From the sequence record PZ674596.1: DNA of 64,000 nt; one strand, 5' to 3'. This DNA comes from a phage. Of this stretch, positions 1 through 64,000 are shown piece after piece. Position numbers and translations under genes: made by a program. The notes beneath the pieces are model-generated. The model worked only from the letters and a program-made list of their open reading frames with translations, searched no databases and was not told where the DNA came from. Positions within the stretch are counted from its first letter, which is position 1. Every line of letters begins with the position of its first letter.

Positions 1-293
1 TGGATGGTGAAAGCATAGCCAGCCTTGCATCGTTATTTTCCGGTCGCTTGGAGGACAGGAAGATCATGCTTGTTCTGAGTGATGGCGCGCCGTGGGCTGT
101 TGGGAGAGGTTTTGACGCTCATTTGCGTTCAGTTGCGAAGCAAATTGAAACGCAGACTGATATTGATTTGATGGCAATTGGCATCATGACTGACGCACCG
201 GAGAGATTTTACTCAAATCATGCCCTGGTAACGAGCGTTGATAGTCTTGGTTCATCTGTAGTTACTGAACTATCTCGTATCATTTTAAAGTGA
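1..293 (+). CDS. vWA-domain protein, C-terminal fragment (CobT-like); 5' end lies outside window
   Basis: Open frame runs from window edge to stop at 293 (table ORF 48..293 is its tail); LVLSDGAP vWA-like motif; followed by an AAA ATPase as in phage cobT/cobS-like pairs. Confidence 0.4.
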   Translation, partial: DGESIASLASLFSGRLEDRKIMLVLSDGAPWAVGRGFDAHLRSVAKQIETQTDIDLMAIGIMTDAPERFYSNHALVTSVDSLGSSVVTELSRIILK

Positions 294-388
294 ACAAAAC
301 AGCCTTAATGATAAGTAACCACTTACGATAGATGATGATATATTTATATAAGAAGTTGAACGCTCATTAGAGAACAAAGGAAAAACGC

Positions 389-1624
389 ATGACGACTACT
401 GCACTGCAAAATGAAAAAAATCCTTCTGATTACCTTGTTTGCAAGTGGTGCGGCAAATCATTTCACTATTTTAAGTCCCATGTAGCCAATGGTAATTGCG
501 AGGGCATTCCTGAGTCAGTAAAAGATGCCGATCCTGACACCGTACTGAAAATGTACACAACGCAGTTTCCAGATGAACCAACGCTATCGAAAAAGGCACT
601 TGATGCAATTCAAGCTAAACGTGCCGAGCAAAAAAGCGAAATGGCCAAATCTTCTGGCTTGACCAGTAGCCCTGGCTACACAGGCACAGTTGAGTACAAG
701 ACAGATCTGGTCGCAGCTCACGAACTGCTAAACGTAACGGTGGAAGAACTCGGAACAAAACGTGGGACGCCGCTCATGGTTAGCGTCAACGTCAATACGC
801 CGTATCCAGAGTTCGTTCCCGAAGTGAAGAAAGGCTACGTATATGGCGACTTCGAACTGATCAAAGATATTTTCATGATGCTTGAACTTGGCATACCTGG
901 CTATTTGTGGGGTCATGCAGGAACAGGCAAATCGTCATTGCCTACACAGCTATGTGCTTTGCTCAATCGTCCGTTGATCCGTGCCCAACATACAGCATCA
1001 ATGGAAGAGGCACATGTTACGGGGCAAATTCTGGCGCGTGATGGCTCTACGTATTTCGAACCTGGCTTGCTTGCGCTCGCAATGAAGCATGGCTGGGTTT
1101 ACCTCGCGGATGAATACGACTTTGCGTTTCCACAAATTCTTGGCGTGTATCAGCCAGTGCTGGAAGGTGAAGCGTTGGTCATCAAAGAGGCAACTCCAGA
1201 ATGGCGTCGCATTACTCCGCATGAACGGTTTGCTTTCATTGGCACTGGCAACACGAACGGATCTGGTGATGAAACCGGCTTGTACCAGGGTACAAACATC
1301 CAGAACGCCGCGAACTTTTCGCGTTTTGGCATCGTTTCGAATGTGAAATACATGAGCAAAGACGCAGAGATCAACATGCTGACAAATGCAGGCATCGTGG
1401 ATGAATACGCTGAAAAGATGGTTAAGTTTGCCGGTATCGTTCGCGATGGATACGAAGAACACCTCATTAGTCAGCCAATTGGCCCTCGTGAACTTTTGTT
1501 GTCGGCCAAGATTGGAATGATGCGAGGCGACTTTGTGACAGGTATTGAGCGTTCTTTCATTAACAAACTCCCTTCAGCTTCTGCACAAGCGGCTCGTGAA
1601 GTTGTTCAAAAAATATTTGGTTAA
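389..1624 (+). CDS. AAA+ ATPase, CobS/MoxR-like
   Basis: 411 aa; ATG after AAAGGAAAAACGC; Walker A GHAGTGKSS; N-terminal CxxC...C zinc-ribbon-like motif. Confidence 0.6.
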   Translation: MTTTALQNEKNPSDYLVCKWCGKSFHYFKSHVANGNCEGIPESVKDADPDTVLKMYTTQFPDEPTLSKKALDAIQAKRAEQKSEMAKSSGLTSSPGYTGTVEYKTDLVAAHELLNVTVEELGTKRGTPLMVSVNVNTPYPEFVPEVKKGYVYGDFELIKDIFMMLELGIPGYLWGHAGTGKSSLPTQLCALLNRPLIRAQHTASMEEAHVTGQILARDGSTYFEPGLLALAMKHGWVYLADEYDFAFPQILGVYQPVLEGEALVIKEATPEWRRITPHERFAFIGTGNTNGSGDETGLYQGTNIQNAANFSRFGIVSNVKYMSKDAEINMLTNAGIVDEYAEKMVKFAGIVRDGYEEHLISQPIGPRELLLSAKIGMMRGDFVTGIERSFINKLPSASAQAAREVVQKIFG

Positions 1625-1804
1625 TCGTGCGTAAAGGATGTTTCGGCTCTCTTATCGCTGCTTCTGAAACTGGTAAGGCTTGTCTGGTGTGTCCAGACAA
1701 GCCCGATTGTCACCAATCAGCAAAAGAAGTTGCGATTTCGATGCATGGGAAGTTCGTAGGCTTCCCCAATGACAAAATCAAAAAAACCAGAAAGGTAAAA
1801 ACAC

Positions 1805-4800
1805 ATGAAGGCACTGATGGTTCGAACTGACTTCTCACTTGGGGAGTCGGCTCTAAAAGCAGAAAACGCGGTGAAGATTGCCAGAGAAGCTGGCTACACC
1901 GCTGTAATTTCAGCAGATAGCATGAATATTGCGAGCGTTATTCCACTACAACGTGCCGCTGGTGACGACATGGCGGTTATTTGTGGTGTGAAACTAAACA
2001 TTGTTGATGATCCCACATACGAGCACCGGGCTAAACTTGCTAAAGAATCTATGAGATGTATGGAATCATTAGAGCGAGGACGTAACTACTCGTTTACCGC
2101 TCTAATTAAAAATGAGAAAGGATATCGCGACATCTGCGAACTAATGACGGCGGCCAACACACGAGAACAGTTCTACTTTGTACCGCGTCTCTCGCTCGAA
2201 CAGTTGGTTTCTACATATGCCAAAGGCAACATCATCCTGCTTACTTCCGACATCGGTAGCGTGTTCCAACGCAACGATTTTGCAAAAATCATAAGCACAC
2301 TGATTACAGCGGGTGGAAAAGACAACTTCTATAGTGTGGTTTATCCGCACCCTACCCCATTCTACGACCAGATTAACGTCCGGGCGATGAAAGTCGCCAG
2401 CGCATTGAAAATAGAGCCAGTGGCGTTCTATCCCGCTTATTACGAATCGATCGACGATGCAGACATTAAAGACATTGCGCACATGGTTACGAACAACATC
2501 AAAATCGACCAGCCGCATCGTCTGCGTATCCCCCACCAGCGAGATAACGCCGTCAATGGTCGCCGCCATCTCCTTGAGGCGCTTAAAGCCTTCTCCGTTC
2601 GCATGGATGTGCCGGTAACAGCTGCAATGGCCTCAACAACGCAGGATACCATTATCGATGCCTGCACATGGCGCTGGCATGAATTGCCGCCAGCACTGCC
2701 AAAGATGGCAGACGACGAGCCTGCAACGCTGATGAAACTGGCTGTTGCAGGGCTGCGTAAACGTCTTACCACAAAAGAGTTTGGATACACACCACCTGCT
2801 TCTGAGAACAGGGTTTATGTTGAGCGGCTAAAGTACGAAATGGACACGCTGACTCGCCTGGGATTCTGTGGTTACTTCCTGATGGTACGCGATCTGATGA
2901 ATCACAGCCGTGAAACTGGCATTCCTGTCGGGCCTGGTCGTGGTTCCTCCGCTGGATCTCTGGTGGCATGGTGCATAGGCATAACCAACGTCGACCCAAT
3001 CCGTCACGGTCTTCTGTTTGAGCGTTTCATCAACCCTGAGCGTCTCGACTTGCCAGATGCGGATTTGGACTTCAGCCAGGCACGTCGCCATGAGGTGATC
3101 GAGTATCTGAATGAACGATACGGCGAAGATTACGTTGCAGGTATTCCTAACTTCACATATCTGGGCGCAGCCTCTGCACTACGTGACACCGCTCGTATTT
3201 ATGGTGTGGAGTCCGCAGATATGGCGGTATCAAAAGAGCTGAGGAACGTCGAGGATGATAGCCTTCCATTGGAAGAGCTGCGCGAACAACTGGCAAGTCT
3301 CGACAAATACGCGACAAAATACCCTGATGCATTCAATGCAGCCTGCAAGTTACAAAGCCTTATGCGTGGCTTTGGTAGACATGCGGCAGGGATGATTGTA
3401 GCAGGTGTTCCTCTGACAGAACGTACACCGGTTGAACGACGTGGTGACGCGCGTTGTATCGCATTTGACAAGCGTTACTGCGAGGCTATGGGCCTAATTA
3501 AGCTGGACGTGCTTGGCCTGGCAACTCTCGATTTGCTCGATAGTGCAAAACGCTACATAAAAGAGAACACAGGTGAAGATATCAATCTTGATGCCATTTC
3601 TCTTGAAGATCGCAAGGTGCTGGATGGTTTTGCTGCTGGGTACACTCAAGGTGTTTTCCAGCTTGAATCAGGCCCAATGCGCAAGCTGCTTAAAGATTTA
3701 GGTGGTGGAATTGAGCCAATGAGCTTTAAAACGGTCGTTGCTACGACTGCGCTCTTCCGGCCGGGGCCAATTCAGTCAGGCATGTTGGATGATTATGTTT
3801 CTGTCGCCAAAGGCTTTATGACGCCGGAATCATTACACCCCGTTCTTGATGAACTTACCGCAGAAACAAATGGCGTGATTCTTTATCAGGAACAGACGAT
3901 GAACGCGACTCGATTGCTTGCTGGCTTCACAATGGCTGAAGCTGACGGCGTTCGTAAAGCGATCGGCAAAAAAGACATGGAGAAAATGAAGAGCATGGGT
4001 GAGAAGTTCATCGTTCAGGCTCAAGCTGGCTGGATAGACGTTGAGCTGGAAGATGGCACTACACAGCGCATTCACCGTGCGGAACATTTTAAATGCGAAG
4101 ACGGAACACTGAAAACTGTCGAAGAGGCACTTGAGTACGGCGCAAAACTACCTATAAACGCAGTACGCGTTACAGCGTCACATCCAGGGCTATCAGAGAT
4201 GAAAGCGAAGGAGATCTGGACCGCATTCGAAAAGAATGGTGCCTACCAGTTCAACAAATCACACTCTGTTGCTTACTCCTTAATCAGTTATCAATCTATG
4301 TGGTTGAAAACTCATTATCCCGCAGAGTTTTTCGCTGCTGCTCTCACTATTCTTGGCGAAGATAAACACCAGGGGCTGGTTAAAGATGCGCTGACCTATG
4401 GTATTCGCGTATTGCCACCAGACGTTAACGTGTCATCTAACCGAATCGAGATCCGCACGCTTGAAGATGGCAGCCAGGTGCTGTATGCGCCCTTCTCTGC
4501 TGTGAAAGGGTGTTCTGAGAATGGCTGCCAAGCCATCATGAGAGCGCGAGAAAAAGTTGGCGGCAAATTCGAGTCACTGGCGCAATTCGAAGAAGCTGTC
4601 GAGAAACGTGCCTGTAATAGTCGAGTGCGCGAATCACTGCAAAAAGTAGGTGCGTTTGCATCCATCGAGCCAGGTAGTCTGCCAGCAACTGATCCAGAGC
4701 GTCTCCGCGACCAGGCTGAATTGATGGGAAACCTTGTCATAGACGCAGTTAAAGCCTCACGTCCGTTTGAGATGAACCCCAAACGTTCGGCTGAAATTAA

Positions 4801-5323
4801 CGCACTCATGACACGGATGGCGGCTGAAATGGGCTTAGGTGATGAACTAATCCGCCCCAGCATTGGTATTAAGCCGAAAATCATGATCATTCTGGACAAT
4901 GCGAACGGCAATGATGCTCGAACCGGTTACTTCATGGAGAACGGATACGACGACTTTAAGGCCAAGCTATTGACGGCTGGAGATTTACGCATGGGCGATC
5001 TCTATGTCACAGGCGTTTGCAAGAAGGTTAAAGACAAAGAAAAAGACTACACCAAAGACGAGATCGGCCAGTTCACCGACTTTATACGTGAAGAGATCAA
5101 TCTGGTGCGTCCGACCTATGTGCTGACGTGTGGCAGCCGGGCAACGGCATTGTTTAACAACAAAAACAAGCCATCCGATTTGGTCGGCAGGAAGGAGTAT
5201 CTTCCAGACCTTGACGTTACTGTCTTTTACGGGTTTAACCCCAACATTCTTTACTTCAGACCTGAAGAGGGAGAACGACTAGAAGCGATATTAGCCGACG
5301 TAGCAGAAACTATTAAGACGTGA
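1805..5323 (+). CDS. dnaE: DNA polymerase III alpha-subunit-like replicative polymerase (DnaE family) with divergent C-terminal ~170 aa
   Basis: 1172 aa; conserved DnaE core GYFLMVRDL...GPGRGSSAGSLVAWCIGIT..DPI..GLLFERFINPER; RBS AAAGGTAAAAACAC before ATG. Confidence 0.9.
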   Translation: MKALMVRTDFSLGESALKAENAVKIAREAGYTAVISADSMNIASVIPLQRAAGDDMAVICGVKLNIVDDPTYEHRAKLAKESMRCMESLERGRNYSFTALIKNEKGYRDICELMTAANTREQFYFVPRLSLEQLVSTYAKGNIILLTSDIGSVFQRNDFAKIISTLITAGGKDNFYSVVYPHPTPFYDQINVRAMKVASALKIEPVAFYPAYYESIDDADIKDIAHMVTNNIKIDQPHRLRIPHQRDNAVNGRRHLLEALKAFSVRMDVPVTAAMASTTQDTIIDACTWRWHELPPALPKMADDEPATLMKLAVAGLRKRLTTKEFGYTPPASENRVYVERLKYEMDTLTRLGFCGYFLMVRDLMNHSRETGIPVGPGRGSSAGSLVAWCIGITNVDPIRHGLLFERFINPERLDLPDADLDFSQARRHEVIEYLNERYGEDYVAGIPNFTYLGAASALRDTARIYGVESADMAVSKELRNVEDDSLPLEELREQLASLDKYATKYPDAFNAACKLQSLMRGFGRHAAGMIVAGVPLTERTPVERRGDARCIAFDKRYCEAMGLIKLDVLGLATLDLLDSAKRYIKENTGEDINLDAISLEDRKVLDGFAAGYTQGVFQLESGPMRKLLKDLGGGIEPMSFKTVVATTALFRPGPIQSGMLDDYVSVAKGFMTPESLHPVLDELTAETNGVILYQEQTMNATRLLAGFTMAEADGVRKAIGKKDMEKMKSMGEKFIVQAQAGWIDVELEDGTTQRIHRAEHFKCEDGTLKTVEEALEYGAKLPINAVRVTASHPGLSEMKAKEIWTAFEKNGAYQFNKSHSVAYSLISYQSMWLKTHYPAEFFAAALTILGEDKHQGLVKDALTYGIRVLPPDVNVSSNRIEIRTLEDGSQVLYAPFSAVKGCSENGCQAIMRAREKVGGKFESLAQFEEAVEKRACNSRVRESLQKVGAFASIEPGSLPATDPERLRDQAELMGNLVIDAVKASRPFEMNPKRSAEINALMTRMAAEMGLGDELIRPSIGIKPKIMIILDNANGNDARTGYFMENGYDDFKAKLLTAGDLRMGDLYVTGVCKKVKDKEKDYTKDEIGQFTDFIREEINLVRPTYVLTCGSRATALFNNKNKPSDLVGRKEYLPDLDVTVFYGFNPNILYFRPEEGERLEAILADVAETIKT

Positions 5324-5448
5324 TCCCATAAACATGGCCTCTATGGCCATGTTTTCCCTTATCCCCTCATATCCCCTATCCTCGAACTCCTTGCCTTATC
5401 ATCACAATGATATAATCAATATAAGATGATAAGTAAAAAGGAAAGCAC

Positions 5449-5880
5449 ATGATCACCGATATTTACGAGAAAATAATGTCTGATCTCGAGTTTGACCGAG
5501 ACAATCTGGAGGAAGTCTGGCGTAGACAACCCCGCCTTTTAATGGAGTATGGCTCAAAACTCGCTCATGCAGAAAGAAGTGTCGCAGAGGCAAAACTTAA
5601 CCTTGAAGCTGTTGAAGCAAAGCTATACGACACAGAGCGTAAGAACTTGAGTATGAACGGCATTAAGTTCAACGAATCTGTACTGGACGCTAAGGTTAAA
5701 ACAAACCCACAGTATCTGTCTAAACGGCAGAAGTTGGATGAAGCACGGCACATCGCAGACATATACAAACATGCTGTCGCCGCCTTTTCGCATCGCCGAG
5801 ACATGATCGTTCAGGCGTCAAAGATGGCCATCGTTGAATTAGAGCGATTAGGCTCTGAACGCTTTATTACTCCCCGTTGA
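5449..5880 (+). CDS. hypothetical protein (possible UvsY-like recombination mediator)
   Basis: 143 aa helical/charged protein; start context AAAAGGAAAGCACATG; lies between polymerase and SSB/RecA-like genes; homology not verifiable here. Confidence 0.45.
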   Translation: MITDIYEKIMSDLEFDRDNLEEVWRRQPRLLMEYGSKLAHAERSVAEAKLNLEAVEAKLYDTERKNLSMNGIKFNESVLDAKVKTNPQYLSKRQKLDEARHIADIYKHAVAAFSHRRDMIVQASKMAIVELERLGSERFITPR

Positions 5881-5997
5881 TTTTTGATAGATAATAAGTA
5901 AGTACTGATCTATCATTTAACAGCTCGAAAGAGCCACGAATGAACGAAAGCCCAACGCGCATAGCGCCATCGGCCAAATCACAACAAGGAGAAACAC

Positions 5998-7026
5998 ATG
6001 TCTAAGACATTACTTGATTTGCTTAACAAAACTCGTGAAGACATTGCCGCCAAACGTGGTAACAACGTTGATCTGACTCGCTTAAAAGACGGCGTCAACT
6101 ATATTCGCATCTTCCCGAATAAAGACGACCCAAACGGTAAGTTCTTCCAGACTTTCGGTATGCACTACGTTAAGTATCAGAACGAGGAAGGTAAAGAAGC
6201 AACCAACGCTTATATTTGTGAGCAACATACTCACGGTCGCGCTTGTCAGCTATGCGAAATGGTGATGGAAGGTCGCGCTCGTCACAAGGGTAACAAAGCA
6301 ATGGAAGAACGCATCGGTCAAATGCGTGCCACTCCTCGCTACCTGGTCAACGGCATTCTTTCTGCTCGTGAGGATTTCGCAGATGCTGAGAAATGCCAGT
6401 TAATCGAGCTGCCGTCTACTGTATTCGATGATATCTGCAAAGCAATCACCGAAGACATCGCTGATGATATCGGCAATCCACTGAGCAAAGAGGAAGGCTA
6501 CGCATTCCTGATTAAACGTACTGGCTCTGGTCGCGATACCAAATATGACGTCTCGCCTAAGCGTAAAGTCTACAAAGGCGATATCGAAGATAAATTCTGG
6601 AATACCCAGCATGATCTGATCGCATACGCAAATCAGGCTGATGAAACTCGTCTTCTGTCGACAGTTCGCACTATGGGTCGTCTGATTGGCATCGCTGCAC
6701 CAACTGCCGCAGCATCTGCACCAGCAATTTCCTCAACCGCGAAAACATCGGCTGCGGCACTACCTGGATTTGGCTCTGTCACTGGTCATACGGAGGGTGC
6801 GACTGCTGTAGCTACCGCTCATACCCCAGCTTCTGAACCAACCAGTCTGGTTGATGAAGAAATCCTCCGTGCCGTTGAAACTGAATTTAAACCAGAAGCA
6901 AGTCCCGCTGCCGTTGCAGTATCAGTCAAAGAGTCTGAAGCAGTCGCAGCGACATCTGTAGCAGCCGCATCTGCGACGGAAGATGAAGGTCTGGATGACC
7001 TACTGAGAGAGCTGGACTCTCTGTAA
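5998..7026 (+). CDS. ssDNA-binding protein, T4 gp32-like
   Basis: 342 aa; His/Cys zinc-site-like cluster CEQHTHGRACQLC; Ala/Ser/Thr-rich linker; acidic C-terminal tail DEGLDDLLRELDSL. Confidence 0.65.
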   Translation: MSKTLLDLLNKTREDIAAKRGNNVDLTRLKDGVNYIRIFPNKDDPNGKFFQTFGMHYVKYQNEEGKEATNAYICEQHTHGRACQLCEMVMEGRARHKGNKAMEERIGQMRATPRYLVNGILSAREDFADAEKCQLIELPSTVFDDICKAITEDIADDIGNPLSKEEGYAFLIKRTGSGRDTKYDVSPKRKVYKGDIEDKFWNTQHDLIAYANQADETRLLSTVRTMGRLIGIAAPTAAASAPAISSTAKTSAAALPGFGSVTGHTEGATAVATAHTPASEPTSLVDEEILRAVETEFKPEASPAAVAVSVKESEAVAATSVAAASATEDEGLDDLLRELDSL

Positions 7027-7043
7027 TCCCATTACGTGACCAG

Positions 7044-7072
7044 TAAGGCGTCTACGGACGCCTTACTTTTTG
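7044..7072 (+). terminator. Rho-independent terminator after SSB gene
   Basis: Hairpin TAAGGCGTC-tac-GGACGCCTTA followed by CTTTTT. Confidence 0.6.
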
Positions 7073-7086
7073 GAAGGAATGTACCG

Positions 7087-8031
7087 GTGAATTATCTCTT
7101 CGTAGATGGCAATAGCCTGGGTTATTACCACCAACAATCTGACAAATTGCACAACGGCGAAATGGAAGTACAGGCTGCTTTCGGCTTTGTTAAGAACGTC
7201 CGTCGTTATGCCTCCATCCTCCATGCCCGACCTATGATTCTTTGGGATGGATTTAGTGACAAGCGCCGCGACTTTTACCCGGACTACAAAGCAAATCGCG
7301 ACGACGATCCTGATATGAAAAAGATGAAGGAAGGCTTTGCTATCCAGAAGCCATACATCCTCAAAATGATGACCGCGCTTGGAGTTACCCAACTCATTGC
7401 AAAAGATGCAGAAGCGGATGATCTGGCCGGGCTGCTGGTAGCCAGCATTGCACCGCAGCCAATCGTTGAACACATCTATCTGTTAACAGGCGATAGCGAC
7501 TGGCTTCAGTTAGTTCGCGAAAACGTAAGCTGGGTAAGCCTGCGCGAAGACGCCAAAAACAAGCAGGTTAATTTTGAGCAATTTGCGGAACTGACAGGAT
7601 TCGCTACTCCTCGCGCATTTTTGGAAGCAAAAGCATTACAAGGCGATAACTCGGACAACATTAGCGGTGTTGGTGGCATTGGTGCTGGCGGTGCGAAAGA
7701 GCTGCTGCATGAATGGGGAAGTGTCGCAACGATGGTACGCGGCATCAACGACGGCTCAATCGTGGTTGACAAAGGACGCCATAAGACCGCCTTCAACAAA
7801 CTAGCGAAGAATGCCTTCAACGAGAAAACAGGCTGTCGAATGCTCGAAGCGTTCAAGAGAAACATCACGCTAATGAACCTGATTGAGACGAAGTTTCCGC
7901 CTACCGAAATCGAAACAATCAAAGGCAATCGTGACGTGAAAGCATTCGAGCAACTGTGCTACGAGCTGAATTTCCGTTCGTTCCTTGAAGACCTTGAAGT
8001 GTTTGTTCTTCCATTCGAAAGGTATTGCTAA
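7087..8031 (+). CDS. 5'-3' exonuclease / flap endonuclease (T4 RNase H / T5 D15-like)
   Basis: FVDGNSLGYY N-terminal nuclease motif and H3TH motif GDNSDNISGVGGIGAGGAKELL; start placed at in-frame GTG 7087 after GGAAGGA, because table start 7036 lies inside the upstream terminator hairpin. Confidence 0.8.
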   Translation: MNYLFVDGNSLGYYHQQSDKLHNGEMEVQAAFGFVKNVRRYASILHARPMILWDGFSDKRRDFYPDYKANRDDDPDMKKMKEGFAIQKPYILKMMTALGVTQLIAKDAEADDLAGLLVASIAPQPIVEHIYLLTGDSDWLQLVRENVSWVSLREDAKNKQVNFEQFAELTGFATPRAFLEAKALQGDNSDNISGVGGIGAGGAKELLHEWGSVATMVRGINDGSIVVDKGRHKTAFNKLAKNAFNEKTGCRMLEAFKRNITLMNLIETKFPPTEIETIKGNRDVKAFEQLCYELNFRSFLEDLEVFVLPFERYC

Positions 8032-8297
8032 TGCTTAAATCGATTATCAATGGCGCTACAACCACCCCTGCCCAACTGGCAAAAGAAATTGTCTTTTATC
8101 ACGGTGAGTACGCTGTCATCGCACTGCCGTCAATTCTAGGCGCTGCCGGAATGAAAGCGACAGATCGCGAGTTTGGATTAGTCAGCGAGCAGGTCGTAAA
8201 AATCCTCGCTCGTGTATCCAGACTCCTTAACCACGATGCGATTGTATTCGACGAATCCGCCGCTTTAAAACGAATCAACGAAACAAAAGGAGCCTGA
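8031..8297 (+). CDS. hypothetical protein
   Basis: 88 aa from ATG overlapping upstream stop (TAATG); table ORF starts 6 nt earlier at TTG. Confidence 0.4.
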   Translation: MLKSIINGATTTPAQLAKEIVFYHGEYAVIALPSILGAAGMKATDREFGLVSEQVVKILARVSRLLNHDAIVFDESAALKRINETKGA

Positions 8298-8299
8298 TC

Positions 8300-9373
8300 A
8301 TGGCAAAAGGAAAATCCGCACTGGCACTTGCTCTGAAAAAGAAAATCGGTAGCAACGACGAAATTCAGAAAGTAACTCATTGGATTGATACAGGCTTTCC
8401 ACCGTTAAACAAAGCTATTTCTGGTCGTTACGATGGCGGCTTCCCATGTGGTCGTATCGTCGAAGTATTCGGTCCTCCAAGTGCAGGGAAAACGTTCCTT
8501 GCAACAGCAGCGATGATCTCCGCTCAAAAACAAGATGGTCTGGCGGTATTCCTCGATCATGAAAACAGTTTTGACGTTGGCCTGGCTGTAGCCAATGGCC
8601 TGAACGCAGATGAGGATGACGGTCAGTGGGTATACAAGCAGCCTGATACCTTCGAAGACTCTGTAGAGTTGATCGGCACAATTCTTAAATTGGTACGTGA
8701 TGAAGAGCTTATTCCTGAATCAGCACCTATCTGTATCGTGGCTGACTCACTTGCGTCTATGGTTCCGAACTCCAAAGCCGAGAAGTTCGAAAAGATGGCT
8801 GAAGGCACTGCCAAAGACAAAGATCAGCTAAACATGAACGACAATACGGCACTGGCTCGTGCGACAAGTGCGAACTTCCCTACTCTGGCTTTGTGGGCAC
8901 GCAAATACAACGCCTGCATCATCTTCTTGAATCAGGTTCGCACAAAAATCGGTGTAATGTTTGGCGACCCTACTACGTCGCCAGGTGGAGATTCACCGAA
9001 GTTCTACGCTTCTGTACGTATCCGTCTTGGTGCATCGGTGATGAAGGATGGTAAAGAGAAGATCGGCCAGGACGTAGGCGCAGAATGCATCAAAAACAAA
9101 GTTGCACCACCGTATGGCAAATGCACCTGGAAATTCTACTTCGATCCTACTCGTGGCCTCGACGTTATCGAATCGCTCGTCGAGTACATGCTGGAAGAAG
9201 GATACCTGCCAAAGAACGCCAGCGGGCGAGTTGAAATTGGTGACAAGAAATACACCAAATCGCAGATCGTCGAGATGTATCGGGAGAAGCCACTGGCTGA
9301 AATCATTGCGGCTTTGCAGGCAATCGACGACCGAAGAGCAAAAGACAACCCCACCGAGTCAGTAGAAGAGTAA
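8300..9373 (+). CDS. RecA-family recombinase (UvsX/RecA-like)
   Basis: 357 aa; RecA-type Walker A VEVFGPPSAGKTFLA; RBS AAAGGAG. Confidence 0.75.
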   Translation: MAKGKSALALALKKKIGSNDEIQKVTHWIDTGFPPLNKAISGRYDGGFPCGRIVEVFGPPSAGKTFLATAAMISAQKQDGLAVFLDHENSFDVGLAVANGLNADEDDGQWVYKQPDTFEDSVELIGTILKLVRDEELIPESAPICIVADSLASMVPNSKAEKFEKMAEGTAKDKDQLNMNDNTALARATSANFPTLALWARKYNACIIFLNQVRTKIGVMFGDPTTSPGGDSPKFYASVRIRLGASVMKDGKEKIGQDVGAECIKNKVAPPYGKCTWKFYFDPTRGLDVIESLVEYMLEEGYLPKNASGRVEIGDKKYTKSQIVEMYREKPLAEIIAALQAIDDRRAKDNPTESVEE

Positions 9374-9377
9374 ACAC

Positions 9378-9402
9378 AAGGCGTCCACAGGACGCCTTTT
9401 TT
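9378..9402 (+). terminator. Rho-independent terminator
   Basis: AAGGCGTCC-aca-GGACGCCTT followed by TTTT. Confidence 0.7.
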
Positions 9403-9465
9403 ATCTCTTGAAAATATATAAGTACTTACTTATTATTTTCGCATAACAACCACATAGGAAAACAC

Positions 9466-9666
9466 ATGATCAAAATCTATCTATTGGCAGTAGCCACAGG
9501 CGTTTCAGTGGCTCTCATCTACGGTTTACTGGTTCCGTCGCTGATTTCTACCAAGAGTGATTTAGCCGTCATGTTTGGAGTTATCGTTGGTTTTGGTGCT
9601 CCTGTAATCGGTCTTATTGCTGGTCGTAAGTTTATCAACTCATTAATCAAAGCAAAGGGGAAATAA
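9466..9666 (+). CDS. small hydrophobic membrane protein (possible NfeD-like partner of SPFH protein)
   Basis: 66 aa, two hydrophobic helices, basic C-terminus; 3 nt upstream of SPFH gene. Confidence 0.45.
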   Translation: MIKIYLLAVATGVSVALIYGLLVPSLISTKSDLAVMFGVIVGFGAPVIGLIAGRKFINSLIKAKGK

Positions 9667-9669
9667 GTA

Positions 9670-10500
9670 ATGAAGAAAGGTTTACTTGCAGTTGCTCTGG
9701 CGGCTATTTGCACAATGGGTCTTACTGGCTGTGATCGCGTGGAGCCTGGATACGTTGGCATCAAAGTAAACAAATTAGGTGAAGACAAAGGGATCGGTGA
9801 AGTGGTTGGCGTTGGTCGCCAATGGACAGGTCTTAACACCGAACTTTACGTATTCCCGACCTTCAAACAAATGAAGACCTACGACGAACCGTTCACATTC
9901 CAGATGAGTGACGGTACTGCTATTGGTCACAAAATTGGCGTTGCGTATCTGGTTAATCGTGACAAGGTAACGACGGTGTTCCAGACCTATCGCAAAGGCG
10001 TAGACGATATCACCGAATCAGATCTGCGTCAGAAAATTGCCGACTCTCTAAACCGTTTGGCCAGCCGTATGACCACTGACTCATTTATCGACGGTGGTAA
10101 GGCGCAATTGCTGGACAACGCACTGAAAGATATTCAGAAAGAGATGTCTCCGGTTGGTATTGAGGTACTGAGCCTGTCATGGGTTGGAAAGCCTGATTAC
10201 CCAAAAACCGTCATTGAATCTATCAACGCCAAAGTAACGGCTAACCAGCGTACTCTGCAACGTCAGCAGGAAGTTGAACAACGTAAAGCTGAGGCGAATA
10301 TGCTACGTGAACAGGCTAATGGTGAAGCTGATGCTATCCGTGCTCGTGCGCAAGCAGAAGCAGACGCCATTCGTCTGCGCGGTGAAGCTCTGCGTCAAAA
10401 CCCGAACGTTATGGAACTGGAAGCCATCAATAAATGGAATGGCCAGTTACCGCAGTACATGACTCAAGGGGCTAACACTCCTTTCATTACAGTGAAATAA
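9670..10500 (+). CDS. SPFH/band-7 (prohibitin/HflC-like) domain lipoprotein
   Basis: 276 aa; signal peptide with lipobox LTGC; C-terminal A/E/R/Q-rich coiled coil typical of SPFH proteins. Confidence 0.6.
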   Translation: MKKGLLAVALAAICTMGLTGCDRVEPGYVGIKVNKLGEDKGIGEVVGVGRQWTGLNTELYVFPTFKQMKTYDEPFTFQMSDGTAIGHKIGVAYLVNRDKVTTVFQTYRKGVDDITESDLRQKIADSLNRLASRMTTDSFIDGGKAQLLDNALKDIQKEMSPVGIEVLSLSWVGKPDYPKTVIESINAKVTANQRTLQRQQEVEQRKAEANMLREQANGEADAIRARAQAEADAIRLRGEALRQNPNVMELEAINKWNGQLPQYMTQGANTPFITVK

Positions 10501-10516
10501 CTCCCCTAAAAAGTTC

Positions 10517-10542
10517 AGGCGTCCAGTTGGACGCCTTTTTTA
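10517..10542 (+). terminator. Rho-independent terminator
   Basis: AGGCGTCC-agtt-GGACGCCT followed by TTTTTT. Confidence 0.7.
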
Positions 10543-10591
10543 TCGCAATTATCTTATTAAGAAAATAATTTGTTTAAAAGGATAAGAAAAC

Positions 10592-11017
10592 ATGACAGCT
10601 ATTAAGAAACTCTACGATGCCGCAAACGTGGCTCTGGATGTTATTGATGATGAAGCAGCAAAAGGCTTTCCTGAACCTGATTGGGCGCATCAGCTACGAA
10701 ACGCTATCGCAGAAATGACCCCACCAGATCCAACCCCCGAGGAGACAGACTGGCAGCGATTCATCCGTATGTACGCTCAGGAAATAGGTCCAACGCCAAC
10801 GGCAGAGCAGGCAATGCTGCTGAAATACTTCAAAGAGGCGGGAGAGGATTTACCAATTGATGACTCAGCATATTGGTTCCACTGCGCATGGCGTAAGTAT
10901 GACGTGATATTCACACAAGGCATGGGAAGCAAAGATATGGTTGTGTGGCATCTACTCCATATAGACACAGCCGTTGACAGAGTTATTGAACAGTTTTTCC
11001 CTAAACAAGAAGATTGA
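10592..11017 (+). CDS. hypothetical protein
   Basis: 141 aa; ATG after GGATAAGAAAAC; no recognisable motif. Confidence 0.45.
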   Translation: MTAIKKLYDAANVALDVIDDEAAKGFPEPDWAHQLRNAIAEMTPPDPTPEETDWQRFIRMYAQEIGPTPTAEQAMLLKYFKEAGEDLPIDDSAYWFHCAWRKYDVIFTQGMGSKDMVVWHLLHIDTAVDRVIEQFFPKQED

Positions 11018-11072
11018 TCGCCTATTCATAACTAACAAAATAAGTAAACACTAACCACAAAAGGAAAAACAC

Positions 11073-11348
11073 ATGAGAGTTTTAGTTCGAATCGTTACCA
11101 CCACTGTCTATGACGTGTTTCCGCTTTTTATGGTCAAAGTCGATGGCCTTAACGATGAAGAAACTGACGCGCTGATCCAGCGTACTCTTGTTGAATATAC
11201 AGGTCATGACGCTGATTCAGTGATGGTTGATGACGATGGTGTTTGTTGGCATAACGGCAACTGTTGGTACGTAGAAGAGACTCAACAAATCAGTAATGAA
11301 GATGCTGAACATCTTGAGCGTATTTTAAGCATCAGCACTTTTGAGTGA
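11073..11348 (+). CDS. hypothetical protein
   Basis: 91 aa; conserved start context AAAAGGAAAAACACATG. Confidence 0.4.
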   Translation: MRVLVRIVTTTVYDVFPLFMVKVDGLNDEETDALIQRTLVEYTGHDADSVMVDDDGVCWHNGNCWYVEETQQISNEDAEHLERILSISTFE

Positions 11349-11563
11349 GTTTACAGTAAAGTTTATATAAGTTAGTATCTACCTATCATGAAGATTTTTA
11401 TTGAATACTTGTTACTCATCGTTTCAATAGCTTTTGTCATCGACTGCATTTTCACTGGTGTCATTCGTAAAGTCTTTTCCCCGGTGCACGACGTAGTCAT
11501 AAACGCTTTGGCTATCGTGCTCGTATTTAATTCAGCATTTGATGTAATCAAAGAGGTGGCAGC

Positions 11564-11899
11564 ATGAAGACCATTCCATTCGCGCTGTTGTTTCTTTCTT
11601 CGATCGTTGTGGCCGACACCACTGTTTATCAGTGTGAAATGTCTGTAGCCGACGTTAAGAATGGCGCTCTTACCGACGTCATAAAAGCACCATATGGAGC
11701 GATGGTCGTAGACAGCGGCGACCAGTTCTATGTTGTGCGTGACGATCGAGTGTTGTCATCCCCATATCTCACAAATCGTAATGGCAAATTAACCGGCGTC
11801 GGAGAAGACCACTTCGTATACAACAAATACAAGGGCTTCTATGGCGTTCACGCTTCTCAGCAAAGCTACCTTTTCGATGACTGCAAGGAGGTTGGGTAA
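11564..11899 (+). CDS. secreted hypothetical protein
   Basis: 111 aa; N-terminal signal peptide MKTIPFALLFLSSIVVA. Confidence 0.45.
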   Translation: MKTIPFALLFLSSIVVADTTVYQCEMSVADVKNGALTDVIKAPYGAMVVDSGDQFYVVRDDRVLSSPYLTNRNGKLTGVGEDHFVYNKYKGFYGVHASQQSYLFDDCKEVG

Positions 11900-12111
11900 T
11901 GGCATTAACACTGGCAGGTCTGGAAATCGAGAAAACAAGCGGCTACTGGCGTGCTAAGGGTTTCAAGCAGCCTGGCATTCTTGAGCGTCTGGAACGTGAA
12001 GATGGGTATATCGTCCACCAGCGGCGTGAATGGCGTATGTACGATCCAGAAACAGGAAAACTGACTACAAAAGCCGGAACACTTTGGGGTCTGTTAAAGA
12101 AAATACACTAA
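11899..12111 (+). CDS. hypothetical protein
   Basis: 70 aa; ATG overlaps upstream stop (TAATG). Confidence 0.35.
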   Translation: MALTLAGLEIEKTSGYWRAKGFKQPGILERLEREDGYIVHQRREWRMYDPETGKLTTKAGTLWGLLKKIH

Positions 12112-12158
12112 ATGCAAACTGACTGCGGCACGTTCCGCAGTCATATTTCATAGTCGTC

Positions 12159-12691
12159 ACCGCTGACAGCATACACAATCAACTACCGCTGATAGCATAT
12201 CGAGAGTCTATCTCACCGCTCACAGCATACTTTACTCGATTTTTTACCGCTGACAGCATACTTAAGAAATTGCATGAATAATGTGTCCCGGTATGGGTAT
12301 AACCAGAACAAAATTACCGCTGGCAGCATACGAATGTCTGACATATACCATTAATTACCGCTGATAGCATATCCAAACAAAAATTCCTCAATAAAACACC
12401 GCTGACAGCATACGTTCTATCAGGGAGTAGCAGGCAATAAATGCCTTTCACTACAAGCAATCAGCGCAATAGCAATAGAATGTTAGTGAGCGCAAACCTA
12501 TATGGAATGCACTCTTCGAGGTTAGTAACCACTGGGGAGGTATGACAGAGCATTGAGTGGTGATAGATGATTTACCGCTCACAGCATACGTTCATCTCAC
12601 TATACCGCTGGTAGCATATCTTTAACCGTTCACAGCATACTTTTCAGAAAAATAGCCGCTGATAGCATACATTTCACCGCTGACAGCATAT
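12159..12691. repeat. iteron array: 12 direct copies of 16-bp ACCGCTGACAGCATAC (incA-like, downstream of repA)
   Basis: Copies start near 12159, 12185, 12215, 12246, 12316, 12357, 12398, 12574, 12604, 12625, 12655, 12676; all in one orientation, 1-2 mismatches each. Confidence 0.85.
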
Positions 12692-13785
12692 CAAAGCAGT
12701 TTGAGACTATTGGAAAGGATCTCAATCATCTTGATATTTTCAGGCGTCAAATTCTGCGAAAGTTCGGTTATCTTGTTGATAATGTTCTGTTTGGCATCAA
12801 TTTCCCCAGCTTTCTCATCTGGTTTTTTGGGTTCGATGTCTTCAGGTTTTGGCGGTGCGACTTTGAGTTTTGGATTGCGGCTGTGAATCTGGATATAGAT
12901 CGACCGCCCACGCTTAATCTCGCTGTATTCGAGATAGCCCAAATCTTGGAGAGCTTTTAAGCCGTTACGTATAGTCTGATTCTGCGAGCTGACATTCCTG
13001 CTACTCAAATTGAGTCGCGCACGCAATCGAGCAAGCGATACCGGCGCAGGCTTGGTTGGAAGACTTTCGATGAAGGTGTACAGAGCCTGTGCTGTTTCTT
13101 TGCGTGGTAGCTTATTGATAACCTTTAACTGCAAAAGAACCTTATGGTCAAAGCGATATAGTTCGGCCAGCTTCGGTTCTGCATAGAACACCACCGTATC
13201 TTTCTGCTCGTTGTAGTCCACGCTATTGATGAGGTGCACCATCAGAAGCGAGATCTTGTTAGAGCCGTCGACGTTCTTTTCTTCATACGTTCTCTGGAAA
13301 GACAGAGTTGTACGCATGATCTTCAAAAGACTGTTTGTAAGCCGGTCGCGGAGTGTTTTGCGGATCTGTGACGATGGATAGCCACAAAACTTAGCAAATT
13401 TCGTGATGCTTAACTCGACACGACCGTTAGGTTCGCCGTATTCTGCCAGCGAACGCACAACGCCCACCCACGTTTTGAAATCATGATCCATGTCGAGACG
13501 AGGACCGGTTATCTTGATATCGGAATAGCCTTCAGAACGGGCTACTTCGAGCTGGACAAGCTCCTTTGAAGCATCGATCTCATTTGGCTTGTTACGTTTA
13601 CTGTATTTTGTTCCCTTAAGCGTGGGGACGAACAACCCCAGTCGCATCAACGCAATTGGTTGGACTGTATTGTTGCTATTAGGGACAAGTTCCCCTGTGT
13701 ACAATTCAAGGGAACCTTCTTCAAAGTTGTCGATGTTATCTTCTACTTCTTTGTTATTTTTACCTTTTTTATTTTTTGTGGACAT
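12691..13785 (-). CDS. repA: plasmid replication initiator RepA (P1 RepA / RepFIB-like)
   Basis: 364 aa from ATG 13785 (the table's N-terminal 40 aa is read-through of the iteron region); motifs SNNTVQPIALMRLG, DIKITGPRLDMD, LYTFIESLP, HSRNPKLK match my recollection of P1 RepA; flanked by iterons on both sides. Confidence 0.8.
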   Translation of the reverse strand: MSTKNKKGKNNKEVEDNIDNFEEGSLELYTGELVPNSNNTVQPIALMRLGLFVPTLKGTKYSKRNKPNEIDASKELVQLEVARSEGYSDIKITGPRLDMDHDFKTWVGVVRSLAEYGEPNGRVELSITKFAKFCGYPSSQIRKTLRDRLTNSLLKIMRTTLSFQRTYEEKNVDGSNKISLLMVHLINSVDYNEQKDTVVFYAEPKLAELYRFDHKVLLQLKVINKLPRKETAQALYTFIESLPTKPAPVSLARLRARLNLSSRNVSSQNQTIRNGLKALQDLGYLEYSEIKRGRSIYIQIHSRNPKLKVAPPKPEDIEPKKPDEKAGEIDAKQNIINKITELSQNLTPENIKMIEILSNSLKLL

Positions 13786-13805
13786 GTGGACACCTTTGTC
13801 ATTCA

Positions 13806-13907
13806 ACCGCTGACAGCATACTTGATTTGCCGCTGACAGAATACCAAAAACAGTTGGCAGCATACGGTGAACCGCTGACAGACTATCAATTACCGCTGAC
13901 AGCATAC
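13806..13907. repeat. upstream iterons (4 full + 1 half copy), incC/origin-like
   Basis: Same 16-bp iteron near 13806, 13829, 13871, 13892 plus half-site GGCAGCATAC near 13856. Confidence 0.75.
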
Positions 13908-13947
13908 ATGAACATGACTTCAGACCAGTCGTGGCGCGGGTTACAGC

Positions 13948-14020
13948 GATCGGGGATCTTATTTGATCTATATAAGGATCTATCTATGGATCTCTTTATT
14001 AGGATCTATCCTGTGGATAT
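13948..14020. promoter_or_regulatory. origin-like region: six GATC sites in ~60 bp plus DnaA-box-like TGTGGATAT
   Basis: GATC at about 13948, 13955, 13965, 13977, 13989, 14003; CCTGTGGATAT at 14010-14020; next to the iterons. Confidence 0.55.
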
Positions 14021-14106
14021 GTGAATAATTAAAACAGGCATTTACTACCTTCGGCGCACCTGGTGGGTTATCGTTGCCTCGGCTAACAATCACAGAAAAA
14101 TGACAT

Positions 14107-14751
14107 ATGGATCTAAAACGCACGCGCTGGGTTCGTCGTCTTGAAGACGGCTCCTACACTATCGAATCAAATTCCAACCTGAATAAGCAGAAGTTGCTTT
14201 GTGACATCTGCGGTATAGCGGCGAAGTGCCCGATCTACGAAACCAGAATTAAACTTGATAAGGCTGGTGTGAATTTTCATTTAAACAGTTGCATCAGGTA
14301 CGTTCCATTACTCGCATTTCGTAAACCGATCATCGGATTGGATGCCCCCTACTTCAACACACTCCGTTCAGGTGTGACGTGGCGAGATCGTTTATCACCA
14401 GACAAGCTGATTTGCCTCGTATCCGCAGACACAGGGAAAATCATCCGTTTTGGGAAAGTAGACAAGGTTTACTCAGGCCCAGTAGACGAAATGTTGCGGA
14501 AACACAGCCGGTTTAATCATCTCTGTATGGGTGGTGAGAAAATCGAGAAGGTAGAAGAAGTGATCCGCAAATCCTACGGACACTTTCTGACCAAAGATAG
14601 CCTGCTCACCGCAATCTACATCAGACATGTAAAACGTGAGTTCGACCTCGAATACCACAGCGAAGAAGAGCTTAACCTTGTTGACCCACGTCCAAAAGCT
14701 GGCGTCATAAGCATAAACGCAGCGCGTAAAAAGCCCACTGACGCGCTGTAA
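14107..14751 (+). CDS. hypothetical protein
   Basis: 214 aa; first gene after replicon; no recognised motif. Confidence 0.45.
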   Translation: MDLKRTRWVRRLEDGSYTIESNSNLNKQKLLCDICGIAAKCPIYETRIKLDKAGVNFHLNSCIRYVPLLAFRKPIIGLDAPYFNTLRSGVTWRDRLSPDKLICLVSADTGKIIRFGKVDKVYSGPVDEMLRKHSRFNHLCMGGEKIEKVEEVIRKSYGHFLTKDSLLTAIYIRHVKREFDLEYHSEEELNLVDPRPKAGVISINAARKKPTDAL

Positions 14752-15005
14752 CCCTCCAGATCGTATATTGGCGTAGATAGAATCTACGCCTCCTCAAAAT
14801 AGCTCTCATAGCGTTCTACAGTGATCCTGTCTTATTTTTAGTCATACAGACAAGCAAAGTTGCGCCACAATAAATAGGTATATACTTACTTATAAATTTT
14901 GTATATTAAGGCGCTCGTTTCATTCATAACATACCGTTATGCATAGTTGTTTACCTTCTCATTGCTCTTAAAATTTGTATCAAAATAACCACAAAGGAAA
15001 AACAC

Positions 15006-16091
15006 ATGACTTTGCCATACGGCGTCATTTCTGACTGCCACTACCACAAATGGGATGCGTTCTCCACGACGAACGCAGAGGGACTTAACTCCAGACTTGA
15101 AATACAGTTGGAAGCAACGAAAGAAGCAGCCATCGCCATGAAGAAGGCCGGTTGTAAGTACATGTTGGTTGCCGGTGATACATTTCACGTCCGAGGAACT
15201 GTGTCCCCTTCTGTTTTGCATTACGTAACTGAAACGTACAAGTGGATTATCAACGAGCTTGATCTGACAGTAGTAATGCTGGCCGGTAATCACGATCTTG
15301 AAACCAACGATTCAGTATATAGCGCCAACGCAGCAGCATCGCTGAGTTCTATCGGCGTGGTAATCGTATGTGGCAAACGCCCACACTCAATAAAAATTGG
15401 TGATGTGACTGTCCACCTGATTAGCTGGCGTAACAATCATGCGGAGCTTATCAGCGATCTGAAAGCATTACGTAAGAGCGTAGAAGGTGATAATCATGAC
15501 GTTGTTATCCATACATCCATTAACAAAGCCATTCCAACAATGCCTGACGTCGGTATCGATGCGCAGGAGTTAAAGGATATCGGCTTTCGTCTCGTGCTTA
15601 GTGGGCATTACCACAACCACAAAGAGGTCATTCCTGGAGTTATCAGTGTCGGTGCGCTGACCCATCAAAATTGGGGAGATGTTGGATCTCTGGCTGGTTA
15701 CATGATCGTAAACCCGGACGGCAGTTTCAGTCACTACGAAACCAGTGCGCCTAAATTCATTAACCTGGAAGATTATGTTGCCGATGACCAAATTCGCGGC
15801 AACTACGTGCGTTTCCGCGCCGTAATTGAGAACGATGAAGAAGGCATTAAGTACCAGAACATCCTCAAAACAATGGGTGCAAAAGGTGTCGTGTGCAACT
15901 TCATCCGTAAGTCATCAATGATGGAAGGGACAGCAAGCACAACGGAAACCAGCAAAATCGATAGCCTGGGAGAGTCGGTATCTGCTTATTGCAAGATTGT
16001 CCACGATACTGACGGCGGATTTGATCTGAGCAAGTTGGATATTTTGTGTCAGGAAATCCTCACCGAAGCGGAGAGTTCGGAGGCTGTGTGA
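15006..16091 (+). CDS. SbcD/Mre11-like nuclease (T4 gp47-like)
   Basis: Calcineurin-like phosphoesterase motifs DCHYH, GDTFH, GNHD, GHYH in order; start context AAAGGAAAAACACATG. Confidence 0.8.
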   Translation: MTLPYGVISDCHYHKWDAFSTTNAEGLNSRLEIQLEATKEAAIAMKKAGCKYMLVAGDTFHVRGTVSPSVLHYVTETYKWIINELDLTVVMLAGNHDLETNDSVYSANAAASLSSIGVVIVCGKRPHSIKIGDVTVHLISWRNNHAELISDLKALRKSVEGDNHDVVIHTSINKAIPTMPDVGIDAQELKDIGFRLVLSGHYHNHKEVIPGVISVGALTHQNWGDVGSLAGYMIVNPDGSFSHYETSAPKFINLEDYVADDQIRGNYVRFRAVIENDEEGIKYQNILKTMGAKGVVCNFIRKSSMMEGTASTTETSKIDSLGESVSAYCKIVHDTDGGFDLSKLDILCQEILTEAESSEAV

Positions 16092-16132
16092 GGCAAAGTC
16101 GTTATGGGAGCTTTCGAGACTTTGCCATCACG

Positions 16133-16324
16133 ATGAAAAGACTTGAACGAGGCCAGACGGTGATGTTTCACAAGCCCTACCCGCCACAAGGAAATCCCGT
16201 AGCGTTTTATCTTGGAAGGTTAACCAGAAAAGGCGTATTGAGGCGCAGATCCTTCCCGGCGCATACGGAGTTCAGATTGAAAGAAGGTCAAAAGCTAACA
16301 CACGGTATCAAAGGTGTTATATGA
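16133..16324 (+). CDS. small hypothetical protein
   Basis: 63 aa from internal ATG of table ORF 16046..16324, which otherwise overlaps the SbcD-like gene. Confidence 0.3.
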   Translation: MKRLERGQTVMFHKPYPPQGNPVAFYLGRLTRKGVLRRRSFPAHTEFRLKEGQKLTHGIKGVI

Positions 16325-18237
16325 AGTTTTTAAAGCTCCAGGTTGAGAATTTTATGGCTATCGCCAGCGCGGAGGTCGAGTTAGATCAGCGTGGTTTAGT
16401 GCTCATTCAGGGTGTTAATAGTGATGATAGTTCCGCATCAAGTAATGGCTCTGGAAAGTCAACGCTAATGAATAGCCTGATGTGGTGTCTTTATGGCGAA
16501 ACAGCTCATGGTGTGAAGGGTGACGATGTGTTGTCTACCGACCATGAAAAGAACTGTCGTGTTGCAGTAACCATCGAGGATGAAGGCAAGAGATATGCGA
16601 TCATTCGTCACCGTAAACACAAAGAGTTCAAAAATCGGCTTATCGTTCGTGGTGAAGACGGCGATATGACGAAAGGCAAAGATGCGCTGACGCAAGAGTT
16701 CGTCGAGCGTCTGATCGGTGCATCTAAAGAGGTTTTCATGGCTTCCATCTATGCGAGCCAAGAAGCTATGCCAGATTTACCTGGAATGTCCGACAAAAAC
16801 CTCAAAACCATCGTAGAAGAAGCCGCTGGCGTTGACAGACTGACACGCGCCTACGCTATTGCTCGTGAGCGAGCTAATGCAGCTGCCGCACGTATGGATG
16901 TGGTTAAAACCAAATTGGAGTCGACAATCTCGACCATTGAGGCAACACAGTCAGAAATTGAGTCAGCGAAAGCCTCCTCTGAATCATGGGAGCAAGAGCG
17001 TTCTAAACGTTATGACGATGCCCTGGCTGGGCTGGCCAGTGCCGAAGTTGAGTTAACGGAAGTTGAACTTGAGATCCGCACTCTTCCCGAACAGATCCGT
17101 GATACCGAGAAGGCAATCGAAAGTGAGCGCAAAAAGTTAGCCTCAAAAGAAGAACATGACGCCAAGTTGCTCAAAGTTCGTGGTGCGATAACTGATATTC
17201 GGGCAAGCATCAAAGCTACAGAAAATAGTCAGGCTGATGCAATGAGCCGCGCGCGTAATTTTAAGACCAAAGCAGAAGAGGTTGGTACTAAAGTGGGATC
17301 ACCATGCCCTACTTGTGGCAAAGCCTACTGCGAAGAAGATCTATCAACGGTGAAGGAGAATTTCATTGAACAAGCACGTCAGGAAATTGGTCAGGCGAAG
17401 ACACTTGCAGAGGCAATGGCTAAACACAAAACGAATCTTGAGAAAGCGTTAAGCATTGAGTCTGCCCTTGTTAAAACGACACCTGATGTAACGGCTATCA
17501 TTGCCCGGATTGAAGAGCTTACGAAACAACTCTCATCTTTGCGTCATCGTGAGAAGGAGGTTGTTGCTATTGAGTCTCTTGTGACTCGTGCTCGTACTGA
17601 GGTCGATCGTATATCAAAAGAGATTAATCCGTTTATTGCTCTTATCGCCAGACACGAAGATAACCTGGTATCCAGTAAGTCTACCTTCAAGTCCTTAAAA
17701 GATGAGTTGAAGGCTATTCAGGAACAAACGTTGCTATTGGAAAAAGCTCGTCAGGTCTACTCTCCTGCCGGGGTGCGTTCTCATATTTTGACGTCTGTTA
17801 CGCCTTTCCTGAATACACGCACTGCCGAGTATCTCAATACGTTGTCTGACGGGAATATTACTGCTGAGTGGTCGACGATGGATGTCACTAAAAAAGGTGA
17901 GTATCGCGACAAATTCAACATTAGTGTGCAGAAGAAAGGTTCAAGTAAGTCGTTCCAGACCCTCTCTGGTAGTGAGAAGCGGAAGGTTCGCATTGCGTGT
18001 TCTTTGGCATTGCAGGATCTGGTTAGTAACCGGGCGAGTAAAAACATCGATTTGTTTATCGGCGACGAAATTGACGATGCACTCGATACAGCCGGTCTTG
18101 AACGCCTCATGGGTATTCTGGAGTCCAAAGCTCGCGAGCGAGGTACTGTGCTGATTATCTCCCATAAAGAGATGAAGTCATGGTTCCGGGAAACTATTAC
18201 GCTGGAAGTTAAAGAGGGGCGCAGCTATGTCGTTTAA
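16321..18237 (+). CDS. SbcC/Rad50-like ATPase (T4 gp46-like)
   Basis: N-terminal Walker A NGSGKST, long coiled coil with central CPTCGK zinc-hook-like motif, C-terminal DEIDD Walker B. Confidence 0.8.
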   Translation: MKFLKLQVENFMAIASAEVELDQRGLVLIQGVNSDDSSASSNGSGKSTLMNSLMWCLYGETAHGVKGDDVLSTDHEKNCRVAVTIEDEGKRYAIIRHRKHKEFKNRLIVRGEDGDMTKGKDALTQEFVERLIGASKEVFMASIYASQEAMPDLPGMSDKNLKTIVEEAAGVDRLTRAYAIARERANAAAARMDVVKTKLESTISTIEATQSEIESAKASSESWEQERSKRYDDALAGLASAEVELTEVELEIRTLPEQIRDTEKAIESERKKLASKEEHDAKLLKVRGAITDIRASIKATENSQADAMSRARNFKTKAEEVGTKVGSPCPTCGKAYCEEDLSTVKENFIEQARQEIGQAKTLAEAMAKHKTNLEKALSIESALVKTTPDVTAIIARIEELTKQLSSLRHREKEVVAIESLVTRARTEVDRISKEINPFIALIARHEDNLVSSKSTFKSLKDELKAIQEQTLLLEKARQVYSPAGVRSHILTSVTPFLNTRTAEYLNTLSDGNITAEWSTMDVTKKGEYRDKFNISVQKKGSSKSFQTLSGSEKRKVRIACSLALQDLVSNRASKNIDLFIGDEIDDALDTAGLERLMGILESKARERGTVLIISHKEMKSWFRETITLEVKEGRSYVV

Positions 18238-18970
18238 ATTAAGCCGCTCGCAGTTTTTGCAGGTATTTGCAGTGATGCAGTCGATAAAACTGATCAATGG
18301 GCATACTTCCAATGGTGCGGCTCCACGTATTCTGTGGAGCAGCAACAATATTGACGGAGTACAATTCGCCGCGTTGCTTGGTCTAATATCCGAGACACCA
18401 TTGATGCAAAGTTTGAAATCACTACCACCTGGATGTATTGCGCCGATCCTGATTAATCCTTTTGTTGAGGGGGGATATCTTCCCAACGTCGGGCCTGGGT
18501 TTATTGCATCCCATGAAACTGAAGATCTTAACATTAATAGCGAAGGGTTCTTTGGGGGAATGGGTGCGCATCACTGTATGGCTTTCACGAACCTTATTCG
18601 ACTTGCCAATAAGCGGGTGGATAGTTTGGCATCGCCAGGTGATGCTTTTACTGGTTTCCTTATCCAAAGGAGGGATAAAAAGTACAGTACGGACAAACTA
18701 CAGTTTGTTGGTAAGTATGGAGAAATGGTAGAAATCGAACTTCAGCTCCCTCATGTTTTAGCAAACGATAGTGCAGACAGTCGGAGGCTGTTGGGCATCA
18801 TGCGTCATTTCATAGCAAGTGGTGTTAAACATGCCGCAGATAAACGTGTCACGCAGGAAAATGAGTATTCAGACTTTGCAAACTATCCCCAACCAACGTT
18901 GCAAACGGCAATAGTAGCCAATTCGTTGGAGGCGAGATTATTGGAAAACCCTATATGGGGAACATGGTAA
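18227..18970 (+). CDS. hypothetical protein
   Basis: 247 aa; start overlaps SbcC-like stop. Confidence 0.45.
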   Translation: MSFKLSRSQFLQVFAVMQSIKLINGHTSNGAAPRILWSSNNIDGVQFAALLGLISETPLMQSLKSLPPGCIAPILINPFVEGGYLPNVGPGFIASHETEDLNINSEGFFGGMGAHHCMAFTNLIRLANKRVDSLASPGDAFTGFLIQRRDKKYSTDKLQFVGKYGEMVEIELQLPHVLANDSADSRRLLGIMRHFIASGVKHAADKRVTQENEYSDFANYPQPTLQTAIVANSLEARLLENPIWGTW

Positions 18971-18979
18971 GGAGACTAT

Positions 18980-19549
18980 ATGAGTAAAAAAATCAGCGTA
19001 GTTGGTGTTGATCCCTCAATGAGCAACTTTGGGCTTGCTGTGGGCACTTTAGACCTTGAGACGGACGAACTTGAGATTCACGGCCTTACTCTTGTTGAGA
19101 CTAAAGCGGGGAGTAACAAAAAGACCGTTCGTGTGAACAGTGACGATCTGCGCCGAGCCAGTGAAATATGGCGTGTTGCGAAGCCAATCATTGATAAGGC
19201 AAATATGGTTTTTTGTGAGCTACCGGTTGGGAGCCAAAACTCTCGTTCGCAGACGTCTTACGGTATTTGTATCGGTGTACTTGCGTGTGTGGATAAGCCA
19301 TTGATCCAGGTTACTCCAAACGAAATCAAGCATTTTGTCGGCAATAAACTTACTACATCGAAAGAAGAGATTATCCAGTGGGCTACGAAAAAACACCCTA
19401 AAGCACCGTGGCTGCGTCGTAAGCAATCTGGACAGGATGTTCTCGTGAACAAAAACGAACATTTGGCTGATGCGGTGGCTGCCATCCATACCGGTATGCA
19501 AACAGATCAGTTCCGCCAGGTGCGCGATGTTCTTAAGTCTCTCATTTGA
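18980..19549 (+). CDS. RuvC-like Holliday junction resolvase
   Basis: 189 aa; N-terminal VVGVDPS..FG acidic motif and later E/H/D residues in RuvC-like order; RBS GGAGACTAT. Confidence 0.55.
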   Translation: MSKKISVVGVDPSMSNFGLAVGTLDLETDELEIHGLTLVETKAGSNKKTVRVNSDDLRRASEIWRVAKPIIDKANMVFCELPVGSQNSRSQTSYGICIGVLACVDKPLIQVTPNEIKHFVGNKLTTSKEEIIQWATKKHPKAPWLRRKQSGQDVLVNKNEHLADAVAAIHTGMQTDQFRQVRDVLKSLI

Positions 19550-19583
19550 TTTCATTGATAGGTAAGTGCTTATCTATTAACAT

Positions 19584-19614
19584 GGGCCACTATATTTAGT
19601 GGCCCTCTTTATTT
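19584..19614 (+). terminator. Rho-independent terminator
   Basis: GGGCCACTA-tatt-TAGTGGCCC followed by T-rich run. Confidence 0.6.
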
Positions 19615-19622
19615 GGTGATAC

Positions 19623-21938
19623 ATGATAAGCATCGTAAAACGTAACGGCCAAACAGAGCCGTTATCCGAAGAAAAATACAACCGCGTCGTAATGTATGGC
19701 GTAGAAGGCATTCGTGGTGTAAGCGCATCCGCTGTAGCAATGGGAGCTGCGGCCAGCATTTTTGATGGGATGACCACCAGCCAGTTGCATGAGGCTTTGG
19801 TTAAATCTGCCGCTGATTTGATCTCACCAGAAGCACCAAATTACTCACAGGTGGCTGCCCGCCTGAACATTTTTAAAATCCGCAAAGATGCCTTCGGTCG
19901 TTACGACTATCCGAACTTCTACCAACACATTGTCAAGAACGTTAACAAGGGCGTTTATGACAAGGATTTGCTGACACATTATTCGTTTGAAGAGATCGAA
20001 GAACTCGGCAATTACATTAAGCCTAAACGTGACGATCTTTTTGGCTATGCAGCTACGGTGCAGTTGCAAAGCAAATACCTCGTTCAAAACCGTGTTACTG
20101 GTGAGATTCATGAGGGGCCGCAACATATCTATATGCTGGTAGGCATGTGTCTGTTCCAGAATTGGGAAGACGACTGCGCTGGCAAAACACGTATGGAGAT
20201 GGTCAAAGGTTTCTATGACGTTACAAGTACGTTCAAACTGTCTCTGCCCACACCAATCATGGCCGGCGTCCGTACTCCAACCCGTCAGTTCTCCAGTTGT
20301 GTGCTGATTGAGTCTGGCGATAGTCTGAAAGGGATTAGTGCAGCTTCAGCCGCAATTATCGACTACGTTTCACGTCGTGCTGGAATTGGTATTGGTTTTG
20401 GCCGTATCCGTGCGCTGGGCAGCGAGATCCGCAATGGTGAAGCCACCCATACCGGAGTTATTCCATTCCTGAAGCATTTCCAGACGGCTGTTAAATCTTG
20501 TTCGCAAGGTGGTGTTCGTGGTGGCGCAGCAACAGCGTTTTACCCGATCTGGCATCTTGAAGTTGAAAGTCTGCTGGTGGTGAAAAATAACCGTGGTATT
20601 GATGAAAACCGCGTTCGCCATCTTGATTACGGCGTCATGAGTAACCGTCTAATGTACCGTCGACTCGTCAGAAGCGAGAACATCACTCTGTTCAGCCCGC
20701 ATGATGTGCCTGATATGTACGAAGCCTTCTTCACAGACCAGGAGCTGTTTGAAAAGCTGTACCATAAATACGAAGCCGATGATTCAATTCGCAAGAAGTC
20801 AGTACCTGCCATTGAGCTGTTCTCATCTCTGATGCAGGAACGAGCGTCCACGGGCCGAATTTATATTGCGAACGTCGATCATATTAATGAGCATGGCGCT
20901 TTCATTCCTGCTCTTGCACCTGTCCGCCAGTCAAACCTGTGTATGGAGATCACCCTACCCACCCGTCCACTGGCATTTACCGACGACCCGAACGGTGAGA
21001 TCGCGCTATGCACTTTATCCGCTTTTAACCTCGGAGCCATCCGTTCACTGGAGTCTCTTAAAGAGGTGGCGTTCTATGCCGTTGCTGCACTGGATTCGTT
21101 ACTGGATTATCAAGACTATCCGATGGAGGCAGCCGAAGTGCCTGCCAAAGCTCGTCGTAGCTTGGGAATTGGTGTAACCAACTTTGCTTATTACCTGGCA
21201 AAGAATGGCGTTCGTTATTCTGATACCGCTGGCAATAAACTGGTGCATGAAACGTTCGAAGCTATCCAGTATTACCTTCTTGATGCCAGCTGCCGACTTG
21301 CTGAAGCAAAAGGTGAGTGTGACTGGTTTGAGCAGACCAAATACGCAATTGGTCAGTTGCCGATCGACCATTACCGTTCTTCATTAGACGAAAGTGGCGA
21401 AACCAACTTTGAGTTAAAGATGCCGTGGGAAGAACTGCGTGAACGTATTGCAAAATACGGCCTTCGCAACTCCACACTGACGGCACAAATGCCATGCGAG
21501 ACTTCCAGCCAGATCACTAATTCCACCAACGGCATCGAACCGCCTCGTGGCCCGGTGTCGGTGAAATCTTCTAAGGACGGCATCGTTAAGATGGTCGTGC
21601 CTGAGTTTGAAAAACTGAAGGAACAGTATGAATACCTGTGGGATATGCCGGACAACCGCGGCTATCTGACAAAGGTGGCGATCATCCAGAAGTTCTTTGA
21701 CCAGGCTATTTCAGCCAATACCAACTATGACCCTTCTCGCTTTGAAGGCGATAAAGTCCCAATGATGACGCTACTGTCAGATTTGCTTCTCGCCTACAAG
21801 ATGGGAGTTAAAACGCTTTACTACCACAACACCAGAGATGGTGCAGGAAAGCGTGATGACGACGAACCGCAGAATCCACTGGCGCAAGCTGTAGCCGTCG
21901 AGCCAGAAGATGAGTGCGACGGAGCCTGCAAAATCTGA
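19623..21938 (+). CDS. nrdA: ribonucleotide reductase class Ia large subunit
   Basis: 771 aa; active-site region SNLCMEITLP and overall NrdA-like sequence. Confidence 0.9.
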   Translation: MISIVKRNGQTEPLSEEKYNRVVMYGVEGIRGVSASAVAMGAAASIFDGMTTSQLHEALVKSAADLISPEAPNYSQVAARLNIFKIRKDAFGRYDYPNFYQHIVKNVNKGVYDKDLLTHYSFEEIEELGNYIKPKRDDLFGYAATVQLQSKYLVQNRVTGEIHEGPQHIYMLVGMCLFQNWEDDCAGKTRMEMVKGFYDVTSTFKLSLPTPIMAGVRTPTRQFSSCVLIESGDSLKGISAASAAIIDYVSRRAGIGIGFGRIRALGSEIRNGEATHTGVIPFLKHFQTAVKSCSQGGVRGGAATAFYPIWHLEVESLLVVKNNRGIDENRVRHLDYGVMSNRLMYRRLVRSENITLFSPHDVPDMYEAFFTDQELFEKLYHKYEADDSIRKKSVPAIELFSSLMQERASTGRIYIANVDHINEHGAFIPALAPVRQSNLCMEITLPTRPLAFTDDPNGEIALCTLSAFNLGAIRSLESLKEVAFYAVAALDSLLDYQDYPMEAAEVPAKARRSLGIGVTNFAYYLAKNGVRYSDTAGNKLVHETFEAIQYYLLDASCRLAEAKGECDWFEQTKYAIGQLPIDHYRSSLDESGETNFELKMPWEELRERIAKYGLRNSTLTAQMPCETSSQITNSTNGIEPPRGPVSVKSSKDGIVKMVVPEFEKLKEQYEYLWDMPDNRGYLTKVAIIQKFFDQAISANTNYDPSRFEGDKVPMMTLLSDLLLAYKMGVKTLYYHNTRDGAGKRDDDEPQNPLAQAVAVEPEDECDGACKI

Positions 21939-22044
21939 CATATGGTGGGGGATATCCCCACCTTCTCTTTGATTTGTAAGCCTTGTTTAAACACATAAGA
22001 TAACAACTTGTTTAAACGCACCAAAAAAGAAAAAGGAAAAACAC

Positions 22045-23187
22045 ATGTCATATTCAACGTTCCGTTTGGGTGCTAATGATGCAACCAAAGAGCCTATGTT
22101 CCTCGGACAATCTGTCAACGTGGCACGTTACGATCAGCAAAAATACCGTGATTTTGAAAAGTTGATTGAACGTCAATTGTCTTTCTTCTGGCGGCCGGAA
22201 GAAGTTGATATTTCGAGCGATCGTATCGACTTCAACACGAAGCTGCGGGACCACGAACGTCACATTTTTCTGAGCAATCTCCGTTATCAAACGTTACTCG
22301 ATTCAGTTCAGGGACGTAGTCCAAATGCAACGCTGCTGCCGCTTATCTCTATTCCTGAACTGGAAACGTGGGTTGAAACGTGGTCTTTCTCTGAGACTAT
22401 CCATAGCCGCAGCTACACCCACATTATTCGTGGCATGGTGGACGATCCGAGCATTGTTTTTGACGGTATTGTTACGGATGAAGAAATCATCAACCGAGCG
22501 ATCAGTATCTCTGCTGAATATGACAGGCTTTATGGGATGACCTGCGAGCGCCAGTCGTTAGGTGAGAAGGAATTTGAGCGTCTGTACGTAAATGAATATG
22601 GCTGGGAGCCATACCCTTTGCATCGTCAGCTTTTCCGCACGTTGGTGTCCATTAATGCGCTTGAGGCGATCCGTTTCTACGTAAGTTTTGCATGTACGTT
22701 TGCCTTTGGTGAACGGAAGTTGCTTGAGGGTAACACCAAAATTATGCGCTTTATTGCCCGTGATGAAGCTCTGCATTGCGAAGGAACTGAACGCATGATC
22801 CGCTTCATGCGTACCGGTCGCGAAGGTTTATTGTGGAAAGAGATTGCTGCTGATGAAGAAAACGTCATTTACGACACCATGAAATCAGTCGCCGAACAAG
22901 AAATGAACTGGGCAGACTATCTCTTCAAAGACGGTTCGATGATTGGTTTAAACGCGGATATTCTCAAAACCTATGTAAAATACCGCACCAATCTGGCTAT
23001 GAATCGTCTTGGCCTGAAGGCTTTATTTCCAGAAGTTACCACTGATCCGCTGGTCTGGATGAACAAGTGGTTGTTAACCGACACACTGCAAATTGCACCA
23101 CAAGAGGCAGAGCAAAGCACATATCTGGTAGGTCAGATCGATTCTACCGTGGATAAGGCTTCTCTAAGCCAGTTTGCAGACCTGTAA
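22045..23187 (+). CDS. nrdB: ribonucleotide reductase class Ia small subunit
   Basis: 380 aa; di-iron ligand motifs SETIHSRSY and DEALHCEG; start context AAAAAGGAAAAACACATG. Confidence 0.85.
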
Positions 23188-23264
23188 ACCGATACAAAGC
23201 ATTATGTGGCCTGGCAACGCTGGGCCACAATGGATCACAAGAATTAAGAAGGAGCAAAACTAGC

Positions 23265-24134
23265 ATGAACTTTACCAAACTGACTGACCACCTGAAACTT
23301 GCCACCGATCGACTCATTGGATTTAAGCCAGAACCATATGAGTTGCATGAAGGCCATGGTGTAGCCACTGAAAGTATTTACAAGATGGTCGATCAGTTTC
23401 ATGAACTCTTCCAGCATCCGAGACGCGTTATGCCGACACCAGAGCTGCTTCGTCTCCGTGCAAGCCTGATTCATGAAGAAGCTGTAGTGGAAGGTATTCC
23501 AGCCGCAATGAATGGGGATATTGAGCAACTGCTGGATGCAATGGCCGACTTTTTATACGTTGGTGTTGGTACGATGGTCGCCATCAAAGGTGGTATTTCT
23601 ACCGGCATGACTTATTACACGCAGGAACAGAGCATTGATCGCTTTATGCAGACAATTTTTGTGCCTGGTAACACTGTTTTCGATGATATGGCAATGCCAT
23701 TTCAGGAAGCTCGTGAGGCGTCATGTATGCTCGAAGAGCTGGCAGATAAACTTGAGAAGAAGACTGTTAAGGATTCTGAGCTGATTCAGGAACTGCGCCG
23801 TGTAATGAACAAAATCTATGTGGCGTGCATGATGACTTATCGACTGGCTGATTTTCTCGGTATCAATGTCGTCGAGCTGGTTGGCGAAATTCATCGGTCC
23901 AACATGACAAAATTATGGCCTGCAGATGCCGAAGAGCGTCGCCATGCTGTGGCCAACTGCAAATACGACTCTTCTGACCTGGGATTTCGCCATGCTGATG
24001 GCACCGATAAGATGATCGGTTTTCGAATTTCCGATGGAAAGATTCTGAAGTCTCCAACCTATAGTGATGTCGATTTATCCTCCTTTGTTGAGCAAGCTAA
24101 AGCCTCAGCAATGTACGGAATGATCAAAAAATAA
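23265..24134 (+). CDS. putative MazG-like all-alpha nucleotide pyrophosphohydrolase
   Basis: 289 aa; EExxE..D-like acidic motifs (HEEAVVEGI..DIEQLLDAMAD; EELADKLEKK); tentative. Confidence 0.35.
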   Translation: MNFTKLTDHLKLATDRLIGFKPEPYELHEGHGVATESIYKMVDQFHELFQHPRRVMPTPELLRLRASLIHEEAVVEGIPAAMNGDIEQLLDAMADFLYVGVGTMVAIKGGISTGMTYYTQEQSIDRFMQTIFVPGNTVFDDMAMPFQEAREASCMLEELADKLEKKTVKDSELIQELRRVMNKIYVACMMTYRLADFLGINVVELVGEIHRSNMTKLWPADAEERRHAVANCKYDSSDLGFRHADGTDKMIGFRISDGKILKSPTYSDVDLSSFVEQAKASAMYGMIKK

Positions 24135-24203
24135 TTGTAGGTAGTTATCTATCTGTGTATATTGCGCTGGCGCGTTAAATTTCTGAAACAACTATTCGTT
24201 TTT

Positions 24204-24228
24204 GGTGGCCTATGGCCACCATTTTTTT
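24204..24228 (+). terminator. Rho-independent terminator
   Basis: GGTGGCC-tat-GGCCACC followed by TTTTTTT. Confidence 0.7.
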
Positions 24229-24305
24229 ATCTGTCTGGTCTTGTTCTCTCAATAAATGTAAACTCACGCAATGAATAAGTGGTTACTTATCTTTGTGAGG
24301 TTTTT

Positions 24306-25409
24306 GTGTCACTCCTTTTGAATCGTGAGCATACGAACGGTCAGGTAACAAACGCATCGTATGCAAAAGTTATTGAGACGGTGCTTAAAAGCGGCGTGCA
24401 GGCTGATGATCGCACAGGCACTGGTACTTTAAGCACCTGTTACGTTCCCTCTTACTACATGCTTACTGGTGGGACTGTGCCGCTTATTTCTGGAAAGGCG
24501 GTAAATCTTAAGCCACTGCTTGTCGAACTTGAGTGGTATCTGAAAGGCACGGGCAACATCCAATTTCTCAAGGATAACGGCGTTAAGATTTGGGATGCAT
24601 GGGCCGATGAGAATGGCGATTTGGGGCCGGTTTACGGTAAGCAGTGGCGTCGATGGGAAGATACCCGCATCGTGAGCCATAGTGAATATCTGAGCAAGAT
24701 CGCTACTTTCCGTGAACGCGGGTACAAAGTCGAGGGATACCTGGGTATCAGTGAAGATCGCGTAGTGCTGTCCCGTGAAATCGATCAGCTACAGCGTATT
24801 GTCGATACACTGCGCACGAACCCTACCGATCGTCGCATCATGCTTAACGCATGGAACGTAGGCGAGCTTGAGGATATGAAACTGCCACCTTGCCACTTTG
24901 TCTTCTCTTTGTGGAGTCGTGAGCTGGATTTTGAAACCCGTTTAACGATGGCAACTGACATTGGTCTTCAACACAGTCGCCTCGGTTACGAGTCTATCTA
25001 CACCAAGATGCTATACGATCTGGAGATAGACGGCAGTGTTACTGAAGCTGAACTGGATGAACTTGGAATCCCCAAACGCATCCTCAACTCCTGCCTCGTA
25101 CAGCGTAGCGTAGACACTTTTGTTGGTATGCCATTCAATATTGCTGGCTATGGCATTCTCACTCATTTTCTCGCGAAGATTACGGGTCACATGGCCGGTG
25201 CATTTGTGCATTTTGGCTTTGACGTGCATTTGTACAACAACCACATGGAAGGTGTGTGTGAGCTAATGCAACGACAGGCTCCAGAGCATTCAGATCCGGT
25301 CGTTATATTCCCTAATGAATGGTCTGAGCTGGATGATTTCAAATGGGACGAGATTCTTATTCTTGGCTATGCCCCTCTACCGTGGATCAAGGTTCCAGTG
25401 GCGGTGTGA
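24306..25409 (+). CDS. thyA: thymidylate synthase (ThyA family, with insertions)
   Basis: ThyA motifs DRTGTGT, DRRIMLNAWNVGEL, PPCH, GMPFNIAGY; start uncertain: placed at in-frame GTG 24306 after GAGG, since table GTG 24279 lies inside an operator-like palindrome. Confidence 0.8.
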   Translation: MSLLLNREHTNGQVTNASYAKVIETVLKSGVQADDRTGTGTLSTCYVPSYYMLTGGTVPLISGKAVNLKPLLVELEWYLKGTGNIQFLKDNGVKIWDAWADENGDLGPVYGKQWRRWEDTRIVSHSEYLSKIATFRERGYKVEGYLGISEDRVVLSREIDQLQRIVDTLRTNPTDRRIMLNAWNVGELEDMKLPPCHFVFSLWSRELDFETRLTMATDIGLQHSRLGYESIYTKMLYDLEIDGSVTEAELDELGIPKRILNSCLVQRSVDTFVGMPFNIAGYGILTHFLAKITGHMAGAFVHFGFDVHLYNNHMEGVCELMQRQAPEHSDPVVIFPNEWSELDDFKWDEILILGYAPLPWIKVPVAV

Positions 25410-25410
25410 T

Positions 25411-25824
25411 ATGGCAAGAGGTATGTATGTCTTATGCGAAATTGAAGGTGTGCTGGCAAATACCAGCCATCGTAAATCTGTATCTGACTCGGATGCAGGC
25501 CAATTCATTGCCGGTGATGAACTCATTTTCCCCACCAGCCGTATGTTGCGTGGTTTTGCTCGCTCAGGGGCTGAAGTGGTGCTTATCAGTAGCCGCTCTG
25601 AAACTCTTGAAGCGCCCACTAAACGATGGCTGAAAGATTTTGGTGTTGATTACGACTGGCTTCACCTCGTACCGAATAGCACCAGTTATGAGAAGCATAT
25701 TAAGCGCACATTAGCGGAGCATAAAGGCGATCTGCTTATCGCTGCGCTGGTGCACGATCCTCGACTCCGTGCCGCTTTAGCTGACTCTCATCATAGACCG
25801 GTCATCTATGAGGTGAGCAAATGA
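25411..25824 (+). CDS. hypothetical protein
   Basis: 137 aa from ATG overlapping thyA stop; upstream part of table ORF overlaps thyA. Confidence 0.4.
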   Translation: MARGMYVLCEIEGVLANTSHRKSVSDSDAGQFIAGDELIFPTSRMLRGFARSGAEVVLISSRSETLEAPTKRWLKDFGVDYDWLHLVPNSTSYEKHIKRTLAEHKGDLLIAALVHDPRLRAALADSHHRPVIYEVSK

Positions 25825-26297
25825 AGATGATAGCTGCTGTTGGCCGTAACTATGAGATCGGCATAGCGAACGAACTGCCCTGGCGTTGTTCTACCGATCT
25901 GAAGCTATTTAAGAGACTCACCAAAAACGCCACTGTCGTTATGGGGCGTAAAACGATGGAAAGTCTCAAACGCCCTCTTCCAGAGCGTCATAACCTCGTT
26001 TTGACGCGCTCTCATGGCTTTGTACCAAATGGATTCTACCCTGCTGGTGTGGATGATGTGTTGCGATTACCAGAGCCTGTGTGGGTGATTGGCGGGGAAC
26101 AAATTTACTCGCTATTCATGCCGCATGTTGAAGAGATTTGGCTCTCCCACATCGGCGTTGATGTGCCAAACGCCGATGCATTCTTCCCGGCAAGCATGAT
26201 GCGTAATTTAGGCTTTGTGCCTGTTGAAACAGCTTATACCCAACGAGCCAGCGAGGAAGAGCCTGGCTTTTCGCAGATCGTATACAGAAGGTCGTAA
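25821..26297 (+). CDS. folA: dihydrofolate reductase
   Basis: 158 aa; DHFR-like N-terminus MIAAVGRNYEIG..LPW and VVMGRKT; adjacent to thyA as in T4 td/frd. Confidence 0.85.
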   Translation: MKMIAAVGRNYEIGIANELPWRCSTDLKLFKRLTKNATVVMGRKTMESLKRPLPERHNLVLTRSHGFVPNGFYPAGVDDVLRLPEPVWVIGGEQIYSLFMPHVEEIWLSHIGVDVPNADAFFPASMMRNLGFVPVETAYTQRASEEEPGFSQIVYRRS

Positions 26298-26941
26298 TGG
26301 ATTACCGGATTGGGATCACTGGTGCTCAGGGCAGTGGGAAAACAACCCTGGCTAAATATATCGACAAACATTACGGAATCCCTTACGTGGATGCTGGTGT
26401 CGGAAGTTTGATGAGCCGCCTCGGTGTTCGAGTAGGTGATTCTATGCCTCTATATGAGCGGCTTCAGATTCAAATGGAAATAGCAAAGCATATAGAGCTA
26501 CTTACGCGTGGTGCTGAAGGCTTTGTTATCGATCGCACACCTGCTGATGTTATGGCCTACACGTTGGATTTGGTCGGCCATACAAATGAAGATCGGTGTA
26601 TTGAGTTAGCCCTCGATATCGAAAAGTTTTGCCACAAAACTGCTATTTCAAACTTTAACGCCATTGCTGGCCTACGCCCGGGGGGCGCTCTCTCAGAGCG
26701 AGATTACTTGCGGTCACAACGAGCATCATTAGACCGTCTGTATGTCGCTCGTATTGATGCGTTGATGTGCGGGGAACTGACAAAAATTCACCTGCATCCG
26801 CAAAGGGGAGATCTGCAAACCTTCGTCGTTTCCAACCGGTATCGCACAGTTGAAGCAAGAGCCAGATCAGTGATGAGAATGCTAGATAACGCTGTAGAAA
26901 AGATAGAAAACCGGTTCTGTGGCCGAGTGACCGTTCATTAG
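26297..26941 (+). CDS. P-loop nucleoside/nucleotide kinase-like protein
   Basis: 214 aa; Walker A GITGAQGSGKTT at N-terminus. Confidence 0.5.
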   Translation: MDYRIGITGAQGSGKTTLAKYIDKHYGIPYVDAGVGSLMSRLGVRVGDSMPLYERLQIQMEIAKHIELLTRGAEGFVIDRTPADVMAYTLDLVGHTNEDRCIELALDIEKFCHKTAISNFNAIAGLRPGGALSERDYLRSQRASLDRLYVARIDALMCGELTKIHLHPQRGDLQTFVVSNRYRTVEARARSVMRMLDNAVEKIENRFCGRVTVH

Positions 26942-27002
26942 AAATTGTTCGCCTCTTCGACATTGCGACAATAAAACTCTCAAAATGGGTTAAGGATAAA
27001 AA

Positions 27003-27422
27003 ATGTTTAGTGAAATGTTGCTTGAAGATGAACTGGATCGGAAAACAACAGAGGCTTTGATTCGTGTAGCGGACGAACATTCCCGGTCGCTTATGAGCGA
27101 TCGAGAGGCTCGTCTGGCTATTCGTGCCATATTCGAAACTGCGCAGGGGCTTGTTGGCGCACAAGTAGGTGAAGCCATTAACATCGCCATGTCTCAGTTC
27201 AGTGAAGACAGTAAAAAGCCTCTGTTTCCTATGCATTTGATGCTGGCTGGTGGCACGGTGCTTTATATCTCTGTTTGTCTGGATAGCAACCAAATCAATA
27301 TTCTCAACACTGCGTCAGGTAAGTGGAAAGATCCGATTGTCTGTGAAACCAGTGAAGAAACTTTGAAAAAAGCGGCTCAATTTGTACGTAGCGCACTACT
27401 TAAGGGCGCTAAGAAGTTGTAA
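27003..27422 (+). CDS. hypothetical protein
   Basis: 139 aa; no recognised motif. Confidence 0.45.
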   Translation: MFSEMLLEDELDRKTTEALIRVADEHSRSLMSDREARLAIRAIFETAQGLVGAQVGEAINIAMSQFSEDSKKPLFPMHLMLAGGTVLYISVCLDSNQINILNTASGKWKDPIVCETSEETLKKAAQFVRSALLKGAKKL

Positions 27423-27431
27423 GGAGTAGTA

Positions 27432-28226
27432 ATGGGACAACCGGTAGACATAACAGGTAAACGTTTTGGAAAGTTGGTTGCACTTAAATATTCCGGTATT
27501 TCAAACAAACAAGGGCGACTTTGGGATTGCATCTGCGATTGCGGCAACACCTGCCTGGTTAGTTACGGGAAGCTAAATCACGGGGCGACAATATCGTGTG
27601 GCTGTGTCTACAACGCACATCGCCGTAGCGTAAAGCCTCATGGTATGAGTAAAACGCCAATTTATCGTATATGGCTGGGTATGCGGGAACGATGTGAAAA
27701 ACCAACCCATCACGCCTATAAGTGGTATGGCGGCCGAGGTATCAAAGTCTGCGAGCGGTGGCAAATATTTGAAAATTTTTATGCTGACATGGGAGAGCGA
27801 CCAGAGGGGATGTCTCTTGATCGCAAAGATGTGAATGGTGACTACGAACCTGAAAATTGCAGATGGGCGACTTTTGAAGAACAGGCCAATAACACGCGTT
27901 CAAACTTAATTTTGGAGCATAAGGGGGAAAAGCTGACTCTCTCACAATGGGCTAAAAGAGCCGGGATTCAGACATCAACTCTTCACTATCGAATCAAGAA
28001 AGGGTGGCCATTAGATCGCGCGCTTAACGCCAGCGTCGACACGTATGCCAACCGAGATAGTAAGCGTCTGATCGAGTGTCGCGGCAGAACTCAGCGAATT
28101 ACCGAATGGGCTAGAGAGGTTGGCTTGACTGCGACCATTATCTCGCAGCGAATTTTGAGGGGGTGGGATGTTGAAGCTGCCATCTTCACACCGTCCAAAC
28201 GACCAGTAAAAGGAGATAAAAAGTGA
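27432..28226 (+). CDS. HNH endonuclease (homing-endonuclease-like)
   Basis: 264 aa; Cys cluster CDCGNTC..SCGC and HNH-like core DRKDVNGDYEPENCRWATFEEQANN. Confidence 0.6.
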   Translation: MGQPVDITGKRFGKLVALKYSGISNKQGRLWDCICDCGNTCLVSYGKLNHGATISCGCVYNAHRRSVKPHGMSKTPIYRIWLGMRERCEKPTHHAYKWYGGRGIKVCERWQIFENFYADMGERPEGMSLDRKDVNGDYEPENCRWATFEEQANNTRSNLILEHKGEKLTLSQWAKRAGIQTSTLHYRIKKGWPLDRALNASVDTYANRDSKRLIECRGRTQRITEWAREVGLTATIISQRILRGWDVEAAIFTPSKRPVKGDKK

Positions 28227-28771
28227 TTGCTACAGGGGTGGACATCGAATCAACAGGTCTTGATTTCCTCTCAGGCCATAAAATCATTGAAATCGCAATG
28301 GTGAAGTACGAAATTGAGACACAGACAATGGTTGATAGTTTTGTAATGCGGTTCAACCCGCGTCGCAGTATCGATCCGAAAGCGCAAGCGGTACACGGCA
28401 TCAGTCTTGAAGATTTAGCCGCCGAGCCGTTACTAGCCGATCACGCTTCATCTGTCGCTTCGTATCTCTCTTCTTCCGATATTTGGATAGCCCACAACGG
28501 CGAAGCGTTCGATATTCCGTTTATTAGGCATGAGCTGAAAAGTTACGGTTTTTCGCTTCCAGACATCCCATTGATTGACACTCTATTTTCCCTGTGGGCC
28601 ACAGAAGACGGTAAACGTCCCCGCCTTGAAGAGTTGGCCTTCTCTCTTGGCTTTATATACGATCATGCCAAAGCACATAGTGCCTTATATGACACAAACT
28701 TAATGATGCAATGCTTCTTTAAGGCACGTAATAAGTACGGATTTTTTAAATTACCCTCTGAAATTGTGTAA
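28223..28771 (+). CDS. DnaQ-like 3'-5' exonuclease (DEDDh)
   Basis: Exo motifs GVDIESTGLD, HNGEAFDIPF, H-x4-D (AHSALYD); GTG start after AAAGGAG. Confidence 0.8.
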   Translation: MIATGVDIESTGLDFLSGHKIIEIAMVKYEIETQTMVDSFVMRFNPRRSIDPKAQAVHGISLEDLAAEPLLADHASSVASYLSSSDIWIAHNGEAFDIPFIRHELKSYGFSLPDIPLIDTLFSLWATEDGKRPRLEELAFSLGFIYDHAKAHSALYDTNLMMQCFFKARNKYGFFKLPSEIV

Positions 28772-28775
28772 AACA

Positions 28776-28814
28776 AAAGCCTACTTTAAAAAGTTTAAAG
28801 TAGGCTTTCTTTTA
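28776..28814 (+). terminator. Rho-independent terminator
   Basis: 15-bp stem AAAGCCTACTTTAAA / TTTAAAGTAGGCTTT followed by T-rich run. Confidence 0.7.
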
Positions 28815-28929
28815 AAGAACAGTCGCCTTTCAATCATTTCCTGCCTGTATTTAATACTTTTCCGCCTGATAGGTTTAGTCAAAATGCAGCCATCGAAACG
28901 CAAATGTAACCAAACAGAAGGAGACTTAC

Positions 28930-29739
28930 ATGAGTTCGGTTGAAAATGTAATGACAAATGATGATCTGGACGAGCTGACAGCCATGTTGCAATCACTTGA
29001 TGAACCAGTAAAAAAAGCTGCACAGGTTGAAAATACTGATGATATTGACGATCTGCTGCTCGGCCTAGATGCTGGCGTAGCCATGAGTTCTGATGATGTT
29101 GCCGAAGAACTGTTCAATGAAGAAAAAGCAGGTGATTTCAGCTCTGCTTTAAATGAGTTGGAGTTAGCGCATGAGCCTATAAACATAATTAACGCTGAAA
29201 GTGTTGAAGCTGCCGAAAACGAGCCAGAACAATTGGGATTTATTGAGGTTGAAGAGTGTGTTGAGGTTAATGATGAATTAAAAGTTCAACAGTCAAATGA
29301 TAGCAATACAAATAAAAAAGCTCGTACTGCAAGAGGTCCTCGTTTTACTTTAAGTGATAAAGATGATTCGTTTTTCAATAAAGCGGGCTTAGAAAAAGAT
29401 ATTTTCTTAGACGCTTACGATAACGCGCCTGTCAAAGCAAAGGATAAGATATTAAACCTTCTTAATTGGTTTAGCGGAGGTCCAGATATTAGTGTTTACA
29501 CGGTAATTTCCATGAGACACCTTCTCACAGAAAAGAAGGCTACAAGTAATAGTATTAAGATTGCTTTAATGAGCAATCCAGAAAAACCGTATCCGCTTAA
29601 TACTGCGTCAACTCAGGCTGGGCAAATGATGGCTGTATTTCCAGCGACAGGAATTGCCGTTAGAGACGGTGGAAATCTAACATTGAACGAAGAATCACCG
29701 ATCGTTAAGAAGTTTGTCGCGGAGTACACTATTGGATGA
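28930..29739 (+). CDS. acidic hypothetical protein (candidate DNA mimic)
   Basis: 269 aa; N-terminal ~120 aa very rich in D/E; RBS AAGGAG. Confidence 0.5.
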   Translation: MSSVENVMTNDDLDELTAMLQSLDEPVKKAAQVENTDDIDDLLLGLDAGVAMSSDDVAEELFNEEKAGDFSSALNELELAHEPINIINAESVEAAENEPEQLGFIEVEECVEVNDELKVQQSNDSNTNKKARTARGPRFTLSDKDDSFFNKAGLEKDIFLDAYDNAPVKAKDKILNLLNWFSGGPDISVYTVISMRHLLTEKKATSNSIKIALMSNPEKPYPLNTASTQAGQMMAVFPATGIAVRDGGNLTLNEESPIVKKFVAEYTIG

Positions 29740-29813
29740 CGTTCCCCTACTTAAAATAAAGCCCATAGAGAGCTTTATAGTACTGGGTAAGCCAATCACA
29801 TACCCAGCACCAC

Positions 29814-29860
29814 AAAAACGCGCCAGAGAGCTTCTCGTTTGCATTTCTGGCGCGTTTTAT
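29814..29860. terminator. bidirectional hairpin terminator
   Basis: AAAACGCGCCAGA...TCTGGCGCGTTTT perfect inverted repeat. Confidence 0.6.
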
Positions 29861-29922
29861 TTGATTGCCAGACATAAAATCAAATGCAAAAATAGGTATA
29901 TACTTACCTATCGAGAAAGAAG

Positions 29923-30516
29923 ATGATTGCAGCCGAAAAAATCAAACAGCGAAAGCGCGACAACTCTCTTCGTGACCTCTGGAGAACACCTGACTGGCTG
30001 TTTTCTGCCATTCAACGTTATCTTGGAGTGACATTTGATGTTGACGTTGCCTGCAACAAGGACAATGCAAAGCTGCCTAATTTCATAGGCGTTGAGCGTG
30101 ATGCTTTGAAATCTGAATGGGGACAGCCAGGTACAATTGCCTTCCTCAATCCACCCTACTCCAAAATCTACCCCTGGATTGATGCGGCTATACGTGAGCA
30201 GGCTCGTGGAGTTACAACAGTGATGCTAATTCCTCAATCCCTAGATACAAAGTGGTATGAGCGTGCAACAGAGTGTGCGAATGAGACGATTATTCTGTCT
30301 GGTGGCCGCGTAGCGTTTGTCGAGCCTGACGTAAATCTGGGTCAGGTAGAAGTAAACATCAACCCAGGTGGCAGTATGCTCGTTGTTTTTCGAGGATTCT
30401 GTCAGGACGCTGGGCACTCTATAAGCAAGATCCCTTTGGACGTCATGAAAAGTCTGGGAGGGTATGATCCTGCGAATGTGATCAGGAAAAAAAGACCATC
30501 AAAGAAGGCTGCTTAG
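29923..30516 (+). CDS. phage-type N6-adenine DNA methyltransferase (Dam-like)
   Basis: 197 aa; catalytic motif FLNPPYS; small size typical of phage Dam family. Confidence 0.75.
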   Translation: MIAAEKIKQRKRDNSLRDLWRTPDWLFSAIQRYLGVTFDVDVACNKDNAKLPNFIGVERDALKSEWGQPGTIAFLNPPYSKIYPWIDAAIREQARGVTTVMLIPQSLDTKWYERATECANETIILSGGRVAFVEPDVNLGQVEVNINPGGSMLVVFRGFCQDAGHSISKIPLDVMKSLGGYDPANVIRKKRPSKKAA

Positions 30517-30537
30517 TTTGTTCTGGCGTCTGTAATT

Positions 30538-30595
30538 AGCCTGCTTCTGTATATATAAATAACTACATATTAATTATTAATATACGGAAGCAGGC
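30538..30595. repeat. large AT-rich palindrome (copy 1 of 2)
   Basis: AGCCTGCTTCTGTATATATAAAT...ATATACGGAAGCAGGC; near-identical arms recur at 63197-63251. Confidence 0.7.
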
Positions 30596-30701
30596 AGCTT
30601 TGTATCAGAGACTCCAGACCTGAACATCACTACAGAATCCACTAGAACCCCTTCCCAGACGCTTTAAAATCGATTTTATGAACCACTTTAAGGAAACCAA
30701 C

Positions 30702-30932
30702 ATGTCATACCCGACTAATGTCGTTGCGCTCGTAGAGAGCGATTTTCTGGCCCAGGCTCGTGAAATGATGAAAGATCGTGAGCAGGCTTTCAACTTGTAC
30801 GAATGGGCAATTAAGTGCTTGCATCTTGGCGAGCATCGCGAACTTGTTGAACAGCTTTTAGGTGAGTTGATCAATGAGGTGTTTGCCTTGAATGTTCAAC
30901 TACATGGTAGAGAAAATAATCAATCACAATGA
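30702..30932 (+). CDS. hypothetical protein
   Basis: 76 aa from ATG after AAGGAAACC; table ORF starts 24 nt earlier. Confidence 0.4.
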   Translation: MSYPTNVVALVESDFLAQAREMMKDREQAFNLYEWAIKCLHLGEHRELVEQLLGELINEVFALNVQLHGRENNQSQ

Positions 30933-31514
30933 TAGATAAGTACAAACTATTCATAAAGTGAATTGTAAGTGCTAAGATCTGATAGTTTCCAGTCGTAGAC
31001 TGGAGACTCGACCTGATGGGTGGGGGTAAGCGTCACTGGCGTCAGGTTTAAAAAAGCTCACTACCAGCGTAGAACTGGTGCCGTTTAGGTGTCGGGGAAG
31101 GGGGAACCAAAGTGAGCAGAGACAAGGGTCACTTTATGATTGTCGAGTCTGGGGTGTTTCGAGAGGTTGAATCCAGTACTCCCCTTCATAAAGTGTGGGA
31201 AGATCTCGGTTCTGGGGTGCTGTCATCCATAACTTCCCAAGTCTAAGCTGGCAGTAGACTTAGACCATAACTTTTCAGGTTATGAAACGACCAGGTTGGT
31301 GAGAGATTTTTATACTCACCTCCCTGGGAGAGTATTACCTGAAAAGACAACCTCTCACTTCGTTCGAGGTGAACTTCACTCACTTCGTTCGTTCAGTTCA
31401 GGTTTATAAAAACCTGTTCTGGGAAGTAATTTGTTTATTTTAATAATTATTAACACGCACGCGTGTGCGCACGCGCGAGGAAAAATCGGCGCGGCGCTTG
31501 ATTCAGGAGTTTAT

Positions 31515-32105
31515 ATGACGACGAAGACACCAGCCCGATCGCAAGCAAAAACTCGCAAAAAAGCCAAAAACAAAAATTCCCCCCGCACCAATCCCACAAC
31601 GCCTGTCGTAGAGTTCAATCCCCAGCTTAAAACCGTGAAAATCTTTAGTGATGGCTCTTGCCTTAAAAATCCGGGTGGCCCGGGCGGTTACGGTATCGTT
31701 CTCCAGTATCGTGGTGAGGAACGCGAGTTCTCAGATGGTTTTCATAGCACCACCAATAACCGCATGGAGATGATGGGGGCACTTATCGGGCTGGAGCGTT
31801 TGAAATATCCATGCAACGTTATTTTGCACTCTGATAGCCAGTATCTGAAAAACGGCATGACACAGTGGATGAAATGGTGGAAACGCAATGGATGGATGAC
31901 TTCTGACAAAAAACCGGTAAAGAATGTTGATCTGTGGAAGCGTCTGGATGAGGCCGCAAGTCGACATAATGTTCGCTGGAAGTGGGTTAAAGGTCACGCC
32001 GGGCATCGTGAAAATGAAATATGTGATCGACTCGCGAAGATCGCAGCTTTTTCAGCAGCAGATATGCCTCACAAGAAAGATATTGGTTTTGTTTATAATA
32101 AATAG
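31515..32105 (+). CDS. rnhA: ribonuclease HI with basic N-terminal extension
   Basis: Near-complete match to RNase HI core ([35 protein letters not shown]); start at ATG 31515 after CAGGAG. Confidence 0.85.
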
Positions 32106-32253
32106 TAAGTAAGTGTTTACCTATCATTTTAAATCATGTATCTTATCGGCGTCAGGATGACAATGTGTCGGTAAGACACAGTTCCAGGATGGAACGAGAA
32201 AGGCGGCTGGCAATCGCCAGCCGCAACTCTTTCTGACACTGGATGGAGTCCAC

Positions 32254-32748
32254 ATGGCACGTCAAACCTATTTCACTTCTGTAACTAAACGCCCTCGTTC
32301 TTTACGTCAAATTTTGGCCGAATTATTTAGCGGTCGTGTTATGTCACGCCTTGAAGAACTAGAGACTACCGTTCGGTTGCTGAATGAACGTTTAGATAAT
32401 CAAGCGTCAGTTGTTGCGAACGTGGGGGCGATTGTTGCCTCTGGCTCTTCACGCGAAGCGAAAAATGCACGGCCTTTAGTGAAGGAGAAAAACAACAAGG
32501 ACAGTTCGAATGGAAAATTTTCAAAGAAAGAGGCTGAAACCAATGGCCTACGTTCTCATTATAGTTTCACTGGCGACGGTAGCCGTTCCAGCCGGTCAGA
32601 GCCTTTTGATGCCGGATTCATCCATCACCACACCTTCGTCGACGACAATTACCACCACTCCAGTGGAGCGTCCTGTCACTCTGGATGGGATGGCGGTGGA
32701 TGCGATACCTCAAGTTCATCCAGTTACTCAGGATCATGCTGTGACTAA
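32254..32748 (+). CDS. hypothetical protein (frame uncertain)
   Basis: 164 aa; 3' part is low-complexity S/G/C-rich and overlaps an alternative frame 32510..32761. Confidence 0.3.
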   Translation: MARQTYFTSVTKRPRSLRQILAELFSGRVMSRLEELETTVRLLNERLDNQASVVANVGAIVASGSSREAKNARPLVKEKNNKDSSNGKFSKKEAETNGLRSHYSFTGDGSRSSRSEPFDAGFIHHHTFVDDNYHHSSGASCHSGWDGGGCDTSSSSSYSGSCCD

Positions 32749-32757
32749 GGCGGTTGT

Positions 32758-32946
32758 ATGAACTGGTTTTCAAATCACTTTGGAAAAATTTGGCTGGCAA
32801 TTCTTGCCCTTATGGCCGCCGGTTGGGTATCGAACATTATAAAACTTGTTTGCTCTGGCGATCTCCAGTTTCAGGCTGGCATGACCTTGGCTCGTGTAGT
32901 TGGGATTTTTGTTTTTCCAGTTGGTTCGGTACTTGGTTATTTCTGA
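32758..32946 (+). CDS. small membrane protein
   Basis: 62 aa with two hydrophobic segments; overlapped by alternative ORF 32754..32984. Confidence 0.35.
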   Translation: MNWFSNHFGKIWLAILALMAAGWVSNIIKLVCSGDLQFQAGMTLARVVGIFVFPVGSVLGYF

Positions 32947-33039
32947 CGGCTGTTAGTGCATATGCATTGACCATCTCTGCGTAAGCAATTTATGTAATTA
33001 GAAAACAACTTGTTTTGACAAATAATAAAAGGAAAGCAC

Positions 33040-33465
33040 ATGTTAGGTTTCTTCAAAAAGAAAACTCGTAAAGCTGTTATCGAAGTCAAAAAAATGGAGA
33101 ACCGTGATGCGGTTGAGGCCACCGTGTGGGGCGCGTACATGATCTCCTATGCCGACGGCACATGTGACGCAAAAGAAATTGCCATTCTTGAGAAGACAAT
33201 TGCAGCTCTGCCTGCGTTTTCTCCGTTTGCTGGTGAAATTGCCCAAATGAGCGCCAATATCCGTGCTCGTTACGAAGCGTCCCCTCGTTCTGCTAATGCA
33301 CAGGCTATTCGTGAGCTGTCTGATATTGCGGGTACTCCAGAGGCGGTCGATGTTCTGTGTCTGTGCCTTGATATTGCCGATCAGGACGGCATTGGTGAAC
33401 AAGAAGAGCAGGCACTGAAAAAGATCGCCCAGGCGCTTCAGTTGTCACTGGATGCTTATCTCTAA
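33040..33465 (+). CDS. TerB-like (tellurite-resistance-type) domain protein
   Basis: 141 aa; size and helical acidic pattern reminiscent of TerB; start context AAAAGGAAAGCACATG. Confidence 0.4.
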   Translation: MLGFFKKKTRKAVIEVKKMENRDAVEATVWGAYMISYADGTCDAKEIAILEKTIAALPAFSPFAGEIAQMSANIRARYEASPRSANAQAIRELSDIAGTPEAVDVLCLCLDIADQDGIGEQEEQALKKIAQALQLSLDAYL

Positions 33466-33623
33466 TGCTTGAGAGATTCCGGCTTGTGATCGTCATTGCT
33501 CTTCTGGTGATGGCGGTGTTGGTGGATTTTACGGGAAAGATGATGTCTGTCATTTCTGATGGCGTCCTCATTGGTCTGGCGATCTACTTCGCTTATCCGT
33601 TAGTTCGTAAAGCAAAGTGTTAA
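33465..33623 (+). CDS. small membrane protein (52 aa, not in ORF table)
   Basis: ATG overlaps upstream stop (TAATG); translation MLERFRLVIVIALLVMAVLVDFTGKMMSVISDGVLIGLAIYFAYPLVRKAKC; followed by a terminator hairpin. Confidence 0.4.
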   Translation: MLERFRLVIVIALLVMAVLVDFTGKMMSVISDGVLIGLAIYFAYPLVRKAKC

Positions 33624-33626
33624 TGA

Positions 33627-33653
33627 CAAGGGCCAAATGGCCCTTGTGTTTCG
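33627..33653 (+). terminator. Rho-independent terminator
   Basis: CAAGGGCC-aaat-GGCCCTTG followed by TGTTTCGTT. Confidence 0.6.
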
Positions 33654-33762
33654 TTGACCGAAATAGAGAGTTTGCACCTTTACGTTTAGCTTGCTCCCCT
33701 TTTATGCCACATCACAATAAAGCCAATAAGAAAACAACTTGTTTAAGCATTAGGAAAAACAC

Positions 33763-34329
33763 ATGTGCAAGAAATGCAAAGCGATAGCTGATGAACAAAA
33801 CGCCTTATTCGAAGAAATGGATGCTAATGAACTGGTCAAAATGTTAGCCATTCTTCGAGGAATAGAAGACGTTTCCATATTTGAGAGACTGTTTACAATA
33901 CTTAATTTTAATTCCACCTTTGAAGAGCCAACTCAGATTGTAGCTTTGGCACACCATTTCGGTGTTCATTACCTTGCTGAAAAAGAGAGAGCTGATAAGT
34001 TGCAAGCGACTTTGGATATGGTGAGCGAGACTCAAGAAACTGATGACGGTAACAAAAGTGAGACGATTATTGCCAGCAAAGATCGTGAAATTGCCGGGCT
34101 TAAATCCTCTCTAACGATGTTGATGTCTGCAATCAACCTTATGTCTTCTAAAGCAGGTTCTAAAATGCCATCACTAAACAGCGACGATCCGATGGCCGTT
34201 CGCCAGCTTTTAGGTGCAATGGCCGACCAGCTCGACGACACAAAGAGTCGCCTTGAAGACATGATGCGGGAGCTCACGCATCGCCATGACTTGAATAAGC
34301 AGCCGCACAAAACGCAATACGCACTCTAA
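33763..34329 (+). CDS. hypothetical protein
   Basis: 188 aa; start context AGGAAAAACACATG. Confidence 0.5.
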   Translation: MCKKCKAIADEQNALFEEMDANELVKMLAILRGIEDVSIFERLFTILNFNSTFEEPTQIVALAHHFGVHYLAEKERADKLQATLDMVSETQETDDGNKSETIIASKDREIAGLKSSLTMLMSAINLMSSKAGSKMPSLNSDDPMAVRQLLGAMADQLDDTKSRLEDMMRELTHRHDLNKQPHKTQYAL

Positions 34330-34346
34330 TACAGCACCAGTCGACA

Positions 34347-34369
34347 GGGGGCGACAGCCCCCATTTTTA
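34347..34369 (+). terminator. Rho-independent terminator
   Basis: GGGGGC-gaca-GCCCCC followed by ATTTTTA. Confidence 0.65.
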
Positions 34370-34470
34370 CGCCTTAAATCTGCTGTAACGCCTATGAATG
34401 CAGCTTTTATGCCTTTTCAAGTTTGCGATAATTACACCAATCAGAAAACAAATTATTTAATGGTGTAATT

Positions 34471-36156
34471 ATGAATACAGCCCTTTCCATCATCGACGAT
34501 GCCAGCTCAAACACGGCTATCGACTATCGTCAGGAAATGAATGTCATCCACGAAATCGTGGCCGAGTGCGAGAAAGAGATCGCCTTCATGTATCAGGTAC
34601 ACGACTTCGTTTATGGCGACGAACGCCACAACATGATTAATCGCCTGCTGAGACTAAACCATCGACCAGATGAAGATCGCTCGCGTTTAAATCGAGGTTG
34701 GTTGGATAAAGTCGATCTGGAATGGGTGAAACAGAATATTTGGGCCGAGTACTGGAGGAAGGTCACGGACATGACTAACGTTTTGCTGATCATGCCAGCT
34801 TCCCGTCGAGATGAGTGGCGCGAGCAGTTTATAGAGGGCAAACAGGAAGTCATCAAAACTGACAGAACCGGCTACCAGATGAAGGTTAAAGAGTTCGTTG
34901 GTGTACCGGAGTTCAAAGCAGAAACGGTCATACCCACGATGCTTAATTTGCTGAATGACAGGCACAAATATCTCTCTGAGCGCGTGTATGGCTTGTTTAA
35001 GGCGCTGAGTCCTGCGCACAAGACAAATAAGACAAACGGTTTCAGCGAGCGGCTGATAATCGCTGACTGCATTTCTGATTTCTGGCGGGACAGCGTTAGC
35101 GTGAACTATCGCAAAGAGGACTACATCGACGATCTGCGTGTCTTGCTTCATTTCTTCGCGCACAAAGAATTTATTACCATCAACCGCACTGCTGAGGTGC
35201 TATCAGCTGCGTATCGGGCAAACGACTGCCAGACCGGTGACTGGATGAACGTCGATGGAAATCTGATGCGCGTGAAGATGTTCAAGAACGGCAACGTTCA
35301 CTTTGAAATACATCCTGACGTGGCCTGGAAGTTGAATGAGGTGCTGGCTTACAGTATGCCTGCTGCAATCCCCGCGCCATGTCGCACCGCGCCAAAAACA
35401 CGGGCACCAAAGCAGTTCGGGTTAATCCAGAAGACGATCTCCGTGCCGGTTCGCACTGCGCTTCGTGACGGGCGATTGAGCAAAGACAAAGGCGTATGGT
35501 ACTTCTCTGATTCAGCTCTCCAGAAGTCGCAGGTGGAAGAGCTTGAGCGCACACTGAGCTTCATTGGCGGCGTGCAGGAGAAAAAACACTGGCAGTTCCC
35601 GTATGACATCGTCCATACGCTAAATACGATTGTGGCTACCGGATTAATACCGGATACAAAATCACACCAGTTCTACCCTACCCCACGCTTGATTGCTGAG
35701 TACGTTGCCAGAGCCACTGAATTGAAGCCTGGTGAGAAGCTGCTGGAGCCTCAAGCCGGACGTGGGGATCTTCTGGCCTATATTAACGCCGATCTGGAAG
35801 ATGTTACCTGCATAGAAATCGCACCTCTCTTCGCTGATATCCTGCGTGGAAAAGGGTATACGAACACGATTTGCTGCGACTTCATAAAGTGGTCTGAGGA
35901 CAACGCAGGTTATCAGTTCGACAAAATCGTTATGAACCCGCCGTACTCGCTTGGTCGTCATAGAGAGCACACTCTGGCTGCGCTTGGGCATCTGAAAGTC
36001 GGCGGGCGTCTTGTAGCAGTATTGCCGGGCACTGCGCCAATACTGGACTGGATGACGATGGATAATTACGTTTATGCCAGAGGGAAGTCGTTTACCAACG
36101 AGTTTGAAGACACAGGGATCACAGTCAGCGTATACGTTTTCAAACGCGTTAAATGA
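34471..36156 (+). CDS. large protein with C-terminal N6-adenine DNA methyltransferase domain
   Basis: 561 aa; SAM-binding-like LEPQAGRGDL then catalytic VMNPPYS near C-terminus; ~400 aa N-terminal region of unknown function. Confidence 0.6.
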   Translation: MNTALSIIDDASSNTAIDYRQEMNVIHEIVAECEKEIAFMYQVHDFVYGDERHNMINRLLRLNHRPDEDRSRLNRGWLDKVDLEWVKQNIWAEYWRKVTDMTNVLLIMPASRRDEWREQFIEGKQEVIKTDRTGYQMKVKEFVGVPEFKAETVIPTMLNLLNDRHKYLSERVYGLFKALSPAHKTNKTNGFSERLIIADCISDFWRDSVSVNYRKEDYIDDLRVLLHFFAHKEFITINRTAEVLSAAYRANDCQTGDWMNVDGNLMRVKMFKNGNVHFEIHPDVAWKLNEVLAYSMPAAIPAPCRTAPKTRAPKQFGLIQKTISVPVRTALRDGRLSKDKGVWYFSDSALQKSQVEELERTLSFIGGVQEKKHWQFPYDIVHTLNTIVATGLIPDTKSHQFYPTPRLIAEYVARATELKPGEKLLEPQAGRGDLLAYINADLEDVTCIEIAPLFADILRGKGYTNTICCDFIKWSEDNAGYQFDKIVMNPPYSLGRHREHTLAALGHLKVGGRLVAVLPGTAPILDWMTMDNYVYARGKSFTNEFEDTGITVSVYVFKRVK

Positions 36157-36217
36157 TAGGTAAATACTTACCTAATTTGTGTAAGAATGTAGTTACTAAA
36201 CGATAAGAGAAAAACAC

Positions 36218-36922
36218 ATGAACAACCTCCAGTTAGAGCATTTTAACGTCACAGGCCATTCTGATTTTCCTTTCAAGTTTACATTGAAAGGTTATGCAGA
36301 GGATGCGGTAGGCCAGATCATTATTGATAAAGGCATCGTTAAGTTTGAGGGGAATTTTGATGAATCCGCGAAAACATTCATAGACTTCGTTGCCAAACGT
36401 TGGAGCGAGCAATGGAAAGACCTGGAAAAGCGCGCTAATGAGTTTGATCGGTTCATGGATGCAATGGATACAGCAAAAGAGGCTCTTGCTGCCGGGACTC
36501 CGTTAGATCTGGAGTCACTTTTCAACGGCGAAGTGGCCTCTGCGATGTTCGCCACCATGTTCGCGGGTGAGTTCGTCCGCAGCGGTGCCAAAAACTACCT
36601 TGAGCTGGATTACAACGTCCCTGCAATTGGCGACTTCGTCGTTACCATCCAACGCAAAGAAGGTAAGACGCCAGGTGAACGCGTCGCAGAGCTTGAGGCC
36701 GTTGTGGATCAGCGTAACGGAGAGTGTGACCGTTTGATCAACGAGCTTCATGCACTTCGGGAAGAAAGAATATGTGCGGGTAGCAATACACGTAATGCTG
36801 CGGATATCTACTTCCAGTTAGTCGAGGAATGCCAGATTCCACCAGGTGGCTCTCTTGTCGATTACGTCAGACATTTAATGGCGGAAGTTAACTCCAGCCA
36901 TAAAGATGGTGAGGTGCGCTGA
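36218..36922 (+). CDS. hypothetical protein (shares C-terminal module with 39406..40098)
   Basis: 234 aa; C-terminal NTRNAADIYFQLVEECQIPPGGSLVDYV also present in a second protein. Confidence 0.5.
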   Translation: MNNLQLEHFNVTGHSDFPFKFTLKGYAEDAVGQIIIDKGIVKFEGNFDESAKTFIDFVAKRWSEQWKDLEKRANEFDRFMDAMDTAKEALAAGTPLDLESLFNGEVASAMFATMFAGEFVRSGAKNYLELDYNVPAIGDFVVTIQRKEGKTPGERVAELEAVVDQRNGECDRLINELHALREERICAGSNTRNAADIYFQLVEECQIPPGGSLVDYVRHLMAEVNSSHKDGEVR

Positions 36923-37302
36923 TGTTTGGCATTGACGCACAGCGTGTAGCCGCTTTTGCAAAAAGCCCTCTTGATAATCCCTTGTCTCGTAGTGAGCAAA
37001 TGGAGCTGGCAAGGCTTTTTCTTCACATTCAAAAACAGGCAGACATTTTCAATAACATGCCTAATCAACCTATTCTGGATGGTCACATCCAGATGGTCAT
37101 TAACAGTCATGAGAAAGGCTGGGCTGCAATCGTCCCCTGCACAATTACATACAAGTTGGCGAAAGAGGTTCAAGAGTTTCGAAAAGCCAGTGTCGAATCG
37201 GAGGCTACCAAAGCCGCAATAAACACTCTTATTCGCATGGGGTTCACATGGAACGGTGGAGCCTACTGGCAAGCACCTCACCCCATTTTATCCGGCAATT
37301 AG
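36922..37302 (+). CDS. hypothetical protein
   Basis: 126 aa; start overlaps upstream stop. Confidence 0.45.
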   Translation: MFGIDAQRVAAFAKSPLDNPLSRSEQMELARLFLHIQKQADIFNNMPNQPILDGHIQMVINSHEKGWAAIVPCTITYKLAKEVQEFRKASVESEATKAAINTLIRMGFTWNGGAYWQAPHPILSGN

Positions 37303-37332
37303 ACGCTACAAATCCTTCGGCATGAATAAATA

Positions 37333-37395
37333 AAGGCCATAAGTTGTGGCCTTAAATAAATTGTTTTCCACCTTTTCTTATTTGTGAAAATAACC
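37333..37395 (+). promoter_or_regulatory. conserved terminator-promoter cassette
   Basis: Hairpin AAGGCCATAAGTTGTGGCCTT followed by AAATAAATTGTTTTCCACCTTTTCTTATTTGTGAAAATAACC; related copies near 42960, 46910, 50971, 51577. Confidence 0.55.
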
Positions 37396-37421
37396 ACAAC
37401 TAGAAAACAACGGAGTTAAGA

Positions 37422-38063
37422 ATGTCTAGTATTTCCGAAGCTCATATGTTCGCCGCTGGCGCTCATGGTGGCGTTGGTCAGAAAAGAAAATATACCGGCG
37501 AAGACTACATCAACCACCCGGTTGCGGTCCGAGAGATTGTTGCATTGCATGACGGAACCGTGGAGATGCAAATCGCGGCGCTTCTGCATGATGTGGTCGA
37601 AGACACCCATGTAACCATAGAGATGGTTCGTGATCACTTCGGTGAGCGCGTAGCTGAAATGGTTCAGGCTCTGACCAACATTGCAAGGCCAGAAGACGGC
37701 AATCGAATACAGCGTTTCATCATCAATGTCCGGGAGCTGGAGCAAAATCTCGACATGCAGACGCGCATGATCAAGCTGGCTGACCTGCTCGACAATACCT
37801 CTTCTATCGTGAGTCGCGATCCCGAGTTTTCAGCTGTCTACCTCGCAGAGAAAGAACTGATGCTGGACGTACTCTTTCACGGCAAAGAGATTGGTGCCAA
37901 CGCTGATGTTGTCGAGTACATGGAGAGGATAGGTATAGAACACCCGTTGCTATTAAGCGCAATGGCGAAAGTCACTGAAGGTATTGCGCTTCTGAAACCG
38001 GTACACATCAAACGTTATGAAAAACACAAATCGCTGATCTGGAGCGCGTGGGAGGCTGCATGA
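37422..38063 (+). CDS. SpoT/RelA-type HD-domain (p)ppGpp hydrolase-like protein (small alarmone hydrolase)
   Basis: 213 aa; aligns to RelA/SpoT hydrolase domain: EDYINHPVAV..IAALLHDVVEDT..FGERVAEMV..IKLADLLDN. Confidence 0.7.
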   Translation: MSSISEAHMFAAGAHGGVGQKRKYTGEDYINHPVAVREIVALHDGTVEMQIAALLHDVVEDTHVTIEMVRDHFGERVAEMVQALTNIARPEDGNRIQRFIINVRELEQNLDMQTRMIKLADLLDNTSSIVSRDPEFSAVYLAEKELMLDVLFHGKEIGANADVVEYMERIGIEHPLLLSAMAKVTEGIALLKPVHIKRYEKHKSLIWSAWEAA

Positions 38064-38602
38064 AGGTCGAAAAAATAGATGTTCTTTCCTTTGTGCTGAC
38101 GGATCTGGAACGCCTCGATCCGGTTCGAGTAATGATTGAAAACTACGAACCTGGTAAGGGAAGAATCACCATCATCTGCTACGGAAAAGCGTGGACTGCG
38201 GCTTGGTTTGCTATGGGCGGTGATGATGTGCAGACGTTCATTAAGCGGGTCAGCAACGAGTATCTAATCGGCTATTTCGACTCTCAACTGCGAAGCACGG
38301 TCGACGATGACAACGATGCAAATCTGCTTTTCGTGAAGTCAGAAATCATAAAGTTACGAAGAGAGAGAGAAATCGACGCCGTACTGGCTCGTGAAATGTG
38401 GGACGAGGCGGAAAACGCCGATGACGTAAAAGAAAGCTGCTGTTGTTTCGGCGTCGGTAACAAACTGCTGAATCTCTTTGGTGATGATCCGTGGTATGCC
38501 GACTGGCCAACGGTACCAAACCCGAAATACCAGTATCTGGAACGCATTGTGAACGCGGTACGTGAAGGGCTGAAAGAGTTAGACAAGTTAGAGGCATCGT
38601 AA
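38060..38602 (+). CDS. hypothetical protein
   Basis: 180 aa from ATG 38060 overlapping upstream stop. Confidence 0.45.
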   Translation: MKVEKIDVLSFVLTDLERLDPVRVMIENYEPGKGRITIICYGKAWTAAWFAMGGDDVQTFIKRVSNEYLIGYFDSQLRSTVDDDNDANLLFVKSEIIKLRREREIDAVLAREMWDEAENADDVKESCCCFGVGNKLLNLFGDDPWYADWPTVPNPKYQYLERIVNAVREGLKELDKLEAS

Positions 38603-39108
38603 TGAGAGAGAAAATCAAGAACCCGGTCGTCGTATTGTATAAACGGGAAACCAGCGATTCTTATGCGGTATCCATCACTGATGGAAGCCAGAACATGCAC
38701 GATGGTCTGCTAATGGCCGCCGTATCTCCTGATGATTCGGACTACCCTTTCGCCACTTTCGCTATGGTTGGTTACTACATGGCTGCCGAAATTGAGAAGT
38801 TGCGGGCGCAGAGAGACGCATTAGCGGCGGAGAATGTGGCATTGCGATCTAAGGCTGCGGAACTGGCACATGAAGCGTCAAAAATTTACTCGGCATATAA
38901 CGCCACTATCACAGAGCCTGACGGGGATTTTATGGACATGCAGACATTGCATGAAATGCAGTGCATAGAAACTCCAGCCACCGACGCTTTTCTGGCTGAA
39001 GTACGTGCGCAGGGCGTGGAGATGTTTGCGGAGTGTGCATACACACTTGAACATCATGATCACGCATTAGCTTTTGCCGCCGAGCTACGTGAAGGAGGCA
39101 ACCAGTGA
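38602..39108 (+). CDS. hypothetical protein
   Basis: 168 aa; start overlaps upstream stop. Confidence 0.45.
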   Translation: MREKIKNPVVVLYKRETSDSYAVSITDGSQNMHDGLLMAAVSPDDSDYPFATFAMVGYYMAAEIEKLRAQRDALAAENVALRSKAAELAHEASKIYSAYNATITEPDGDFMDMQTLHEMQCIETPATDAFLAEVRAQGVEMFAECAYTLEHHDHALAFAAELREGGNQ

Positions 39109-39404
39109 CTGTATGTCTTATTGATAAACGTCGACGTGGGCAACAAATACCATCTGTTGAAATGCCGAATCACACATGGTTTTGCGTACTTGATATCGAT
39201 GGTATCGATACGTTGATCGACACTCGTCATTACTGCGAAACCGCAACAGCTACTCCTGCAAAAGCAAAGAAAATGGCTGCTCTGATAGAAAACTGGACTC
39301 CACCTGATGGTTGGTGCAATGGGAATGATCGAGATTGGCACGAAAAAATGAAGGGCTATATCTGCGATTTTTTACGTAAATGCAACGGATTCAGGGTGAT
39401 GTGA
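39105..39404 (+). CDS. hypothetical protein
   Basis: 99 aa; GTG start after GAAGGAGG. Confidence 0.4.
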   Translation: MTVCLIDKRRRGQQIPSVEMPNHTWFCVLDIDGIDTLIDTRHYCETATATPAKAKKMAALIENWTPPDGWCNGNDRDWHEKMKGYICDFLRKCNGFRVM

Positions 39405-39405
39405 T

Positions 39406-40098
39406 ATGACCAACATTAACTATCAGGCACTGCGTGAAAAGGCAGAAAAAGCAACGTGGGGAGACTGGGACTCATATAAACCACACCGTGGCGCACGTGG
39501 TTATAAGGTCCGACTAAGTGGTCAGGCCATTGCGCAACACGTTCTGAAAAACAACGCTGAATTTATTGCTGCCTTTAATCCAAAGGTTGCTTTGGCATTA
39601 CTGGATGAACTGGAAAGAAACCAGCAATACATCAAACGCCGTGACCAGGAGAACGAGGAAATTGCGCTAACGGTAGGGAGGCTTCGCGTTGAGCTGGAAG
39701 GCAAAGACAGCAAAATAGCCAATCTTACCGCCGAACGCGATGCTCTTCGTGAAGGTGAGATGGGCGACGCTAGGCATAGCAACACACGGGCCGCAGCTGA
39801 TATCTACTTCCAACTGGTCGAGGAGTGCGAAATTCCTGCTGGCGGTTCTCTGGTCGAGTACGTTGACGATATGCGCGAGAAGTTGGAAGCCGCAGAGAAG
39901 CGCATTGCAGAGTTAGAAAGTGGTTCTCAGGCACAAAAGTTAGTTGAAGCAATCATTGTTGCGATAGAAAACGAACAGGAAAGGCTTTTTGATGAAGATT
40001 ACCTAATGGATTCGAAAGAATGCATTGACGTAATTCGTGAAGAAGTAAAGCGATGGAATGATTCCCGTGCCGCTGGCATTCGCATCAAAGGAGAGTGA
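39406..40098 (+). CDS. hypothetical protein (paralogous C-terminal module)
   Basis: 230 aa; NTRAAADIYFQLVEECEIPAGGSLVEYV matches C-terminus of 36218..36922. Confidence 0.5.
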   Translation: MTNINYQALREKAEKATWGDWDSYKPHRGARGYKVRLSGQAIAQHVLKNNAEFIAAFNPKVALALLDELERNQQYIKRRDQENEEIALTVGRLRVELEGKDSKIANLTAERDALREGEMGDARHSNTRAAADIYFQLVEECEIPAGGSLVEYVDDMREKLEAAEKRIAELESGSQAQKLVEAIIVAIENEQERLFDEDYLMDSKECIDVIREEVKRWNDSRAAGIRIKGE

Positions 40099-40099
40099 T

Positions 40100-40363
40100 A
40101 TGGCAACTTTGACAAAAAAAGAACAAGCATGGTTGAGCGAATTACAGGACGTTCTTGATCGCTGCCCATCACCGAAAAAAATTGGTTTTTACACCATTGG
40201 CGATAAAAGCATTTACCTGTATGACCTGCGCCGCATGGATGAAATCATGGAGGCTCTTGATAATCGTTCGTCGATGGATTGGTGTGTTGCTGTCCATGAT
40301 ATGAATGCCGGATTTGATGAAAGGATTTTGTTCCCCTCGTCAGTTGAAAGCACTGCGGGTTAA
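40100..40363 (+). CDS. hypothetical protein
   Basis: 87 aa from ATG 40100 after AAAGGAGAG; table ORF extends into upstream gene. Confidence 0.4.
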   Translation: MATLTKKEQAWLSELQDVLDRCPSPKKIGFYTIGDKSIYLYDLRRMDEIMEALDNRSSMDWCVAVHDMNAGFDERILFPSSVESTAG

Positions 40364-40373
40364 GGAGTAACAC

Positions 40374-41213
40374 ATGACCACTATAACCGATAAGAAACAG
40401 TATCCAGGCGAGCAATATCTTAATGAGCTAATCACCAACATAGAGTTTGCTGCAAGGGCACCAGTTGAAGTCGTGAGAGCGATGGCAGCAGAGCTACAGA
40501 AGCGGCGCGAAGCTGATAGTGCAGAACCTGCAAGTAATCATGAAGAGTTGCCGCTTGATTATCTCCAAGGTCAAAAAGATGGTCTTGAATGGGCTGCGCA
40601 GCTTGCAGAAGCAAATCACCCACAAACTGGCGACTGGCTTTACGATGACCCGCTGGAGCTGGCTAAAGCTATCAGAAAAGGTCCTGACATGCCCGAATTC
40701 GATGGACCAACTCCGGTAACTCCGGATGGTTGGATAAGCTGTAGTGAGCGAATGCCTGTAATTGGCGAGCTAAATTGGAGAACTAGTTTTCCTTTACTGG
40801 TTATGTGTGAGATCGGCGTTATACCTGCTTATTACGGCTTTGTGAGCGTTAATGGTGATAGGCATTATGGCTTTATGGAGAGTCTTAAATACGGAGACGA
40901 TAACGGCAACCATCCTCAAACTAATGAATATGGTCTGATTAGCAATGTCACACACTGGATGCCACTACCAGAACGCCGCAGGAGTCGAACAGTGAATAAA
41001 GCAGAGTTATTTCAGAAAATATCGGCTCTCGCGACTGAATGTCACGCTATAGCATCTGAGCTTGATGTTGGCGGTGAACGAACCGAGATGTTCGAAATAT
41101 ACAGTGTGCTGCGCAATCTCTGTCGGCGTGGCTACGCTACTCAGGTAGGGCGAATGACTAACCCACTACTTTCATTCTGTGATGAGGATGACTCGGATGA
41201 GGATGACGAATGA
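40374..41213 (+). CDS. hypothetical protein with acidic C-terminal tail
   Basis: 279 aa; ends DEDDSDEDDE; central W..C..RMP / THWMPLP segment. Confidence 0.45.
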   Translation: MTTITDKKQYPGEQYLNELITNIEFAARAPVEVVRAMAAELQKRREADSAEPASNHEELPLDYLQGQKDGLEWAAQLAEANHPQTGDWLYDDPLELAKAIRKGPDMPEFDGPTPVTPDGWISCSERMPVIGELNWRTSFPLLVMCEIGVIPAYYGFVSVNGDRHYGFMESLKYGDDNGNHPQTNEYGLISNVTHWMPLPERRRSRTVNKAELFQKISALATECHAIASELDVGGERTEMFEIYSVLRNLCRRGYATQVGRMTNPLLSFCDEDDSDEDDE

Positions 41214-41593
41214 TGCATAAATCAGTAGCCGGTGAGCTTCAGAAGGAAGTCGATAATACCACTGATCTATTGGACGATATTTTAAGCATTCTCGCGCTGC
41301 TTGAGGCTGGTGATTGGTCAGAACATTGCACTAAAACAGAGCTAGGCGGTCGGCTTGAAAGAGAGATTACACGACTGATTAGCGATGCCCAAAATGATTT
41401 GTCACCTGAGCATCTCCCCTGCGATGTAGTTCTTGTGCCAGGGATGAGGATACACGAAGGCGTCAGAACGAAAACATTATTAACCGCATTACAGAGAAGA
41501 GCCGAACTAAGCTCGCGGATAAAGTTGATGCCATCCAAAATATTTGATGTCGTCAAATTTACGCCATCGCAACATACTGAGAGAGATAAATGA
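41210..41593 (+). CDS. hypothetical protein
   Basis: 127 aa; start overlaps upstream stop. Confidence 0.4.
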   Translation: MMHKSVAGELQKEVDNTTDLLDDILSILALLEAGDWSEHCTKTELGGRLEREITRLISDAQNDLSPEHLPCDVVLVPGMRIHEGVRTKTLLTALQRRAELSSRIKLMPSKIFDVVKFTPSQHTERDK

Positions 41594-42405
41594 GCACGGT
41601 AGCGAAAGATCTCACAGAAGATATTCTCAATGAAATTATTGCTGGTGCAAATACCTCGCTTGAGCAACTTCTTGCGTTAGCACTGAGAGCCGAACGTCGA
41701 GACAGAAATCGTTTTTATGAGCGATTACCAGGGAAGCGACCAGATAGATCGGATGAAGAAGGTTGCGATATAGACTACATGGAGCCTTCAGAGATTTATC
41801 AACTTGGTAAAGATGACGGCTGGAACGCTTATCACGATGCTGTGATGAAGTTGGATGAAAAAGTTAAACCTCTTTCTCGACCGGTAGATCACGGTTTCCG
41901 CGATAACTGCGAATGCTCTAGTTGCCAGACCACGGCCCGTATTTGTTCCGAATTGACAGATAAGTCCAGCCTAATCTACGAAGTTAATGTAGGCGGTAAT
42001 ACATGGGTCGAATGCACAAGAGCTGCATACGTAAGAGCAAAAGACAAGGGTGAATTAACCAGAGTTGTTACCCATCACCCAAATAATGAGCTTAAAGATC
42101 ACCAGATTAGAGAACTGGTGAACGAGTTGCGGGATATTGCGGTTACGTATCACGGAACGCAGCAATTGCGGGAGAAAATTGCCAGAGCAGTGAACAACTC
42201 GCTCAAAGGTGGACAATCCCAACCGAAACGTATACGAATTACACATATAGGTGAAAACGGAACAGAAATCCCCCAATTTTCTGTTGGGGACATCTTTGAT
42301 GTACATGGAGAAGAGTTTGGCGAGCCTCACATCACTATGCCTAGTGGCCATGTTTATTGGCTAAGAGCTATGGAGAAATATGGTGATAAATGGGAAGTGT
42401 TATGA
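41590..42405 (+). CDS. hypothetical protein with Cys-rich motif
   Basis: 271 aa; CECSSCQ..C motif; overlaps next gene start. Confidence 0.45.
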   Translation: MSTVAKDLTEDILNEIIAGANTSLEQLLALALRAERRDRNRFYERLPGKRPDRSDEEGCDIDYMEPSEIYQLGKDDGWNAYHDAVMKLDEKVKPLSRPVDHGFRDNCECSSCQTTARICSELTDKSSLIYEVNVGGNTWVECTRAAYVRAKDKGELTRVVTHHPNNELKDHQIRELVNELRDIAVTYHGTQQLREKIARAVNNSLKGGQSQPKRIRITHIGENGTEIPQFSVGDIFDVHGEEFGEPHITMPSGHVYWLRAMEKYGDKWEVL

Positions 42406-42418
42406 GGGATGCGAAGTT

Positions 42419-42943
42419 ATGACTAAATTTGGAAAGCTGGAAGCTCATTTGCTAACTCGTAACTACCGCCATGATGTGCATCCATATAGACAGTGGATCG
42501 ATGAAAGCGAAGGAGTTGTTACATTCCCTCTATACAGGTTTGATGGGATGTTGGCCGGGTATCAGACATACAGACCAGGCGCTCCTAAGCAGCATAGCAA
42601 TCCGAAGATGGCCCGGTATTTCACACGAGCGCACGGCAGACAGCTACTATGGGGAACCTATCTTCCTTTAAAAGATGGACCGATATGGATAACTGAGTCG
42701 ATTTTTAAAAGTGCAGCAGTGCACAACGCGGGCGGAAATTCGTGGGCGCTGTTAGGTTCGACTTTCTCAGCAGGATTACGTCGTCAACTGGCAATGCTGC
42801 CGTATGACTTTCGCGTAATAGGTGACAATGATGCGGCTGGTGAATCACTTGTGAAGTCTTTCGGAAAAGGTTTTGTGGCCCCGGATCTTGACGAGCTACA
42901 ACCAAATGAAGTGTCTCATTTGATTTTTAGCCATAGCCAATAA
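42419..42943 (+). CDS. Toprim-like domain protein (tentative)
   Basis: 174 aa from ATG 42419; acidic motifs ITESIF and GDNDAAGE spaced like Toprim E and DxD. Confidence 0.4.
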   Translation: MTKFGKLEAHLLTRNYRHDVHPYRQWIDESEGVVTFPLYRFDGMLAGYQTYRPGAPKQHSNPKMARYFTRAHGRQLLWGTYLPLKDGPIWITESIFKSAAVHNAGGNSWALLGSTFSAGLRRQLAMLPYDFRVIGDNDAAGESLVKSFGKGFVAPDLDELQPNEVSHLIFSHSQ

Positions 42944-42959
42944 GCATCCCTTCTCCATT

Positions 42960-43022
42960 AAGGCCACTAGTTGTGGCCTTAAACAATTTGTTTTCTACCT
43001 TTTCTTGTTCGAGAAAATAACG
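42960..43022 (+). promoter_or_regulatory. conserved terminator-promoter cassette
   Basis: AAGGCCACTAGTTGTGGCCTT followed by AAACAATTTGTTTTCTACCTTTTCTTGTTCGAGAAAATAAC. Confidence 0.55.
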
Positions 43023-43079
43023 TTCATTTGTCTGGTGCTATGTACCGATCAGTTGCACTGAGTGAGCTTCTTTCATGTA

Positions 43080-43099
43080 TACTGTATAAATGAACAGTA
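43080..43099 (+). promoter_or_regulatory. LexA (SOS) box upstream of humD-like gene
   Basis: TACTGTATAAATGAACAGTA fits CTGT-N8-ACAG; 17 nt upstream of ATG 43116. Confidence 0.7.
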
Positions 43100-43115
43100 T
43101 TGAGGGCAAAACGCT

Positions 43116-43505
43116 ATGGGCTTCCCTTCTCCTGCGGCGGATTATGCTGAGAGCCGTATTTCTCTTGATCAGCAGATAATTAGACATCCTTCAGCGACCT
43201 ACTTCATGAGAGCGGCTGACAGCCATCATCGTGAGGGAATATTGCAGGGCGCATTGCTGGTGGTCGATTCCTCACTTACCCCGGTTGATGGTTCTCTGCT
43301 TGTATGCGCTCTGGATGGGGAATATCGCGTAAAAAGATACCGGAAGTATCCACGTCAGCATCTGGAGGATTTAAGAACTGGTAAGAAGGAAGCATTGCCA
43401 AAGGATGACGATGGATGCACGGGCAGCAATGCCGTGTTTGGTGTGATCACTCACATTATCAACGACGCAAGAAGTGGCGAGTTTGATGATTGTCCCGTGA
43501 TGTAG
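43116..43505 (+). CDS. humD: UmuD'-like protein lacking the N-terminal arm (HumD-like)
   Basis: 129 aa beginning MGFPSPAADY, i.e. at the UmuD Cys24-Gly25 processing site; Ser and Lys of the catalytic dyad alignable (ADSH; VKR); P1 HumD has the same form. Confidence 0.75.
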   Translation: MGFPSPAADYAESRISLDQQIIRHPSATYFMRAADSHHREGILQGALLVVDSSLTPVDGSLLVCALDGEYRVKRYRKYPRQHLEDLRTGKKEALPKDDDGCTGSNAVFGVITHIINDARSGEFDDCPVM

Positions 43506-43516
43506 GAGAACTGATT

Positions 43517-43542
43517 AGGCGGTGCATTGCACCGCCTTTTTA
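43517..43542 (+). terminator. Rho-independent terminator between convergent humD and mrp
   Basis: AGGCGGTGCA-tt-GCACCGCCT followed by TTTTT. Confidence 0.7.
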
Positions 43543-44643
43543 TCACACTGCGCGGAATGCGATTTCGCCAGGTATTACTTCACCTTGCCAATACATTTGG
43601 GCAGCAACGCGATCTGCGAGGTCACGATAAATAGCTGTAAATTCGCTATCTGGACGACTAATAACGGTTGGTGTTCCGTTATCCAGATCTTCACGAAGAG
43701 AGATATGAAGTGGCATTTGGCCTAACAACTGCGTGTTGTATTTCTCGGCCAGTTTCTGTGCGCCACCGGTGCCAAAAATTGGCTCGTGATGACCGCAGTT
43801 ACTGCAAATATGCACACTCATGTTTTCAACGATACCCAGTACCGGCACTTCGACTTTTTCGAACATCACAATGCCTTTCTTCGCATCGATCAGCGCGATG
43901 TCTTGCGGCGTAGTTACCACAACCGCACCAGTTACAGGAATGTTCTGCGCCAGCGTCAACTGAATATCACCAGTGCCCGGCGGCATATCGAGAACAAGAT
44001 AGTCCAGATCAGGCCACAATGTTTCCTGCAACATCTGCATTAACGCCTTGCTCGCCATCGGTCCACGCCACACCATTGCATTGTCGTCGGTGACCAGATA
44101 ACCAATAGAGTTGGTTGCCAGGCCATGAGACATGATAGGTGCCATGTGAGTACCGTCAGGTGAGGTTGGACGTTGGTTTTCCGCGCCCAGCATGGTTGGA
44201 ATTGATGGACCATAGATATCGGCATCCAAAATACCAACTTTCGCACCTTCAGCAGCCAACGCCAGTGCCAGGTTTACCGCCGTGGAGGATTTACCCACGC
44301 CGCCCTTGCCTGAGCTGACGGCGATAATGTTCTTAACGCCATTAATGCCTGGTTGGTTTTTGACGCGCTTAAGCGTGGCAATGTTGTACGACAGCTTCCA
44401 GTCAATAGCCTTTGCGCCAGTGATACGGAGCAGATCACCACTACATTGCTCTTTCAGGTCTTCAAAAGGCTTATTCCACACGAAAGGCATGATTAGTTCG
44501 ACATGCAGTGTGTCATCCATCAACGCAACATGGTGTAACGCTTTAAGCGTAGTCAGGTTGTGTTTCAGGGTTGGGTGCTGAAAATTAGCCAGCGTACCGG
44601 CTACCATTGCTCTCAGGGCATCCGGCGATTTGGACTCGCTCAT
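43543..44643 (-). CDS. mrp: Fe-S cluster carrier ATPase Mrp/ApbC (host-type)
   Basis: 366 aa; deviant Walker A SGKGGVGKSS; matches my recollection of enterobacterial Mrp. Confidence 0.9.
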   Translation of the reverse strand: MSESKSPDALRAMVAGTLANFQHPTLKHNLTTLKALHHVALMDDTLHVELIMPFVWNKPFEDLKEQCSGDLLRITGAKAIDWKLSYNIATLKRVKNQPGINGVKNIIAVSSGKGGVGKSSTAVNLALALAAEGAKVGILDADIYGPSIPTMLGAENQRPTSPDGTHMAPIMSHGLATNSIGYLVTDDNAMVWRGPMASKALMQMLQETLWPDLDYLVLDMPPGTGDIQLTLAQNIPVTGAVVVTTPQDIALIDAKKGIVMFEKVEVPVLGIVENMSVHICSNCGHHEPIFGTGGAQKLAEKYNTQLLGQMPLHISLREDLDNGTPTVISRPDSEFTAIYRDLADRVAAQMYWQGEVIPGEIAFRAV

Positions 44644-44800
44644 CCCGTCTCCTTTATTTTAATTTGCGCAATTGTCGCCTTGTAGTGTACTCCAGCTACG
44701 ACATTTAATCATTTATGAGAAATGCTGTTATCACATGGCAGACATAAGGCCATTTTGTTACTATCAAGCCCCTTTTCACTACAAAGAAGTAATGCCTACT

Positions 44801-46834
44801 ATGACCCAAGTCGCGAAGAAAATTCTGGTGACGTGCGCGCTGCCGTACGCTAACGGCTCAATCCACCTCGGCCATATGCTGGAGCACATCCAGGCTGATG
44901 TCTGGGTTCGTTACCAGCGAATGCGCGGCCACGAGGTTAATTTCATCTGTGCCGACGATGCCCACGGTACGCCGATCATGTTGAAAGCACAGCAGCTTGG
45001 TATCACACCGGAGCAGATGATTGGCGAAATGAGTCAGGAACATCAGACTGATTTCGCAGGCTTTAACATCAGCTATGACAACTATCACTCGACGCACAGC
45101 GAAGAGAACCGTCAGTTGTCCGAGCTTATCTATACTCGCCTGAAAGAGAACGGTTTTATTAAAAACCGCACCATCTCTCAGCTGTACGACCCGGAAAAAG
45201 GCATGTTCCTGCCGGACCGTTTTGTAAAAGGCACATGCCCGAAATGTAAAGCGCCGGATCAATACGGCGATAACTGTGAAGTCTGCGGCGCTACTTACAG
45301 CCCGACTGAACTGATCGAGCCGAAATCGGTAGTTTCTGGTGCTACGCCGGTAATGCGTGATTCCGAACACTTCTTCTTTGATCTGCCTTCTTTCAGCGAA
45401 ATGTTGCAGGCATGGACCCGCAGCGGTGCGTTGCAGGAGCAGGTGGCAAACAAAATGCAGGAGTGGTTTGAATCTGGCCTGCAACAGTGGGATATCTCCC
45501 GCGATGCGCCGTACTTCGGTTTTGAAATTCCGAACGCACCGGGCAAATATTTCTACGTCTGGCTGGACGCGCCGATTGGCTACATGGGTTCCTTCAAGAA
45601 TCTGTGCGACAAACGCGGCGACACTACCAGCTTCGACGAATACTGGAAGAAAGACTCCACCGCCGAGCTGTACCACTTCATCGGTAAAGATATCGTTTAC
45701 TTCCACAGCCTGTTCTGGCCTGCCATGCTGGAAGGCAGCAACTTCCGCAAGCCGACCAACCTGTTTGTTCACGGCTATGTGACGGTGAACGGCGCGAAGA
45801 TGTCCAAGTCTCGCGGCACCTTTATTAAAGCCAGCACCTGGCTGAATCATTTTGACGCCGACAGCCTGCGTTACTACTACACTGCGAAACTCTCTTCGCG
45901 CATTGATGATATCGATCTCAATCTGGAAGATTTCGTTCAGCGTGTGAATGCCGATATCGTTAACAAAGTGGTTAACCTGGCCTCCCGTAATGCAGGCTTT
46001 ATCAACAAGCGTTTTGACGGCGTGCTGGCAAGCGAACTGGCTGACCCGCAACTGTACAAAACCTTTACTGATGCCGCTGAAGTGATTGGCGAAGCATGGG
46101 AAAGCCGCGAATTTGGCAAAGCTATCCGTGAAATCATGGCACTGGCTGACCTGGCTAACCGCTATGTTGATGAACAGGCTCCGTGGGTGGTGGCGAAGCA
46201 GGAAGGACGCGATGCCGATCTGCAGGCGATTTGCTCTATGGGCATTAACCTGTTCCGCGTGCTGATGACGTACCTGAAACCGGTACTGCCGAAACTGACT
46301 GAACGTGCAGAAGCATTCCTGAATACAGAACTGACCTGGGATGGTATCCAGCAACCGCTGCTGGGCCATAAAGTGAATCCGTTCAAGGCACTGTATAACC
46401 GTATCGATATGAAACAGGTGGAAGCACTGGTGGAAGCATCCAAAGAAGAAGTGAAAGCCACAGCTGCACCGGTAACTGGCCCACTGGCTGACGACCCGAT
46501 TCAGGAAACCATCACCTTTGACGACTTCGCCAAAGTTGACCTGCGTGTGGCGCTGATTGAAAACGCGGAGTTTGTCGAAGGTTCTGACAAACTGCTTCGC
46601 CTGACGCTGGATCTCGGTGGTGAAAAGCGTAATGTCTTCTCAGGCATCCGTTCCGCTTATCCAGATCCACAGGCACTGATTGGTCGTCACACCATTATGG
46701 TGGCTAACCTGGCACCACGTAAAATGCGCTTCGGTATCTCTGAAGGCATGGTGATGGCTGCTGGCCCCGGCGGGAAAGATATCTTCCTGTTAAGCCCGGA
46801 TGCTGGTGCTAAACCTGGCCACCAGGTTAAGTAA
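44801..46834 (+). CDS. metG: methionyl-tRNA synthetase (host-type)
   Basis: 677 aa from ATG 44801 (table ORF has spurious 43-aa extension); [16 protein letters not shown], Zn knuckle CPKCK..CEVCG; near-identical to enterobacterial MetG as I recall it. Confidence 0.95.
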
Positions 46835-46856
46835 TTAAACAACCTCTCTTCGCAAT

Positions 46857-46880
46857 GCCCGGCAACACGCCGGGCATTTT
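46857..46880 (+). terminator. Rho-independent terminator after metG
   Basis: GCCCGGC-aacac-GCCGGGC followed by ATTTT. Confidence 0.7.
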
Positions 46881-46995
46881 CATATAGACACAATCCCTCC
46901 TGATTTACACAAGCCCTAAAACAATTTGTTTTCTACCTTTTGTTGATTGAGATAATAAGCCACATAAGAAAACAACTTGTTTTGGAGTAGTTGAA

Positions 46996-47295
46996 ATGTT
47001 GAACATTACCCAAGCCTACCAGGTGGCATTGATCAGTTCATCTCATACATCAGAGGAAGATGCTCGCCGATTCATGATCGCAAGCAATGAGCTGGATTGG
47101 GTTTCACAAATTGATGGCGGTTGTATTGTTCACGCCGGGTTACAGGATGATGTCTGGAAAGACGACTTGCGTCGATATGGTATATCCGAAGGCGCGATTG
47201 CTAACATTCAGAAAGTACTTGATGTAGGCTTTGACTCTGTACATTTTGATTGTGGAGCACCAGTCGTTGAAGGGCTTGAGTGCTGGAACTGGTAA
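46996..47295 (+). CDS. hypothetical protein
   Basis: 99 aa; preceded by AAAACAACTTGTTTT palindrome and GGAG. Confidence 0.45.
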   Translation: MLNITQAYQVALISSSHTSEEDARRFMIASNELDWVSQIDGGCIVHAGLQDDVWKDDLRRYGISEGAIANIQKVLDVGFDSVHFDCGAPVVEGLECWNW

Positions 47296-47340
47296 CAGAT
47301 ATTAAAGCATTGGTAGTTTGTTTTTAGGATTATCAAAGAA

Positions 47341-48075
47341 ATGAAAAAGTTGAAAAGTTTAGAAATCCCTGGGACTGGTTATAAATTCTTTATGGACAAC
47401 GCGGAGTGTGCGCCTAACGCGTTGGAAAAAATACAAAGTCTTATCAACAGCCTTACTGAAGAAGCGAAAGAACTGAAGAGCGAGGCGACAAAGGACAATA
47501 CAGCTAAAATCCAATGCTTAAATCTCGTTTCTTATTGTTTATATCAAGTGTCCAAAACACTGATTAAAGGCAATATCTATTACGACGATGAAGACACCTC
47601 GACACCTGAAGAAAAAGATAGCGATGAAGAACTCTATGAAGATATCTCTACCAGTGCGGGTCACGCTGCCTTCGATGCTATGGGTGAATCGTCAGGCATC
47701 AGATCGTTTGTTGAACAGAACAATTCGACAATAATGATTGAGTACTGTGAACAAACAAGCTCCAAGGCCATACATGTTCTTCACGATGTTGCTGCAGGGG
47801 TTCGCTGTGAGGCTGAAGCGGTCAGAAAAGATGTATTTGGTGCAGACAGTAATACCGTGAAAGCGTTCATCAACAGTGCTCTGCTAAATTCTTACTCAAA
47901 CCTTATCGTCAATGCGGCACTATGCGCAAATTCAGGTGAAGAACACATTGTCATAACTGAAACCAAACATGAGCATCAACAGTCACCAACCATAGAAGAG
48001 GTAACTGCATTGGCTATCAAACAGGCGAGTGAAATTAGTGATGAAATTCTCTCTCTGCTAAACAAAACTATGTAA
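47341..48075 (+). CDS. hypothetical protein
   Basis: 244 aa; acidic central region. Confidence 0.5.
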   Translation: MKKLKSLEIPGTGYKFFMDNAECAPNALEKIQSLINSLTEEAKELKSEATKDNTAKIQCLNLVSYCLYQVSKTLIKGNIYYDDEDTSTPEEKDSDEELYEDISTSAGHAAFDAMGESSGIRSFVEQNNSTIMIEYCEQTSSKAIHVLHDVAAGVRCEAEAVRKDVFGADSNTVKAFINSALLNSYSNLIVNAALCANSGEEHIVITETKHEHQQSPTIEEVTALAIKQASEISDEILSLLNKTM

Positions 48076-48189
48076 AACATTGATAATGGCGGTCAAAATT
48101 TGATTCTTTTCTATAAGAATCCGTTGATCGCCACTACTCCCCTTCCATACCTGCAATCATACCCTTAAATATCAATAGGTTATGGTTGT

Positions 48190-48935
48190 TTATACAAATA
48201 AGAAAACAACTAAATAACAGATCAACGAAACGTCAACGCTTTCACCCGATTTGGTCTAAAAAATTGACGTTTTCACACATCACTTCTTATACCCGTAACT
48301 CTACGCAGCAGACAGCGCCACAGCGTCCAATTTTCACCACAGACGACCCAACACACTACCAACAAAAACACACGCTCAAAATCGCTCCCGTTGCGTTACA
48401 CAACCATATAAACAACTTATTTTCAGGCATAACAAAACAACTAAATAACACACATGCCATTCCCAAAAACAACCAACCTCTTTATGGCAGGCTACCGAAA
48501 AGACCCACCTCTTCTCCCCAGGCTACCGGACAACCAACCTAACTTTCACAGGCAATCCGAAAACATTCATACGCGCGATACCCACGACACGCCATTCCCC
48601 AAACAGCGAAGAAACACCAGAATCACTGAAACCCCAACGAAGCCTGTAACCGCAAGGATTCTCTCAATCCCAAAAGACACGAAACAGAACAATCACGGGA
48701 AACGCCATTACCCAATACACGAATAACTACAAAAGCCTTTCACACACTCCAGACAAACAACTCAAACACAATAACGAAAGGAATCGCCCACCTGCCATTA
48801 CTCCATACACGGAGAAGAACAATCACCAAAACGACGAGAACACCCCATAGAAGAACCACCGCAAAACGAACGAAACCACATACACCGACAGAGAAAACAG
48901 CACACCCAATTCACCAACAGAAATAGTCGCCGTAT
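48190..48935 (+). repeat. G-depleted A/C-rich low-complexity tract with dispersed direct repeats
   Basis: ~750 bp with almost no G on plus strand; 17-mer AAAACAACTAAATAACA twice (near 48199 and 48434); GCCATT(C/A)C(C/T)C-type repeats near 48456, 48591, 48704, 48794. Confidence 0.7.
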
Positions 48936-49127
48936 AGAACATTCTGGAAGGAGTGAGCATTAACGCCTATAGAGAGGTTGAGACAGATAAAACACAACAT
49001 GTATAGCGAAGAAGCCAGGTATGTATAAGTGGGGAGGGAAGGAGGGGTGTCGCCTCCTTTTTCGTATTTATTCAACTCCTGATTTTATCCCCCGTAACAC
49101 CCCTACGGTCAGCCTTCGGTCCATACA

Positions 49128-49266
49128 GGGAAAAGGCTGCATCCCGCTACAGAAACGGCTGGGTTGCCTTCGGGGAACGGCTGGGGATTTTCAGGGAAAC
49201 GGTCGAGTTGCCTGTGTGGATTTCGGGAAAAGGCTCGATGCCGGTTCAGGAACGGTGGCGTACCGG
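49128..49266 (+). repeat. tandem imperfect repeats RGGAAAMGGCT (6 copies, ~21-31 bp period)
   Basis: GGGAAAAGGCTGCATCCCGC, AGAAACGGCTGGG, GGGGAACGGCTGGGG, AGGGAAACGGTCGAG, GGGAAAAGGCTCGATGCCGG, AGGAACGGTGGCG; related 20-mers at 52353-52395. Confidence 0.7.
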
Positions 49267-49616
49267 TATAGCGAGAGGGAGAGTTGCGGCTACCCACCTG
49301 TAATGTGCGGGAAGAAGAGAGGCGCTCACGTAGGCGGACTTGCTTACCGCTGGATTCCCTCTGAATGCCCAGCTACAGCGTAATTGTGCCAGACAGCCAA
49401 CGGGTCACAATCGATTTCAGTAGGTTTTTGGGGAGAGGATTACTCTGCCACCAGCCACTTTCGGCCACTAAATCAGAATAATGTAAAAAGTGTACTCGGT
49501 ACTGAACCTGAAAACTCACTGCCAAAACCACATTCACCGGAATAAAATCCTTTTTCGCCTGTGCGTTATTGCGATAATAACACCATCAAGAAAACATGTT
49601 GTTTAAGGATTGCTTT

Positions 49617-49946
49617 ATGTTTACAAACATCGACATCAACCAAATCAAGAAATTAACTCAAAAAGAGTTTGATCAGTTTTATGAGTTAGAAGGTTGGTCT
49701 TCCACTCTGATCAATTCAAGATGGGTGCTGGAACTGATGACTCGTGATGACGCACCTGCTTTGATGATTTGCGACATGGGTGAAGATGCTGACTTTATGG
49801 ATATGAGCGAATTTTGTGTGGACACATACAACCGCAGCCAGAAGTACTACTTCACATGCGATAGCGAGAATGACGTTATTTCTAAGGTCTATCTTCACCT
49901 TGTCCAGCATTGGGACGTTCAGGAGTTTCTTGAAGTATTCGAGTAA
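49617..49946 (+). CDS. hypothetical protein
   Basis: 109 aa from ATG 49617 after AAGGA; table start 49596 lies in the promoter palindrome. Confidence 0.4.
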   Translation: MFTNIDINQIKKLTQKEFDQFYELEGWSSTLINSRWVLELMTRDDAPALMICDMGEDADFMDMSEFCVDTYNRSQKYYFTCDSENDVISKVYLHLVQHWDVQEFLEVFE

Positions 49947-50099
49947 CCCCAACCAAAGCCAGCATTGCTGGCTTAATTTCTCTATAGCCGCAGGGAAGAA
50001 CCTGCATATCGCTCATGCACCTGATCAATATGCTTTGTAGCCGTTTTCTTACTGGTATTATTTACGCCATTGAGAAAACAAGTTGTTTACGGAGTTGTA

Positions 50100-50411
50100 A
50101 TGAAAAAATCATTGGTTCTTGGTCTGGACAAAGACCAGAAGAGAAAAGAGAAGCCTGCGCTGGTTGCTCAATTAACTTTGCTGGACATCGTTGCCAATGG
50201 AACCTCTATTCGTCTGTTCCGTGAAACAGCGGTGTCTTTCGATAAAAACACCTTTACTCGTTATGTAATGAATGTTCGTCGCCAGCGTGGAAAAGGCTGG
50301 GTGGCATTTCAAAGAATGTGGCCGGAACATCAGCTCGAACTGGCTTTGATGGAAGTTAACCGCGTGGCCCAGCAAGAGATTCAGAGAGCATCAGTGATGG
50401 CAATAGCCTGA
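50100..50411 (+). CDS. hypothetical protein
   Basis: 103 aa from ATG 50100 after ACGGAG. Confidence 0.45.
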   Translation: MKKSLVLGLDKDQKRKEKPALVAQLTLLDIVANGTSIRLFRETAVSFDKNTFTRYVMNVRRQRGKGWVAFQRMWPEHQLELALMEVNRVAQQEIQRASVMAIA

Positions 50412-50446
50412 TAATGTGCAAGTGGCAATTAGTCGACAGTACGACA

Positions 50447-50473
50447 GCCCCGCCATCCTTACGGGGCTTTTTT
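50447..50473 (+). terminator. Rho-independent terminator
   Basis: GCCCCG-ccatccttac-GGGGC followed by TTTTTT. Confidence 0.65.
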
Positions 50474-50537
50474 GTATTGTAAGTACATACTTACGATCAT
50501 AGAATATAAAAATAATCAAAACACTACGGAGAGTGAA

Positions 50538-50933
50538 ATGACCGTTAAACGCGAAAAACTGACAGTTGATGTTTACTATGCCTCTGAAACCGCCGAAGGT
50601 AAGAATGTGGCAAAAATCACCGTTGTTACGTACAACACCGAAACTGGTGCCGAAGTACAGGCCAGTACGATCGTGCGTAAAGGTGATGCCTCCGGCGGCG
50701 AGTACGCGACTCAATACCAGTCCATTCTCGATGCAACTGACCCGCTGCTGCTGAAAATCGAGAACTACTTCCGCCAGGTTGATGAAGAGGTGTTTGAAAC
50801 CATGATGAATATGGTTAACACCGTATTCGCCTCCAGCCTGAATACCAACACTACCTGGATTGGTCAGTACGGCCTGCGCATTACCTCTGGCATTCCTGCC
50901 GACACCTTAATCCCTGAAAGCGTATTCGCTTAA
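50538..50933 (+). CDS. hypothetical protein
   Basis: 131 aa from ATG 50538 after GGAGAG. Confidence 0.5.
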   Translation: MTVKREKLTVDVYYASETAEGKNVAKITVVTYNTETGAEVQASTIVRKGDASGGEYATQYQSILDATDPLLLKIENYFRQVDEEVFETMMNMVNTVFASSLNTNTTWIGQYGLRITSGIPADTLIPESVFA

Positions 50934-50942
50934 TCCTCTTTA

Positions 50943-50970
50943 AATGGCGCGTAAACCGCGCCATTTTATT
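50943..50970 (+). terminator. Rho-independent terminator
   Basis: AATGGCGCG-taaac-CGCGCCATT followed by TTATT. Confidence 0.65.
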
Positions 50971-51050
50971 AAGCCCGATAACAATTTGTTTTCTGCCTTA
51001 TCTGATTTGTGAAAATGATTTCACTGAAGCAAGTTAATAAGGAAACCATC

Positions 51051-51425
51051 ATGGGACTTGATATCTATATCGAGACACAGCCTAAAAACGATCTGAATAA
51101 CGAGGCATCCAGAAAGCAGGTTGCTTACTTCCGTAAGTTCAATGCGCTCGTTGGGTGGATGGAGCGCAACGTAGGTGAAGTCGAAAATTGTGAGCTTTTA
51201 GAATTAACGATGAATGACATTTGTTTTCTGAAGGCTCATTTGATGCACATAAACGAAAGTAATTGCGAAGAGTACTTGCCTACCCGGGAAGGTTTTTTCT
51301 TCGGCAGTCAGGAGTACGATGAAGGTTACTGGCATGATGTGGGGCAGTTGAAAGAGCTTGTGGAAGATCTGATTAAGAACCACGACTTTCACAATAACAG
51401 ACTGACCTTCTGCGCCTGGTGGTAA
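51051..51425 (+). CDS. hypothetical protein
   Basis: 124 aa from ATG 51051 after AAGGAAACC. Confidence 0.45.
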   Translation: MGLDIYIETQPKNDLNNEASRKQVAYFRKFNALVGWMERNVGEVENCELLELTMNDICFLKAHLMHINESNCEEYLPTREGFFFGSQEYDEGYWHDVGQLKELVEDLIKNHDFHNNRLTFCAWW

Positions 51426-51775
51426 ATATGGGCGATTTCAAGAAACGCCTGAAGGAAAGAGCCGAGATGGTCAGAAAGCAAAACGCCTCTTCTGTCATCA
51501 GATACGCAAGGCAGTTTAGTCGCAACAACAAATCAGTTGAGGAAAAGATCCTTAGCGTAATCGTGCGATAATTATTAAGGCCACCAGCATTGGTGGTCTT
51601 AAATGACCATCCTGTTTCCCTCAGGCTAATAACACCAACCTCTTACCTCCAGGCAACCGACAAACCCACCTGTTCCCGTCCGGCTACCGCAACTTTCCAC
51701 TTTGACGCCTTATTCGTACAACGATAATTAACGCCAACAAGAAAACAATTTGTTATTTACGATAAGGAATTAATC

Positions 51776-52258
51776 ATGAATTTTATCGCTACTGTAAACG
51801 CACCCGCACATGGCAATATCGCTGTAACGTTCTCTGACATTGAAAAACGAGTACTTGGTGCATGGCGCGACAATGAGACGGTAGAACTGTCAGCACAAGA
51901 AAAATGCATTATTGCACGCGACATCATTGGCAATCGTCGTTACTCGAGGGTATTTGAGAAAGCATATGTGGTAAATTCTGGATTCGGAACGTTCGTCTTT
52001 CCGGTGCGCTCCGGGCGATTCTGCCAGTCCAAGCTGATTGAGTTCGCTACGCAGATTTCTTTCTGGATTAAAACTCAATCGTCGTTCAAATTTTCCGACG
52101 ATGAAGCAGTATCGCAGGGGATGCGGATCGCCAACAATGCGATTAAATGCAAAAACATTACGTATACCGCTGGCGTTGATACATGGAAACTGTTTTGCGC
52201 TAACTTTATGCTGAATGTATACGCAAGCAACCGCATCCACATCCTTGATGGCGTGTAA
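51776..52258 (+). CDS. hypothetical protein
   Basis: 160 aa; ATG after AAGGAATTAATC. Confidence 0.5.
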   Translation: MNFIATVNAPAHGNIAVTFSDIEKRVLGAWRDNETVELSAQEKCIIARDIIGNRRYSRVFEKAYVVNSGFGTFVFPVRSGRFCQSKLIEFATQISFWIKTQSSFKFSDDEAVSQGMRIANNAIKCKNITYTAGVDTWKLFCANFMLNVYASNRIHILDGV

Positions 52259-52267
52259 CTGAGAAGA

Positions 52268-52288
52268 GGGCCAGAAACGGCCCTTTAT
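52268..52288 (+). terminator. Rho-independent terminator
   Basis: GGGCC-agaaac-GGCCC followed by TTTAT. Confidence 0.6.
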
Positions 52289-52511
52289 CTATAGCCACCA
52301 GCTGCCGCAGGGAAATTTTCAGAAGCGGCGAGGAACGTATTCATGAGCCGACGGGGGAACGGCCAGGATTTTTTCGGGAAACGGCTGCATTCGCCTTTGT
52401 GTAGAAAAAACATCGGGAAGCTGGTGGAATCCAACCAGCGGTTGTCGGACAGGTGAGCGGGGAAAATTATGATGACTTTCGTCACCTGAGACATCCAGAT
52501 TTCTTTCGTAG

Positions 52512-52557
52512 CATAATCACATACGTGATTAAGTGGTGTGATTAAGTGAAAAATCAC
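52512..52557. promoter_or_regulatory. two adjacent operator-like palindromes (GTGATTA / TAATCAC family)
   Basis: TAATCAC-atac-GTGATTA and GTGATT-aagtgaaa-AATCAC, with direct repeat GTGATTAAGTG x2. Confidence 0.45.
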
Positions 52558-52804
52558 GCGCACATAATACGCGAGCGGATACAGAACAAAACAAAATACC
52601 GATCCGCACCGACAAATAAGCGCGGATCACATAGCAAGACTAAAAGCCAATGATTAACCATACTCTATAGCGCAATATAACGCGTTTTAAGCGCGTTAAT
52701 GTGTTAAGTAATGGGCATGTACTGGTAAGGATATAAAAGCGCGTCTATGGCGTTATTTTGGCGCTTATTTTTATGTTGTTGGAGTGAGTTAAAGACAATA
52801 AAAA

Positions 52805-52871
52805 ACGCGCCATCAATGGCGCGTTATTGTGGAAGTATTGGAAACGAAAAAAGCGCCCATAGTGGGCGCTC
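52805..52871 (-). terminator. tandem hairpin terminators downstream of minus-strand island genes
   Basis: AACGCGCCAT-ca-ATGGCGCGTT and AGCGCCCA-tag-TGGGCGCT, each with A-run on plus strand (T-run on minus); second hairpin recurs near 53347. Confidence 0.55.
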
Positions 52872-52875
52872 GATT

Positions 52876-53106
52876 TTATTTGTGTAAACTGATTTTAAAT
52901 CCCATTTCTACGAACGCTTTTAACATTAAAAATATATCAGCGTCGTTCACGTCTGCTTTTTTTCGCTCCTGGTCGCTCAATAAGTCAATTTTGCGCGTCG
53001 TTTCATCTATAAGCTCGACTGCGCGCCCAGCGTAACCAGCGATCCCAGCGATGCGATTAACATAATATTCATTATGGACGTTAACGCCAGCGATAAGAAC
53101 AAACAT
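52876..53106 (-). CDS. small hypothetical protein
   Basis: 76 aa; RBS AAGGAG 6 nt upstream of ATG. Confidence 0.45.
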   Translation of the reverse strand: MFVLIAGVNVHNEYYVNRIAGIAGYAGRAVELIDETTRKIDLLSDQERKKADVNDADIFLMLKAFVEMGFKISLHK

Positions 53107-53126
53107 GATTAAGCTCCTTAAAAAAA

Positions 53127-53330
53127 TTAAATAGAATTTTGAAGTTTTCCGATTAATGCGCTTAAACGTAAGTATTCACGTTTGCGCTTGCAATCTCGCT
53201 TGCTGTTAAGCAAATCAGAAAACGTAAAATTTAATTGGTCGCGTTGCGCGATCAAATCATCGATTAATTCCAGTTTATAAGCGCGATACTTTGCGCGATA
53301 TTCTGCGCGGATCTTGTCATAGCTGACCAT
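53127..53330 (-). CDS. small basic hypothetical protein
   Basis: 67 aa from ATG 53330 with RBS AAAGGAG; table N-terminal extension covers a hairpin. Confidence 0.4.
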   Translation of the reverse strand: MVSYDKIRAEYRAKYRAYKLELIDDLIAQRDQLNFTFSDLLNSKRDCKRKREYLRLSALIGKLQNSI

Positions 53331-53378
53331 TTTTAAAGCTCCTTTAAAGCGCCCATAGTGGGCGCTTGATTCCATTAA

Positions 53379-54029
53379 TTACGCTTTGAAAGCATCAGCT
53401 AAATAATTGTAGAAATCATTTTTAATGAAGCGATATTGCTGAGTACCAGCTTTTGCGCTCCCAGCTCCTTTGACTTTCTCAACAAGTCCGAGACGTTCGC
53501 AAAGATTGATCAACTGGTTGGCTTGAGTATAGCCAGCGTCCAATTTAATTTCGCACGCTTTTTTAGCTTCATTCATTAAATCGAAAACAGCGCCATTAGT
53601 GAACGTGTCGATCTCGTCGTTAATCATATCGATTAAAGCGAATACACGAGATCCTGACATATCAGCGACGGAATAAACGCATTTACCAGCTTTAATGGAT
53701 TTAACCAGATAAACCAGTTTTTCCAGTGAATAACTATTAGTCATTGCATCACGGAAAAATACTTCTGGCGCTTGTTTGCTTGCTTTAATCGCATAGTAGA
53801 AAACAGAGCATAATTTTTCGTCTTCAACAGCGTTTACAACGTTGTTGATGAAGTAAGCAAGTTTAGTGGTAGCAGCTTGCATATTTGCTTTATCTGCTTT
53901 GGTGTGCGTACCATTTTTATAATGTTCGTTATATGTTTGAGTTGCCAGATCTGCTTTTTCTTTTAATTCATTTGTTACAACACGCGCAGCTTCAACGATG
54001 GATTTTTTAGATAAGATAATATTGGTCAT
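53379..54029 (-). CDS. hypothetical protein
   Basis: 216 aa from ATG 54029 with RBS AGGAA; low-GC coding region. Confidence 0.5.
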   Translation of the reverse strand: MTNIILSKKSIVEAARVVTNELKEKADLATQTYNEHYKNGTHTKADKANMQAATTKLAYFINNVVNAVEDEKLCSVFYYAIKASKQAPEVFFRDAMTNSYSLEKLVYLVKSIKAGKCVYSVADMSGSRVFALIDMINDEIDTFTNGAVFDLMNEAKKACEIKLDAGYTQANQLINLCERLGLVEKVKGAGSAKAGTQQYRFIKNDFYNYLADAFKA

Positions 54030-54322
54030 GGTTTTATTCCTTACAAAAATTAAAATGAATTTATTTTTTACTGTCGTTAGCCAGTTCGCTTTCGACGAGT
54101 TCAATTATCGATACGCAAAAAAAGATTGCAAGTGTTTTTTTTAGTTTTTTGCAGGGACGAAAGTCCTAGAAATAAAAGCGAGATCGTCGAAGGTGTTCCC
54201 TAAATAAATAATTAATTCCGGCTTATAACCTTATATGTTTATACGGAGTAGAATTGGAGGTGTATTTAATAAATGGCATTTAAAAAAATAACCGGACTTA
54301 GCCGGTTATTACCCTTATACAT

Positions 54323-54619
54323 TTATCGGACTGATTCTACAGCCTTACGATTGGTGTCAAATAACGCATCAACGAACTGCACAGAAGAGTTGTTCGATTC
54401 ACATGGTTCATAATTTTCCACTTGTTCACATAGTTGAGCGGTCTTACCAATGTTTATCCCTAATTTTACAGCTGCTGAAAGTTTAAACATGCAAACTGGT
54501 ACATTCTGAGACGTTGAGCATACGTCATTCATCAGCGACTGAATAATTGCGATATCATCCTTTGCATTGGCCGAAATTGAGTAAACTAAAAATAAAGATG
54601 TCAATAGTATCGATTTCAT
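54323..54619 (-). CDS. small secreted Cys-rich protein
   Basis: 98 aa; signal peptide MKSILLTSLFLVYSISANA; six Cys in mature part. Confidence 0.5.
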   Translation of the reverse strand: MKSILLTSLFLVYSISANAKDDIAIIQSLMNDVCSTSQNVPVCMFKLSAAVKLGINIGKTAQLCEQVENYEPCESNNSSVQFVDALFDTNRKAVESVR

Positions 54620-54622
54620 AAC

Positions 54623-55144
54623 TCAAAACGGTAAAATTCGTTCAACCCAATCGAAGAATACAAGTGTTTTTCTGCCGTCTTCTAACTTAAGAGTGACCTG
54701 GCAAGCATCAACGCCTCTTGATATCCCTTCTATTTCACGACCGTCTGCCATGTAGACCCTTATAGATTTGCCGTTTTGGTAAGCCTGACGACATATCTTA
54801 AAAAAGTCACGACGTGATGGCTGATTGTCAACATAGTCTGGATGTATTGTTAGCCTACCTTTGAACTCGCGAGCAATGCCATCGATTACACCTGATTCAA
54901 TTGTGCTAATGCGCTCAAGTGGGAGTCTTATACGATTTTCTTTATCATATGGAAGCGGGCATAAATCTAGCTTATTGCGGGAAGGCATTGTCCCCTGAAC
55001 GTACATGCAAAACACCTGACCGTCTTCAAGCGTGACTCTTACAGGAATGTTGTTTTTCCGCCAGAACATAAGTATGTTTTCAGCATGTTCGTAGTCTCGT
55101 GGCCAGACTTCTGCTGGAATGCCGTAGGTGATGTCTTTAACCAT
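54623..55144 (-). CDS. hypothetical protein with internal tandem repeat of ~80-aa domain (weak Sm/Hfq-like signature)
   Basis: 173 aa; halves share R..N.IPVRVTLEDGQV / GKSIRVYMADGREIEG pattern; ends 3 nt before the secreted-protein gene. Confidence 0.45.
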   Translation of the reverse strand: MVKDITYGIPAEVWPRDYEHAENILMFWRKNNIPVRVTLEDGQVFCMYVQGTMPSRNKLDLCPLPYDKENRIRLPLERISTIESGVIDGIAREFKGRLTIHPDYVDNQPSRRDFFKICRQAYQNGKSIRVYMADGREIEGISRGVDACQVTLKLEDGRKTLVFFDWVERILPF

Positions 55145-55246
55145 AGTCTACCTTTTTAAGTCTTTTTTGGTCATTATATACATCTCTATGATGCGTAGAC
55201 AGACTAACCGTACATTCCAACAAAAATTGATTATGGAACAAGTTTC

Positions 55247-56047
55247 ATGAAGAATGGGGTGAATAAAAAATACTCATTAGCATTGTTAATAGCGGCTTTA
55301 CTATTAACAGGTTGTGATTCTGATGAAGAGCGAGCCATAAATCTGGTCGAGAAGGATATTCGCTCTACACTGCTAGATCCTGATGCTGGTCGGTTCACGA
55401 ATATGCGAGCTATTCAGTTAGGTGAAAATAGCTATTCATATATGGTATGTGGAGAGGTGAATGGCAAAAACGTCTTGAACGCCTATACAGGTGCGACCGC
55501 ATTCAATGCACACATCTTTGATGTTCGTGAACGTAACCCGATTGTATTCGTTGCAATGGATAAAAATACCAACTCGGCAAGAGAACGATTACGTTTTGAA
55601 CGCCAAAATCTAGCATGTAAAGAAAATGGTGTGAAACTTTATCTGGAAAACGAATCTAATATCAGGAAGGAAAAAGAGAAAATAGATGATTTAAAAAAAA
55701 CTCCATTAGGTCAGGCTGTGTTTGATGCTGCAAGTGATTCGACATATGTGAGTAGAGAGTTGGGCGAATCGAGAGGTGTTAGTGAAGTGTATGCAAGAGA
55801 AAATGATAAATATGCTCTTGTTAGCGTCACCAATTATGACACTCCTGACTTTTACAAATTTAGGAAAAAAGATAACGGTGAACTAGAACCTGTTAGAGGA
55901 CTGTCTTACACCGGCTATCCATTCGCGGTTACACTGTGCCATTCTGAACAAACAGATTATGACAAATGCATAACAGAAGAAGAAATCAAGTTGCTTCGAG
56001 ACGAAAAGAATAAGCTGGATGATTTTGTCGTGCCACCAGAAGAATAA
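55247..56047 (+). CDS. lipoprotein of unknown function
   Basis: 266 aa; signal peptide with lipobox LLTGC; only plus-strand gene in the low-GC island. Confidence 0.55.
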   Translation: MKNGVNKKYSLALLIAALLLTGCDSDEERAINLVEKDIRSTLLDPDAGRFTNMRAIQLGENSYSYMVCGEVNGKNVLNAYTGATAFNAHIFDVRERNPIVFVAMDKNTNSARERLRFERQNLACKENGVKLYLENESNIRKEKEKIDDLKKTPLGQAVFDAASDSTYVSRELGESRGVSEVYARENDKYALVSVTNYDTPDFYKFRKKDNGELEPVRGLSYTGYPFAVTLCHSEQTDYDKCITEEEIKLLRDEKNKLDDFVVPPEE

Positions 56048-56106
56048 CATATACAAAATATTTAATTGCTGTTAACATTTAATCGTTCAGACATAGGGAA
56101 AGTCCT

Positions 56107-56144
56107 ATGCCCTCGACAAATCTTTCTGGTATTGTCGAGGGCAT
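56107..56144. terminator. bidirectional hairpin between convergent genes
   Basis: ATGCCCTCGACAA...TTGTCGAGGGCAT inverted repeat. Confidence 0.6.
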
Positions 56145-56169
56145 GTTTCACATTTATAGGTAGATAGCG

Positions 56170-57303
56170 TTAATTGGCGTTTTCGTTCTTCTCTTTTTTG
56201 CTAATTTCATCACATGCAAGGTTCATTATGTCTATGTTTTCTTGTTTTTGAAGGTTGCCGACAATTTTTTGGCGCAATTCATAAAATCGCTCGCGTGGTA
56301 TAGCTTCCTTGTTGCCGCTGATGTGAAGTATTGCGTGACAGCTAGGGCAGACGGCAATCAGATCTGTTTTTGGGTTCACGCTTCGTGCACCTTCGCCTTG
56401 TGAAAGTGGGATGATGTGGTGAGCGTGTAGCAGCGTTTTCGTTTCTTTACCGTCAATTTCCTTGCCGTATATTTCCGACATCGTTCTGCAACATAGTTGA
56501 CACCTGTAGTCTGCGTTTGCCAGAACGTCATTCCTTAACCCGGATACGCGGCTACGATGTTGCGACTGGATTAATCTTGTTTCGCCCTCTATATATTCCT
56601 CAACTTCTTCTTTCTGGAGGTCGTAGCTGATTTCTTCTTGAGTTACGTTGTCTTCTGCTTTGGCTGAGACTGCATGAATCTCTTTCTTATTCAACGAGAA
56701 AGGTGATTTGAGAGCATCAGCACTGTTTTGCCCTCTTGAATGTTGTGATTTTAGAGCAAGATTGTAAATCTCTTTTAATTTGACATTTTTTTTGTTTGTT
56801 CTAAAGAACTTTCTGCTCTCTACTTGTGAGATAATCCCTGATTCTATATATTGAATTAACACACGAAGAAAATGTTCTATAGATTTTTTACTTTTGAATG
56901 AAAAGGAATAGCCGACTTTCTTTCTCAACTCGTTTTCGCTAAAGAACTCTTTCAGATTTTCGTCGTCAGTCAGGTTAATGGTTGCACCTGCCCAGGTTGA
57001 AGCTTCTACAATTTCAGGAATAACCTCTTGGTCGCCAAGCTGATTGTTTATTTCATCCAGCATTTTAAAGACTGTCAATATTGGATACGGATTCGTCACC
57101 AGACCGTTAGAGGATTTCGTTCTAGGCCCATTCTTTTTTATAATGATGGGGTGCTGTTGAGAAGTTTTCTTTAATTGTAAATAATAAAGGTTTATATTAT
57201 TATTCGTTGATATACCTGCCGGTTTTATCAAGGATAATTTTTCATCACATGCAATATCATCTATTATATTTCTTAGGTCACACGTTTTTATAAATTGACG
57301 CAT
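56170..57303 (-). CDS. HNH-nuclease-domain protein with unknown N-terminal domain
   Basis: 377 aa; C-terminal CQLCC...HAHHIIPLS...CPSCH HNH signature; low GC; RBS GGAGGA lies in a CCTCCGAA/TTCGGAGG hairpin. Confidence 0.6.
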   Translation of the reverse strand: MRQFIKTCDLRNIIDDIACDEKLSLIKPAGISTNNNINLYYLQLKKTSQQHPIIIKKNGPRTKSSNGLVTNPYPILTVFKMLDEINNQLGDQEVIPEIVEASTWAGATINLTDDENLKEFFSENELRKKVGYSFSFKSKKSIEHFLRVLIQYIESGIISQVESRKFFRTNKKNVKLKEIYNLALKSQHSRGQNSADALKSPFSLNKKEIHAVSAKAEDNVTQEEISYDLQKEEVEEYIEGETRLIQSQHRSRVSGLRNDVLANADYRCQLCCRTMSEIYGKEIDGKETKTLLHAHHIIPLSQGEGARSVNPKTDLIAVCPSCHAILHISGNKEAIPRERFYELRQKIVGNLQKQENIDIMNLACDEISKKEKNENAN

Positions 57304-57443
57304 ATATCCTCCGAATTTCTTCGGAGGCGGAGCCTACAAATATCGTTCAGCCAATCAAGAAATTTTTTCAGCCGGAGGTGTACATTTCAAAAAATGTGAC
57401 GAATGTCACATGCAGGTGCTCTCATACACCTGCATGTAGACTA

Positions 57444-58010
57444 TTAATCATTCAATAATCTATATTTTCTTTTGATTAAATCTTCACCTTTTTTGGTGAA
57501 CACAAAACCAAATTGCGATTTTTTGTTTAGACGAAGGACTCTGTTATCCAACGCATCGGTTGATGGAATCAATGTTTGATCATCTATCCAATTAAGTAGC
57601 GTAAGAAAGTTCAGCAGCCTCAACGTTGTTGTGCGAAGCTCTTTCGATATATTTTCAATGCTGGCAATTCGTCTTTCTTTTTTCTCAGGTGGTACAGATA
57701 ATTGTTCTTGAGGTTTCGTGGATAGATAATCAATTTCGTTTGCTGCATCGAATGATATGTGTGGCGTAATTTTGCTAAAAAAGCCTTTCGCTGACTCACT
57801 TGATAATAAACCAGACCTATTCATATCGTTTGTTATTCTGTACAGGAGTGGACTGTGTTTCATTTCAGGATAACGTTGATAAAAGTTAAGCAATTCAAAA
57901 GCAGCATTAGCGCCAACAAGAAAATCAGAAGGATCGCTGACTTTCCAGAAAGAATGATTTTTCTTAGCGCCAGTGGTGTCAACAAATGATAATTCTTTTA
58001 ACCAACTCAT
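57444..58010 (-). CDS. hypothetical protein
   Basis: 188 aa from ATG 58010 with RBS AAGGAG; inverted repeat GATGTGCTC-N13-GAGCACATC overlaps the RBS. Confidence 0.45.
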   Translation of the reverse strand: MSWLKELSFVDTTGAKKNHSFWKVSDPSDFLVGANAAFELLNFYQRYPEMKHSPLLYRITNDMNRSGLLSSESAKGFFSKITPHISFDAANEIDYLSTKPQEQLSVPPEKKERRIASIENISKELRTTTLRLLNFLTLLNWIDDQTLIPSTDALDNRVLRLNKKSQFGFVFTKKGEDLIKRKYRLLND

Positions 58011-58075
58011 GATGTGCTCCTTTCTAACAAGTGAGCACATCATAGAATTAGTAGATAGGGGGTAAATATGAAATG

Positions 58076-58354
58076 TTACGGCAACCTGCTCAGTATTTCC
58101 TCTAAATCTTTTTTTGTCATATTGGAGTTTTCATAGATGCGCATGATTTTCTCACGCGTCTTAGCGGAAACCCCAACGGCAGATGTGACTTTGTCAAATT
58201 CAGCCATAGTCATCGTCTCCAGAATGGCATTGATAACTTCAGCCTTAGACATCTTGATTTTTTTCTCTTTGAGTTTTATTTGAAATTTTCCAAGTTTTTC
58301 ATTGGCCTTATCAGACAATGCCACTTGGCAATAAGTTGTTTTTTTTTCGCTCAT
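58076..58354 (-). CDS. small hypothetical protein
   Basis: 92 aa, Lys-rich; starts 2 nt after helicase stop. Confidence 0.4.
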   Translation of the reverse strand: MSEKKTTYCQVALSDKANEKLGKFQIKLKEKKIKMSKAEVINAILETMTMAEFDKVTSAVGVSAKTREKIMRIYENSNMTKKDLEEILSRLP

Positions 58355-58356
58355 AA

Positions 58357-59916
58357 CTAATCTCGTTTCAGAATTCCAAAATCGAATGCGCCATCAACAG
58401 GCAATACACCTTCCGCAAAGCCAGGTGTGGTGTCGATGATGTGTTTTCGCTCATAAGAGTGAGACAACAGGTATTTGTTGCTAGTGTCAATGAAATCAGT
58501 GATAAAACACACGTTTGCCTGATTCTTCTTGGCTCGTAAGCCACGACCGACACGCTGCCTCATTTCAACTTCTGCTTTCCCACCACCAGCCAGAATGACC
58601 GCACCAACGCTTGGCACATCAACACCGACATCCAGAATAGTCGAGCCTATTAAAACATCTATGTCGCCAGACGCTAAACTGTTCAGCTTTGCTTGCCTTG
58701 TCGACTGGTTCGATTCCCCATAAATGAAGTCAACTCTAAGGCCGGACTCTTTCATCATTTCCATCAGGATTTGCCCGTGGCGTTTAAGACGAACCAGAGT
58801 CATACAATTGAGAGAATGTTGCTTATAGAGCAATGCTTCGCGAACAATGGCCTCATTACGTCCCAAATTATACACGATCCCCAACTGATAAGCCTTTTGG
58901 TAGGCAGTGCTCATACCTACTCTAAAATTGAGGTATTTGTTGGCAAGTTCTGCCTTGATTCTGGCCTCGTCCGGCTTGTAGGCAACTTTATGATAAAGGA
59001 AGTATGGTTTTGCCAGAATGCCTCTATCAATCAGGTACTTTTCTGTGACTTTAATTTCAATTCGCCCGGCCACCGCCATCAGGCGCATGTTGGCTTCCGT
59101 CGAATCCTTCATGAACGGCGTGGCTGTAAGCGCCAGACGATAGTCTGCGTTCACACATAATCTGGCGATGTCATAGAAATTTGAGCCTGAAGACTCATGC
59201 GCCTCTTCCAGAATAAGAAGAGAGACACTTGAAAGGAAGCGTTTCACCAACTCCCGACGTTTGAGGTGGTAGCTTTTCTTATCTGGTGTTGCATCGCGTG
59301 GTGGTTCTTCGAGGAAACTTGCAAGAGTTTGAACTGTAGCGACGTTGATATGTCGTGATACCTGGAACTCACCCGAGCCAATGACTCCAACCTTTTGGTC
59401 CTTTAACCACGGTTCGCCATTTTCGGCGCGGTAGTCGATGGATCTCTGGAAGTTTTCGGCCATTTGAAACATCAGAACAGAGCGGGTTGTTAAAAATAAT
59501 GTCATTCGACCGATACGTGCAGCTGCTTTGCAGGCAACGTTAGATTTCCCACCACCAGTAGCGATCTGGGCAATCATCATTCCCTCGCGAACTAGTGTTT
59601 CCACAGCCTGATCCTGATATGCATAATCAGGATTGTATGGGAATGGGTTAACCGCCGGATTTGGCTTTCCAAGCGCCGGGGCTTTGTCTTTGCGGATATG
59701 AACACATTTGATGCCCGCCTTGTTCAAGTTCGCCGCTACAGGCTTGGCAAAGCCAGCAGGGAACGAGTTTTTACTCCAGTTGAACATCGTGCTTGTGCCC
59801 TTCCAGTCGCCAGTCTCGACTTCGTAGCTCAACATTTGCTGCACCAGTTGCTTTACCTTGTCATCTGCGCCAGAAATAAGCGCATTTACTGCGTTAGATA
59901 CAATCCGAACAGTCAT
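58357..59916 (-). CDS. SF2 helicase (UvsW-like, tentative)
   Basis: 519 aa; motif I ATGGGKS, motif II ILEEAHE, motif III TATP, motif VI QRVGRGLR; N-terminal region loosely resembles UvsW N-domain. Confidence 0.65.
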   Translation of the reverse strand: MTVRIVSNAVNALISGADDKVKQLVQQMLSYEVETGDWKGTSTMFNWSKNSFPAGFAKPVAANLNKAGIKCVHIRKDKAPALGKPNPAVNPFPYNPDYAYQDQAVETLVREGMMIAQIATGGGKSNVACKAAARIGRMTLFLTTRSVLMFQMAENFQRSIDYRAENGEPWLKDQKVGVIGSGEFQVSRHINVATVQTLASFLEEPPRDATPDKKSYHLKRRELVKRFLSSVSLLILEEAHESSGSNFYDIARLCVNADYRLALTATPFMKDSTEANMRLMAVAGRIEIKVTEKYLIDRGILAKPYFLYHKVAYKPDEARIKAELANKYLNFRVGMSTAYQKAYQLGIVYNLGRNEAIVREALLYKQHSLNCMTLVRLKRHGQILMEMMKESGLRVDFIYGESNQSTRQAKLNSLASGDIDVLIGSTILDVGVDVPSVGAVILAGGGKAEVEMRQRVGRGLRAKKNQANVCFITDFIDTSNKYLLSHSYERKHIIDTTPGFAEGVLPVDGAFDFGILKRD

Positions 59917-59998
59917 AAACCTCTTTCCTTAGTGCCTTTTGTATGTTATTTGGCTATTATAATAAGTAAGTGATTACTTAGTGGATTGTAGCAATAAA

Positions 59999-60679
59999 AT
60001 GGATGTAAAAATCACGATTTTGCAGGTTGATGTTGCCAACCTTCGCCCGAATACCTGGAACACCAATTCGGTTGGTGCGCAGAATTTTGAAAAACTGAAA
60101 GGTTCTATCGAAAAATTGGGCTTTTTTAAGCCAATTTTGGCTCGTGAACTTGAAGATGGATTTTTTGAAATCCTCGGCGGCGAACATCGCTGGCGTGCTG
60201 CTATTGAGCAAGGAATTTCAACGGTTCCGGTGCTTTCTGTGGGCAAAATTAGCGATGTCGTAGCTAAACAGATGTCACTGGTGGACAACGAGCGATACGG
60301 TGAAGACGACCAAATCGCATTGCAACGCTTCATTGAAGAAATTCAGTCAGAACTTGACTATCAACTGTCTGAAATCGCCCCGTATGACGACGAAATCTCG
60401 ATGGTTTTAGCAAAAGAGGCGGCAATCGACCTTGAAGCACTGGAGGCGTTGTCTCGTGGTAGTGATGAGCCTGTCGATACCGACAAACGAGAGAAAACCG
60501 AACGTGTGGGTGCGGAACATCAGACCATGCGCTTCAAAGTAACTTTCGATGCGTCAGATCGTGTTGCAGAAACCATAAAAAACATCATCAAAGAGCAGGC
60601 TATTAACACCGGTAATGAAATGGAGAACGCTGGTGAGGCTCTGGTGTGGCTGGTCGACTACTACAAGGAGCGTATGTAA
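59999..60679 (+). CDS. ParB N-terminal-domain (ParB/Srx-like) protein 1
   Basis: GGEHRWRAA ParB box-II-like motif; start uncertain (ATG 59999 or GTG 59981). Confidence 0.5.
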   Translation: MDVKITILQVDVANLRPNTWNTNSVGAQNFEKLKGSIEKLGFFKPILARELEDGFFEILGGEHRWRAAIEQGISTVPVLSVGKISDVVAKQMSLVDNERYGEDDQIALQRFIEEIQSELDYQLSEIAPYDDEISMVLAKEAAIDLEALEALSRGSDEPVDTDKREKTERVGAEHQTMRFKVTFDASDRVAETIKNIIKEQAINTGNEMENAGEALVWLVDYYKERM

Positions 60680-61347
60680 TGACCAAAAAGTTTGAAATCG
60701 TATATCGCGACCCGGCAGATCTTATTCCCTATGAGATGAATGCCAAAAAGCATGATGAACAGCAGATCCGAGATCTGGCCGCAGCCATTAAAAAGCGCGG
60801 ATTTGACCAGCCAATTACGGTCGATAAGAACGACGTAATTATTACTGGCCACGGCCGCCGTGAGGCTGCAATTTTTGCTGGACTTGAGCGCGTACCGGTT
60901 ATTGTTCGCGATGATCTCAGTGATGACGAGGTTCGTGCGAAGCGCCTTGAAGATAACCGACTTGCCAGCATTGATTACGATGCAATTAAGCTACAGAAAG
61001 AGCTTGAGTCGCTTGTTCTGGACGATATCGAGGTTTTCGGCTTTGAAGAGCGTGAGTTGAATGTTCTCGTTGGCAGTATGACAGAAGAAATGGACACCGA
61101 TTCGCTAGTTATCGATCTTGGCGAAGAAACTAAACGACAGAAGGATGAACACACCGAGATCAGTCGTGAAGTTGCAGCGGAAGAAGTACGTGTTGTCGAC
61201 GTATTGGGCTTTAAAACGCTCCCTGCTGGCTCTGCCATTGTTGTTGGTGATTTGCTTGCCCACATGGAAGAAATGACGGGAGAAAGCGGGGTAGACGCAT
61301 TTGTGGCATATGCGGAGAAGATCTCTTCCGGGGAGATGGCTGCATGA
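60679..61347 (+). CDS. ParB N-terminal-domain (ParB/Srx-like) protein 2
   Basis: 222 aa from ATG overlapping upstream stop; ITGHGRREAA motif; acidic C-terminal half. Confidence 0.5.
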   Translation: MTKKFEIVYRDPADLIPYEMNAKKHDEQQIRDLAAAIKKRGFDQPITVDKNDVIITGHGRREAAIFAGLERVPVIVRDDLSDDEVRAKRLEDNRLASIDYDAIKLQKELESLVLDDIEVFGFEERELNVLVGSMTEEMDTDSLVIDLGEETKRQKDEHTEISREVAAEEVRVVDVLGFKTLPAGSAIVVGDLLAHMEEMTGESGVDAFVAYAEKISSGEMAA

Positions 61348-62009
61348 GCAAATACATCATCAACGTATCGTTTCAGACACGCGTAAATAAAACCACGCGC
61401 ACGTTGGAAATCGCTGAGTCGTTCGGGCTTGGCCTGGACGAAAAAGAGTGGACGCTTTACGACAATCTGGAGCTGGAAGTGAAGCAGGGCGATGTGGTGT
61501 ACATCACCGGCCAATCCGGTTCTGGCAAATCCGTTGTGCTGCGCGAGTTGCAACGCCAGATGAAGGATGAAGGGCTTTCTGTAGCCTCCATCGATGATTT
61601 TACCTTCGATAATGAGGTTAACGTCATCGATCAGTTGGGCAAAACGACCAGTGATGCGCTTGGGTTGTTATCTATGGCTGGTCTGAACGATGCATATCTG
61701 TTTGTTCGCAAGCCTTCTGAAATGTCAGACGGCCAGAAATATCGTCTCAAGATTGCCAAACTGATTGAGTCAGGCGCTAAAGTGTGGGCTGCTGACGAGT
61801 TCGGCGCTGTTCTCGACCGTGTAACCGCTCAGGTTGTGGCGTCTAACCTCCAGCGTGCCGCTCGAAAGGTTGGTGCGACGGTAATGGTGGCGACGACTCA
61901 CGAAGACCTGAAGAACGCGCTGCGCCCGGATATGCAGATCACCAAGCACTACAAAGAACGCGTGAAGGTGGAATATCACAATGGTAGTCACGATGAGGTC
62001 CATTCATGA
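61344..62009 (+). CDS. soluble ABC-type ATPase
   Basis: 221 aa; Walker A GQSGSGKS, signature-like SDGQKYRL, Walker B VWAADEF, H-loop TTHED; no membrane domain. Confidence 0.55.
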   Translation: MSKYIINVSFQTRVNKTTRTLEIAESFGLGLDEKEWTLYDNLELEVKQGDVVYITGQSGSGKSVVLRELQRQMKDEGLSVASIDDFTFDNEVNVIDQLGKTTSDALGLLSMAGLNDAYLFVRKPSEMSDGQKYRLKIAKLIESGAKVWAADEFGAVLDRVTAQVVASNLQRAARKVGATVMVATTHEDLKNALRPDMQITKHYKERVKVEYHNGSHDEVHS

Positions 62010-62896
62010 CGGACATCATCATTAAACGCTACCGCCCTGAAGAGTTTCCGCGTCATCTGGACTTTCTGGAGCGAATGACTGTTACAAAGGGAACTGTAGA
62101 GGACTGGCACGCTCTTAAGTCGCTTCACTACAAAACAGACGGCAAACCTTTCGCGCCAACTTACTATCGCTGCGAACTTGATGACCGTCTGGTGGGCGTC
62201 GTGGTTATGGCTTACCCGAAACTACTGTTGGCACCTCGCCACCGCATGTTTCCTAAGTTGAAACCAACCACTAATACCACCGTGGCTAACCAGTACTGGG
62301 GTCGGTACGTGAATAACAACTTTGCGGTGATCAGTCGCTCAGTTGTGGATACTCAGTATCGTGGCGTAGGCGTCTCTTATCGAATGATTAACCTGGTTAG
62401 CAGGATGCATGACCGGCCAATCATTGAGATCCAGTCCTCGATGAGCAAATACAATCCCTTCGCCATGAAAGCAGGGTTTAAGTTCATCCGCCCTGAGCGA
62501 CCGAAGAGCTATGAAAGTGCACTGCGTGTATTCCAGCGCCATTTCCGTTCTGACCCGGGTAATAACGAGGCGATCGTCAAAGAGTTGTTCGCAATGAGCG
62601 AGTCTCGTCGTCGCCGTGCACTGCGTGATCTGGTGGCGGACTACCACAAGAACAGTTCCCTGGCAAAAGCTGGGCGGAATCGTGGCACGACGATTCAGGA
62701 CATTGCCGACAGTCTGGTGGACGAGGCCAGCATTGTGAAGCTGCTCAAGGACATTCACAACCTGAGCTTTACGTCTCCGTTGTATGGTGTGTACCGAAAC
62801 CCTGACTTTGGCCGTCGACTGCCTGACACGCTGCCACTGCTGGCATTCGACAAACAACCTTTGGATAAACCGTTAGAAATTGCTTTACCGGCATAA
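62006..62896 (+). CDS. hypothetical protein (possible GNAT-like fold)
   Basis: 296 aa; RSVVDTQYRGVGVSYRMINLV resembles acetyl-CoA-binding motif; overlaps ATPase stop. Confidence 0.4.
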   Translation: MTDIIIKRYRPEEFPRHLDFLERMTVTKGTVEDWHALKSLHYKTDGKPFAPTYYRCELDDRLVGVVVMAYPKLLLAPRHRMFPKLKPTTNTTVANQYWGRYVNNNFAVISRSVVDTQYRGVGVSYRMINLVSRMHDRPIIEIQSSMSKYNPFAMKAGFKFIRPERPKSYESALRVFQRHFRSDPGNNEAIVKELFAMSESRRRRALRDLVADYHKNSSLAKAGRNRGTTIQDIADSLVDEASIVKLLKDIHNLSFTSPLYGVYRNPDFGRRLPDTLPLLAFDKQPLDKPLEIALPA

Positions 62897-62905
62897 GGAT
62901 TTGCC

Positions 62906-63172
62906 ATGACGTTAACCGACAAACAAAAGGACATCATCAAAACGCTCAATCTCGGTTATGAGCGAGGTCATCTACTTGATCTGGACGAATTGCTTGAAGT
63001 TTTGCCGTACAAGACAACAAAGCAAAGTATCCAGTTCTCAATTCGCGCTCTGATAAAAAAGGGGCTGGTGGAGAAAGGGCATACGCGCCAACGCAGTGAC
63101 AATCGCTATCACCGCCGGACTCTTGGGTTAACCACTTTAGGTCGAGCCAAAGCGAAGTTACTGGTGATGTAA
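62906..63172 (+). CDS. small basic protein, possible winged-helix DNA-binding
   Basis: 88 aa; helix-turn-wing-like segment; last gene of operon. Confidence 0.4.
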   Translation: MTLTDKQKDIIKTLNLGYERGHLLDLDELLEVLPYKTTKQSIQFSIRALIKKGLVEKGHTRQRSDNRYHRRTLGLTTLGRAKAKLLVM

Positions 63173-63196
63173 TCGGTCTGGGAGCTTATTTAAAGA

Positions 63197-63251
63197 CCTG
63201 CTTCTGTATATATAAATAATAAGTAACTTATTAAATATATACGGAAGCAGG
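63197..63251. repeat. large AT-rich palindrome (copy 2 of 2)
   Basis: CCTGCTTCTGTATATATAAATAATAAGTAACTTATTAAATATATACGGAAGCAGG; centre is ATAAGT-A-ACTTAT. Confidence 0.7.
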
Positions 63252-63368
63252 CTTAGTAAGACATGCCCAGACCTAATTAAACACCCCAGAAAACAAGTTG
63301 GTTAGCATACGCAGTAAACAAGTTGTTTTAGAGCGCATGGACGCGCTCTGTGTGTTTTAGAGGGATCT

Positions 63369-64000
63369 ATGACGGTCGAAAAAGACGAGGTAAAAACTCG
63401 CCTGACACCAGCGGAGTGGGCCGAAGCTGAAGCCAAATGGACGTCAGGCGAATATACACTCTCAAAGCTGGAGGAAGAGTACGGCATTCGTCGTGAAACA
63501 CTCTCCAGACATTTCAAAAAGCGAGGATTAGAGAAAGGCGCGGACTCTGTTGGGAAGATGGTTCGTGAGTCTCTTAAATCTGACGCAGAGCTTCGCGCTA
63601 AAGCTCGTGCGGAAAAGATAGAAGAACGTCGTACACGTTATGACGGCTGGGCGTATGCGTTGGGGCAGATGGTGATGGTCGAAGTCACTACGGCCAAACG
63701 TGAGGGTAAGCCTTTAGGGGCGATTGAGGATTCTCTCAAGAGCTTACAGAGAGCCAGTAATACCCTTGCAAAATGCTTTGAAGTTTCGTCCAAAGCATTG
63801 GGCATGGATCATGCGGAAAATGACGAGGAAGAAATTCCGAACCTGGTATTTGGTGAGCTTACGCCTTCCCAGGTGGCGAAATTACGTCAGGAAGACGACG
63901 AGCCTGAAATCATCGATGACGAATTGCTTGAGACGTTGGAAGAAGAAGCTCTAAGCGAATTTGATGCGACAGATGATGGAAGTGAAGGGGAGGACGAATA
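63369..64000 (+). CDS. hypothetical protein, 3' end outside window (possible DNA-binding / terminase small subunit-like)
   Basis: Open frame from ATG 63369 to window end (not in ORF table); very acidic downstream part; preceded by AAACAAGTTGTTTT motifs. Confidence 0.4.
   Translation, partial: MTVEKDEVKTRLTPAEWAEAEAKWTSGEYTLSKLEEEYGIRRETLSRHFKKRGLEKGADSVGKMVRESLKSDAELRAKARAEKIEERRTRYDGWAYALGQMVMVEVTTAKREGKPLGAIEDSLKSLQRASNTLAKCFEVSSKALGMDHAENDEEEIPNLVFGELTPSQVAKLRQEDDEPEIIDDELLETLEEEALSEFDATDDGSEGEDE

Follow-up and report, generated by a model that had tools for sequence, protein, structure and literature searches.

A DnaE-type polymerase of SSU5-like phage-plasmids ends in a probably inactive domain apparently derived from family-4 uracil-DNA glycosylases

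The C-terminus of the DnaE-type polymerase encoded by an SSU5-like Escherichia coli phage-plasmid almost certainly descends from a family-4 uracil-DNA glycosylase (UDG) and is catalytically dead. The UDG-like domain takes up the last ~180 residues of the protein and is, in all likelihood, retained as a non-enzymatic accessory part of the replicase. The gene lies in the window, as we term the whole 64,000-nucleotide stretch of phage DNA that was analyzed (PZ674596.1), and its features are collected in Table 1. At the nucleotide level it shares 98% identity with the dnaE genes of phage CMS-2020a and of E. coli plasmids of ~110 kb, and 85% with that of Salmonella phage SSU5; Megablast recovered close DNA relatives in plasmid records from Yersinia (63) and Salmonella (49).

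Up to its C-terminal region, the window DnaE has the organization of a C-family, DnaE-type polymerase, with the PHP domain, the Pol3 core (DNA_pol3_alpha and DNA_pol3_finger), and the (HhH)2 domain (HHH_6) recovered by Pfam in that order. It scores 631.7 bits against TIGR00594 (cut-off, 434 bits) and falls under the cut-off of all the NCBIfam DnaE equivalog models. The insertion that it shows relative to E. coli DnaE lies within the stretch of the protein where conservation is lowest (residues 746-815, 77-87% amino-acid identity) and coincides with the site at which the gene is divided in two in many relatives, with the C-terminal halves of the split forms starting at the equivalent position.

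Table 1. Features of dnaE and its product in the window
Feature	Residues	Nucleotides	Strand	Basis
dnaE, C-family (DnaE-type) DNA polymerase, 1172 aa	1-1172	1805..5323 (stop codon included)	+	ORF list and translation
PHP domain	6-176	1820..2332	+	Pfam PF02811, E=6e-13
Polymerase core (palm/thumb, fingers)	309-571, 574-740	2729..4024	+	PF07733, E=1.7e-73; PF17657, E=2.6e-44
52-residue insertion relative to E. coli DnaE	750-801	4052..4207	+	BLASTP gap
(HhH)2/beta-binding domain	866-955	4400..4669	+	PF14579 HHH_6, E=1.8e-16
Family-conserved motif RLRDQAELMGNLVI, core QAELM (970-974)	966-979	4700..4741	+	Alignment of relatives
C-terminal domain derived from family-4 UDGs (modeled part)	1006-1172	4820..5320	+	AlphaFold, Foldseek, profile
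Degenerate motif A, LDNAN for GE(A/G)PG	1030-1034	4892..4906	+	Alignment with genuine family-4 UDGs, Tth numbering
Gly at the position of the uracil-recognizing Asn (Tth UDGa N80, "TN" motif)	1070	5009..5011	+	Alignment
Degenerate motif B, NPNILYF for HPS(S/A)(L/V)(L/V)R	1145-1151	5237..5257	+	Alignment

The sequence-only reading had proposed a UDG-like fold for positions 4805-5323, i.e., residues 1001-1172 plus the stop codon, and had named structure prediction as the test on which this proposal should fall or stand. AlphaFold returned a confident family-4 UDG for residues 1006-1172 (pLDDT 94.3, pTM 0.90), an alpha/beta/alpha fold with a central four-stranded parallel sheet that superposes on solved UDGs, and neither an OB fold nor the absence of a UDG-like fold came out of AlphaFold and Foldseek, so the proposal has withstood its own test. 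The best Foldseek match of this model is the Sulfolobus tokodaii UDG (4zby; TMq 0.85, rmsd 2.2 A, E=1.6e-11), and its top 36 matches are family-4 UDGs or UdgX without exception. Taken singly, the sequence of the domain matches the TIGR00758 UDG_fam4 model at E=1.1e-8 (35 bits, below the curated cut-off of 125.3 bits) and the Pfam UDG model PF03167 at E=8.5e-4 (19.8 bits, below the cut-off of 24.3 bits), and in a search of PDB sequences the four top-scoring entries are family-4 UDGs. A profile built from 42 relatives recovers 4zbx at E=2.4e-20, TM0511 (1l9g) at E=1.7e-17, the Tth UDG (1ui0) at E=1e-14, and UdgX at E-values between ~3e-12 and about 1e-10. The UDG-like signal is far above chance expectation. 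A second model, covering residues 786-1172 (pTM 0.80), places the probable start of the domain near residue 990 (nucleotide ~4772), and its N-terminal part matches the Pol III alpha structures 2hpi, 4iqj, and 3e0d; the pTM of this model points to a fixed, rigid packing of the domain on (HhH)2.

This domain stands, as sequence comparison shows, in place of the OB and tau-binding domains, which is what the first reading of the DNA had suggested for this region. BLASTP aligns the window protein with E. coli DnaE at 30% identity over about 950 residues, collinearly from residue 4 to residue 956 (E. coli 9-893), so that the (HhH)2 domain is the last stretch shared with cellular DnaE; past residue 956 (E. 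coli 893) BLASTP against E. coli DnaE found no similarity, and Pfam found no OB domain in the window protein. In E. coli DnaE the OB and tau-binding domains (~964-1160) occupy the same position, after (HhH)2 and the beta-binding motif, with folds unrelated to the window domain and no sequence similarity to it. The DnaE1 arrangement, with an OB fold and a tau-binding C-terminal domain following the beta-binding motif, is thus not that of the window DnaE. Among the genes annotated on a near-identical plasmid there is no dnaN or clamp-loader gene; the element encodes, for replication, a DnaB-like helicase, a 3'-5' exonuclease, a ligase, an RNase H, and a flap exonuclease.

The case for catalytic loss comes from the alignment of the domain with genuine family-4 UDGs. 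The alteration of the catalytic motifs had been proposed from the letters alone, and the assignment of NPN (residues 1145-1147) to the HPS site holds; the assignment of DNANG to motif A was one residue out of register, the true counterpart being LDNAN. With respect to Tth UDGa, motif A and its surroundings show E41 replaced by D1031, G42 by N1032, and E47 by D1037, the stacking Phe F54 is replaced by M1044, N80 by G1070, and H155 by N1145. Neither the intercalating Arg of motif B nor the Pro-rich loop after strand 2 is conserved. The four cysteines of family-4 UDGs ligate a 4Fe-4S cluster, and the window domain has none of them. These losses extend to the 42 full-length relatives from which residue counts were taken: the motif B His position never holds His (Asn in 24, Ser in 12, Thr in 5, and Ile in 1), the uracil-recognizing Asn is found in 0/42, and the stacking Phe survives in just three. 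Three of the four Fe-S cysteines (CxxC and one more) are seen in 17/42, and a Cys at the C84-equivalent position is seen in three others, each of which lacks the remaining ligands. Motif A takes the form x-D-[ACG]-P-[NTS] in the relatives, and the acidic pocket positions are largely kept, D1031 in 35/42 and D/E1037 in 39/42. None of the sequence marks of a family-4 enzyme is found in the window domain, be it a score above the curated cut-offs, motif A (defined as GE(A/G)PG; PMC10359453), motif B, the Asn and Phe, or the four Cys. In Tth UDGa, H155, which stabilizes the leaving uracil, lowers k2/Km about 2500-fold when changed to Ser, and N80A and F54A lower it about 40-fold and about 17-fold, respectively (PMC5387724). 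Judged at the sequence level, all the residues linked in published work to the binding or excision of uracil have been lost, bar the two acidic ones, which bears out the claim of altered catalytic motifs. For the same reason, a sensing of uracil ahead of the polymerase, like that of the archaeal B-family polymerases, is an unlikely function, the uracil-contacting side chains being replaced except for these two.

The domain is nonetheless under strong purifying selection, its dN/dS of 0.025-0.042 being like that of the polymerase core. Purifying selection as strong as in the core marks it as a functional module, and the conjunction of this selection with the loss of the pocket makes it almost certainly a module other than a glycosylase. 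In the wider family, where residue identity is otherwise 25-30%, D1031, Y1067, T1069, K1073, K1076, G1110, and P1146 are invariant or nearly so. The exhaustive search of representative sequences that underlies this family picture shows that at least 143 clusters, formed at 50% identity, retain the domain C-terminally, full-length and split forms included, and searches for homologs with the domain or the family alignment return fragments almost exclusively, besides a few stand-alone UDGs. Some relatives have a divided dnaE, with an ORF of mobile-element type between its parts. A matching domain is also seen in the fecal-phage contig MT836093 (L008), which was left out because its ORF pattern is unclear.

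We regard a dead family-4 UDG domain, kept as a replicase accessory that contacts DNA, as the best explanation overall, one that we hold to be about evenly poised; contact with DNA, as the specific mechanism, falls somewhat short of that and is put forward tentatively. On this view, the face with which the ancestral UDG bound DNA would still touch DNA, with neither base flipping nor cutting, and would contact the duplex behind the polymerase or the template strand; it is made up of the loops of motifs A and B, the Y-x-T strand, a K-x-x-K loop, and the Gly-Ser loop. The DNA-holding job of the OB fold would thereby pass to the UDG-derived domain, which would help to hold the polymerase to its template within a replisome equipped with a DnaB-like helicase of its own and lacking tau. 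The elements that form the DNA face of UDGs hold most of the family-conserved residues. The recurrence of family-4-like UDG domains on many phage polymerases and the lack of an annotated dnaN or clamp-loader gene on the near-identical plasmid also speak for this explanation. With a pI of about 5.1 and a net charge of -3, the window domain is acidic, and across the relatives the domain is near neutral (median pI 6.1), whereas genuine family-4 UDG references are basic (pI 8.4-10); the acidity of the window domain counsels caution about a DNA-binding role. A bolder form of the idea, which we consider possible and rather doubtful, is that the dead domain is a built-in substitute for tau and the OB fold, serving as a DNA-tracking or helicase-coupling module. 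Were this so, a Pol III-type polymerase would copy phage and phage-plasmid genomes of ~110 kb without a clamp loader and possibly without a clamp, and would represent a minimal C-family replicase of a large, mostly uncultured group of phages.

The same charge aids the main rival to DNA contact, in which the domain docks onto a protein. Here, it would take over from the tau-binding domain by tethering the polymerase to another of the element's replisome proteins or to a host factor, with the DnaB-like helicase, a primase, the 3'-5' exonuclease, an SSB, or a host protein as candidate partners and with DNA binding lost or secondary. The region lost relative to E. coli contains the tau-docking domain, as the relevant passages of PMC3919608 describe, and the element supplies its own helicase, exonuclease, ligase, RNase H, and flap exonuclease as a setting for such a tether. 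An acidic-to-neutral charge, unlike that of the DNA-binding family-4 enzymes, and the predicted rigid integration with (HhH)2 also favor docking, as does the precedent of the poxvirus UDG D4, which acts in complex with A20 for polymerase processivity according to the pertinent part of PMC3201878. Set against these points is the gathering of the conserved residues in the elements that make the DNA face of UDGs; moreover, a co-varying neighbor gene was not found, the downstream genes differing between the SSU5-like elements and Pseudomonas phage nickie. On balance, docking strikes us as unlikely, and the reading in which the domain contacts DNA is preferred to it.

That the domain is still an enzyme, with a glycosylase or related activity that would act on some base lesion through noncanonical residues and clean the DNA beside the replicase, is very improbable. 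UDG families 2, 5, and 6 do work without the catalytic residues of families 1 and 4, and strong purifying selection, the conservation of the acidic residues at 1031 and 1037, and the prevalence of Asn at the motif B His position would all suit such an activity. In addition, the third residue of motif A is Asn in the window protein, and this is the site of the catalytic Asn of MUG/TDG. The motif in question is GINPG, as quoted in PMC10359453. Furthermore, some polymerase-fused family-4 UDGs are seemingly intact, such as those in the PolA of Thermus phage phiLo and in the DnaE of Methanobacterium virus PhiF1. However, the motif A Asn is not kept, since relatives carry Ala, Cys, or Gly in its place, and the base-reading Asn, the stacking Phe, the His of motif B, the Gly residues of motif A, and the Fe-S ligands have been lost together, when single changes at these sites cost Tth UDGa from 17- to 2500-fold (PMC5387724). 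Least credible of all is that the domain is an evolutionary relic, a folded cap left by an ancestral, active polymerase-UDG fusion and contributing stability at most: a stepwise decay, from three of the four Fe-S cysteines in 17 relatives to none in the SSU5 lineage, and the clade-wide disappearance of the catalytic residues would fit it, but selection at the level of the polymerase core, retention in so many clusters, and residues that stay invariant in so divergent a family speak against it.

The architecture itself was already published in 2014. Timinskas et al. (NAR 2014) reported an extra DnaE in certain Yersinia pestis and Salmonella enterica strains, a "DnaEX" variant in which, according to the passages concerned with it, a UDG domain of archaeal type, PF03167, takes the place of the OB domain and the CTD (PMC3919608). 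The window DnaE has the same architecture; those passages speak of a "UDG domain" and are silent on catalytic loss, phage-plasmid origin, and wide distribution. Literature searches for SSU5 with Pol III and UDG and for phage DnaE with UDG returned nothing relevant. The increment over the 2014 description is modest and consists of the catalytic loss throughout the clade despite strong selection, of the recognition of a large family, in some members of which dnaE is split around mobile-element-type ORFs, and of the acidic character of the domain. The bearing of these observations comes from the bearers: SSU5-like phage-plasmids, each with a Pol III-type replicase of its own, occur commonly in clinical Enterobacteriaceae; among them are the S. 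Typhi plasmid pHCM2, the Y. pestis plasmid pMT1, and hundreds of plasmids from E. coli and Klebsiella. They pose the question of how a DnaE operates without an OB fold, a tau-binding domain, or clamp genes of its own.

The A-family polymerases of phages are already known to bear UDG-like domains, and comparison with these and with other UDG-fold proteins helps to place the window domain. With the family-4 UDGs (T. thermophilus 1ui0, T. maritima 1l9g/1vk2, and S. tokodaii 4zbx) it shares the fold (TMq 0.76-0.85), clear profile homology, and, in the core, the residues Y-x-T, K, LG, and P; it differs from them in the replacement of motifs A and B, the Asn, the Phe, and the four Cys, in its acidity, and in its fusion to a polymerase. 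UdgX of M. smegmatis, which binds uracil-DNA covalently, likewise has a family-4-like fold (TMq about 0.78) and is a case in which a UDG fold has passed from enzymatic turnover to DNA binding, yet its GEQPG and HPSSLLR motifs and its KRRIH loop with His109 are absent from the window domain (PMC10359453). The A-family polymerases of phages SPO1, T5, PaBG, Serbin, CP-51, and others carry a comparable family-4-like fusion that is partly degenerate, as illustrated by the aligned motifs of the SPO1-like CampHawk (QENPF...HPN) and of Serbin (GDAPN...HPA), and PHROG 17 (DNA polymerase) weakly matches the window domain (E=6e-7). In those polymerases the domain is N-terminal and keeps the motif B His in four aligned examples, whereas the window domain is C-terminal, belongs to a family C enzyme, and has lost the His; the likeness is functional and thematic. 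The A-family domain has been proposed to be an intrinsic processivity factor (PMC3201878), and the acidic domain described here calls into question the usual assumption of a "DNA-binding processivity factor." The DnaE-superfamily protein of Methanobacterium virus PhiF1 is also a viral C-family polymerase with a family-4 UDG domain, in this case N-terminal and with motifs that look intact (GLNPG, PFVG, ITN, and HPS). Poxvirus D4 is a UDG that is still catalytically active. Together with A20 and the E9 polymerase, it provides an instance of a UDG fold as a processivity component of a viral polymerase, as set out in the part of PMC3201878 devoted to it; unlike the window domain, D4 is a family-1 UDG and a separate polypeptide that serves a B-family polymerase. 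An account of how the SSU5-like DnaE works would add a viral route to replisomes built from the parts of repair enzymes, alongside poxvirus D4 and the SPO1 and T5 polymerases.

Finally, the linker between (HhH)2 and the UDG-derived domain is itself conserved, with 96-100% identity over residues 961-1012 among the SSU5-like elements and a pattern, R-x-[KR]-D-Q-x-x-L-[LM]-P-G, that is kept in nearly all of the 42 full-length relatives. Its QAELM core resembles both the QADMF of E. coli and the beta-clamp consensus QL[SD]LF, in which positions 1, 4, and 5 matter most, as given in the passages of PMC3919608 on clamp binding. At first sight QAELM reads as a clear clamp-binding motif, but this assignment is downgraded by AlphaFold, which places it inside a confident helix and not in a free peptide; it may represent a candidate beta-clamp-binding motif of the internal kind or else a helix between domains. 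If the Q-x-x-L-[LM] element did bind the beta clamp of the host, an extra processivity factor would be unneeded.

The window protein is accepted by TIGR00594, the model of the DnaE/PolC superfamily, and by none of the cellular-DnaE equivalog models. Against E. coli K-12 DnaE, BLASTP returns a single collinear alignment (residues 4-956 with 9-893, 30% identity), and E. coli residues 894-1160, which carry the beta-binding motif, the OB fold, and the tau-binding domain, do not align to the window protein by BLASTP. Thus, the usual DnaE C-terminus is genuinely absent, and the proposal of the sequence-only reading that the OB/tau-binding region has been replaced holds, with collinearity stopping at residue 956.

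Features of the window protein and its neighborhood, with the counterparts of residues of the Thermus thermophilus family-4 uracil-DNA glycosylase (Tth UDGa)
Feature	Residue(s)	Window position	Strand	Source or remark
dnaE		1805-5323	+	encodes 1172 aa
PHP	6-176			Pfam
Pol III alpha core	309-571			Pfam
Fingers	574-740			Pfam
Insertion	750-801	4052-4207		52 residues, relative to E. coli DnaE
HHH_6	866-955			Pfam
Linker	961-1012
Conserved motif RLRDQAELMGNLVI	966-979	4700-4741
UDG-like domain		4820-5320
Tth UDGa E41	D1031
Tth UDGa G42	N1032
Tth UDGa P43	A1033
Tth UDGa G44	N1034
Tth UDGa E47	D1037
Tth UDGa F54	M1044
Tth UDGa N80	G1070
Tth UDGa H155	N1145
CobS-like AAA ATPase		389-1624	+	directly precedes dnaE
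67-codon ORF		1627-1830	+
RecA		8300-9373	+	357 codons

In place of the lost region, the C-terminal domain has a family-4 UDG fold. Single-sequence matches to UDG_fam4 (E=1e-8) and Pfam UDG (E=8.5e-4) both fall under the curated cut-offs, and family-4 UDGs supply all four of the best PDB sequence matches. Searching 1.8 billion cluster representatives exhaustively recovered 143 relatives at E<=0.001, and a family profile built from 42 of these matches the UDGs of S. tokodaii (2.4e-20), T. maritima (TM0511, 1.7e-17), and T. thermophilus (1e-14), as well as UdgX (about 3e-12). The AlphaFold2 model of residues 1006-1172 from the 42-relative alignment has a pLDDT of 94.3 and a pTM of 0.90; in a Foldseek search of the PDB with it, the top 36 places are held only by family-4 UDGs and UdgX (best match 4zby, TMq 0.85, rmsd 2.2 A). 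The UDG-like domain noticed in the sequence-only reading is confirmed by profile, model, and structure search alike, and the claim survived a structure prediction that could have returned an OB fold or no UDG fold. In a longer model that covers residues 786-1172 (pLDDT 90.3, pTM 0.80), the first half matches Pol III alpha structures and the second half UDG4 structures; about 185-193 columns align to UDGs, so the domain probably begins near residue 990.

The best-supported reading gives the domain an accessory, non-enzymatic role in the replicase, and the earlier interpretation is supported to this extent, its DNA-binding part being left aside. We favor a form of this reading in which the old DNA face of the UDG would contact DNA; the domain would thereby stand in for the OB fold in holding DNA and would assist processivity. 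Kazlauskas and Venclovas drew on the example of poxvirus D4 to propose the same role for the UDG-like domains that the SPO1 and T5 polymerases carry (PMC3201878). Charge counts against DNA contact and weakens it: with a pI of about 5.1 and a net charge of -3, the domain is acidic, and the median pI over the 42 relatives is 6.1, versus 8.4-10 in the genuine UDG4 references of the same alignment. The linker, which is 96-100% identical among the SSU5-like elements, bears on the same question. Here, following the HhH domain, a strongly conserved motif (R-x-[KR]-D-Q-x-x-L-[LM]-P-G, kept across the DnaE-UDG clade; RLRDQAELMGNLVI in the window) resembles the beta-clamp-binding consensus QL[SD]LF and the E. 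coli QADMF. If this motif binds the host clamp, processivity would already be supplied and the DNA-contact reading would be weakened further. The motif is ambiguous because AlphaFold models it in a confident helix; its role may instead be to connect two domains. The main rival to DNA contact by the accessory domain is that it docks a replisome partner, standing in for tau.

Residual enzymatic activity is a minor rival, on which the state of the active site bears directly. Positions were mapped by HMMER alignment in Tth UDGa numbering, with pocket residues as defined by Xia et al. 2017 (PMC5387724). By this mapping, the active site is dismantled. The motif A GE(A/G)PG position is occupied by LDNAN; the sequence-only reading was therefore right that this motif is altered, and its DNANG lies one residue out of register. 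The motif B alteration it described stands, with NPNILYF at the position of HPS(S/A)(L/V)(L/V)R. Single mutations in Tth UDGa lower k2/Km about 2500-fold (H155S), 40-fold (N80A), and 17-fold (F54A) (PMC5387724). The motif B His is absent from all 42 full-length relatives, each standing for one 50%-identity cluster (N in 24, S in 12, T in 5, I in 1), and so is the uracil-reading Asn; only 3 keep the stacking-position Phe. The acidic residues are better kept, with D at the E41 position in 35/42 and D/E at the E47 position in 39/42. The window protein has no Cys at any of the four Fe-S positions and is one of 20 relatives without a cysteine ligand; the CxxC and third cysteine persist in 17. Loss of the catalytic residues therefore preceded decay of the metal site. 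Together with the published mutagenesis, the sequence makes it very likely that the domain has ceased to act as a uracil glycosylase.

The domain is not junk, and a pure relic is likewise a minor rival. Among the window, SSU5, and Klebsiella phage pJN2-26, it retains 93-96% protein identity with synonymous sites near saturation, and its dN/dS (0.025-0.042) is level with that of the polymerase core (0.01-0.07). In a family only 25-30% identical overall, Y1067, E1097, P1103, and G1110 are invariant, and D1031, T1069, K1073, K1076, G1128, Y1132, D1137, and P1146 are at least 90% conserved. Several of these conserved residues fall in elements that make up the DNA-binding face in UDG structures: the motif A/B loops, the strand leading to the lost Asn and the loop beyond it, and the Gly-Ser loop.

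As an architecture, the finding is already known: Timinskas et al. (PMC3919608) described in 2014 an extra DnaE, present in some Yersinia pestis and Salmonella enterica strains, whose OB fold and C-terminal domain have given way to a UDG domain, and these proteins are pMT1/pHCM2-type relatives of the window. UDG4-like domains are common on phage polymerases; a genuine UDG4 query returned 88 phage records, mostly DNA polymerase genes, and many polymerases were matched in a viral structure library. The aligned examples form a series from intact to degenerate motifs: Thermus phage phiLo PolA is intact (GEAPG, PFIG, TN, HPS), Serbin PolA has GDAPN and HPA, and SPO1-like CampHawk has QENPF and HPN. 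No other member of the series is as degenerate as the C-terminal DnaE domain (x-D-x-P-N, NP-x), which alone lacks the His. The DnaE-superfamily protein of Methanobacterium virus PhiF1 (L011 3995-5338), which stands next to phiLo in this series, is opposite to the window protein in both orientation and state, with an N-terminal family-4 UDG whose motifs (GLNPG, PFVG, ITN, HPS) look intact. Among sequenced phages, the C-terminal version occurs in SSU5-like, Pseudomonas nickie-like (~112 kb), and Rhizobium RHEph10-like (~115 kb) elements.

The insertion relative to E. coli DnaE is poorly conserved and lies between the fingers and the beta-binding domain. The break point of a split DnaE coincides with it: about 30 distant relatives (cluster representatives, 379-431 aa long), starting MK..L.DGMSE...FNKSH, are C-terminal halves comprising the fingers end, HhH domain, and UDG-like domain. 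The gene between the halves could be read in three contexts. An HNH/NUMOD homing endonuclease gene lies just upstream of the C-terminal half at locus L013 and also at L015/L016, where the end of a Pol III finger domain comes before it; at L014, the upstream gene is a multi-HTH ORF, with the polymerase core before it.

The dnaE genes of Escherichia phage CMS-2020a and of many ~110-kb E. coli plasmids are 98-99% identical in DNA to that of the window; identity is 97% for phage PhiR41_1 and 85% for Salmonella phage SSU5, and the window is therefore part of an SSU5-like phage-plasmid. Matching plasmid records number 745, of which 63 come from Yersinia and 49 from Salmonella. Upstream of dnaE is the CobS-like ATPase, and downstream are a flap 5'-3' exonuclease and then RecA, an order unchanged in SSU5 and in a near-identical plasmid with RefSeq annotation. 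Phage nickie shares the order ligase, CobT, CobS, DnaE, exonuclease, RecA. A CobT-like protein precedes the CobS-like ATPase in complete relatives (window 389-1624 and upstream; L006 5067-8468), and the pair is common to SSU5-like phage-plasmids and nickie; being of AAA+/vWA type, it may have a part in replication. Across the whole near-identical plasmid NZ_CP023851.1, no sliding clamp or clamp loader is annotated; its annotated genes include a DnaB-like helicase, 3'-5' exonuclease, ligase, RNase HI, and RepB. It also carries nrdAB, thymidylate synthase, and DHFR, along with host-like metG and apbC and an IS3 element that breaks nrdA. The end of the 67-codon ORF overlaps the dnaE start by 26 nt; its equivalent is annotated in SSU5 (SSU5_051) and lacks annotation in the RefSeq plasmid and PhiR41_1. 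The RecA gene has the same length in SSU5 as in the window, versus ~780 codons for the "RecA-like" CDS of PhiR41_1 (L001 12496-14835), which suggests an insertion there, either an intein or a fused element.

Follow-up and report, generated by a model that had tools for sequence, protein, structure and literature searches.

Two adjacent genes on an SSU5-like E. coli phage-plasmid, one encoding a 276-aa SPFH (band-7) lipoprotein and the other a 66-aa membrane protein with two helices, represent a known fold within a two-part phage architecture that has so far gone undescribed. Conserved gene order and natural gene fusions indicate that the partner and SPFH genes are functionally coupled. Judged by the genomes in which it occurs, the SPFH family is mainly a phage gene, neither a plasmid-maintenance gene nor a purely lysogen-specific one. 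The two proteins are probably subunits of a scaffold that lies on the periplasmic side of the host's inner membrane.

The cassette and its genomic setting

The window analysed here is the whole 64-kb stretch of DNA (64,000 nucleotides, PZ674596.1), and sequence identity to relatives marks the element that carries the cassette as an SSU5-like phage-plasmid. The cassette region is 100% identical to many E. coli plasmids of ~110 kb, 93% identical to phage Cyrano and 78% identical to Salmonella phage SSU5. The features of the cassette are listed in Table 1. The two ORFs are separated by 3 nt, and each is preceded by a ribosome-binding site: AGGA at 9456-9459 for the partner gene and GGGGA at 9657-9661, within the 3' end of the partner gene, for the SPFH gene. 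The same proteins are encoded by SSU5_062/061 in SSU5 and CYRAN_57/56 in Cyrano, and relatives include AIZ95120/AIZ95119 of P88, 'gp20' of N4-type phages and gp12/gp10 of phage TL. On this comparative evidence, both ORFs are real, conserved genes rather than chance ORFs. Both have previously been annotated by domain, and identical copies are present on many sequenced plasmids.

The upstream neighbour of the cassette is a RecA-like gene, and a DUF7238 protein is encoded downstream. In Klebsiella pJN2-26, other genes occupy the slot 3' of the RecA-like gene. The GC content of the cassette (0.41-0.49) matches that of its neighbours, and in this comparison there is no composition anomaly that would mark a recent foreign origin.

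Table 1. Features of the two-gene cassette and its boundaries (positions in the window)
Feature	Position	Strand	Basis or detail
Intrinsic terminator that ends the RecA-like gene and bounds the cassette on the left	9378..9398	+	Stem-loop and T-run
Sigma-70-type promoter	9408..9436	+	-35 TTGAAA (9408-9413), 17-nt spacer, -10 TATTAT (9431-9436)
Inverted repeat ATAAGTA-NN-TACTTAT, perfect copy	9418..9433		In the promoter spacer, overlapping the -10
Partner gene, 66 aa, predicted inner-membrane	9466..9666	+	PHROG 1130 match, helices, ribosome-binding site
SPFH/Band-7 lipoprotein gene, 276 aa	9670..10500	+	PF01145, PHROG 200, AF2, Foldseek
Lipoprotein signal peptide (residues 1-20) and lipobox	9670..9735	+	Sequence reading
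SPFH (Band 7) domain, residues 23-209	9736..10296	+	Pfam match and model
Long continuous helix, residues 179-243	10204..10398	+	AF2 model
Intrinsic terminator closing the cassette	10517..10536	+	8-bp stem (6 GC pairs), 4-nt loop, T-run

The SPFH lipoprotein

The first-pass annotation had described the longer product as a lipobox-bearing SPFH protein and had proposed a PF01145 domain search as the check. That search bears the description out: the Band_7 profile is matched over its full length (profile positions 2-176 of 176, residues 23-209) with an E-value of 2.6e-30 and 106.2 bits against a cut-off of 23.6. PHROG 200 'lipoprotein' is also matched (E 3e-108). The flotillin profile PF15975 (Flot) remains below its gathering score (19.9 bits, cut-off 27), as do the NCBIfam models TIGR01932 (hflC; 30.2 bits, cut-off 134.4) and TIGR01933 (hflK; 18.7 bits, cut-off 159.4) below their equivalog thresholds. 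No protease family in Pfam or NCBIfam matches the protein.

The N-terminus, MKKGLLAVALAAICTMGLTGC followed by D, combines a positively charged n-region and a hydrophobic core with the lipobox L-T-G-C, in which the codon for Cys21 lies at 9730-9732 and that for the +2 residue, Asp22, at 9733-9735; the lipobox had thus been read correctly. Cys-Asp is found in 97 of the 120 closest cluster representatives, and a lipobox, taken as the pattern [LVI][ASTVI][GAS]C closing an N-terminal signal peptide, in 114 of 150 distant representatives. Such a signal peptide implies that the SPFH protein should be exported to the periplasm. Asp at +2 causes lipoproteins to be retained in the inner membrane of E. 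coli. Homologues beyond the close enterobacterial group have Tyr, Glu, Ser or Thr instead of Asp at +2, and for them the basis for placing the protein in the inner membrane is provided by lipoprotein sorting rules and by the fusions described below.

The AF2 model of the 276-aa protein (pLDDT 93.3, with block means mostly 93-98) has the beta-sheet/helix SPFH fold. Beyond the long helix, a C-terminal motif, INKWNGxLP, is encoded at ~10429-10455; across 114 relatives W256 is invariant, and G258 and P261 are nearly so. The top two Foldseek matches are HflC and HflK (7vhq; E ~6e-14), followed by prohibitin (8rrh, 9o9z), erlin, stomatin, flotillin and the vault subunits (MVP), all with a probability of 1.00 and alignments of ~250-315 columns. 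QmcA, from the QmcA-YbbJ complex (8z5g), appears at rank 38. In these alignments the long helix coincides with the wall helices of the HflK/C and prohibitin cage subunits. When the family profile was compared with solved structures, the best match was prohibitin 1 (E 7e-10), followed by HflK/C (~1e-6) and QmcA (5e-6). A BFVD fold search yielded viral proteins, named by domain only. Judged from its fold, the 276-aa protein is predicted to assemble into a ring or cage.

HflK/HflC, the SPFH3 proteins that form the FtsH cage of E. coli, are alike over the full-length fold, with an SPFH domain, a long wall helix and a C-terminal cap. They also share with the phage protein a periplasm-facing domain and an inner-membrane anchor, both predicted for the latter, and they too are two distinct products of neighbouring genes. 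However, the phage protein falls so far under the NCBIfam cut-offs that it is not an orthologue. It is encoded by a phage cassette, is predicted to be anchored by lipid rather than by an N-terminal helix, and has as its second subunit not another SPFH protein but the 66-aa two-helix protein; a link to FtsH is proposed by analogy. Prohibitins (PHB1/PHB2, corresponding to prokaryotic 'SPFH4') are similar in size and match the family profile over nearly its full length, and their domain is exposed to the compartment that corresponds to the periplasm. Nevertheless, their identity to the phage protein in structural alignments is only ~14-17%, and they differ in being eukaryotic and organellar, in having an N-terminal membrane helix and in lacking a small partner.

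The two-helix partner and its linkage to the SPFH gene

The 66-aa product was correctly described at first pass as a two-helix membrane protein. PHROG 1130 'membrane protein' matches it end to end (E 9e-26), and no Pfam family does. The two phage proteins are direct members of PHROG 200 and PHROG 1130, which are catalogued separately, the latter under 'moron/host takeover', and no description of linkage or fusion between members of the two was found in the literature. Read from the sequence, TM1 spans approximately residues 4-27 and TM2 approximately residues 32-52, followed by a basic C-terminal tail; an AF2 model of the concatenated proteins places partner helices at residues 2-27, 32-52 and 54-63. 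The conserved loop between the helices, P24-S-L-I-S28-T-K-S-D, is predicted to be periplasmic. Pro24 and Ser28 never vary across a set of 20 diverse sequences made up of partners and the N-termini of fusions, and the motif P-x-[LM]-[ILVM]-S is present in partners encoded next to, or fused to, an SPFH protein. A search with a profile of the partner alignment yielded 43 matches, all close E. coli-type sequences, none of which has a name or a Pfam domain.

Of 82 closely related loci, 81 have a two-helix ORF immediately 5' of the SPFH gene, and in the last one (L059) the upstream ORF is truncated by a contig end. Among eight more distant phages, a partner HMM detects the partner beside the SPFH gene in five to seven. 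The adjoining matches are clear in phiP27 (9e-18), Erwinia S6 (6e-16), KB57 (5e-13), the N4-species phage PMBT57 (1.5e-11) and Pseudomonas phage TL (1.5e-8), and weak in phi644-2 (8e-4) and a crAss-like virus (2e-3). In Caulobacter phage Karma the partner HMM detected no partner gene. By the same HMM, the pair is present in N4, N4-like, LUZ24-like, Vequintavirinae and Stx phages. In KB57 and TL, an additional small ORF lies between the two genes.

In ~18 of 150 distant representatives, the partner and SPFH modules are fused into a single chain, in an order in which the two-helix module, with the same loop motif as the separate partner, is followed by a third hydrophobic segment and then by the SPFH domain. 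Three of these fusions were confirmed at the contig level, one of them independently in two assemblies. The order TM1-TM2-TM3-SPFH leads to a predicted topology in which the loop and the SPFH domain share the periplasmic side, opposite the termini of the partner. Taken together, the invariant synteny, the 3-nt gap and the natural fusions argue that the two genes work as a unit, as the first-pass annotation had proposed in calling them coupled.

Promoter, terminators and expression

The upstream terminator has a 9-bp stem (6 GC pairs) and a 3-nt loop before its T-run. Its 3' arm and T-tract, GGACGCCTTTTTTAT, have their sole other exact copy in the window at 10529-10543, and the stem of the closing terminator, which is kept in SSU5-like relatives, has nearly the same sequence. 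The cassette promoter matches 10 of 12 consensus positions. The block CTTGAAAAT[AG]TATAAG..CTTACTTAT[CT]AT is kept in all 23 distinct SSU5-like upstream variants, including that of SSU5, unlike the 5'UTR, which diverges among them.

The inverted repeat in the promoter spacer recurs across the window. With up to three mismatches allowed, the 16-bp sequence has 24 matches, against 2.34 expected, a number reached in none of 100 shuffles. The other copies are intergenic and lie just 5' of plus-strand genes, and the element's replication and recombination units carry the same repeat. It is a putative operator or shared promoter element. A shorter candidate operator, the 10-bp palindrome TAAGTACTTA, was rejected as weak on its own (six matches against 1.3 expected, with six reached in one of 100 shuffles); redefining the palindrome as the 16-bp repeat gave a clear signal. 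Since the repeat overlaps the promoter and precedes many other units, the cassette would belong to a coordinated, probably repressor-controlled, early programme. The element encodes a putative repressor, the orthologue of CYRAN_45.

Published expression data exist for Cyrano, the 93% identical relative. In LB its orthologues of the pair lie at the detection floor or close to it (PMC9928086 S1 Table), and they rise jointly to log2 ~7.3-7.7 at 6 h in macrophages, in two replicates with low read counts (PMC9928086), while both flanking genes stay near log2 4 (PMC9928086 S1 Table). A joint rise without the flanking genes fits an independent, regulated unit. The Cyrano paper reports no evidence that Cyrano is induced inside macrophages (PMC9928086).

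Distribution among phages

The two-gene pair is common among phages that infect Gram-negative hosts. SPFH homologues are found in 373 phage records, many of them from strictly virulent phages, and the carriers include N4, LUZ24-like and crAss-like phages as well as Lak megaphages. The family is also present in ~5% of complete E. coli genomes. In the phages examined, the neighbours of the homologues are early or DNA-metabolism genes, and in phage TL the homologue follows an annotated sigma-70 promoter. In PMBT57 an annotated exclusion gene (PF17420, E 2.4e-56) adjoins the SPFH gene, as one does in the Vi01-like phage PhiSH19. The occurrence of homologues in many strictly virulent phages argues for a core role in lytic development rather than in plasmid maintenance. 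The first-pass annotation had found the role of such a protein on a mobile element puzzling: the mobile location is correct, but that framing does not suit a family that mainly belongs to phages and has many strictly virulent carriers.

A possible periplasmic scaffold and alternative roles

The reading that we favour, with moderate confidence, is that the cassette encodes a two-subunit scaffold made by the phage. Transcribed from the cassette's own sigma-70 promoter, the 276-aa protein would be exported, lipid-modified at Cys21 and retained in the inner membrane via Asp at +2, and its long helix and C-terminal motif would build an SPFH ring or dome that covers a membrane patch, as in HflK/C and prohibitin. 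The 66-aa protein would be the integral-membrane subunit. With both of its termini in the cytoplasm, its short conserved loop would point into the periplasm and meet the SPFH subunit there, and it would supply in trans the transmembrane helices that HflK/C have in cis. The purpose may be to fence off or regulate a host inner-membrane machine during infection. By analogy with HflK/C and prohibitin, the likely target would be the FtsH protease; an alternative target would be the stage at which the DNA of competing phages crosses the inner membrane. The broader proposal, that phages of Gram-negative hosts, both virulent and temperate, build a periplasmic HflK/C-like cage to capture a host machine, either for FtsH proteolysis or for sealing against DNA entry, is put forward tentatively. 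The exclusion genes adjoining the pair in N4-type and Vi01-like phages are a hint only, and no finding points specifically to either FtsH or exclusion.

It may be that the pair is dedicated to superinfection exclusion, with an early periplasmic cage and its membrane subunit blocking the translocation of later phages' DNA across the inner membrane, a role analogous to that of T4 Imm, a small inner-membrane exclusion protein. The predicted inner-membrane, periplasm-facing placement is suitable, the early-gene neighbourhoods in virulent and temperate phages agree with it, as do the exclusion genes adjoining in PMBT57 and PhiSH19, and usefulness to both lifestyles fits the wide distribution. However, that adjacency is limited to two phage groups, and no PADLOC-DB 2.0 defence model is matched at E <= 0.01 by the partner, the SPFH protein or the DUF7238 protein. 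Literature linking SPFH proteins with exclusion was not found, and exclusion proteins are not known to use the SPFH fold. On balance this role is rather unlikely.

A lysogenic-conversion gene (moron) that benefits the host against envelope stress, or that supplies an immunostimulatory lipoprotein or virulence factor, appears quite unlikely. The cassette does resemble a moron in being a self-contained unit (terminator, promoter, genes, terminator) and in occupying a slot filled by other genes in pJN2-26, and the Cyrano orthologues are ~10-fold above both neighbours in macrophages, with the replicate number and low counts given above. A possible precedent is PM0222 (Pmorf0222, OAZ06802.1) of Pasteurella multocida, a prophage-borne, HflK/C-like SPFH protein, likened to the phage protein by description only, which is released in outer-membrane vesicles, contributes to virulence and signals via TLR1/2, a receptor pair that recognises triacylated lipoproteins (PMC9872710); its reported role is thus in host virulence and not in phage biology. 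Against a moron, the Cyrano pair is absent from the 13 genes scored as morons and is barely detected in LB lysogens, the promoter repeat is common to the element's replication and recombination units, and the GC content is like that of the neighbours. Strictly virulent phages (N4, LUZ24-like, Vequintavirinae and crAss-like), which are never lysogenic, also carry homologues with the same partner.

The first-pass annotation had likened the pair to bacterial NfeD-SPFH pairs, in which case the partner would act as a minimal NfeD, bound to the C-terminus of its stomatin-like neighbour, as in QmcA-YbbJ or PH1511-PH1510. A small membrane protein co-transcribed with an SPFH protein is indeed the general layout of SPFH1/2/5 operons (PMC2636767), the phage pair shares the SPFH fold with QmcA-YbbJ, YqiK-YqiJ, FloT-NfeD2 and PH1511-PH1510, and QmcA is among the structural matches. 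The resemblance does not extend further. No NfeD family in Pfam was matched at E <= 10 by any of 20 diverse partner sequences, on which ground the NfeD identity of the partner was rejected, and the NfeD OB-fold is too large for 66 aa. The conserved element of the partner is a loop predicted to be periplasmic, whereas in NfeD it is a cytoplasmic OB-fold. By sequence, QmcA is more distant than prohibitin and HflK/C. The SPFH domain of YbbK/QmcA faces the cytoplasm and that of HflK/C the periplasm (PMC2636767); flotillins, also NfeD-linked, face the cytoplasm as QmcA does, on the membrane side opposite to that predicted for the phage protein from its lipoprotein signal peptide. In the predicted topology, it would be impossible for a cytoplasmic tail of the partner to bind the SPFH C-terminus. 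An NfeD-type pair is therefore very improbable.

Finally, a membrane serine protease or protease subunit, as suggested by the 'putative serine protease' label in phiP27, Stx phages, Erwinia S6 and Pastis and Caulobacter phages, can practically be dismissed, since the signal peptide, SPFH domain and helix account for the whole protein and neither a protease domain (Pfam, NCBIfam) nor a protease fold (AF2 model, Foldseek) was found. The label presumably goes back to the former name 'membrane protease subunits, stomatin/prohibitin homologs'.

Significance

For this window alone the result is modest, as the genes were already domain-annotated and are identical on many plasmids. The literature on phage SPFH proteins was found to consist of domain annotations and one speculation, with no paper reporting a tested function, and a paper from 2026 still calls it unclear why phage genomes contain an SPFH gene (PMC13239085). 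The pair is small, easily expressed and easily deleted from SSU5-like phage-plasmids, and its function is thus directly testable.

Recent work has established that SPFH cages, including those of HflK/C, prohibitin, stomatin, flotillin and erlin, enclose patches of membrane and control the proteins within them. Given 373 phage records, ~5% of E. coli genomes and a dedicated membrane subunit, the phage pair could mark an inner-membrane process that many unrelated phages control. If the cage proposal is true, it would represent a widespread and hitherto unrecognised mode of host-membrane takeover.

The two cassette proteins

The cassette comprises two genes separated by 3 nt (see table). The second encodes a 276-residue protein that covers the entire Pfam Band_7 profile (PF01145, E 2.6e-30), the domain search suggested in the first-pass annotation, and matches PHROG 200, "lipoprotein" (E 3e-108). 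Its N-terminus, MKKGLLAVALAAICTMGLTGC and then D, has the form of a classical lipoprotein signal peptide: the lipobox L-T-G-C is present, and Asp comes after its Cys; its initial description as a lipobox-bearing SPFH lipoprotein is thus upheld. The 66-residue membrane protein also described beside it is likewise confirmed and matches PHROG 1130, "membrane protein", from end to end (E 9e-26), while a Pfam search with it matched no family. Its two hydrophobic helices are linked by a short loop (PSLISTKSD), and its C-terminal tail is basic, with five Arg/Lys residues; by the positive-inside rule, both ends would be cytoplasmic and the loop periplasmic. A 303-residue database protein, in which the initial ~82% of the SPFH protein is followed by the DUF7238 protein encoded downstream (PF01145 + PF23885), probably reflects a deletion or an assembly error.

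Features of the cassette region and copies of the 16-bp inverted repeat (window positions unless stated)
Feature	Position	Strand	Details
RecA-like recombinase gene	8300-9373		357 aa; in phage Cyrano, CYRAN_55 (L002 2735-5074), 779 aa
Intrinsic terminator, left of cassette	9378-9398		
Sigma-70 promoter	9408-9436		TTGAAA, 17 nt, TATTAT; between first terminator and first gene
Perfect 16-bp inverted repeat	9418-9433		ATAAGTA-CT-TACTTAT; in promoter spacer, overlaps -10
Two-helix partner gene	9466-9666	+	66 aa
SPFH/Band 7 lipoprotein gene	9670-10500	+	276 aa
Intrinsic terminator, right of cassette	10517-10536		
16-bp repeat, sites listed	311, 5894, 9418, 11040, 11371, 13972, 14874, 19558, 24275, 29892, 32109, 36156, 50479, 59962, 63216		
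16-bp repeat, examples of better copies	311, 5894, 11040, 14874, 19558, 24275, 29892, 36156, 50479		

Conservation, fusion and topology of the pair

In a set of 82 close loci (80 IMG/VR contigs, P2-like phage P88 and Cyrano, the phage-plasmid pLF82), a two-helix ORF of 55-78 residues, measured from the best-supported start codon, precedes the SPFH gene in 81 and either stops a few bases short of the SPFH start or overlaps it; in the one other locus, the contig end truncates the ORF. Beyond these loci, a partner HMM detects the gene adjacent to that for SPFH in the Stx-phage phiP27 (9e-18), Erwinia N4-like S6 (6e-16), Klebsiella KB57 (5e-13), the N4-species PMBT57 (1.5e-11) and Pseudomonas TL (1.5e-8). 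A crAss-like virus and Burkholderia phi644-2 give marginal matches, and Caulobacter Karma gives none. Between the window and P88, the SPFH proteins are 77% identical and the partners 25% (E 1e-5), indicating that the partner evolves faster.

Natural fusions of 320-392 residues account for ~18 of 150 representatives of 50%-identity clusters. Each starts with a two-helix module, followed by a third hydrophobic segment at the signal-peptide position and then by the SPFH domain. Three are continuous ORFs on their contigs, one of them being present in two independent assemblies with phage-like surroundings. When fusion N-termini and free-standing partners are aligned, a loop Pro and Ser are invariant (P-x-[LM]-[ILVM]-S). 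These comparisons argue for a real partnership, in which the small protein is a true dedicated subunit. From the fusion order, loop and SPFH domain must share one side of the membrane, predicted from the lipoprotein signal to be the periplasmic one.

The phiP27 partner gene (L088 2816-3004, AJ298298; 62 aa) is present though unannotated in the record. Since this partner is of the SSU5 type and the adjacent SPFH protein of the P2/P88 type, the two have been shuffled. In the P2-like IMG/VR loci, the P2-type partner genes, located just 5' of the SPFH start, terminate in an A-run. With six A's the ORF encodes 78 residues and has a 19-nt overlap with the SPFH start; in one of these loci (L079) it encodes 72 and ends at that start, a shorter form that appears to reflect one extra A. 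P2-type tails would therefore differ by A-run frameshift.

Structure and relationship to other SPFH proteins

In a model of the SPFH protein from a 114-sequence alignment (pLDDT 93.3), the SPFH alpha/beta domain is accompanied by a 65-residue helix (179-243) and by a C-terminal segment modelled with lower confidence, which holds the family's most conserved motif (W256 invariant, G258 and P261 nearly so). Its Foldseek matches, with alignments of about 250-315 columns, include HflC/HflK, prohibitin, erlin, stomatin, flotillin and vault subunits. Since each of these is part of a ring or cage, the phage protein may form rings as well. When both window proteins are modelled as one head-to-tail chain (pLDDT 89.9), the partner is a helical hairpin.

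The frequent "serine protease" label is without support in sequence or fold. Orthology with HflK/HflC can also be rejected, as the protein scores 30 bits for HflC against a cut-off of 134 and 19 bits for HflK against 159. The proposed resemblance to bacterial NfeD-SPFH pairs fails in both homology and topology. Among 20 diverse partner sequences, none matches NfeD in Pfam, even with the threshold relaxed to E <= 10. SPFH proteins linked to NfeD are cytoplasm-facing and HflK/C periplasm-facing (PMC2636767), whereas the cassette protein is predicted to be periplasmic, opposite to the NfeD-linked proteins. Against solved structures, the family profile also lies closer to prohibitin 1 (7e-10) and HflK/C (about 1e-6) than to QmcA (5e-6).

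Genomic context and regulation

The cassette region matches many ~110-kb E. coli plasmids at 100% identity, Cyrano at 93% and Salmonella phage SSU5 at about 78%, and on these identities the window is assigned to an SSU5-like phage-plasmid. A 5'-3' exonuclease and the RecA-like recombinase are encoded 5' of the cassette, and the DUF7238 protein and, further off, a Rep3-type initiator 3' of it; GC content is the same as that of the neighbours. The slot after the RecA-like gene is variable, since in Klebsiella phage pJN2-26 (L091 2610-3510) two opposite-strand genes replace the cassette; one encodes a 258-residue protein with a weak HTH_Crp_2/DnaD-like match. The RecA-like gene itself differs in length among relatives. 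Residues 65-357 of the window protein match positions 487-779 of the 779-position PHROG 9666, and a LAGLIDADG homing endonuclease is annotated at this locus in several near-identical plasmids. Together with the 779-residue Cyrano protein, these alignments and annotations indicate that relatives carry an insertion of about 420 residues near residue 65, absent from the window and probably an intein or homing endonuclease.

The stems of the two flanking terminators, both kept in SSU5-like relatives, are almost the same, and the 15-mer GGACGCCTTTTTTAT occurs exactly at 9390-9404 and 10529-10543 and nowhere else in the 64-kb window; such sites could serve in recombination for cassette gain or loss. 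The promoter block is conserved among SSU5-like relatives and the following 5'UTR is divergent (23 distinct upstream variants). ATAAGTA-NN-TACTTAT occurs 24 times in the window with up to three mismatches, against 2.3 expected, and no shuffle reaches 24. Most copies, the better ones among them, are intergenic, just 5' of plus-strand genes and often directly after a terminator; a variant form, ATAGGTA..TACTTAC, also occurs. The repeat looks like a putative operator or shared promoter element of a large phage-plasmid regulon that would include replication and recombination units.

Published Cyrano RNA-seq (PMC9928086 S1 Table) gives LB signals for the orthologues CYRAN_56 and CYRAN_57 at the detection floor or close to it. 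After 6 h in macrophages they rise jointly to log2 about 7.3-7.7, and the flanking RecA and CYRAN_58 remain near log2 4. With two replicates and low counts, this is only a hint that the cassette is a regulated, independent unit. CYRAN_60 and CYRAN_61, small downstream genes orthologous to window positions about 11388-11899, also rise, from the floor to log2 about 8.3-8.8, and several units of the region therefore respond together. The paper itself reports no evidence of Cyrano induction in macrophages and does not score CYRAN_56 and CYRAN_57 as morons (PMC9928086).

Distribution and possible function

Homologues occur in 373 phage records (tblastn), and all named hosts are Gram-negative. Temperate carriers include SSU5-like, P2-like, Stx and Burkholderia phages; many other carriers are strictly virulent, namely N4 and N4-like, LUZ24-like, Vequintavirinae, Ackermannviridae, jumbo, phiCbK-like and crAss-like phages and Lak megaphages. 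About 5% of complete E. coli genomes (283/5,426) have the cassette, at 195 places on plasmids and 101 on chromosomes. A function only for plasmid life or lysogens does not fit this range of carriers. In the virulent phages examined, the cassette lies among early or DNA-metabolism genes; it follows an annotated sigma-70 promoter in TL, cox in the early operon of P88, and lies between repressor and integrase in phiP27.

No paper with a tested function for this SPFH family turned up in the literature search; phage genome papers list the gene by domain only, and according to a 2026 paper, why it is found in a phage "remains unclear" (PMC13239085). Experiments on a prophage SPFH protein come from a single report, on Pasteurella PM0222, a possible family member, described as a vesicle-borne TLR1/2 agonist and virulence factor (PMC9872710). 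PADLOC returns no defence-system match for the cassette proteins.

The two subunits are best read as an SPFH scaffold that the phage builds on the inner membrane, facing the periplasm, during its early programme; it would fence or regulate a host inner-membrane machine. By analogy with HflK/C and prohibitin, FtsH is a candidate; the DNA-entry step of rival phages is another. In N4-type and Vi01-like phages, the SPFH gene adjoins one annotated for exclusion. The window's own genes are ordinary: hundreds of database entries are identical to them, and their domains have already been annotated. In the cassette, a known fold occurs in a two-part, lipid-anchored, phage-borne arrangement of which no description was found in the literature; the interest lies in the family rather than in this copy.

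Follow-up and report, generated by a model that had tools for sequence, protein, structure and literature searches.

The locus described here lies on the - strand of the window, i.e. the whole stretch of 64,000 nucleotides of phage DNA that was analysed, and is composed of an initiator gene, repA, with arrays of a short repeated unit (iteron) on both sides. Its components, together with a hairpin at the outer edge and a methyltransferase gene located elsewhere in the window, were the following:

12120..12143, both strands: hairpin of 9 bp (6 G-C pairs) with a terminator-like score, inverted repeat I2
12160..12412, - strand: distal control block, seven direct iterons spaced by 41, 41, 70, 31, 30 and 26 bp
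12413..12574, - strand: control-array spacer of 162 bp, with a conserved core at ~12481-12536
12575..12690, - strand: proximal control block, equivalent of incA, five direct iterons spaced by 21, 30, 21 and 30 bp
12691..13785, - strand: repA, 364 aa, Rep3/WH1-WH2 class, P1 RepA/RepFIB family (Pfam Rep3_N)
13807..13906, - strand: five origin iterons, equivalent of incC, direct, with start-to-start distances of 21, 21, 21 and 23 bp
13907..13947, - strand: GC-rich spacer, CGCTGTAACCCGCGCCACGACTGGTCTGAAGT..., between the GATC cluster and the first iteron
13948..14006, - strand: AT-rich cluster of six GATC (Dam) sites, five as AGATC(C/A) heptamers and one as CGATCG
14012..14028, - strand: two tandem DnaA-box-like 9-mers, TTATTCACA and ATATCCACA, each with 8/9 matches and overlapping by 1 nt
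29923..30516, + strand: phage-type Dam methyltransferase (Pfam PF05869 (Dam), 2.9e-38)

The first-pass annotation had placed the replicon at 12159-14020, a range which proved right except that the DnaA boxes continue to 14028. It had also announced 12 downstream and four to five upstream copies of a 16-bp iteron; 12 and five were found and the 16-bp unit was confirmed. All 17 copies were on the same strand and displayed the unit R-TATGCTGTCAGCGG-T (in repA orientation), that is, a 14-mer with conserved flanking R and T. With up to three mismatches allowed, the corresponding + strand 14-mer CCGCTGACAGCATA was matched 22 times in the window, versus 5.0 +/- 2.3 times in shuffled sequences (n=100; the largest count was 11 and 0/100 reached 22), and 17 of the 22 matches were clustered on one strand. 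Twelve iterons were found downstream of repA (12160-12690) and five upstream (13807-13906); one of the latter (13851-13864) displayed three mismatches, yet was in perfect register.

The 12 downstream iterons were all direct and were split 5 + 7 by the 162-bp spacer. The repA stop codon was directly abutted by the first proximal iteron, and likewise in all relatives examined. At the outer edge of the array, the hairpin closed a convergent operon of the + strand (genes 11564-12111). Neither a DnaA box nor a GATC cluster accompanied the downstream array in window scans for each. The distal block comprised four copies in PhiR41_1 and five to six in AnCo3 and Cronobacter, while downstream iterons totalled nine in PhiR41_1 and also nine in pPMK1-B. 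Among relatives, downstream repeats ranged from ~4 to 12 whereas the origin array was essentially fixed at five phased slots, as would be expected if the downstream array serves titration or handcuffing.

The predicted RepA-like initiator was confirmed as such, its family membership being settled by homology to P1 RepA and by the Pfam match. It matched Pfam Rep3_N (E 3.9e-9; 37.5 bits for a cut-off of 22.4), as did P1 RepA, and displayed 46% identity to P1 RepA over residues 20-284 of 286 (BLASTP, E 3e-86). PHROG 775 was matched at 5e-133, and a tblastn search with RepA also recovered repA of P1 and P7. A PDB sequence search returned no match at E <= 1, and NCBIfam returned none for the window RepA nor for P1 RepA. 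Identity was 48% to RepA of SSU5 and 85% to the Klebsiella pKpn-type RepA. Family members were present in more than 5000 plasmid records, ~50% identical among the matches listed and annotated as RepB-family or RepFIB, while a scan of genome contigs displayed two loci only, from Klebsiella sp. and Rosenbergiella. Purifying selection on repA was apparent from pN values of 0.04-0.19 versus pS values of 0.65-0.89.

The likely ribosome binding site of repA is AAGGTG at 13791-13796. Translation from the PGAP start at 13905 (404 aa) would traverse the origin iterons; in the PhiR41_1 record, repA begins at the 364-aa start. Only 21 nt separated the last origin iteron from the repA ATG, so that any promoter of this gene has to be inside the array or further upstream. 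A consensus sigma-70 scan of the - strand displayed no canonical repA promoter; a relaxed scan yielded a single candidate, TTGATA-19-TATGCT (13889-13859), situated inside the origin array and having a 19-nt spacer.

At the outer edge of the origin, the DnaA-box-like site noted earlier turned out to be a tandem pair (14012-14020 and 14020-14028, - strand). Matches of 8/9 to the DnaA box were not enriched in the window (18 versus 15.3 expected); the significance of the pair is derived not from counts but from its position and its homology to the annotated DnaA-binding site of P1 oriR, TTATCCACATTATCCACT, with which it aligned. Perfect TTATCCACA boxes occupied the same position in AnCo3 and in the Cronobacter, Rosenbergiella and Klebsiella relatives. 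The GATC sites, expected as six in ~60 bp, started at 13948, 13955, 13965, 13977, 13989 and 14003 and thus fell within 59 bp. No other place in the 64 kb displayed at least four GATC per 70 bp, whereas the total in the window was ordinary (267 versus 250 expected). The region 13955-14035 had a G+C content of 28%, versus 46% for the window. This cluster is presumed to be the DNA-unwinding region, the site of methylation-dependent initiation and the target of SeqA sequestration.

Homology of the origin DNA to P1 oriR was evident element for element. Each of the five Dam sites annotated in P1 had its counterpart among the GATC sites, the sixth of which corresponded to a degenerate AGGTCC in P1, and relatives kept six-site clusters. 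The GC-rich spacer aligned with CGTTGCAGGCCGCGCCACGTCTGGCTTAGAAGT of P1, a similar block being found in RepFIB plasmids. Over the 126-bp origin core, 96 of the 130 alignment columns were identical (74%), with a score of 52 versus -14.8 +/- 5.6 for shuffled sequences.

The order of parts and the iteron layout of P1 were taken from its annotated GenBank record. P1 displays the same succession of DnaA boxes, GATC heptamers, GC-rich spacer, five iterons, repA and iteron array. Iterons of P1 incC are spaced by 21, 21, 21 and 22 bp (21, 21, 21 and 23 bp in the window), and the first iteron of P1 incA also starts at the end of repA. GATC sites are six in the window and five in P1. The proposed incC-repA-incA organisation held in that each element was homologous, while the downstream array differed in the orientation, number and layout of its iterons: P1 incA is composed of nine contiguous iterons, three direct and six inverted, whereas the window displays 12 direct copies split 5 + 7. 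With 12/12 direct iterons in the window against 6/9 inverted in P1, the looping geometry may differ. The P1 iteron is GATGTGTGCTGGAGGGAAA, unlike the unit of the window, which implies a distinct specificity and presumably a distinct incompatibility group. Relative to P1 RepA, the protein was extended by 31 aa at the N-terminus and 55 aa at the C-terminus.

In P1, parAB-parS comes after incA, whereas the array of the window was followed by small convergent hypothetical genes; a type Ia parAB operon with parS was not there directly downstream of the control array. The whole maintenance block of P1 is therefore not conserved, though the locus is homologous to P1 oriR. Virion genes were of the SSU5 siphovirus type for this element and of a myovirus for P1. 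Both are low-copy plasmid prophages encoding their own Dam, that of P1 being the product of dmt; P1 also carries Cre. In the present element, the Dam gene lay outside the replicon locus and was annotated as 'phage N-6-adenine-methyltransferase' in a relative. Its product could methylate the origin GATC sites.

Other relatives fell at various distances. The replicons of pECOH89, p09EL50, AnCo1-2, pECAZ162_2 and PhiR41_1 were essentially the same as that of the window (99-100% nt), with nothing material different. The Klebsiella elements pKPHS1 and pPMK1-B ('IncpKPHS1') shared 85% RepA identity as well as the iteron consensus and layout, whereas in the description of IncpKPHS1 the iterons reported downstream of repA are only four and no domain was recognised in RepA (PMC6735626). 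Initiators of the relatives were annotated as RepB-family in databases, and the plasmids were typed IncFIB or rep_cluster_488. Layout and iteron consensus were kept in Klebsiella, Salmonella, Cronobacter and Rosenbergiella relatives despite saturated synonymous sites in repA, and conservation of the locus covers five genera.

SSU5, pHCM2 and Cyrano (pLF82) displayed the same neighbourhood, with a 214-aa divergent gene and small convergent genes. RepA of SSU5 (48% identical, as given above) is of similar length (354 aa), and iterons again flank repA on both sides, with a GTGGTYAC... motif pair within the downstream array as in the window. The SSU5 iterons, TATCCACTGTAG(A/T)GAG, are of another specificity, and its downstream array mixes direct and inverted copies whereas that of the window is all direct. 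The GATC cluster and DnaA boxes of SSU5 were more degenerate, the origin core of the window being nearer to P1 than that of SSU5 is. Cyrano, of SSU5 type, is a ciprofloxacin-inducible phage-plasmid for which 5.5 copies per chromosome were measured (PMC9928086).

RepFIB (IncF) initiators were ~50% identical to RepA among the matches listed, and the RepFIB origin follows the same design: a DnaA box, a cluster of five GATC sites, phased iterons, repA and downstream iterons. The RepFIB iteron is ACATAAGCTGTAG..., some of its downstream copies are inverted, and neither of the two plasmids examined contained the ACTAAC motif pair described below. Their hosts are conjugative plasmids, not phages.

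The core of the 162-bp spacer was a pair of motifs, CCAGTGGTTACTAACCT and AGGTTTGCGCTCACTAACA, separated by 19 nt. The pair was found with the same 19-nt spacing in AnCo3, the Cronobacter plasmid, pPMK1-B and SSU5, where flanks diverged, and was absent from P1 as from the two RepFIB plasmids. Conservation of this pair of GTGGTYACTAAC-like motifs thus extended over E. coli, Salmonella, Cronobacter and Klebsiella elements, even to SSU5 with its different iterons. Two explanations of this pair were rejected. As regards a scattered operator, the full 13-mer occurred only once in the window and near-matches were at chance level; a looser 12-mer search added only isolated matches with two mismatches on the relative plasmid. 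As an RNA stem (AACCT/AGGTT), it was contradicted by inspection of the aligned copies, since the pairing is disrupted in AnCo3 and Cronobacter with no compensatory change. A permissive Rfam search of 11800-14300 returned no RNA family, hence antisense or ctRNA-type control was not indicated. Separately, one of the 2-mismatch matches was a palindromic GGTTACTAACC site inside the sbcC-like gene of the relative plasmid.

It is conceivable, although we rather doubt it, that the pair is bound by an additional factor, be it a protein of the host or a regulator of the phage, which would modulate titration of RepA or handcuffing, so that the control array would not be a plain incA. Plasmid copy number might then be coupled, for instance, to the lysis-lysogeny state, and the pair would add to a P1-type replicon a level of regulation that is new and peculiar to phage-plasmids of the SSU5 supergroup.

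Over 100 circular plasmids of ~109 kb (among them pECOH89, p09EL50, AnCo1/2 and pECAZ162_2) and phage PhiR41_1 displayed ~99% identity to the window; for p09EL50 the value was 99.8% nt. The PLSDB search returned 141 plasmid records, most of them circular, ~109 kb long and non-mobilizable. The replicon was present in 120 of the 5,426 complete E. coli genomes; its 185 places were all on plasmids, with none on a chromosome, and the locus was 98-100% conserved in ~115 E. coli plasmids. Its location was exclusively plasmidic. The plasmid pECOH89 was isolated physically as plasmid DNA, and its RepA was reported identical to that of p09EL50 (PMC3999498). In pECAZ162_2, which was collinear with the window at 94-99.6% identity, the window-type replicon was the only one typed in PLSDB, and the rest of the plasmid encoded terminase, portal, capsid, tape-measure and tail proteins. 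Two deposited phage genomes, PhiR41_1 and CMS-2020a, match the plasmid carriers in size.

The suggestion of a plasmid prophage was borne out by these plasmid and phage records, whereas the argument initially advanced for it, the lack of an integrase in 64 kb, was weak: pECAZ162_2 carried a tyrosine recombinase of the Phage_integrase family, annotated as 'site-specific integrase', ~2.8 kb beyond the left end of the window. The conclusion stands without that argument. In the literature, pECOH89, AnCo and pSLy3-type elements are assigned to the SSU5 supergroup. With its collinear genome, SSU5-type siphovirus genes, plasmid replicon and circular form of ~100-115 kb, the element is an SSU5-supergroup phage-plasmid. 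A 222-aa MinD/ParA-type ATPase and a partner gene were found on a relative plasmid, outside the window.

Neighbouring genes encoded gp32-like, UvsX/RecA-like and SbcCD (gp46/47-like) proteins as well as NrdAB, Td and DHFR. Their designation as T4-like replication genes was a loose one, however, the polymerase being a DnaE-type Pol III alpha and the helicase DnaB-like.

Taken together, these data support a P1/RepFIB-family, iteron-controlled replicon of the low-copy plasmid-prophage type. The locus is very probably the plasmid-maintenance replicon of an SSU5-supergroup phage-plasmid from the lineage that comprises pECOH89, p09EL50, AnCo1/2 and PhiR41_1, homologous to P1 oriR-repA-incA and to RepFIB, and functioning as follows. 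The binding events, autorepression, handcuffing and dependence on Dam and SeqA are drawn by analogy from the biology of P1, F and RepFIB. RepA monomers would bind the five phased origin iterons and, with host DnaA at the two adjacent boxes, open the AT-rich region of GATC heptamers, where the host replisome would load. Since the repA promoter is proposed to be located inside the origin array or upstream of it, binding of RepA there would also repress the gene. The 12 downstream iterons would titrate RepA and handcuff with the origin iterons, thereby holding copy number low. Firing would need full Dam methylation of the GATC cluster, by the host Dam and possibly by that of the element, and the hemimethylated origin would be sequestered by SeqA after replication, which would limit re-initiation. 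Counting against this explanation, the element has its own DnaE-type polymerase, gp32-like SSB and DnaB-like helicase, and the replisome used in lysogeny could differ. The failure to detect a canonical repA promoter, the 8/9 DnaA boxes of a class not enriched in the window and the all-direct control array also weigh against it.

Three other explanations were weighed. That the 12-iteron array serves not, or not only, negative copy control, and is rather a partition centromere, a second origin or a transcriptional roadblock, appeared quite improbable. In its favour, the array exceeds P1 incA in size, contains direct copies only and is interrupted by a conserved element other than an iteron; the transcription units on either side converge on it, a bidirectional hairpin marks its edge and, unlike in P1, no par operon is adjacent. 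However, its repeats share their sequence with those of the origin, the first copy directly adjoins the repA stop codon exactly as in P1 incA, their number varies (~4 to 12) while that of the origin array is essentially fixed at five, a separate small ParA and partner gene exist elsewhere on the element, and the array is devoid of DnaA box and GATC cluster.

Marginally less probable still is a vestigial RepA-iteron locus, the prophage being kept by its phage replication module acting at another origin. The large replication gene set carried by the element would be in keeping with this, and the searchable literature yielded no experiment on this very origin. Against it stand an intact repA under strong purifying selection, an iteron consensus and origin layout conserved across genera, the 98-100% conservation of the locus in ~115 E. 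coli plasmids and its status as sole plasmid replicon typed in a relative. Moreover, P1 oriR is distinct from the lytic-replication genes of P1, so that possession of a phage replication module does not make the locus redundant. Finally, an integrated prophage, or one inserted in a larger plasmid with the replicon as incidental cargo, is hardly credible: the tyrosine recombinase of relatives just outside the window and a few larger carrier records (152-198 kb) are outweighed by the lack of chromosomal places in 5,426 complete E. coli genomes, by carriers which are mostly circular, non-mobilizable, 105-115 kb long and collinear with the window, and by the deposition of PhiR41_1 and CMS-2020a as phage genomes of the same size.

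The plasmid-maintenance replicon retained here is already known and catalogued, P1/RepFIB-type replicons of SSU5-like phage-plasmids being typed IncFIB by standard tools, and no concept is changed by the finding. Published descriptions of relatives are thinner than the anatomy mapped here. This map, with its five origin and 12 control iterons, P1-homologous Dam/DnaA core and correct repA start, is of use for annotation, for the design of curing or incompatibility tools and for reading copy-number mutants. The locus sets the copy number, stability and incompatibility of its phage-plasmid lineage, which is present in ~2% of complete E. coli genomes and includes carriers of ESBL genes such as CTX-M-15 (pECOH89, AnCo1/2).

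A single repeat family dominated positions 11500-14800, as found by sequence reading and with a repeat finder, its core on the + strand being CCGCTGACAGCATA. A pattern search of the 64-kb window allowing up to three mismatches retrieved 22 matches, against 5.0 +/- 2.3 in 100 shuffled sequences (largest 11; 0/100 reached 22). Of these, 17 clustered on one strand at 12160-13906; read along the initiator gene repA, the 16-bp iteron was R-TATGCTGTCAGCGG-T.

Features of the replicon and associated genes (upstream and downstream are in repA orientation)
12160-12690: downstream iterons, 12 copies in all
12160-12412: distal downstream block, seven iterons (spacings 41, 41, 70, 31, 30 and 26 bp)
12413-12574: spacer between the two downstream blocks, 162 bp
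12575-12690: proximal downstream block, five iterons (spacings 21, 30, 21 and 30 bp)
12691-13785, - strand: repA, 364 aa, ATG preceded by an AAGGTG ribosome-binding site
13807-13906: upstream (origin) iterons, five copies (spacings 21, 21, 21 and 23 bp)
13948-14006: six GATC sites within 59 bp
14012-14028: two tandem DnaA-box matches (8/9 each)
14107-14751, + strand: 214-aa protein with Cys-rich motifs (PHROG 2105), divergent from the origin
1805-9373 and 15006-18237: replication/recombination module surrounding the replicon
29923-30516, + strand: phage-type Dam methyltransferase (PF05869, 2.9e-38), relevant to a GATC-rich origin

The GATC cluster adjoined the upstream iterons and was directly followed by the DnaA boxes. 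It was the only spot in the window with at least four GATC per 70 bp, the overall GATC total being ordinary (267 vs 250 expected), and the 80 bp around it displayed 28 % G+C vs 46 % for the window. The first-pass annotation, which had reported 12 downstream and four to five upstream copies of a 16-bp iteron, six GATC in ~60 bp and a DnaA-box-like site, was correct in each item, and the iterons were far more numerous than in shuffled sequence.

The Rep-family HMM search proposed in that annotation was run and matched RepA to Pfam Rep3_N above cut-off (37.5 bits vs 22.4); RepA also matched PHROG 775 (E 5e-133) and was 46 % identical to P1 RepA over P1 residues 20-284 of 286 (E 3e-86). Among phages, tblastn retrieved P1, P7, SSU5 (48 %), Cyrano and Klebsiella phage-plasmids (85-87 %); among plasmids, matches to the RepFIB / 'RepB family' initiator group exceeded 5000 records and, among the matches listed, those outside close relatives were ~50 % identical. 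Compared with P1 RepA, the protein carried 31 additional N-terminal residues (1-31; 13693-13785), which are Lys/Asn-rich, and 55 additional C-terminal ones (310-364; 12694-12858), in which a linker rich in Pro, Lys and Glu leads into a stretch predicted to be amphipathic. These extensions had no counterpart in P1 RepA and could not be aligned with SSU5 RepA; they were kept at 74-92 % identity in relatives. Against relatives of four other genera, pN was 0.04-0.19 and pS 0.65-0.89 (synonymous sites saturated), and repA is under strong purifying selection. In identical plasmids, RefSeq/PGAP places the start of the gene 40 codons earlier, at the ATG at 13905 (404 aa), from where translation would run across all five origin iterons. 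The record of PhiR41_1, a phage of the same lineage, adopts the 364-aa start (ATG at 13785), which is more plausible and considered correct here.

In P1 (GenBank AF234172), oriR comprises, in repA orientation, a DnaA-binding site of two tandem boxes, then five Dam sites, and five incC iterons at 21, 21, 21 and 22 bp containing the repA promoter. These are followed by repA, nine incA iterons, the first of which begins at the repA end, and parA-parB. The window displayed the identical order of parts with nearly equal spacings. Counted from the DnaA boxes up to the first iteron, the origin core measured 126 bp vs 121 bp in P1, with 96/130 alignment columns identical and a score of 52 vs -14.8 +/- 5.6 for shuffled sequence (largest 12), and the likeness thus extends past organisation to sequence. 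Part order, RepA identity and this alignment bore out the earlier proposal that the locus mirrors the P1 incC-repA-incA organisation. Every P1 AGATCC heptamer had a counterpart; the window counted six GATC instead of five because a P1 position decayed to AGGTCC corresponds to an intact site here. The two RepFIB plasmids examined shared this core design, which thus characterises the P1/RepFIB family as a whole. In contrast to P1 incA, in which six of nine iterons are inverted, all 17 iterons shared one orientation; the control array was larger and split, and was not followed by a par operon. A 222-aa MinD/ParA-type ATPase and a small partner gene were located elsewhere on the relative plasmid pECAZ162_2.

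The order DnaA boxes, GATC cluster, phased origin iterons, repA and downstream iterons touching the stop codon was common to pPMK1-B (Klebsiella pneumoniae), a Klebsiella sp. contig, Rosenbergiella, AnCo3 (Salmonella Derby) and a Cronobacter plasmid, which also kept the iteron consensus. Most relatives displayed six GATC sites, the Klebsiella sp. contig four. The origin array consisted of five phased slots, three to five of which were within the mismatch threshold in each relative. Downstream iterons numbered 12 in the window, ~11 in AnCo3 and Cronobacter, nine in PhiR41_1 and pPMK1-B, six in the Klebsiella sp. contig and ~4 in Rosenbergiella. A downstream array that varies in number beside a constrained origin array fits titration or handcuffing by the downstream copies.

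The spacer at 12413-12574 contained a conserved core (~12481-12536) composed of CCAGTGGTTACTAACCT, 19 nt and AGGTTTGCGCTCACTAACA; the first motif includes the near-palindrome GGTTA-C-TAACC. The pair recurred with equal spacing in AnCo3, Cronobacter, pPMK1-B and SSU5, with diverging flanks, and in pPMK1-B it was placed after the iteron array rather than inside. It was found neither in P1 nor in the two RepFIB plasmids examined, was not scattered within the 64-kb window and had no Rfam match. An RNA stem was rejected, aligned copies displaying no compensated pairing. This pair inside the control array is the sole loose end with some potential.

The 2-kb locus was 99-100 % identical to PhiR41_1 and two 'phage CMS-2020a' records, and had matches in 141 PLSDB plasmids, the majority of E. 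coli and Shigella origin; 135 of the 141 were typed non-mobilizable. Those listed were largely ~105-115 kb and included p09EL50 (E. coli O104:H4), AnCo1/2 and one 111,741-bp record. The whole window was collinear with the E. coli plasmid pECAZ162_2 (94-99.6 % identity), the remainder of which codes for terminase, portal, capsid, tape-measure and tail-fibre proteins; the lineage is classed as 'phage-like plasmids' or SSU5-supergroup phage-plasmids (PMC3999498; PMC7969092; bioRxiv 10.1101/2025.09.12.675607). The locus was present in 120 of 5,426 complete E. coli genomes; all 185 occurrences were plasmid-borne, none chromosomal. pECOH89, of the same lineage, was purified as plasmid DNA (PMC3999498), and Cyrano, an SSU5-type relative, displays 5.5 copies per chromosome and is ciprofloxacin-inducible (PMC9928086). 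These data give good support to a low-copy plasmid prophage. The first-pass annotation had deduced this state, as probable, from the lack of an integrase in 64 kb. None was found in the window, according to the relative's annotation and Pfam scans of ORFs from window-specific segments, but the reasoning was unsound: a Phage_integrase-family tyrosine recombinase (6.8e-10), annotated 'site-specific integrase', is encoded on the relative plasmid (NZ_CP019013.1, 100767-101870), ~2.8 kb outside the left end of the window. Instead of integrating into the chromosome, this enzyme may resolve dimers in the manner of Cre/Xer.

The surrounding module included genes for a DnaE-type Pol III alpha (1172 aa), a gp32-like SSB, a 5'-3' exonuclease, a RecA/UvsX-like recombinase and SbcD/SbcC-like nucleases. 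The earlier description as T4-like fits this module only in part. The 214-aa Cys-rich protein had no Pfam match; its gene occupied an equal position in SSU5 (SSU5_070), pPMK1-B, AnCo3 and Cronobacter, and may serve the replicon as an accessory gene or have no link to it. Further genes of this E. coli phage-plasmid comprised one for a FljA-like 'repressor of phase-1 flagellin' (54623-55144, - strand; PF03614, 3e-82), adjoined by a segment (~55138-58106) that did not align with pECAZ162_2 and harbored a gene for an HNH endonuclease (56170-57303). Two host housekeeping genes had homologues on the element, apbC (Fe-S cluster carrier; 43543-44643, - strand) and metG (methionyl-tRNA synthetase; 44672-46834, + strand), both annotated on pECAZ162_2 as well.

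While anatomy, homology, conservation and extrachromosomal state are shown by the data above, we infer a mode of operation by homology with P1, on the basis of its GenBank annotation and of the replicon studies of Chattoraj, Abeles, Austin, Brendler and colleagues. RepA monomers would occupy the five iterons of the origin and, in concert with DnaA on its two boxes, open the AT-rich heptamer region. RepA on these iterons would also repress repA, the promoter of which must be situated within or upstream of the origin array since the array stops 21 nt short of the ATG. The twelve downstream iterons would tie up RepA and form pairs with those of the origin, thereby limiting copy number, while the GATC cluster would render firing dependent on Dam methylation, with possible SeqA sequestration after replication.

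The observation made in the first pass was thus confirmed and its interpretation supported. The replicon is already known and the element family well described: identical database entries carry a plasmid replication initiator label and the types IncFIB or rep_cluster_488, and typing tools already list SSU5-type replication genes as IncFIB (bioRxiv 10.1101/2025.09.12.675607 among the sources). No paper setting out this origin in detail was found, the description of the sister Klebsiella group being limited to four downstream iterons and naming no domain in RepA (PMC6735626), and the present map is therefore a modest annotation improvement rather than a discovery. SSU5 displayed the same repA neighbourhood as the window but a different iteron, TATCCACTGTAG(A/T)GAG (extracted locus 2270-2400 and 3505-4060), with direct and inverted downstream copies and a more degenerate GATC/DnaA core. 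The SSU5 supergroup therefore comprises at least two Rep/iteron specificities, in agreement with the 48 % RepA identity between pECOH89 and pLF82 (Cyrano) given by the pECOH89 authors (PMC3999498), and the two are probably mutually compatible.
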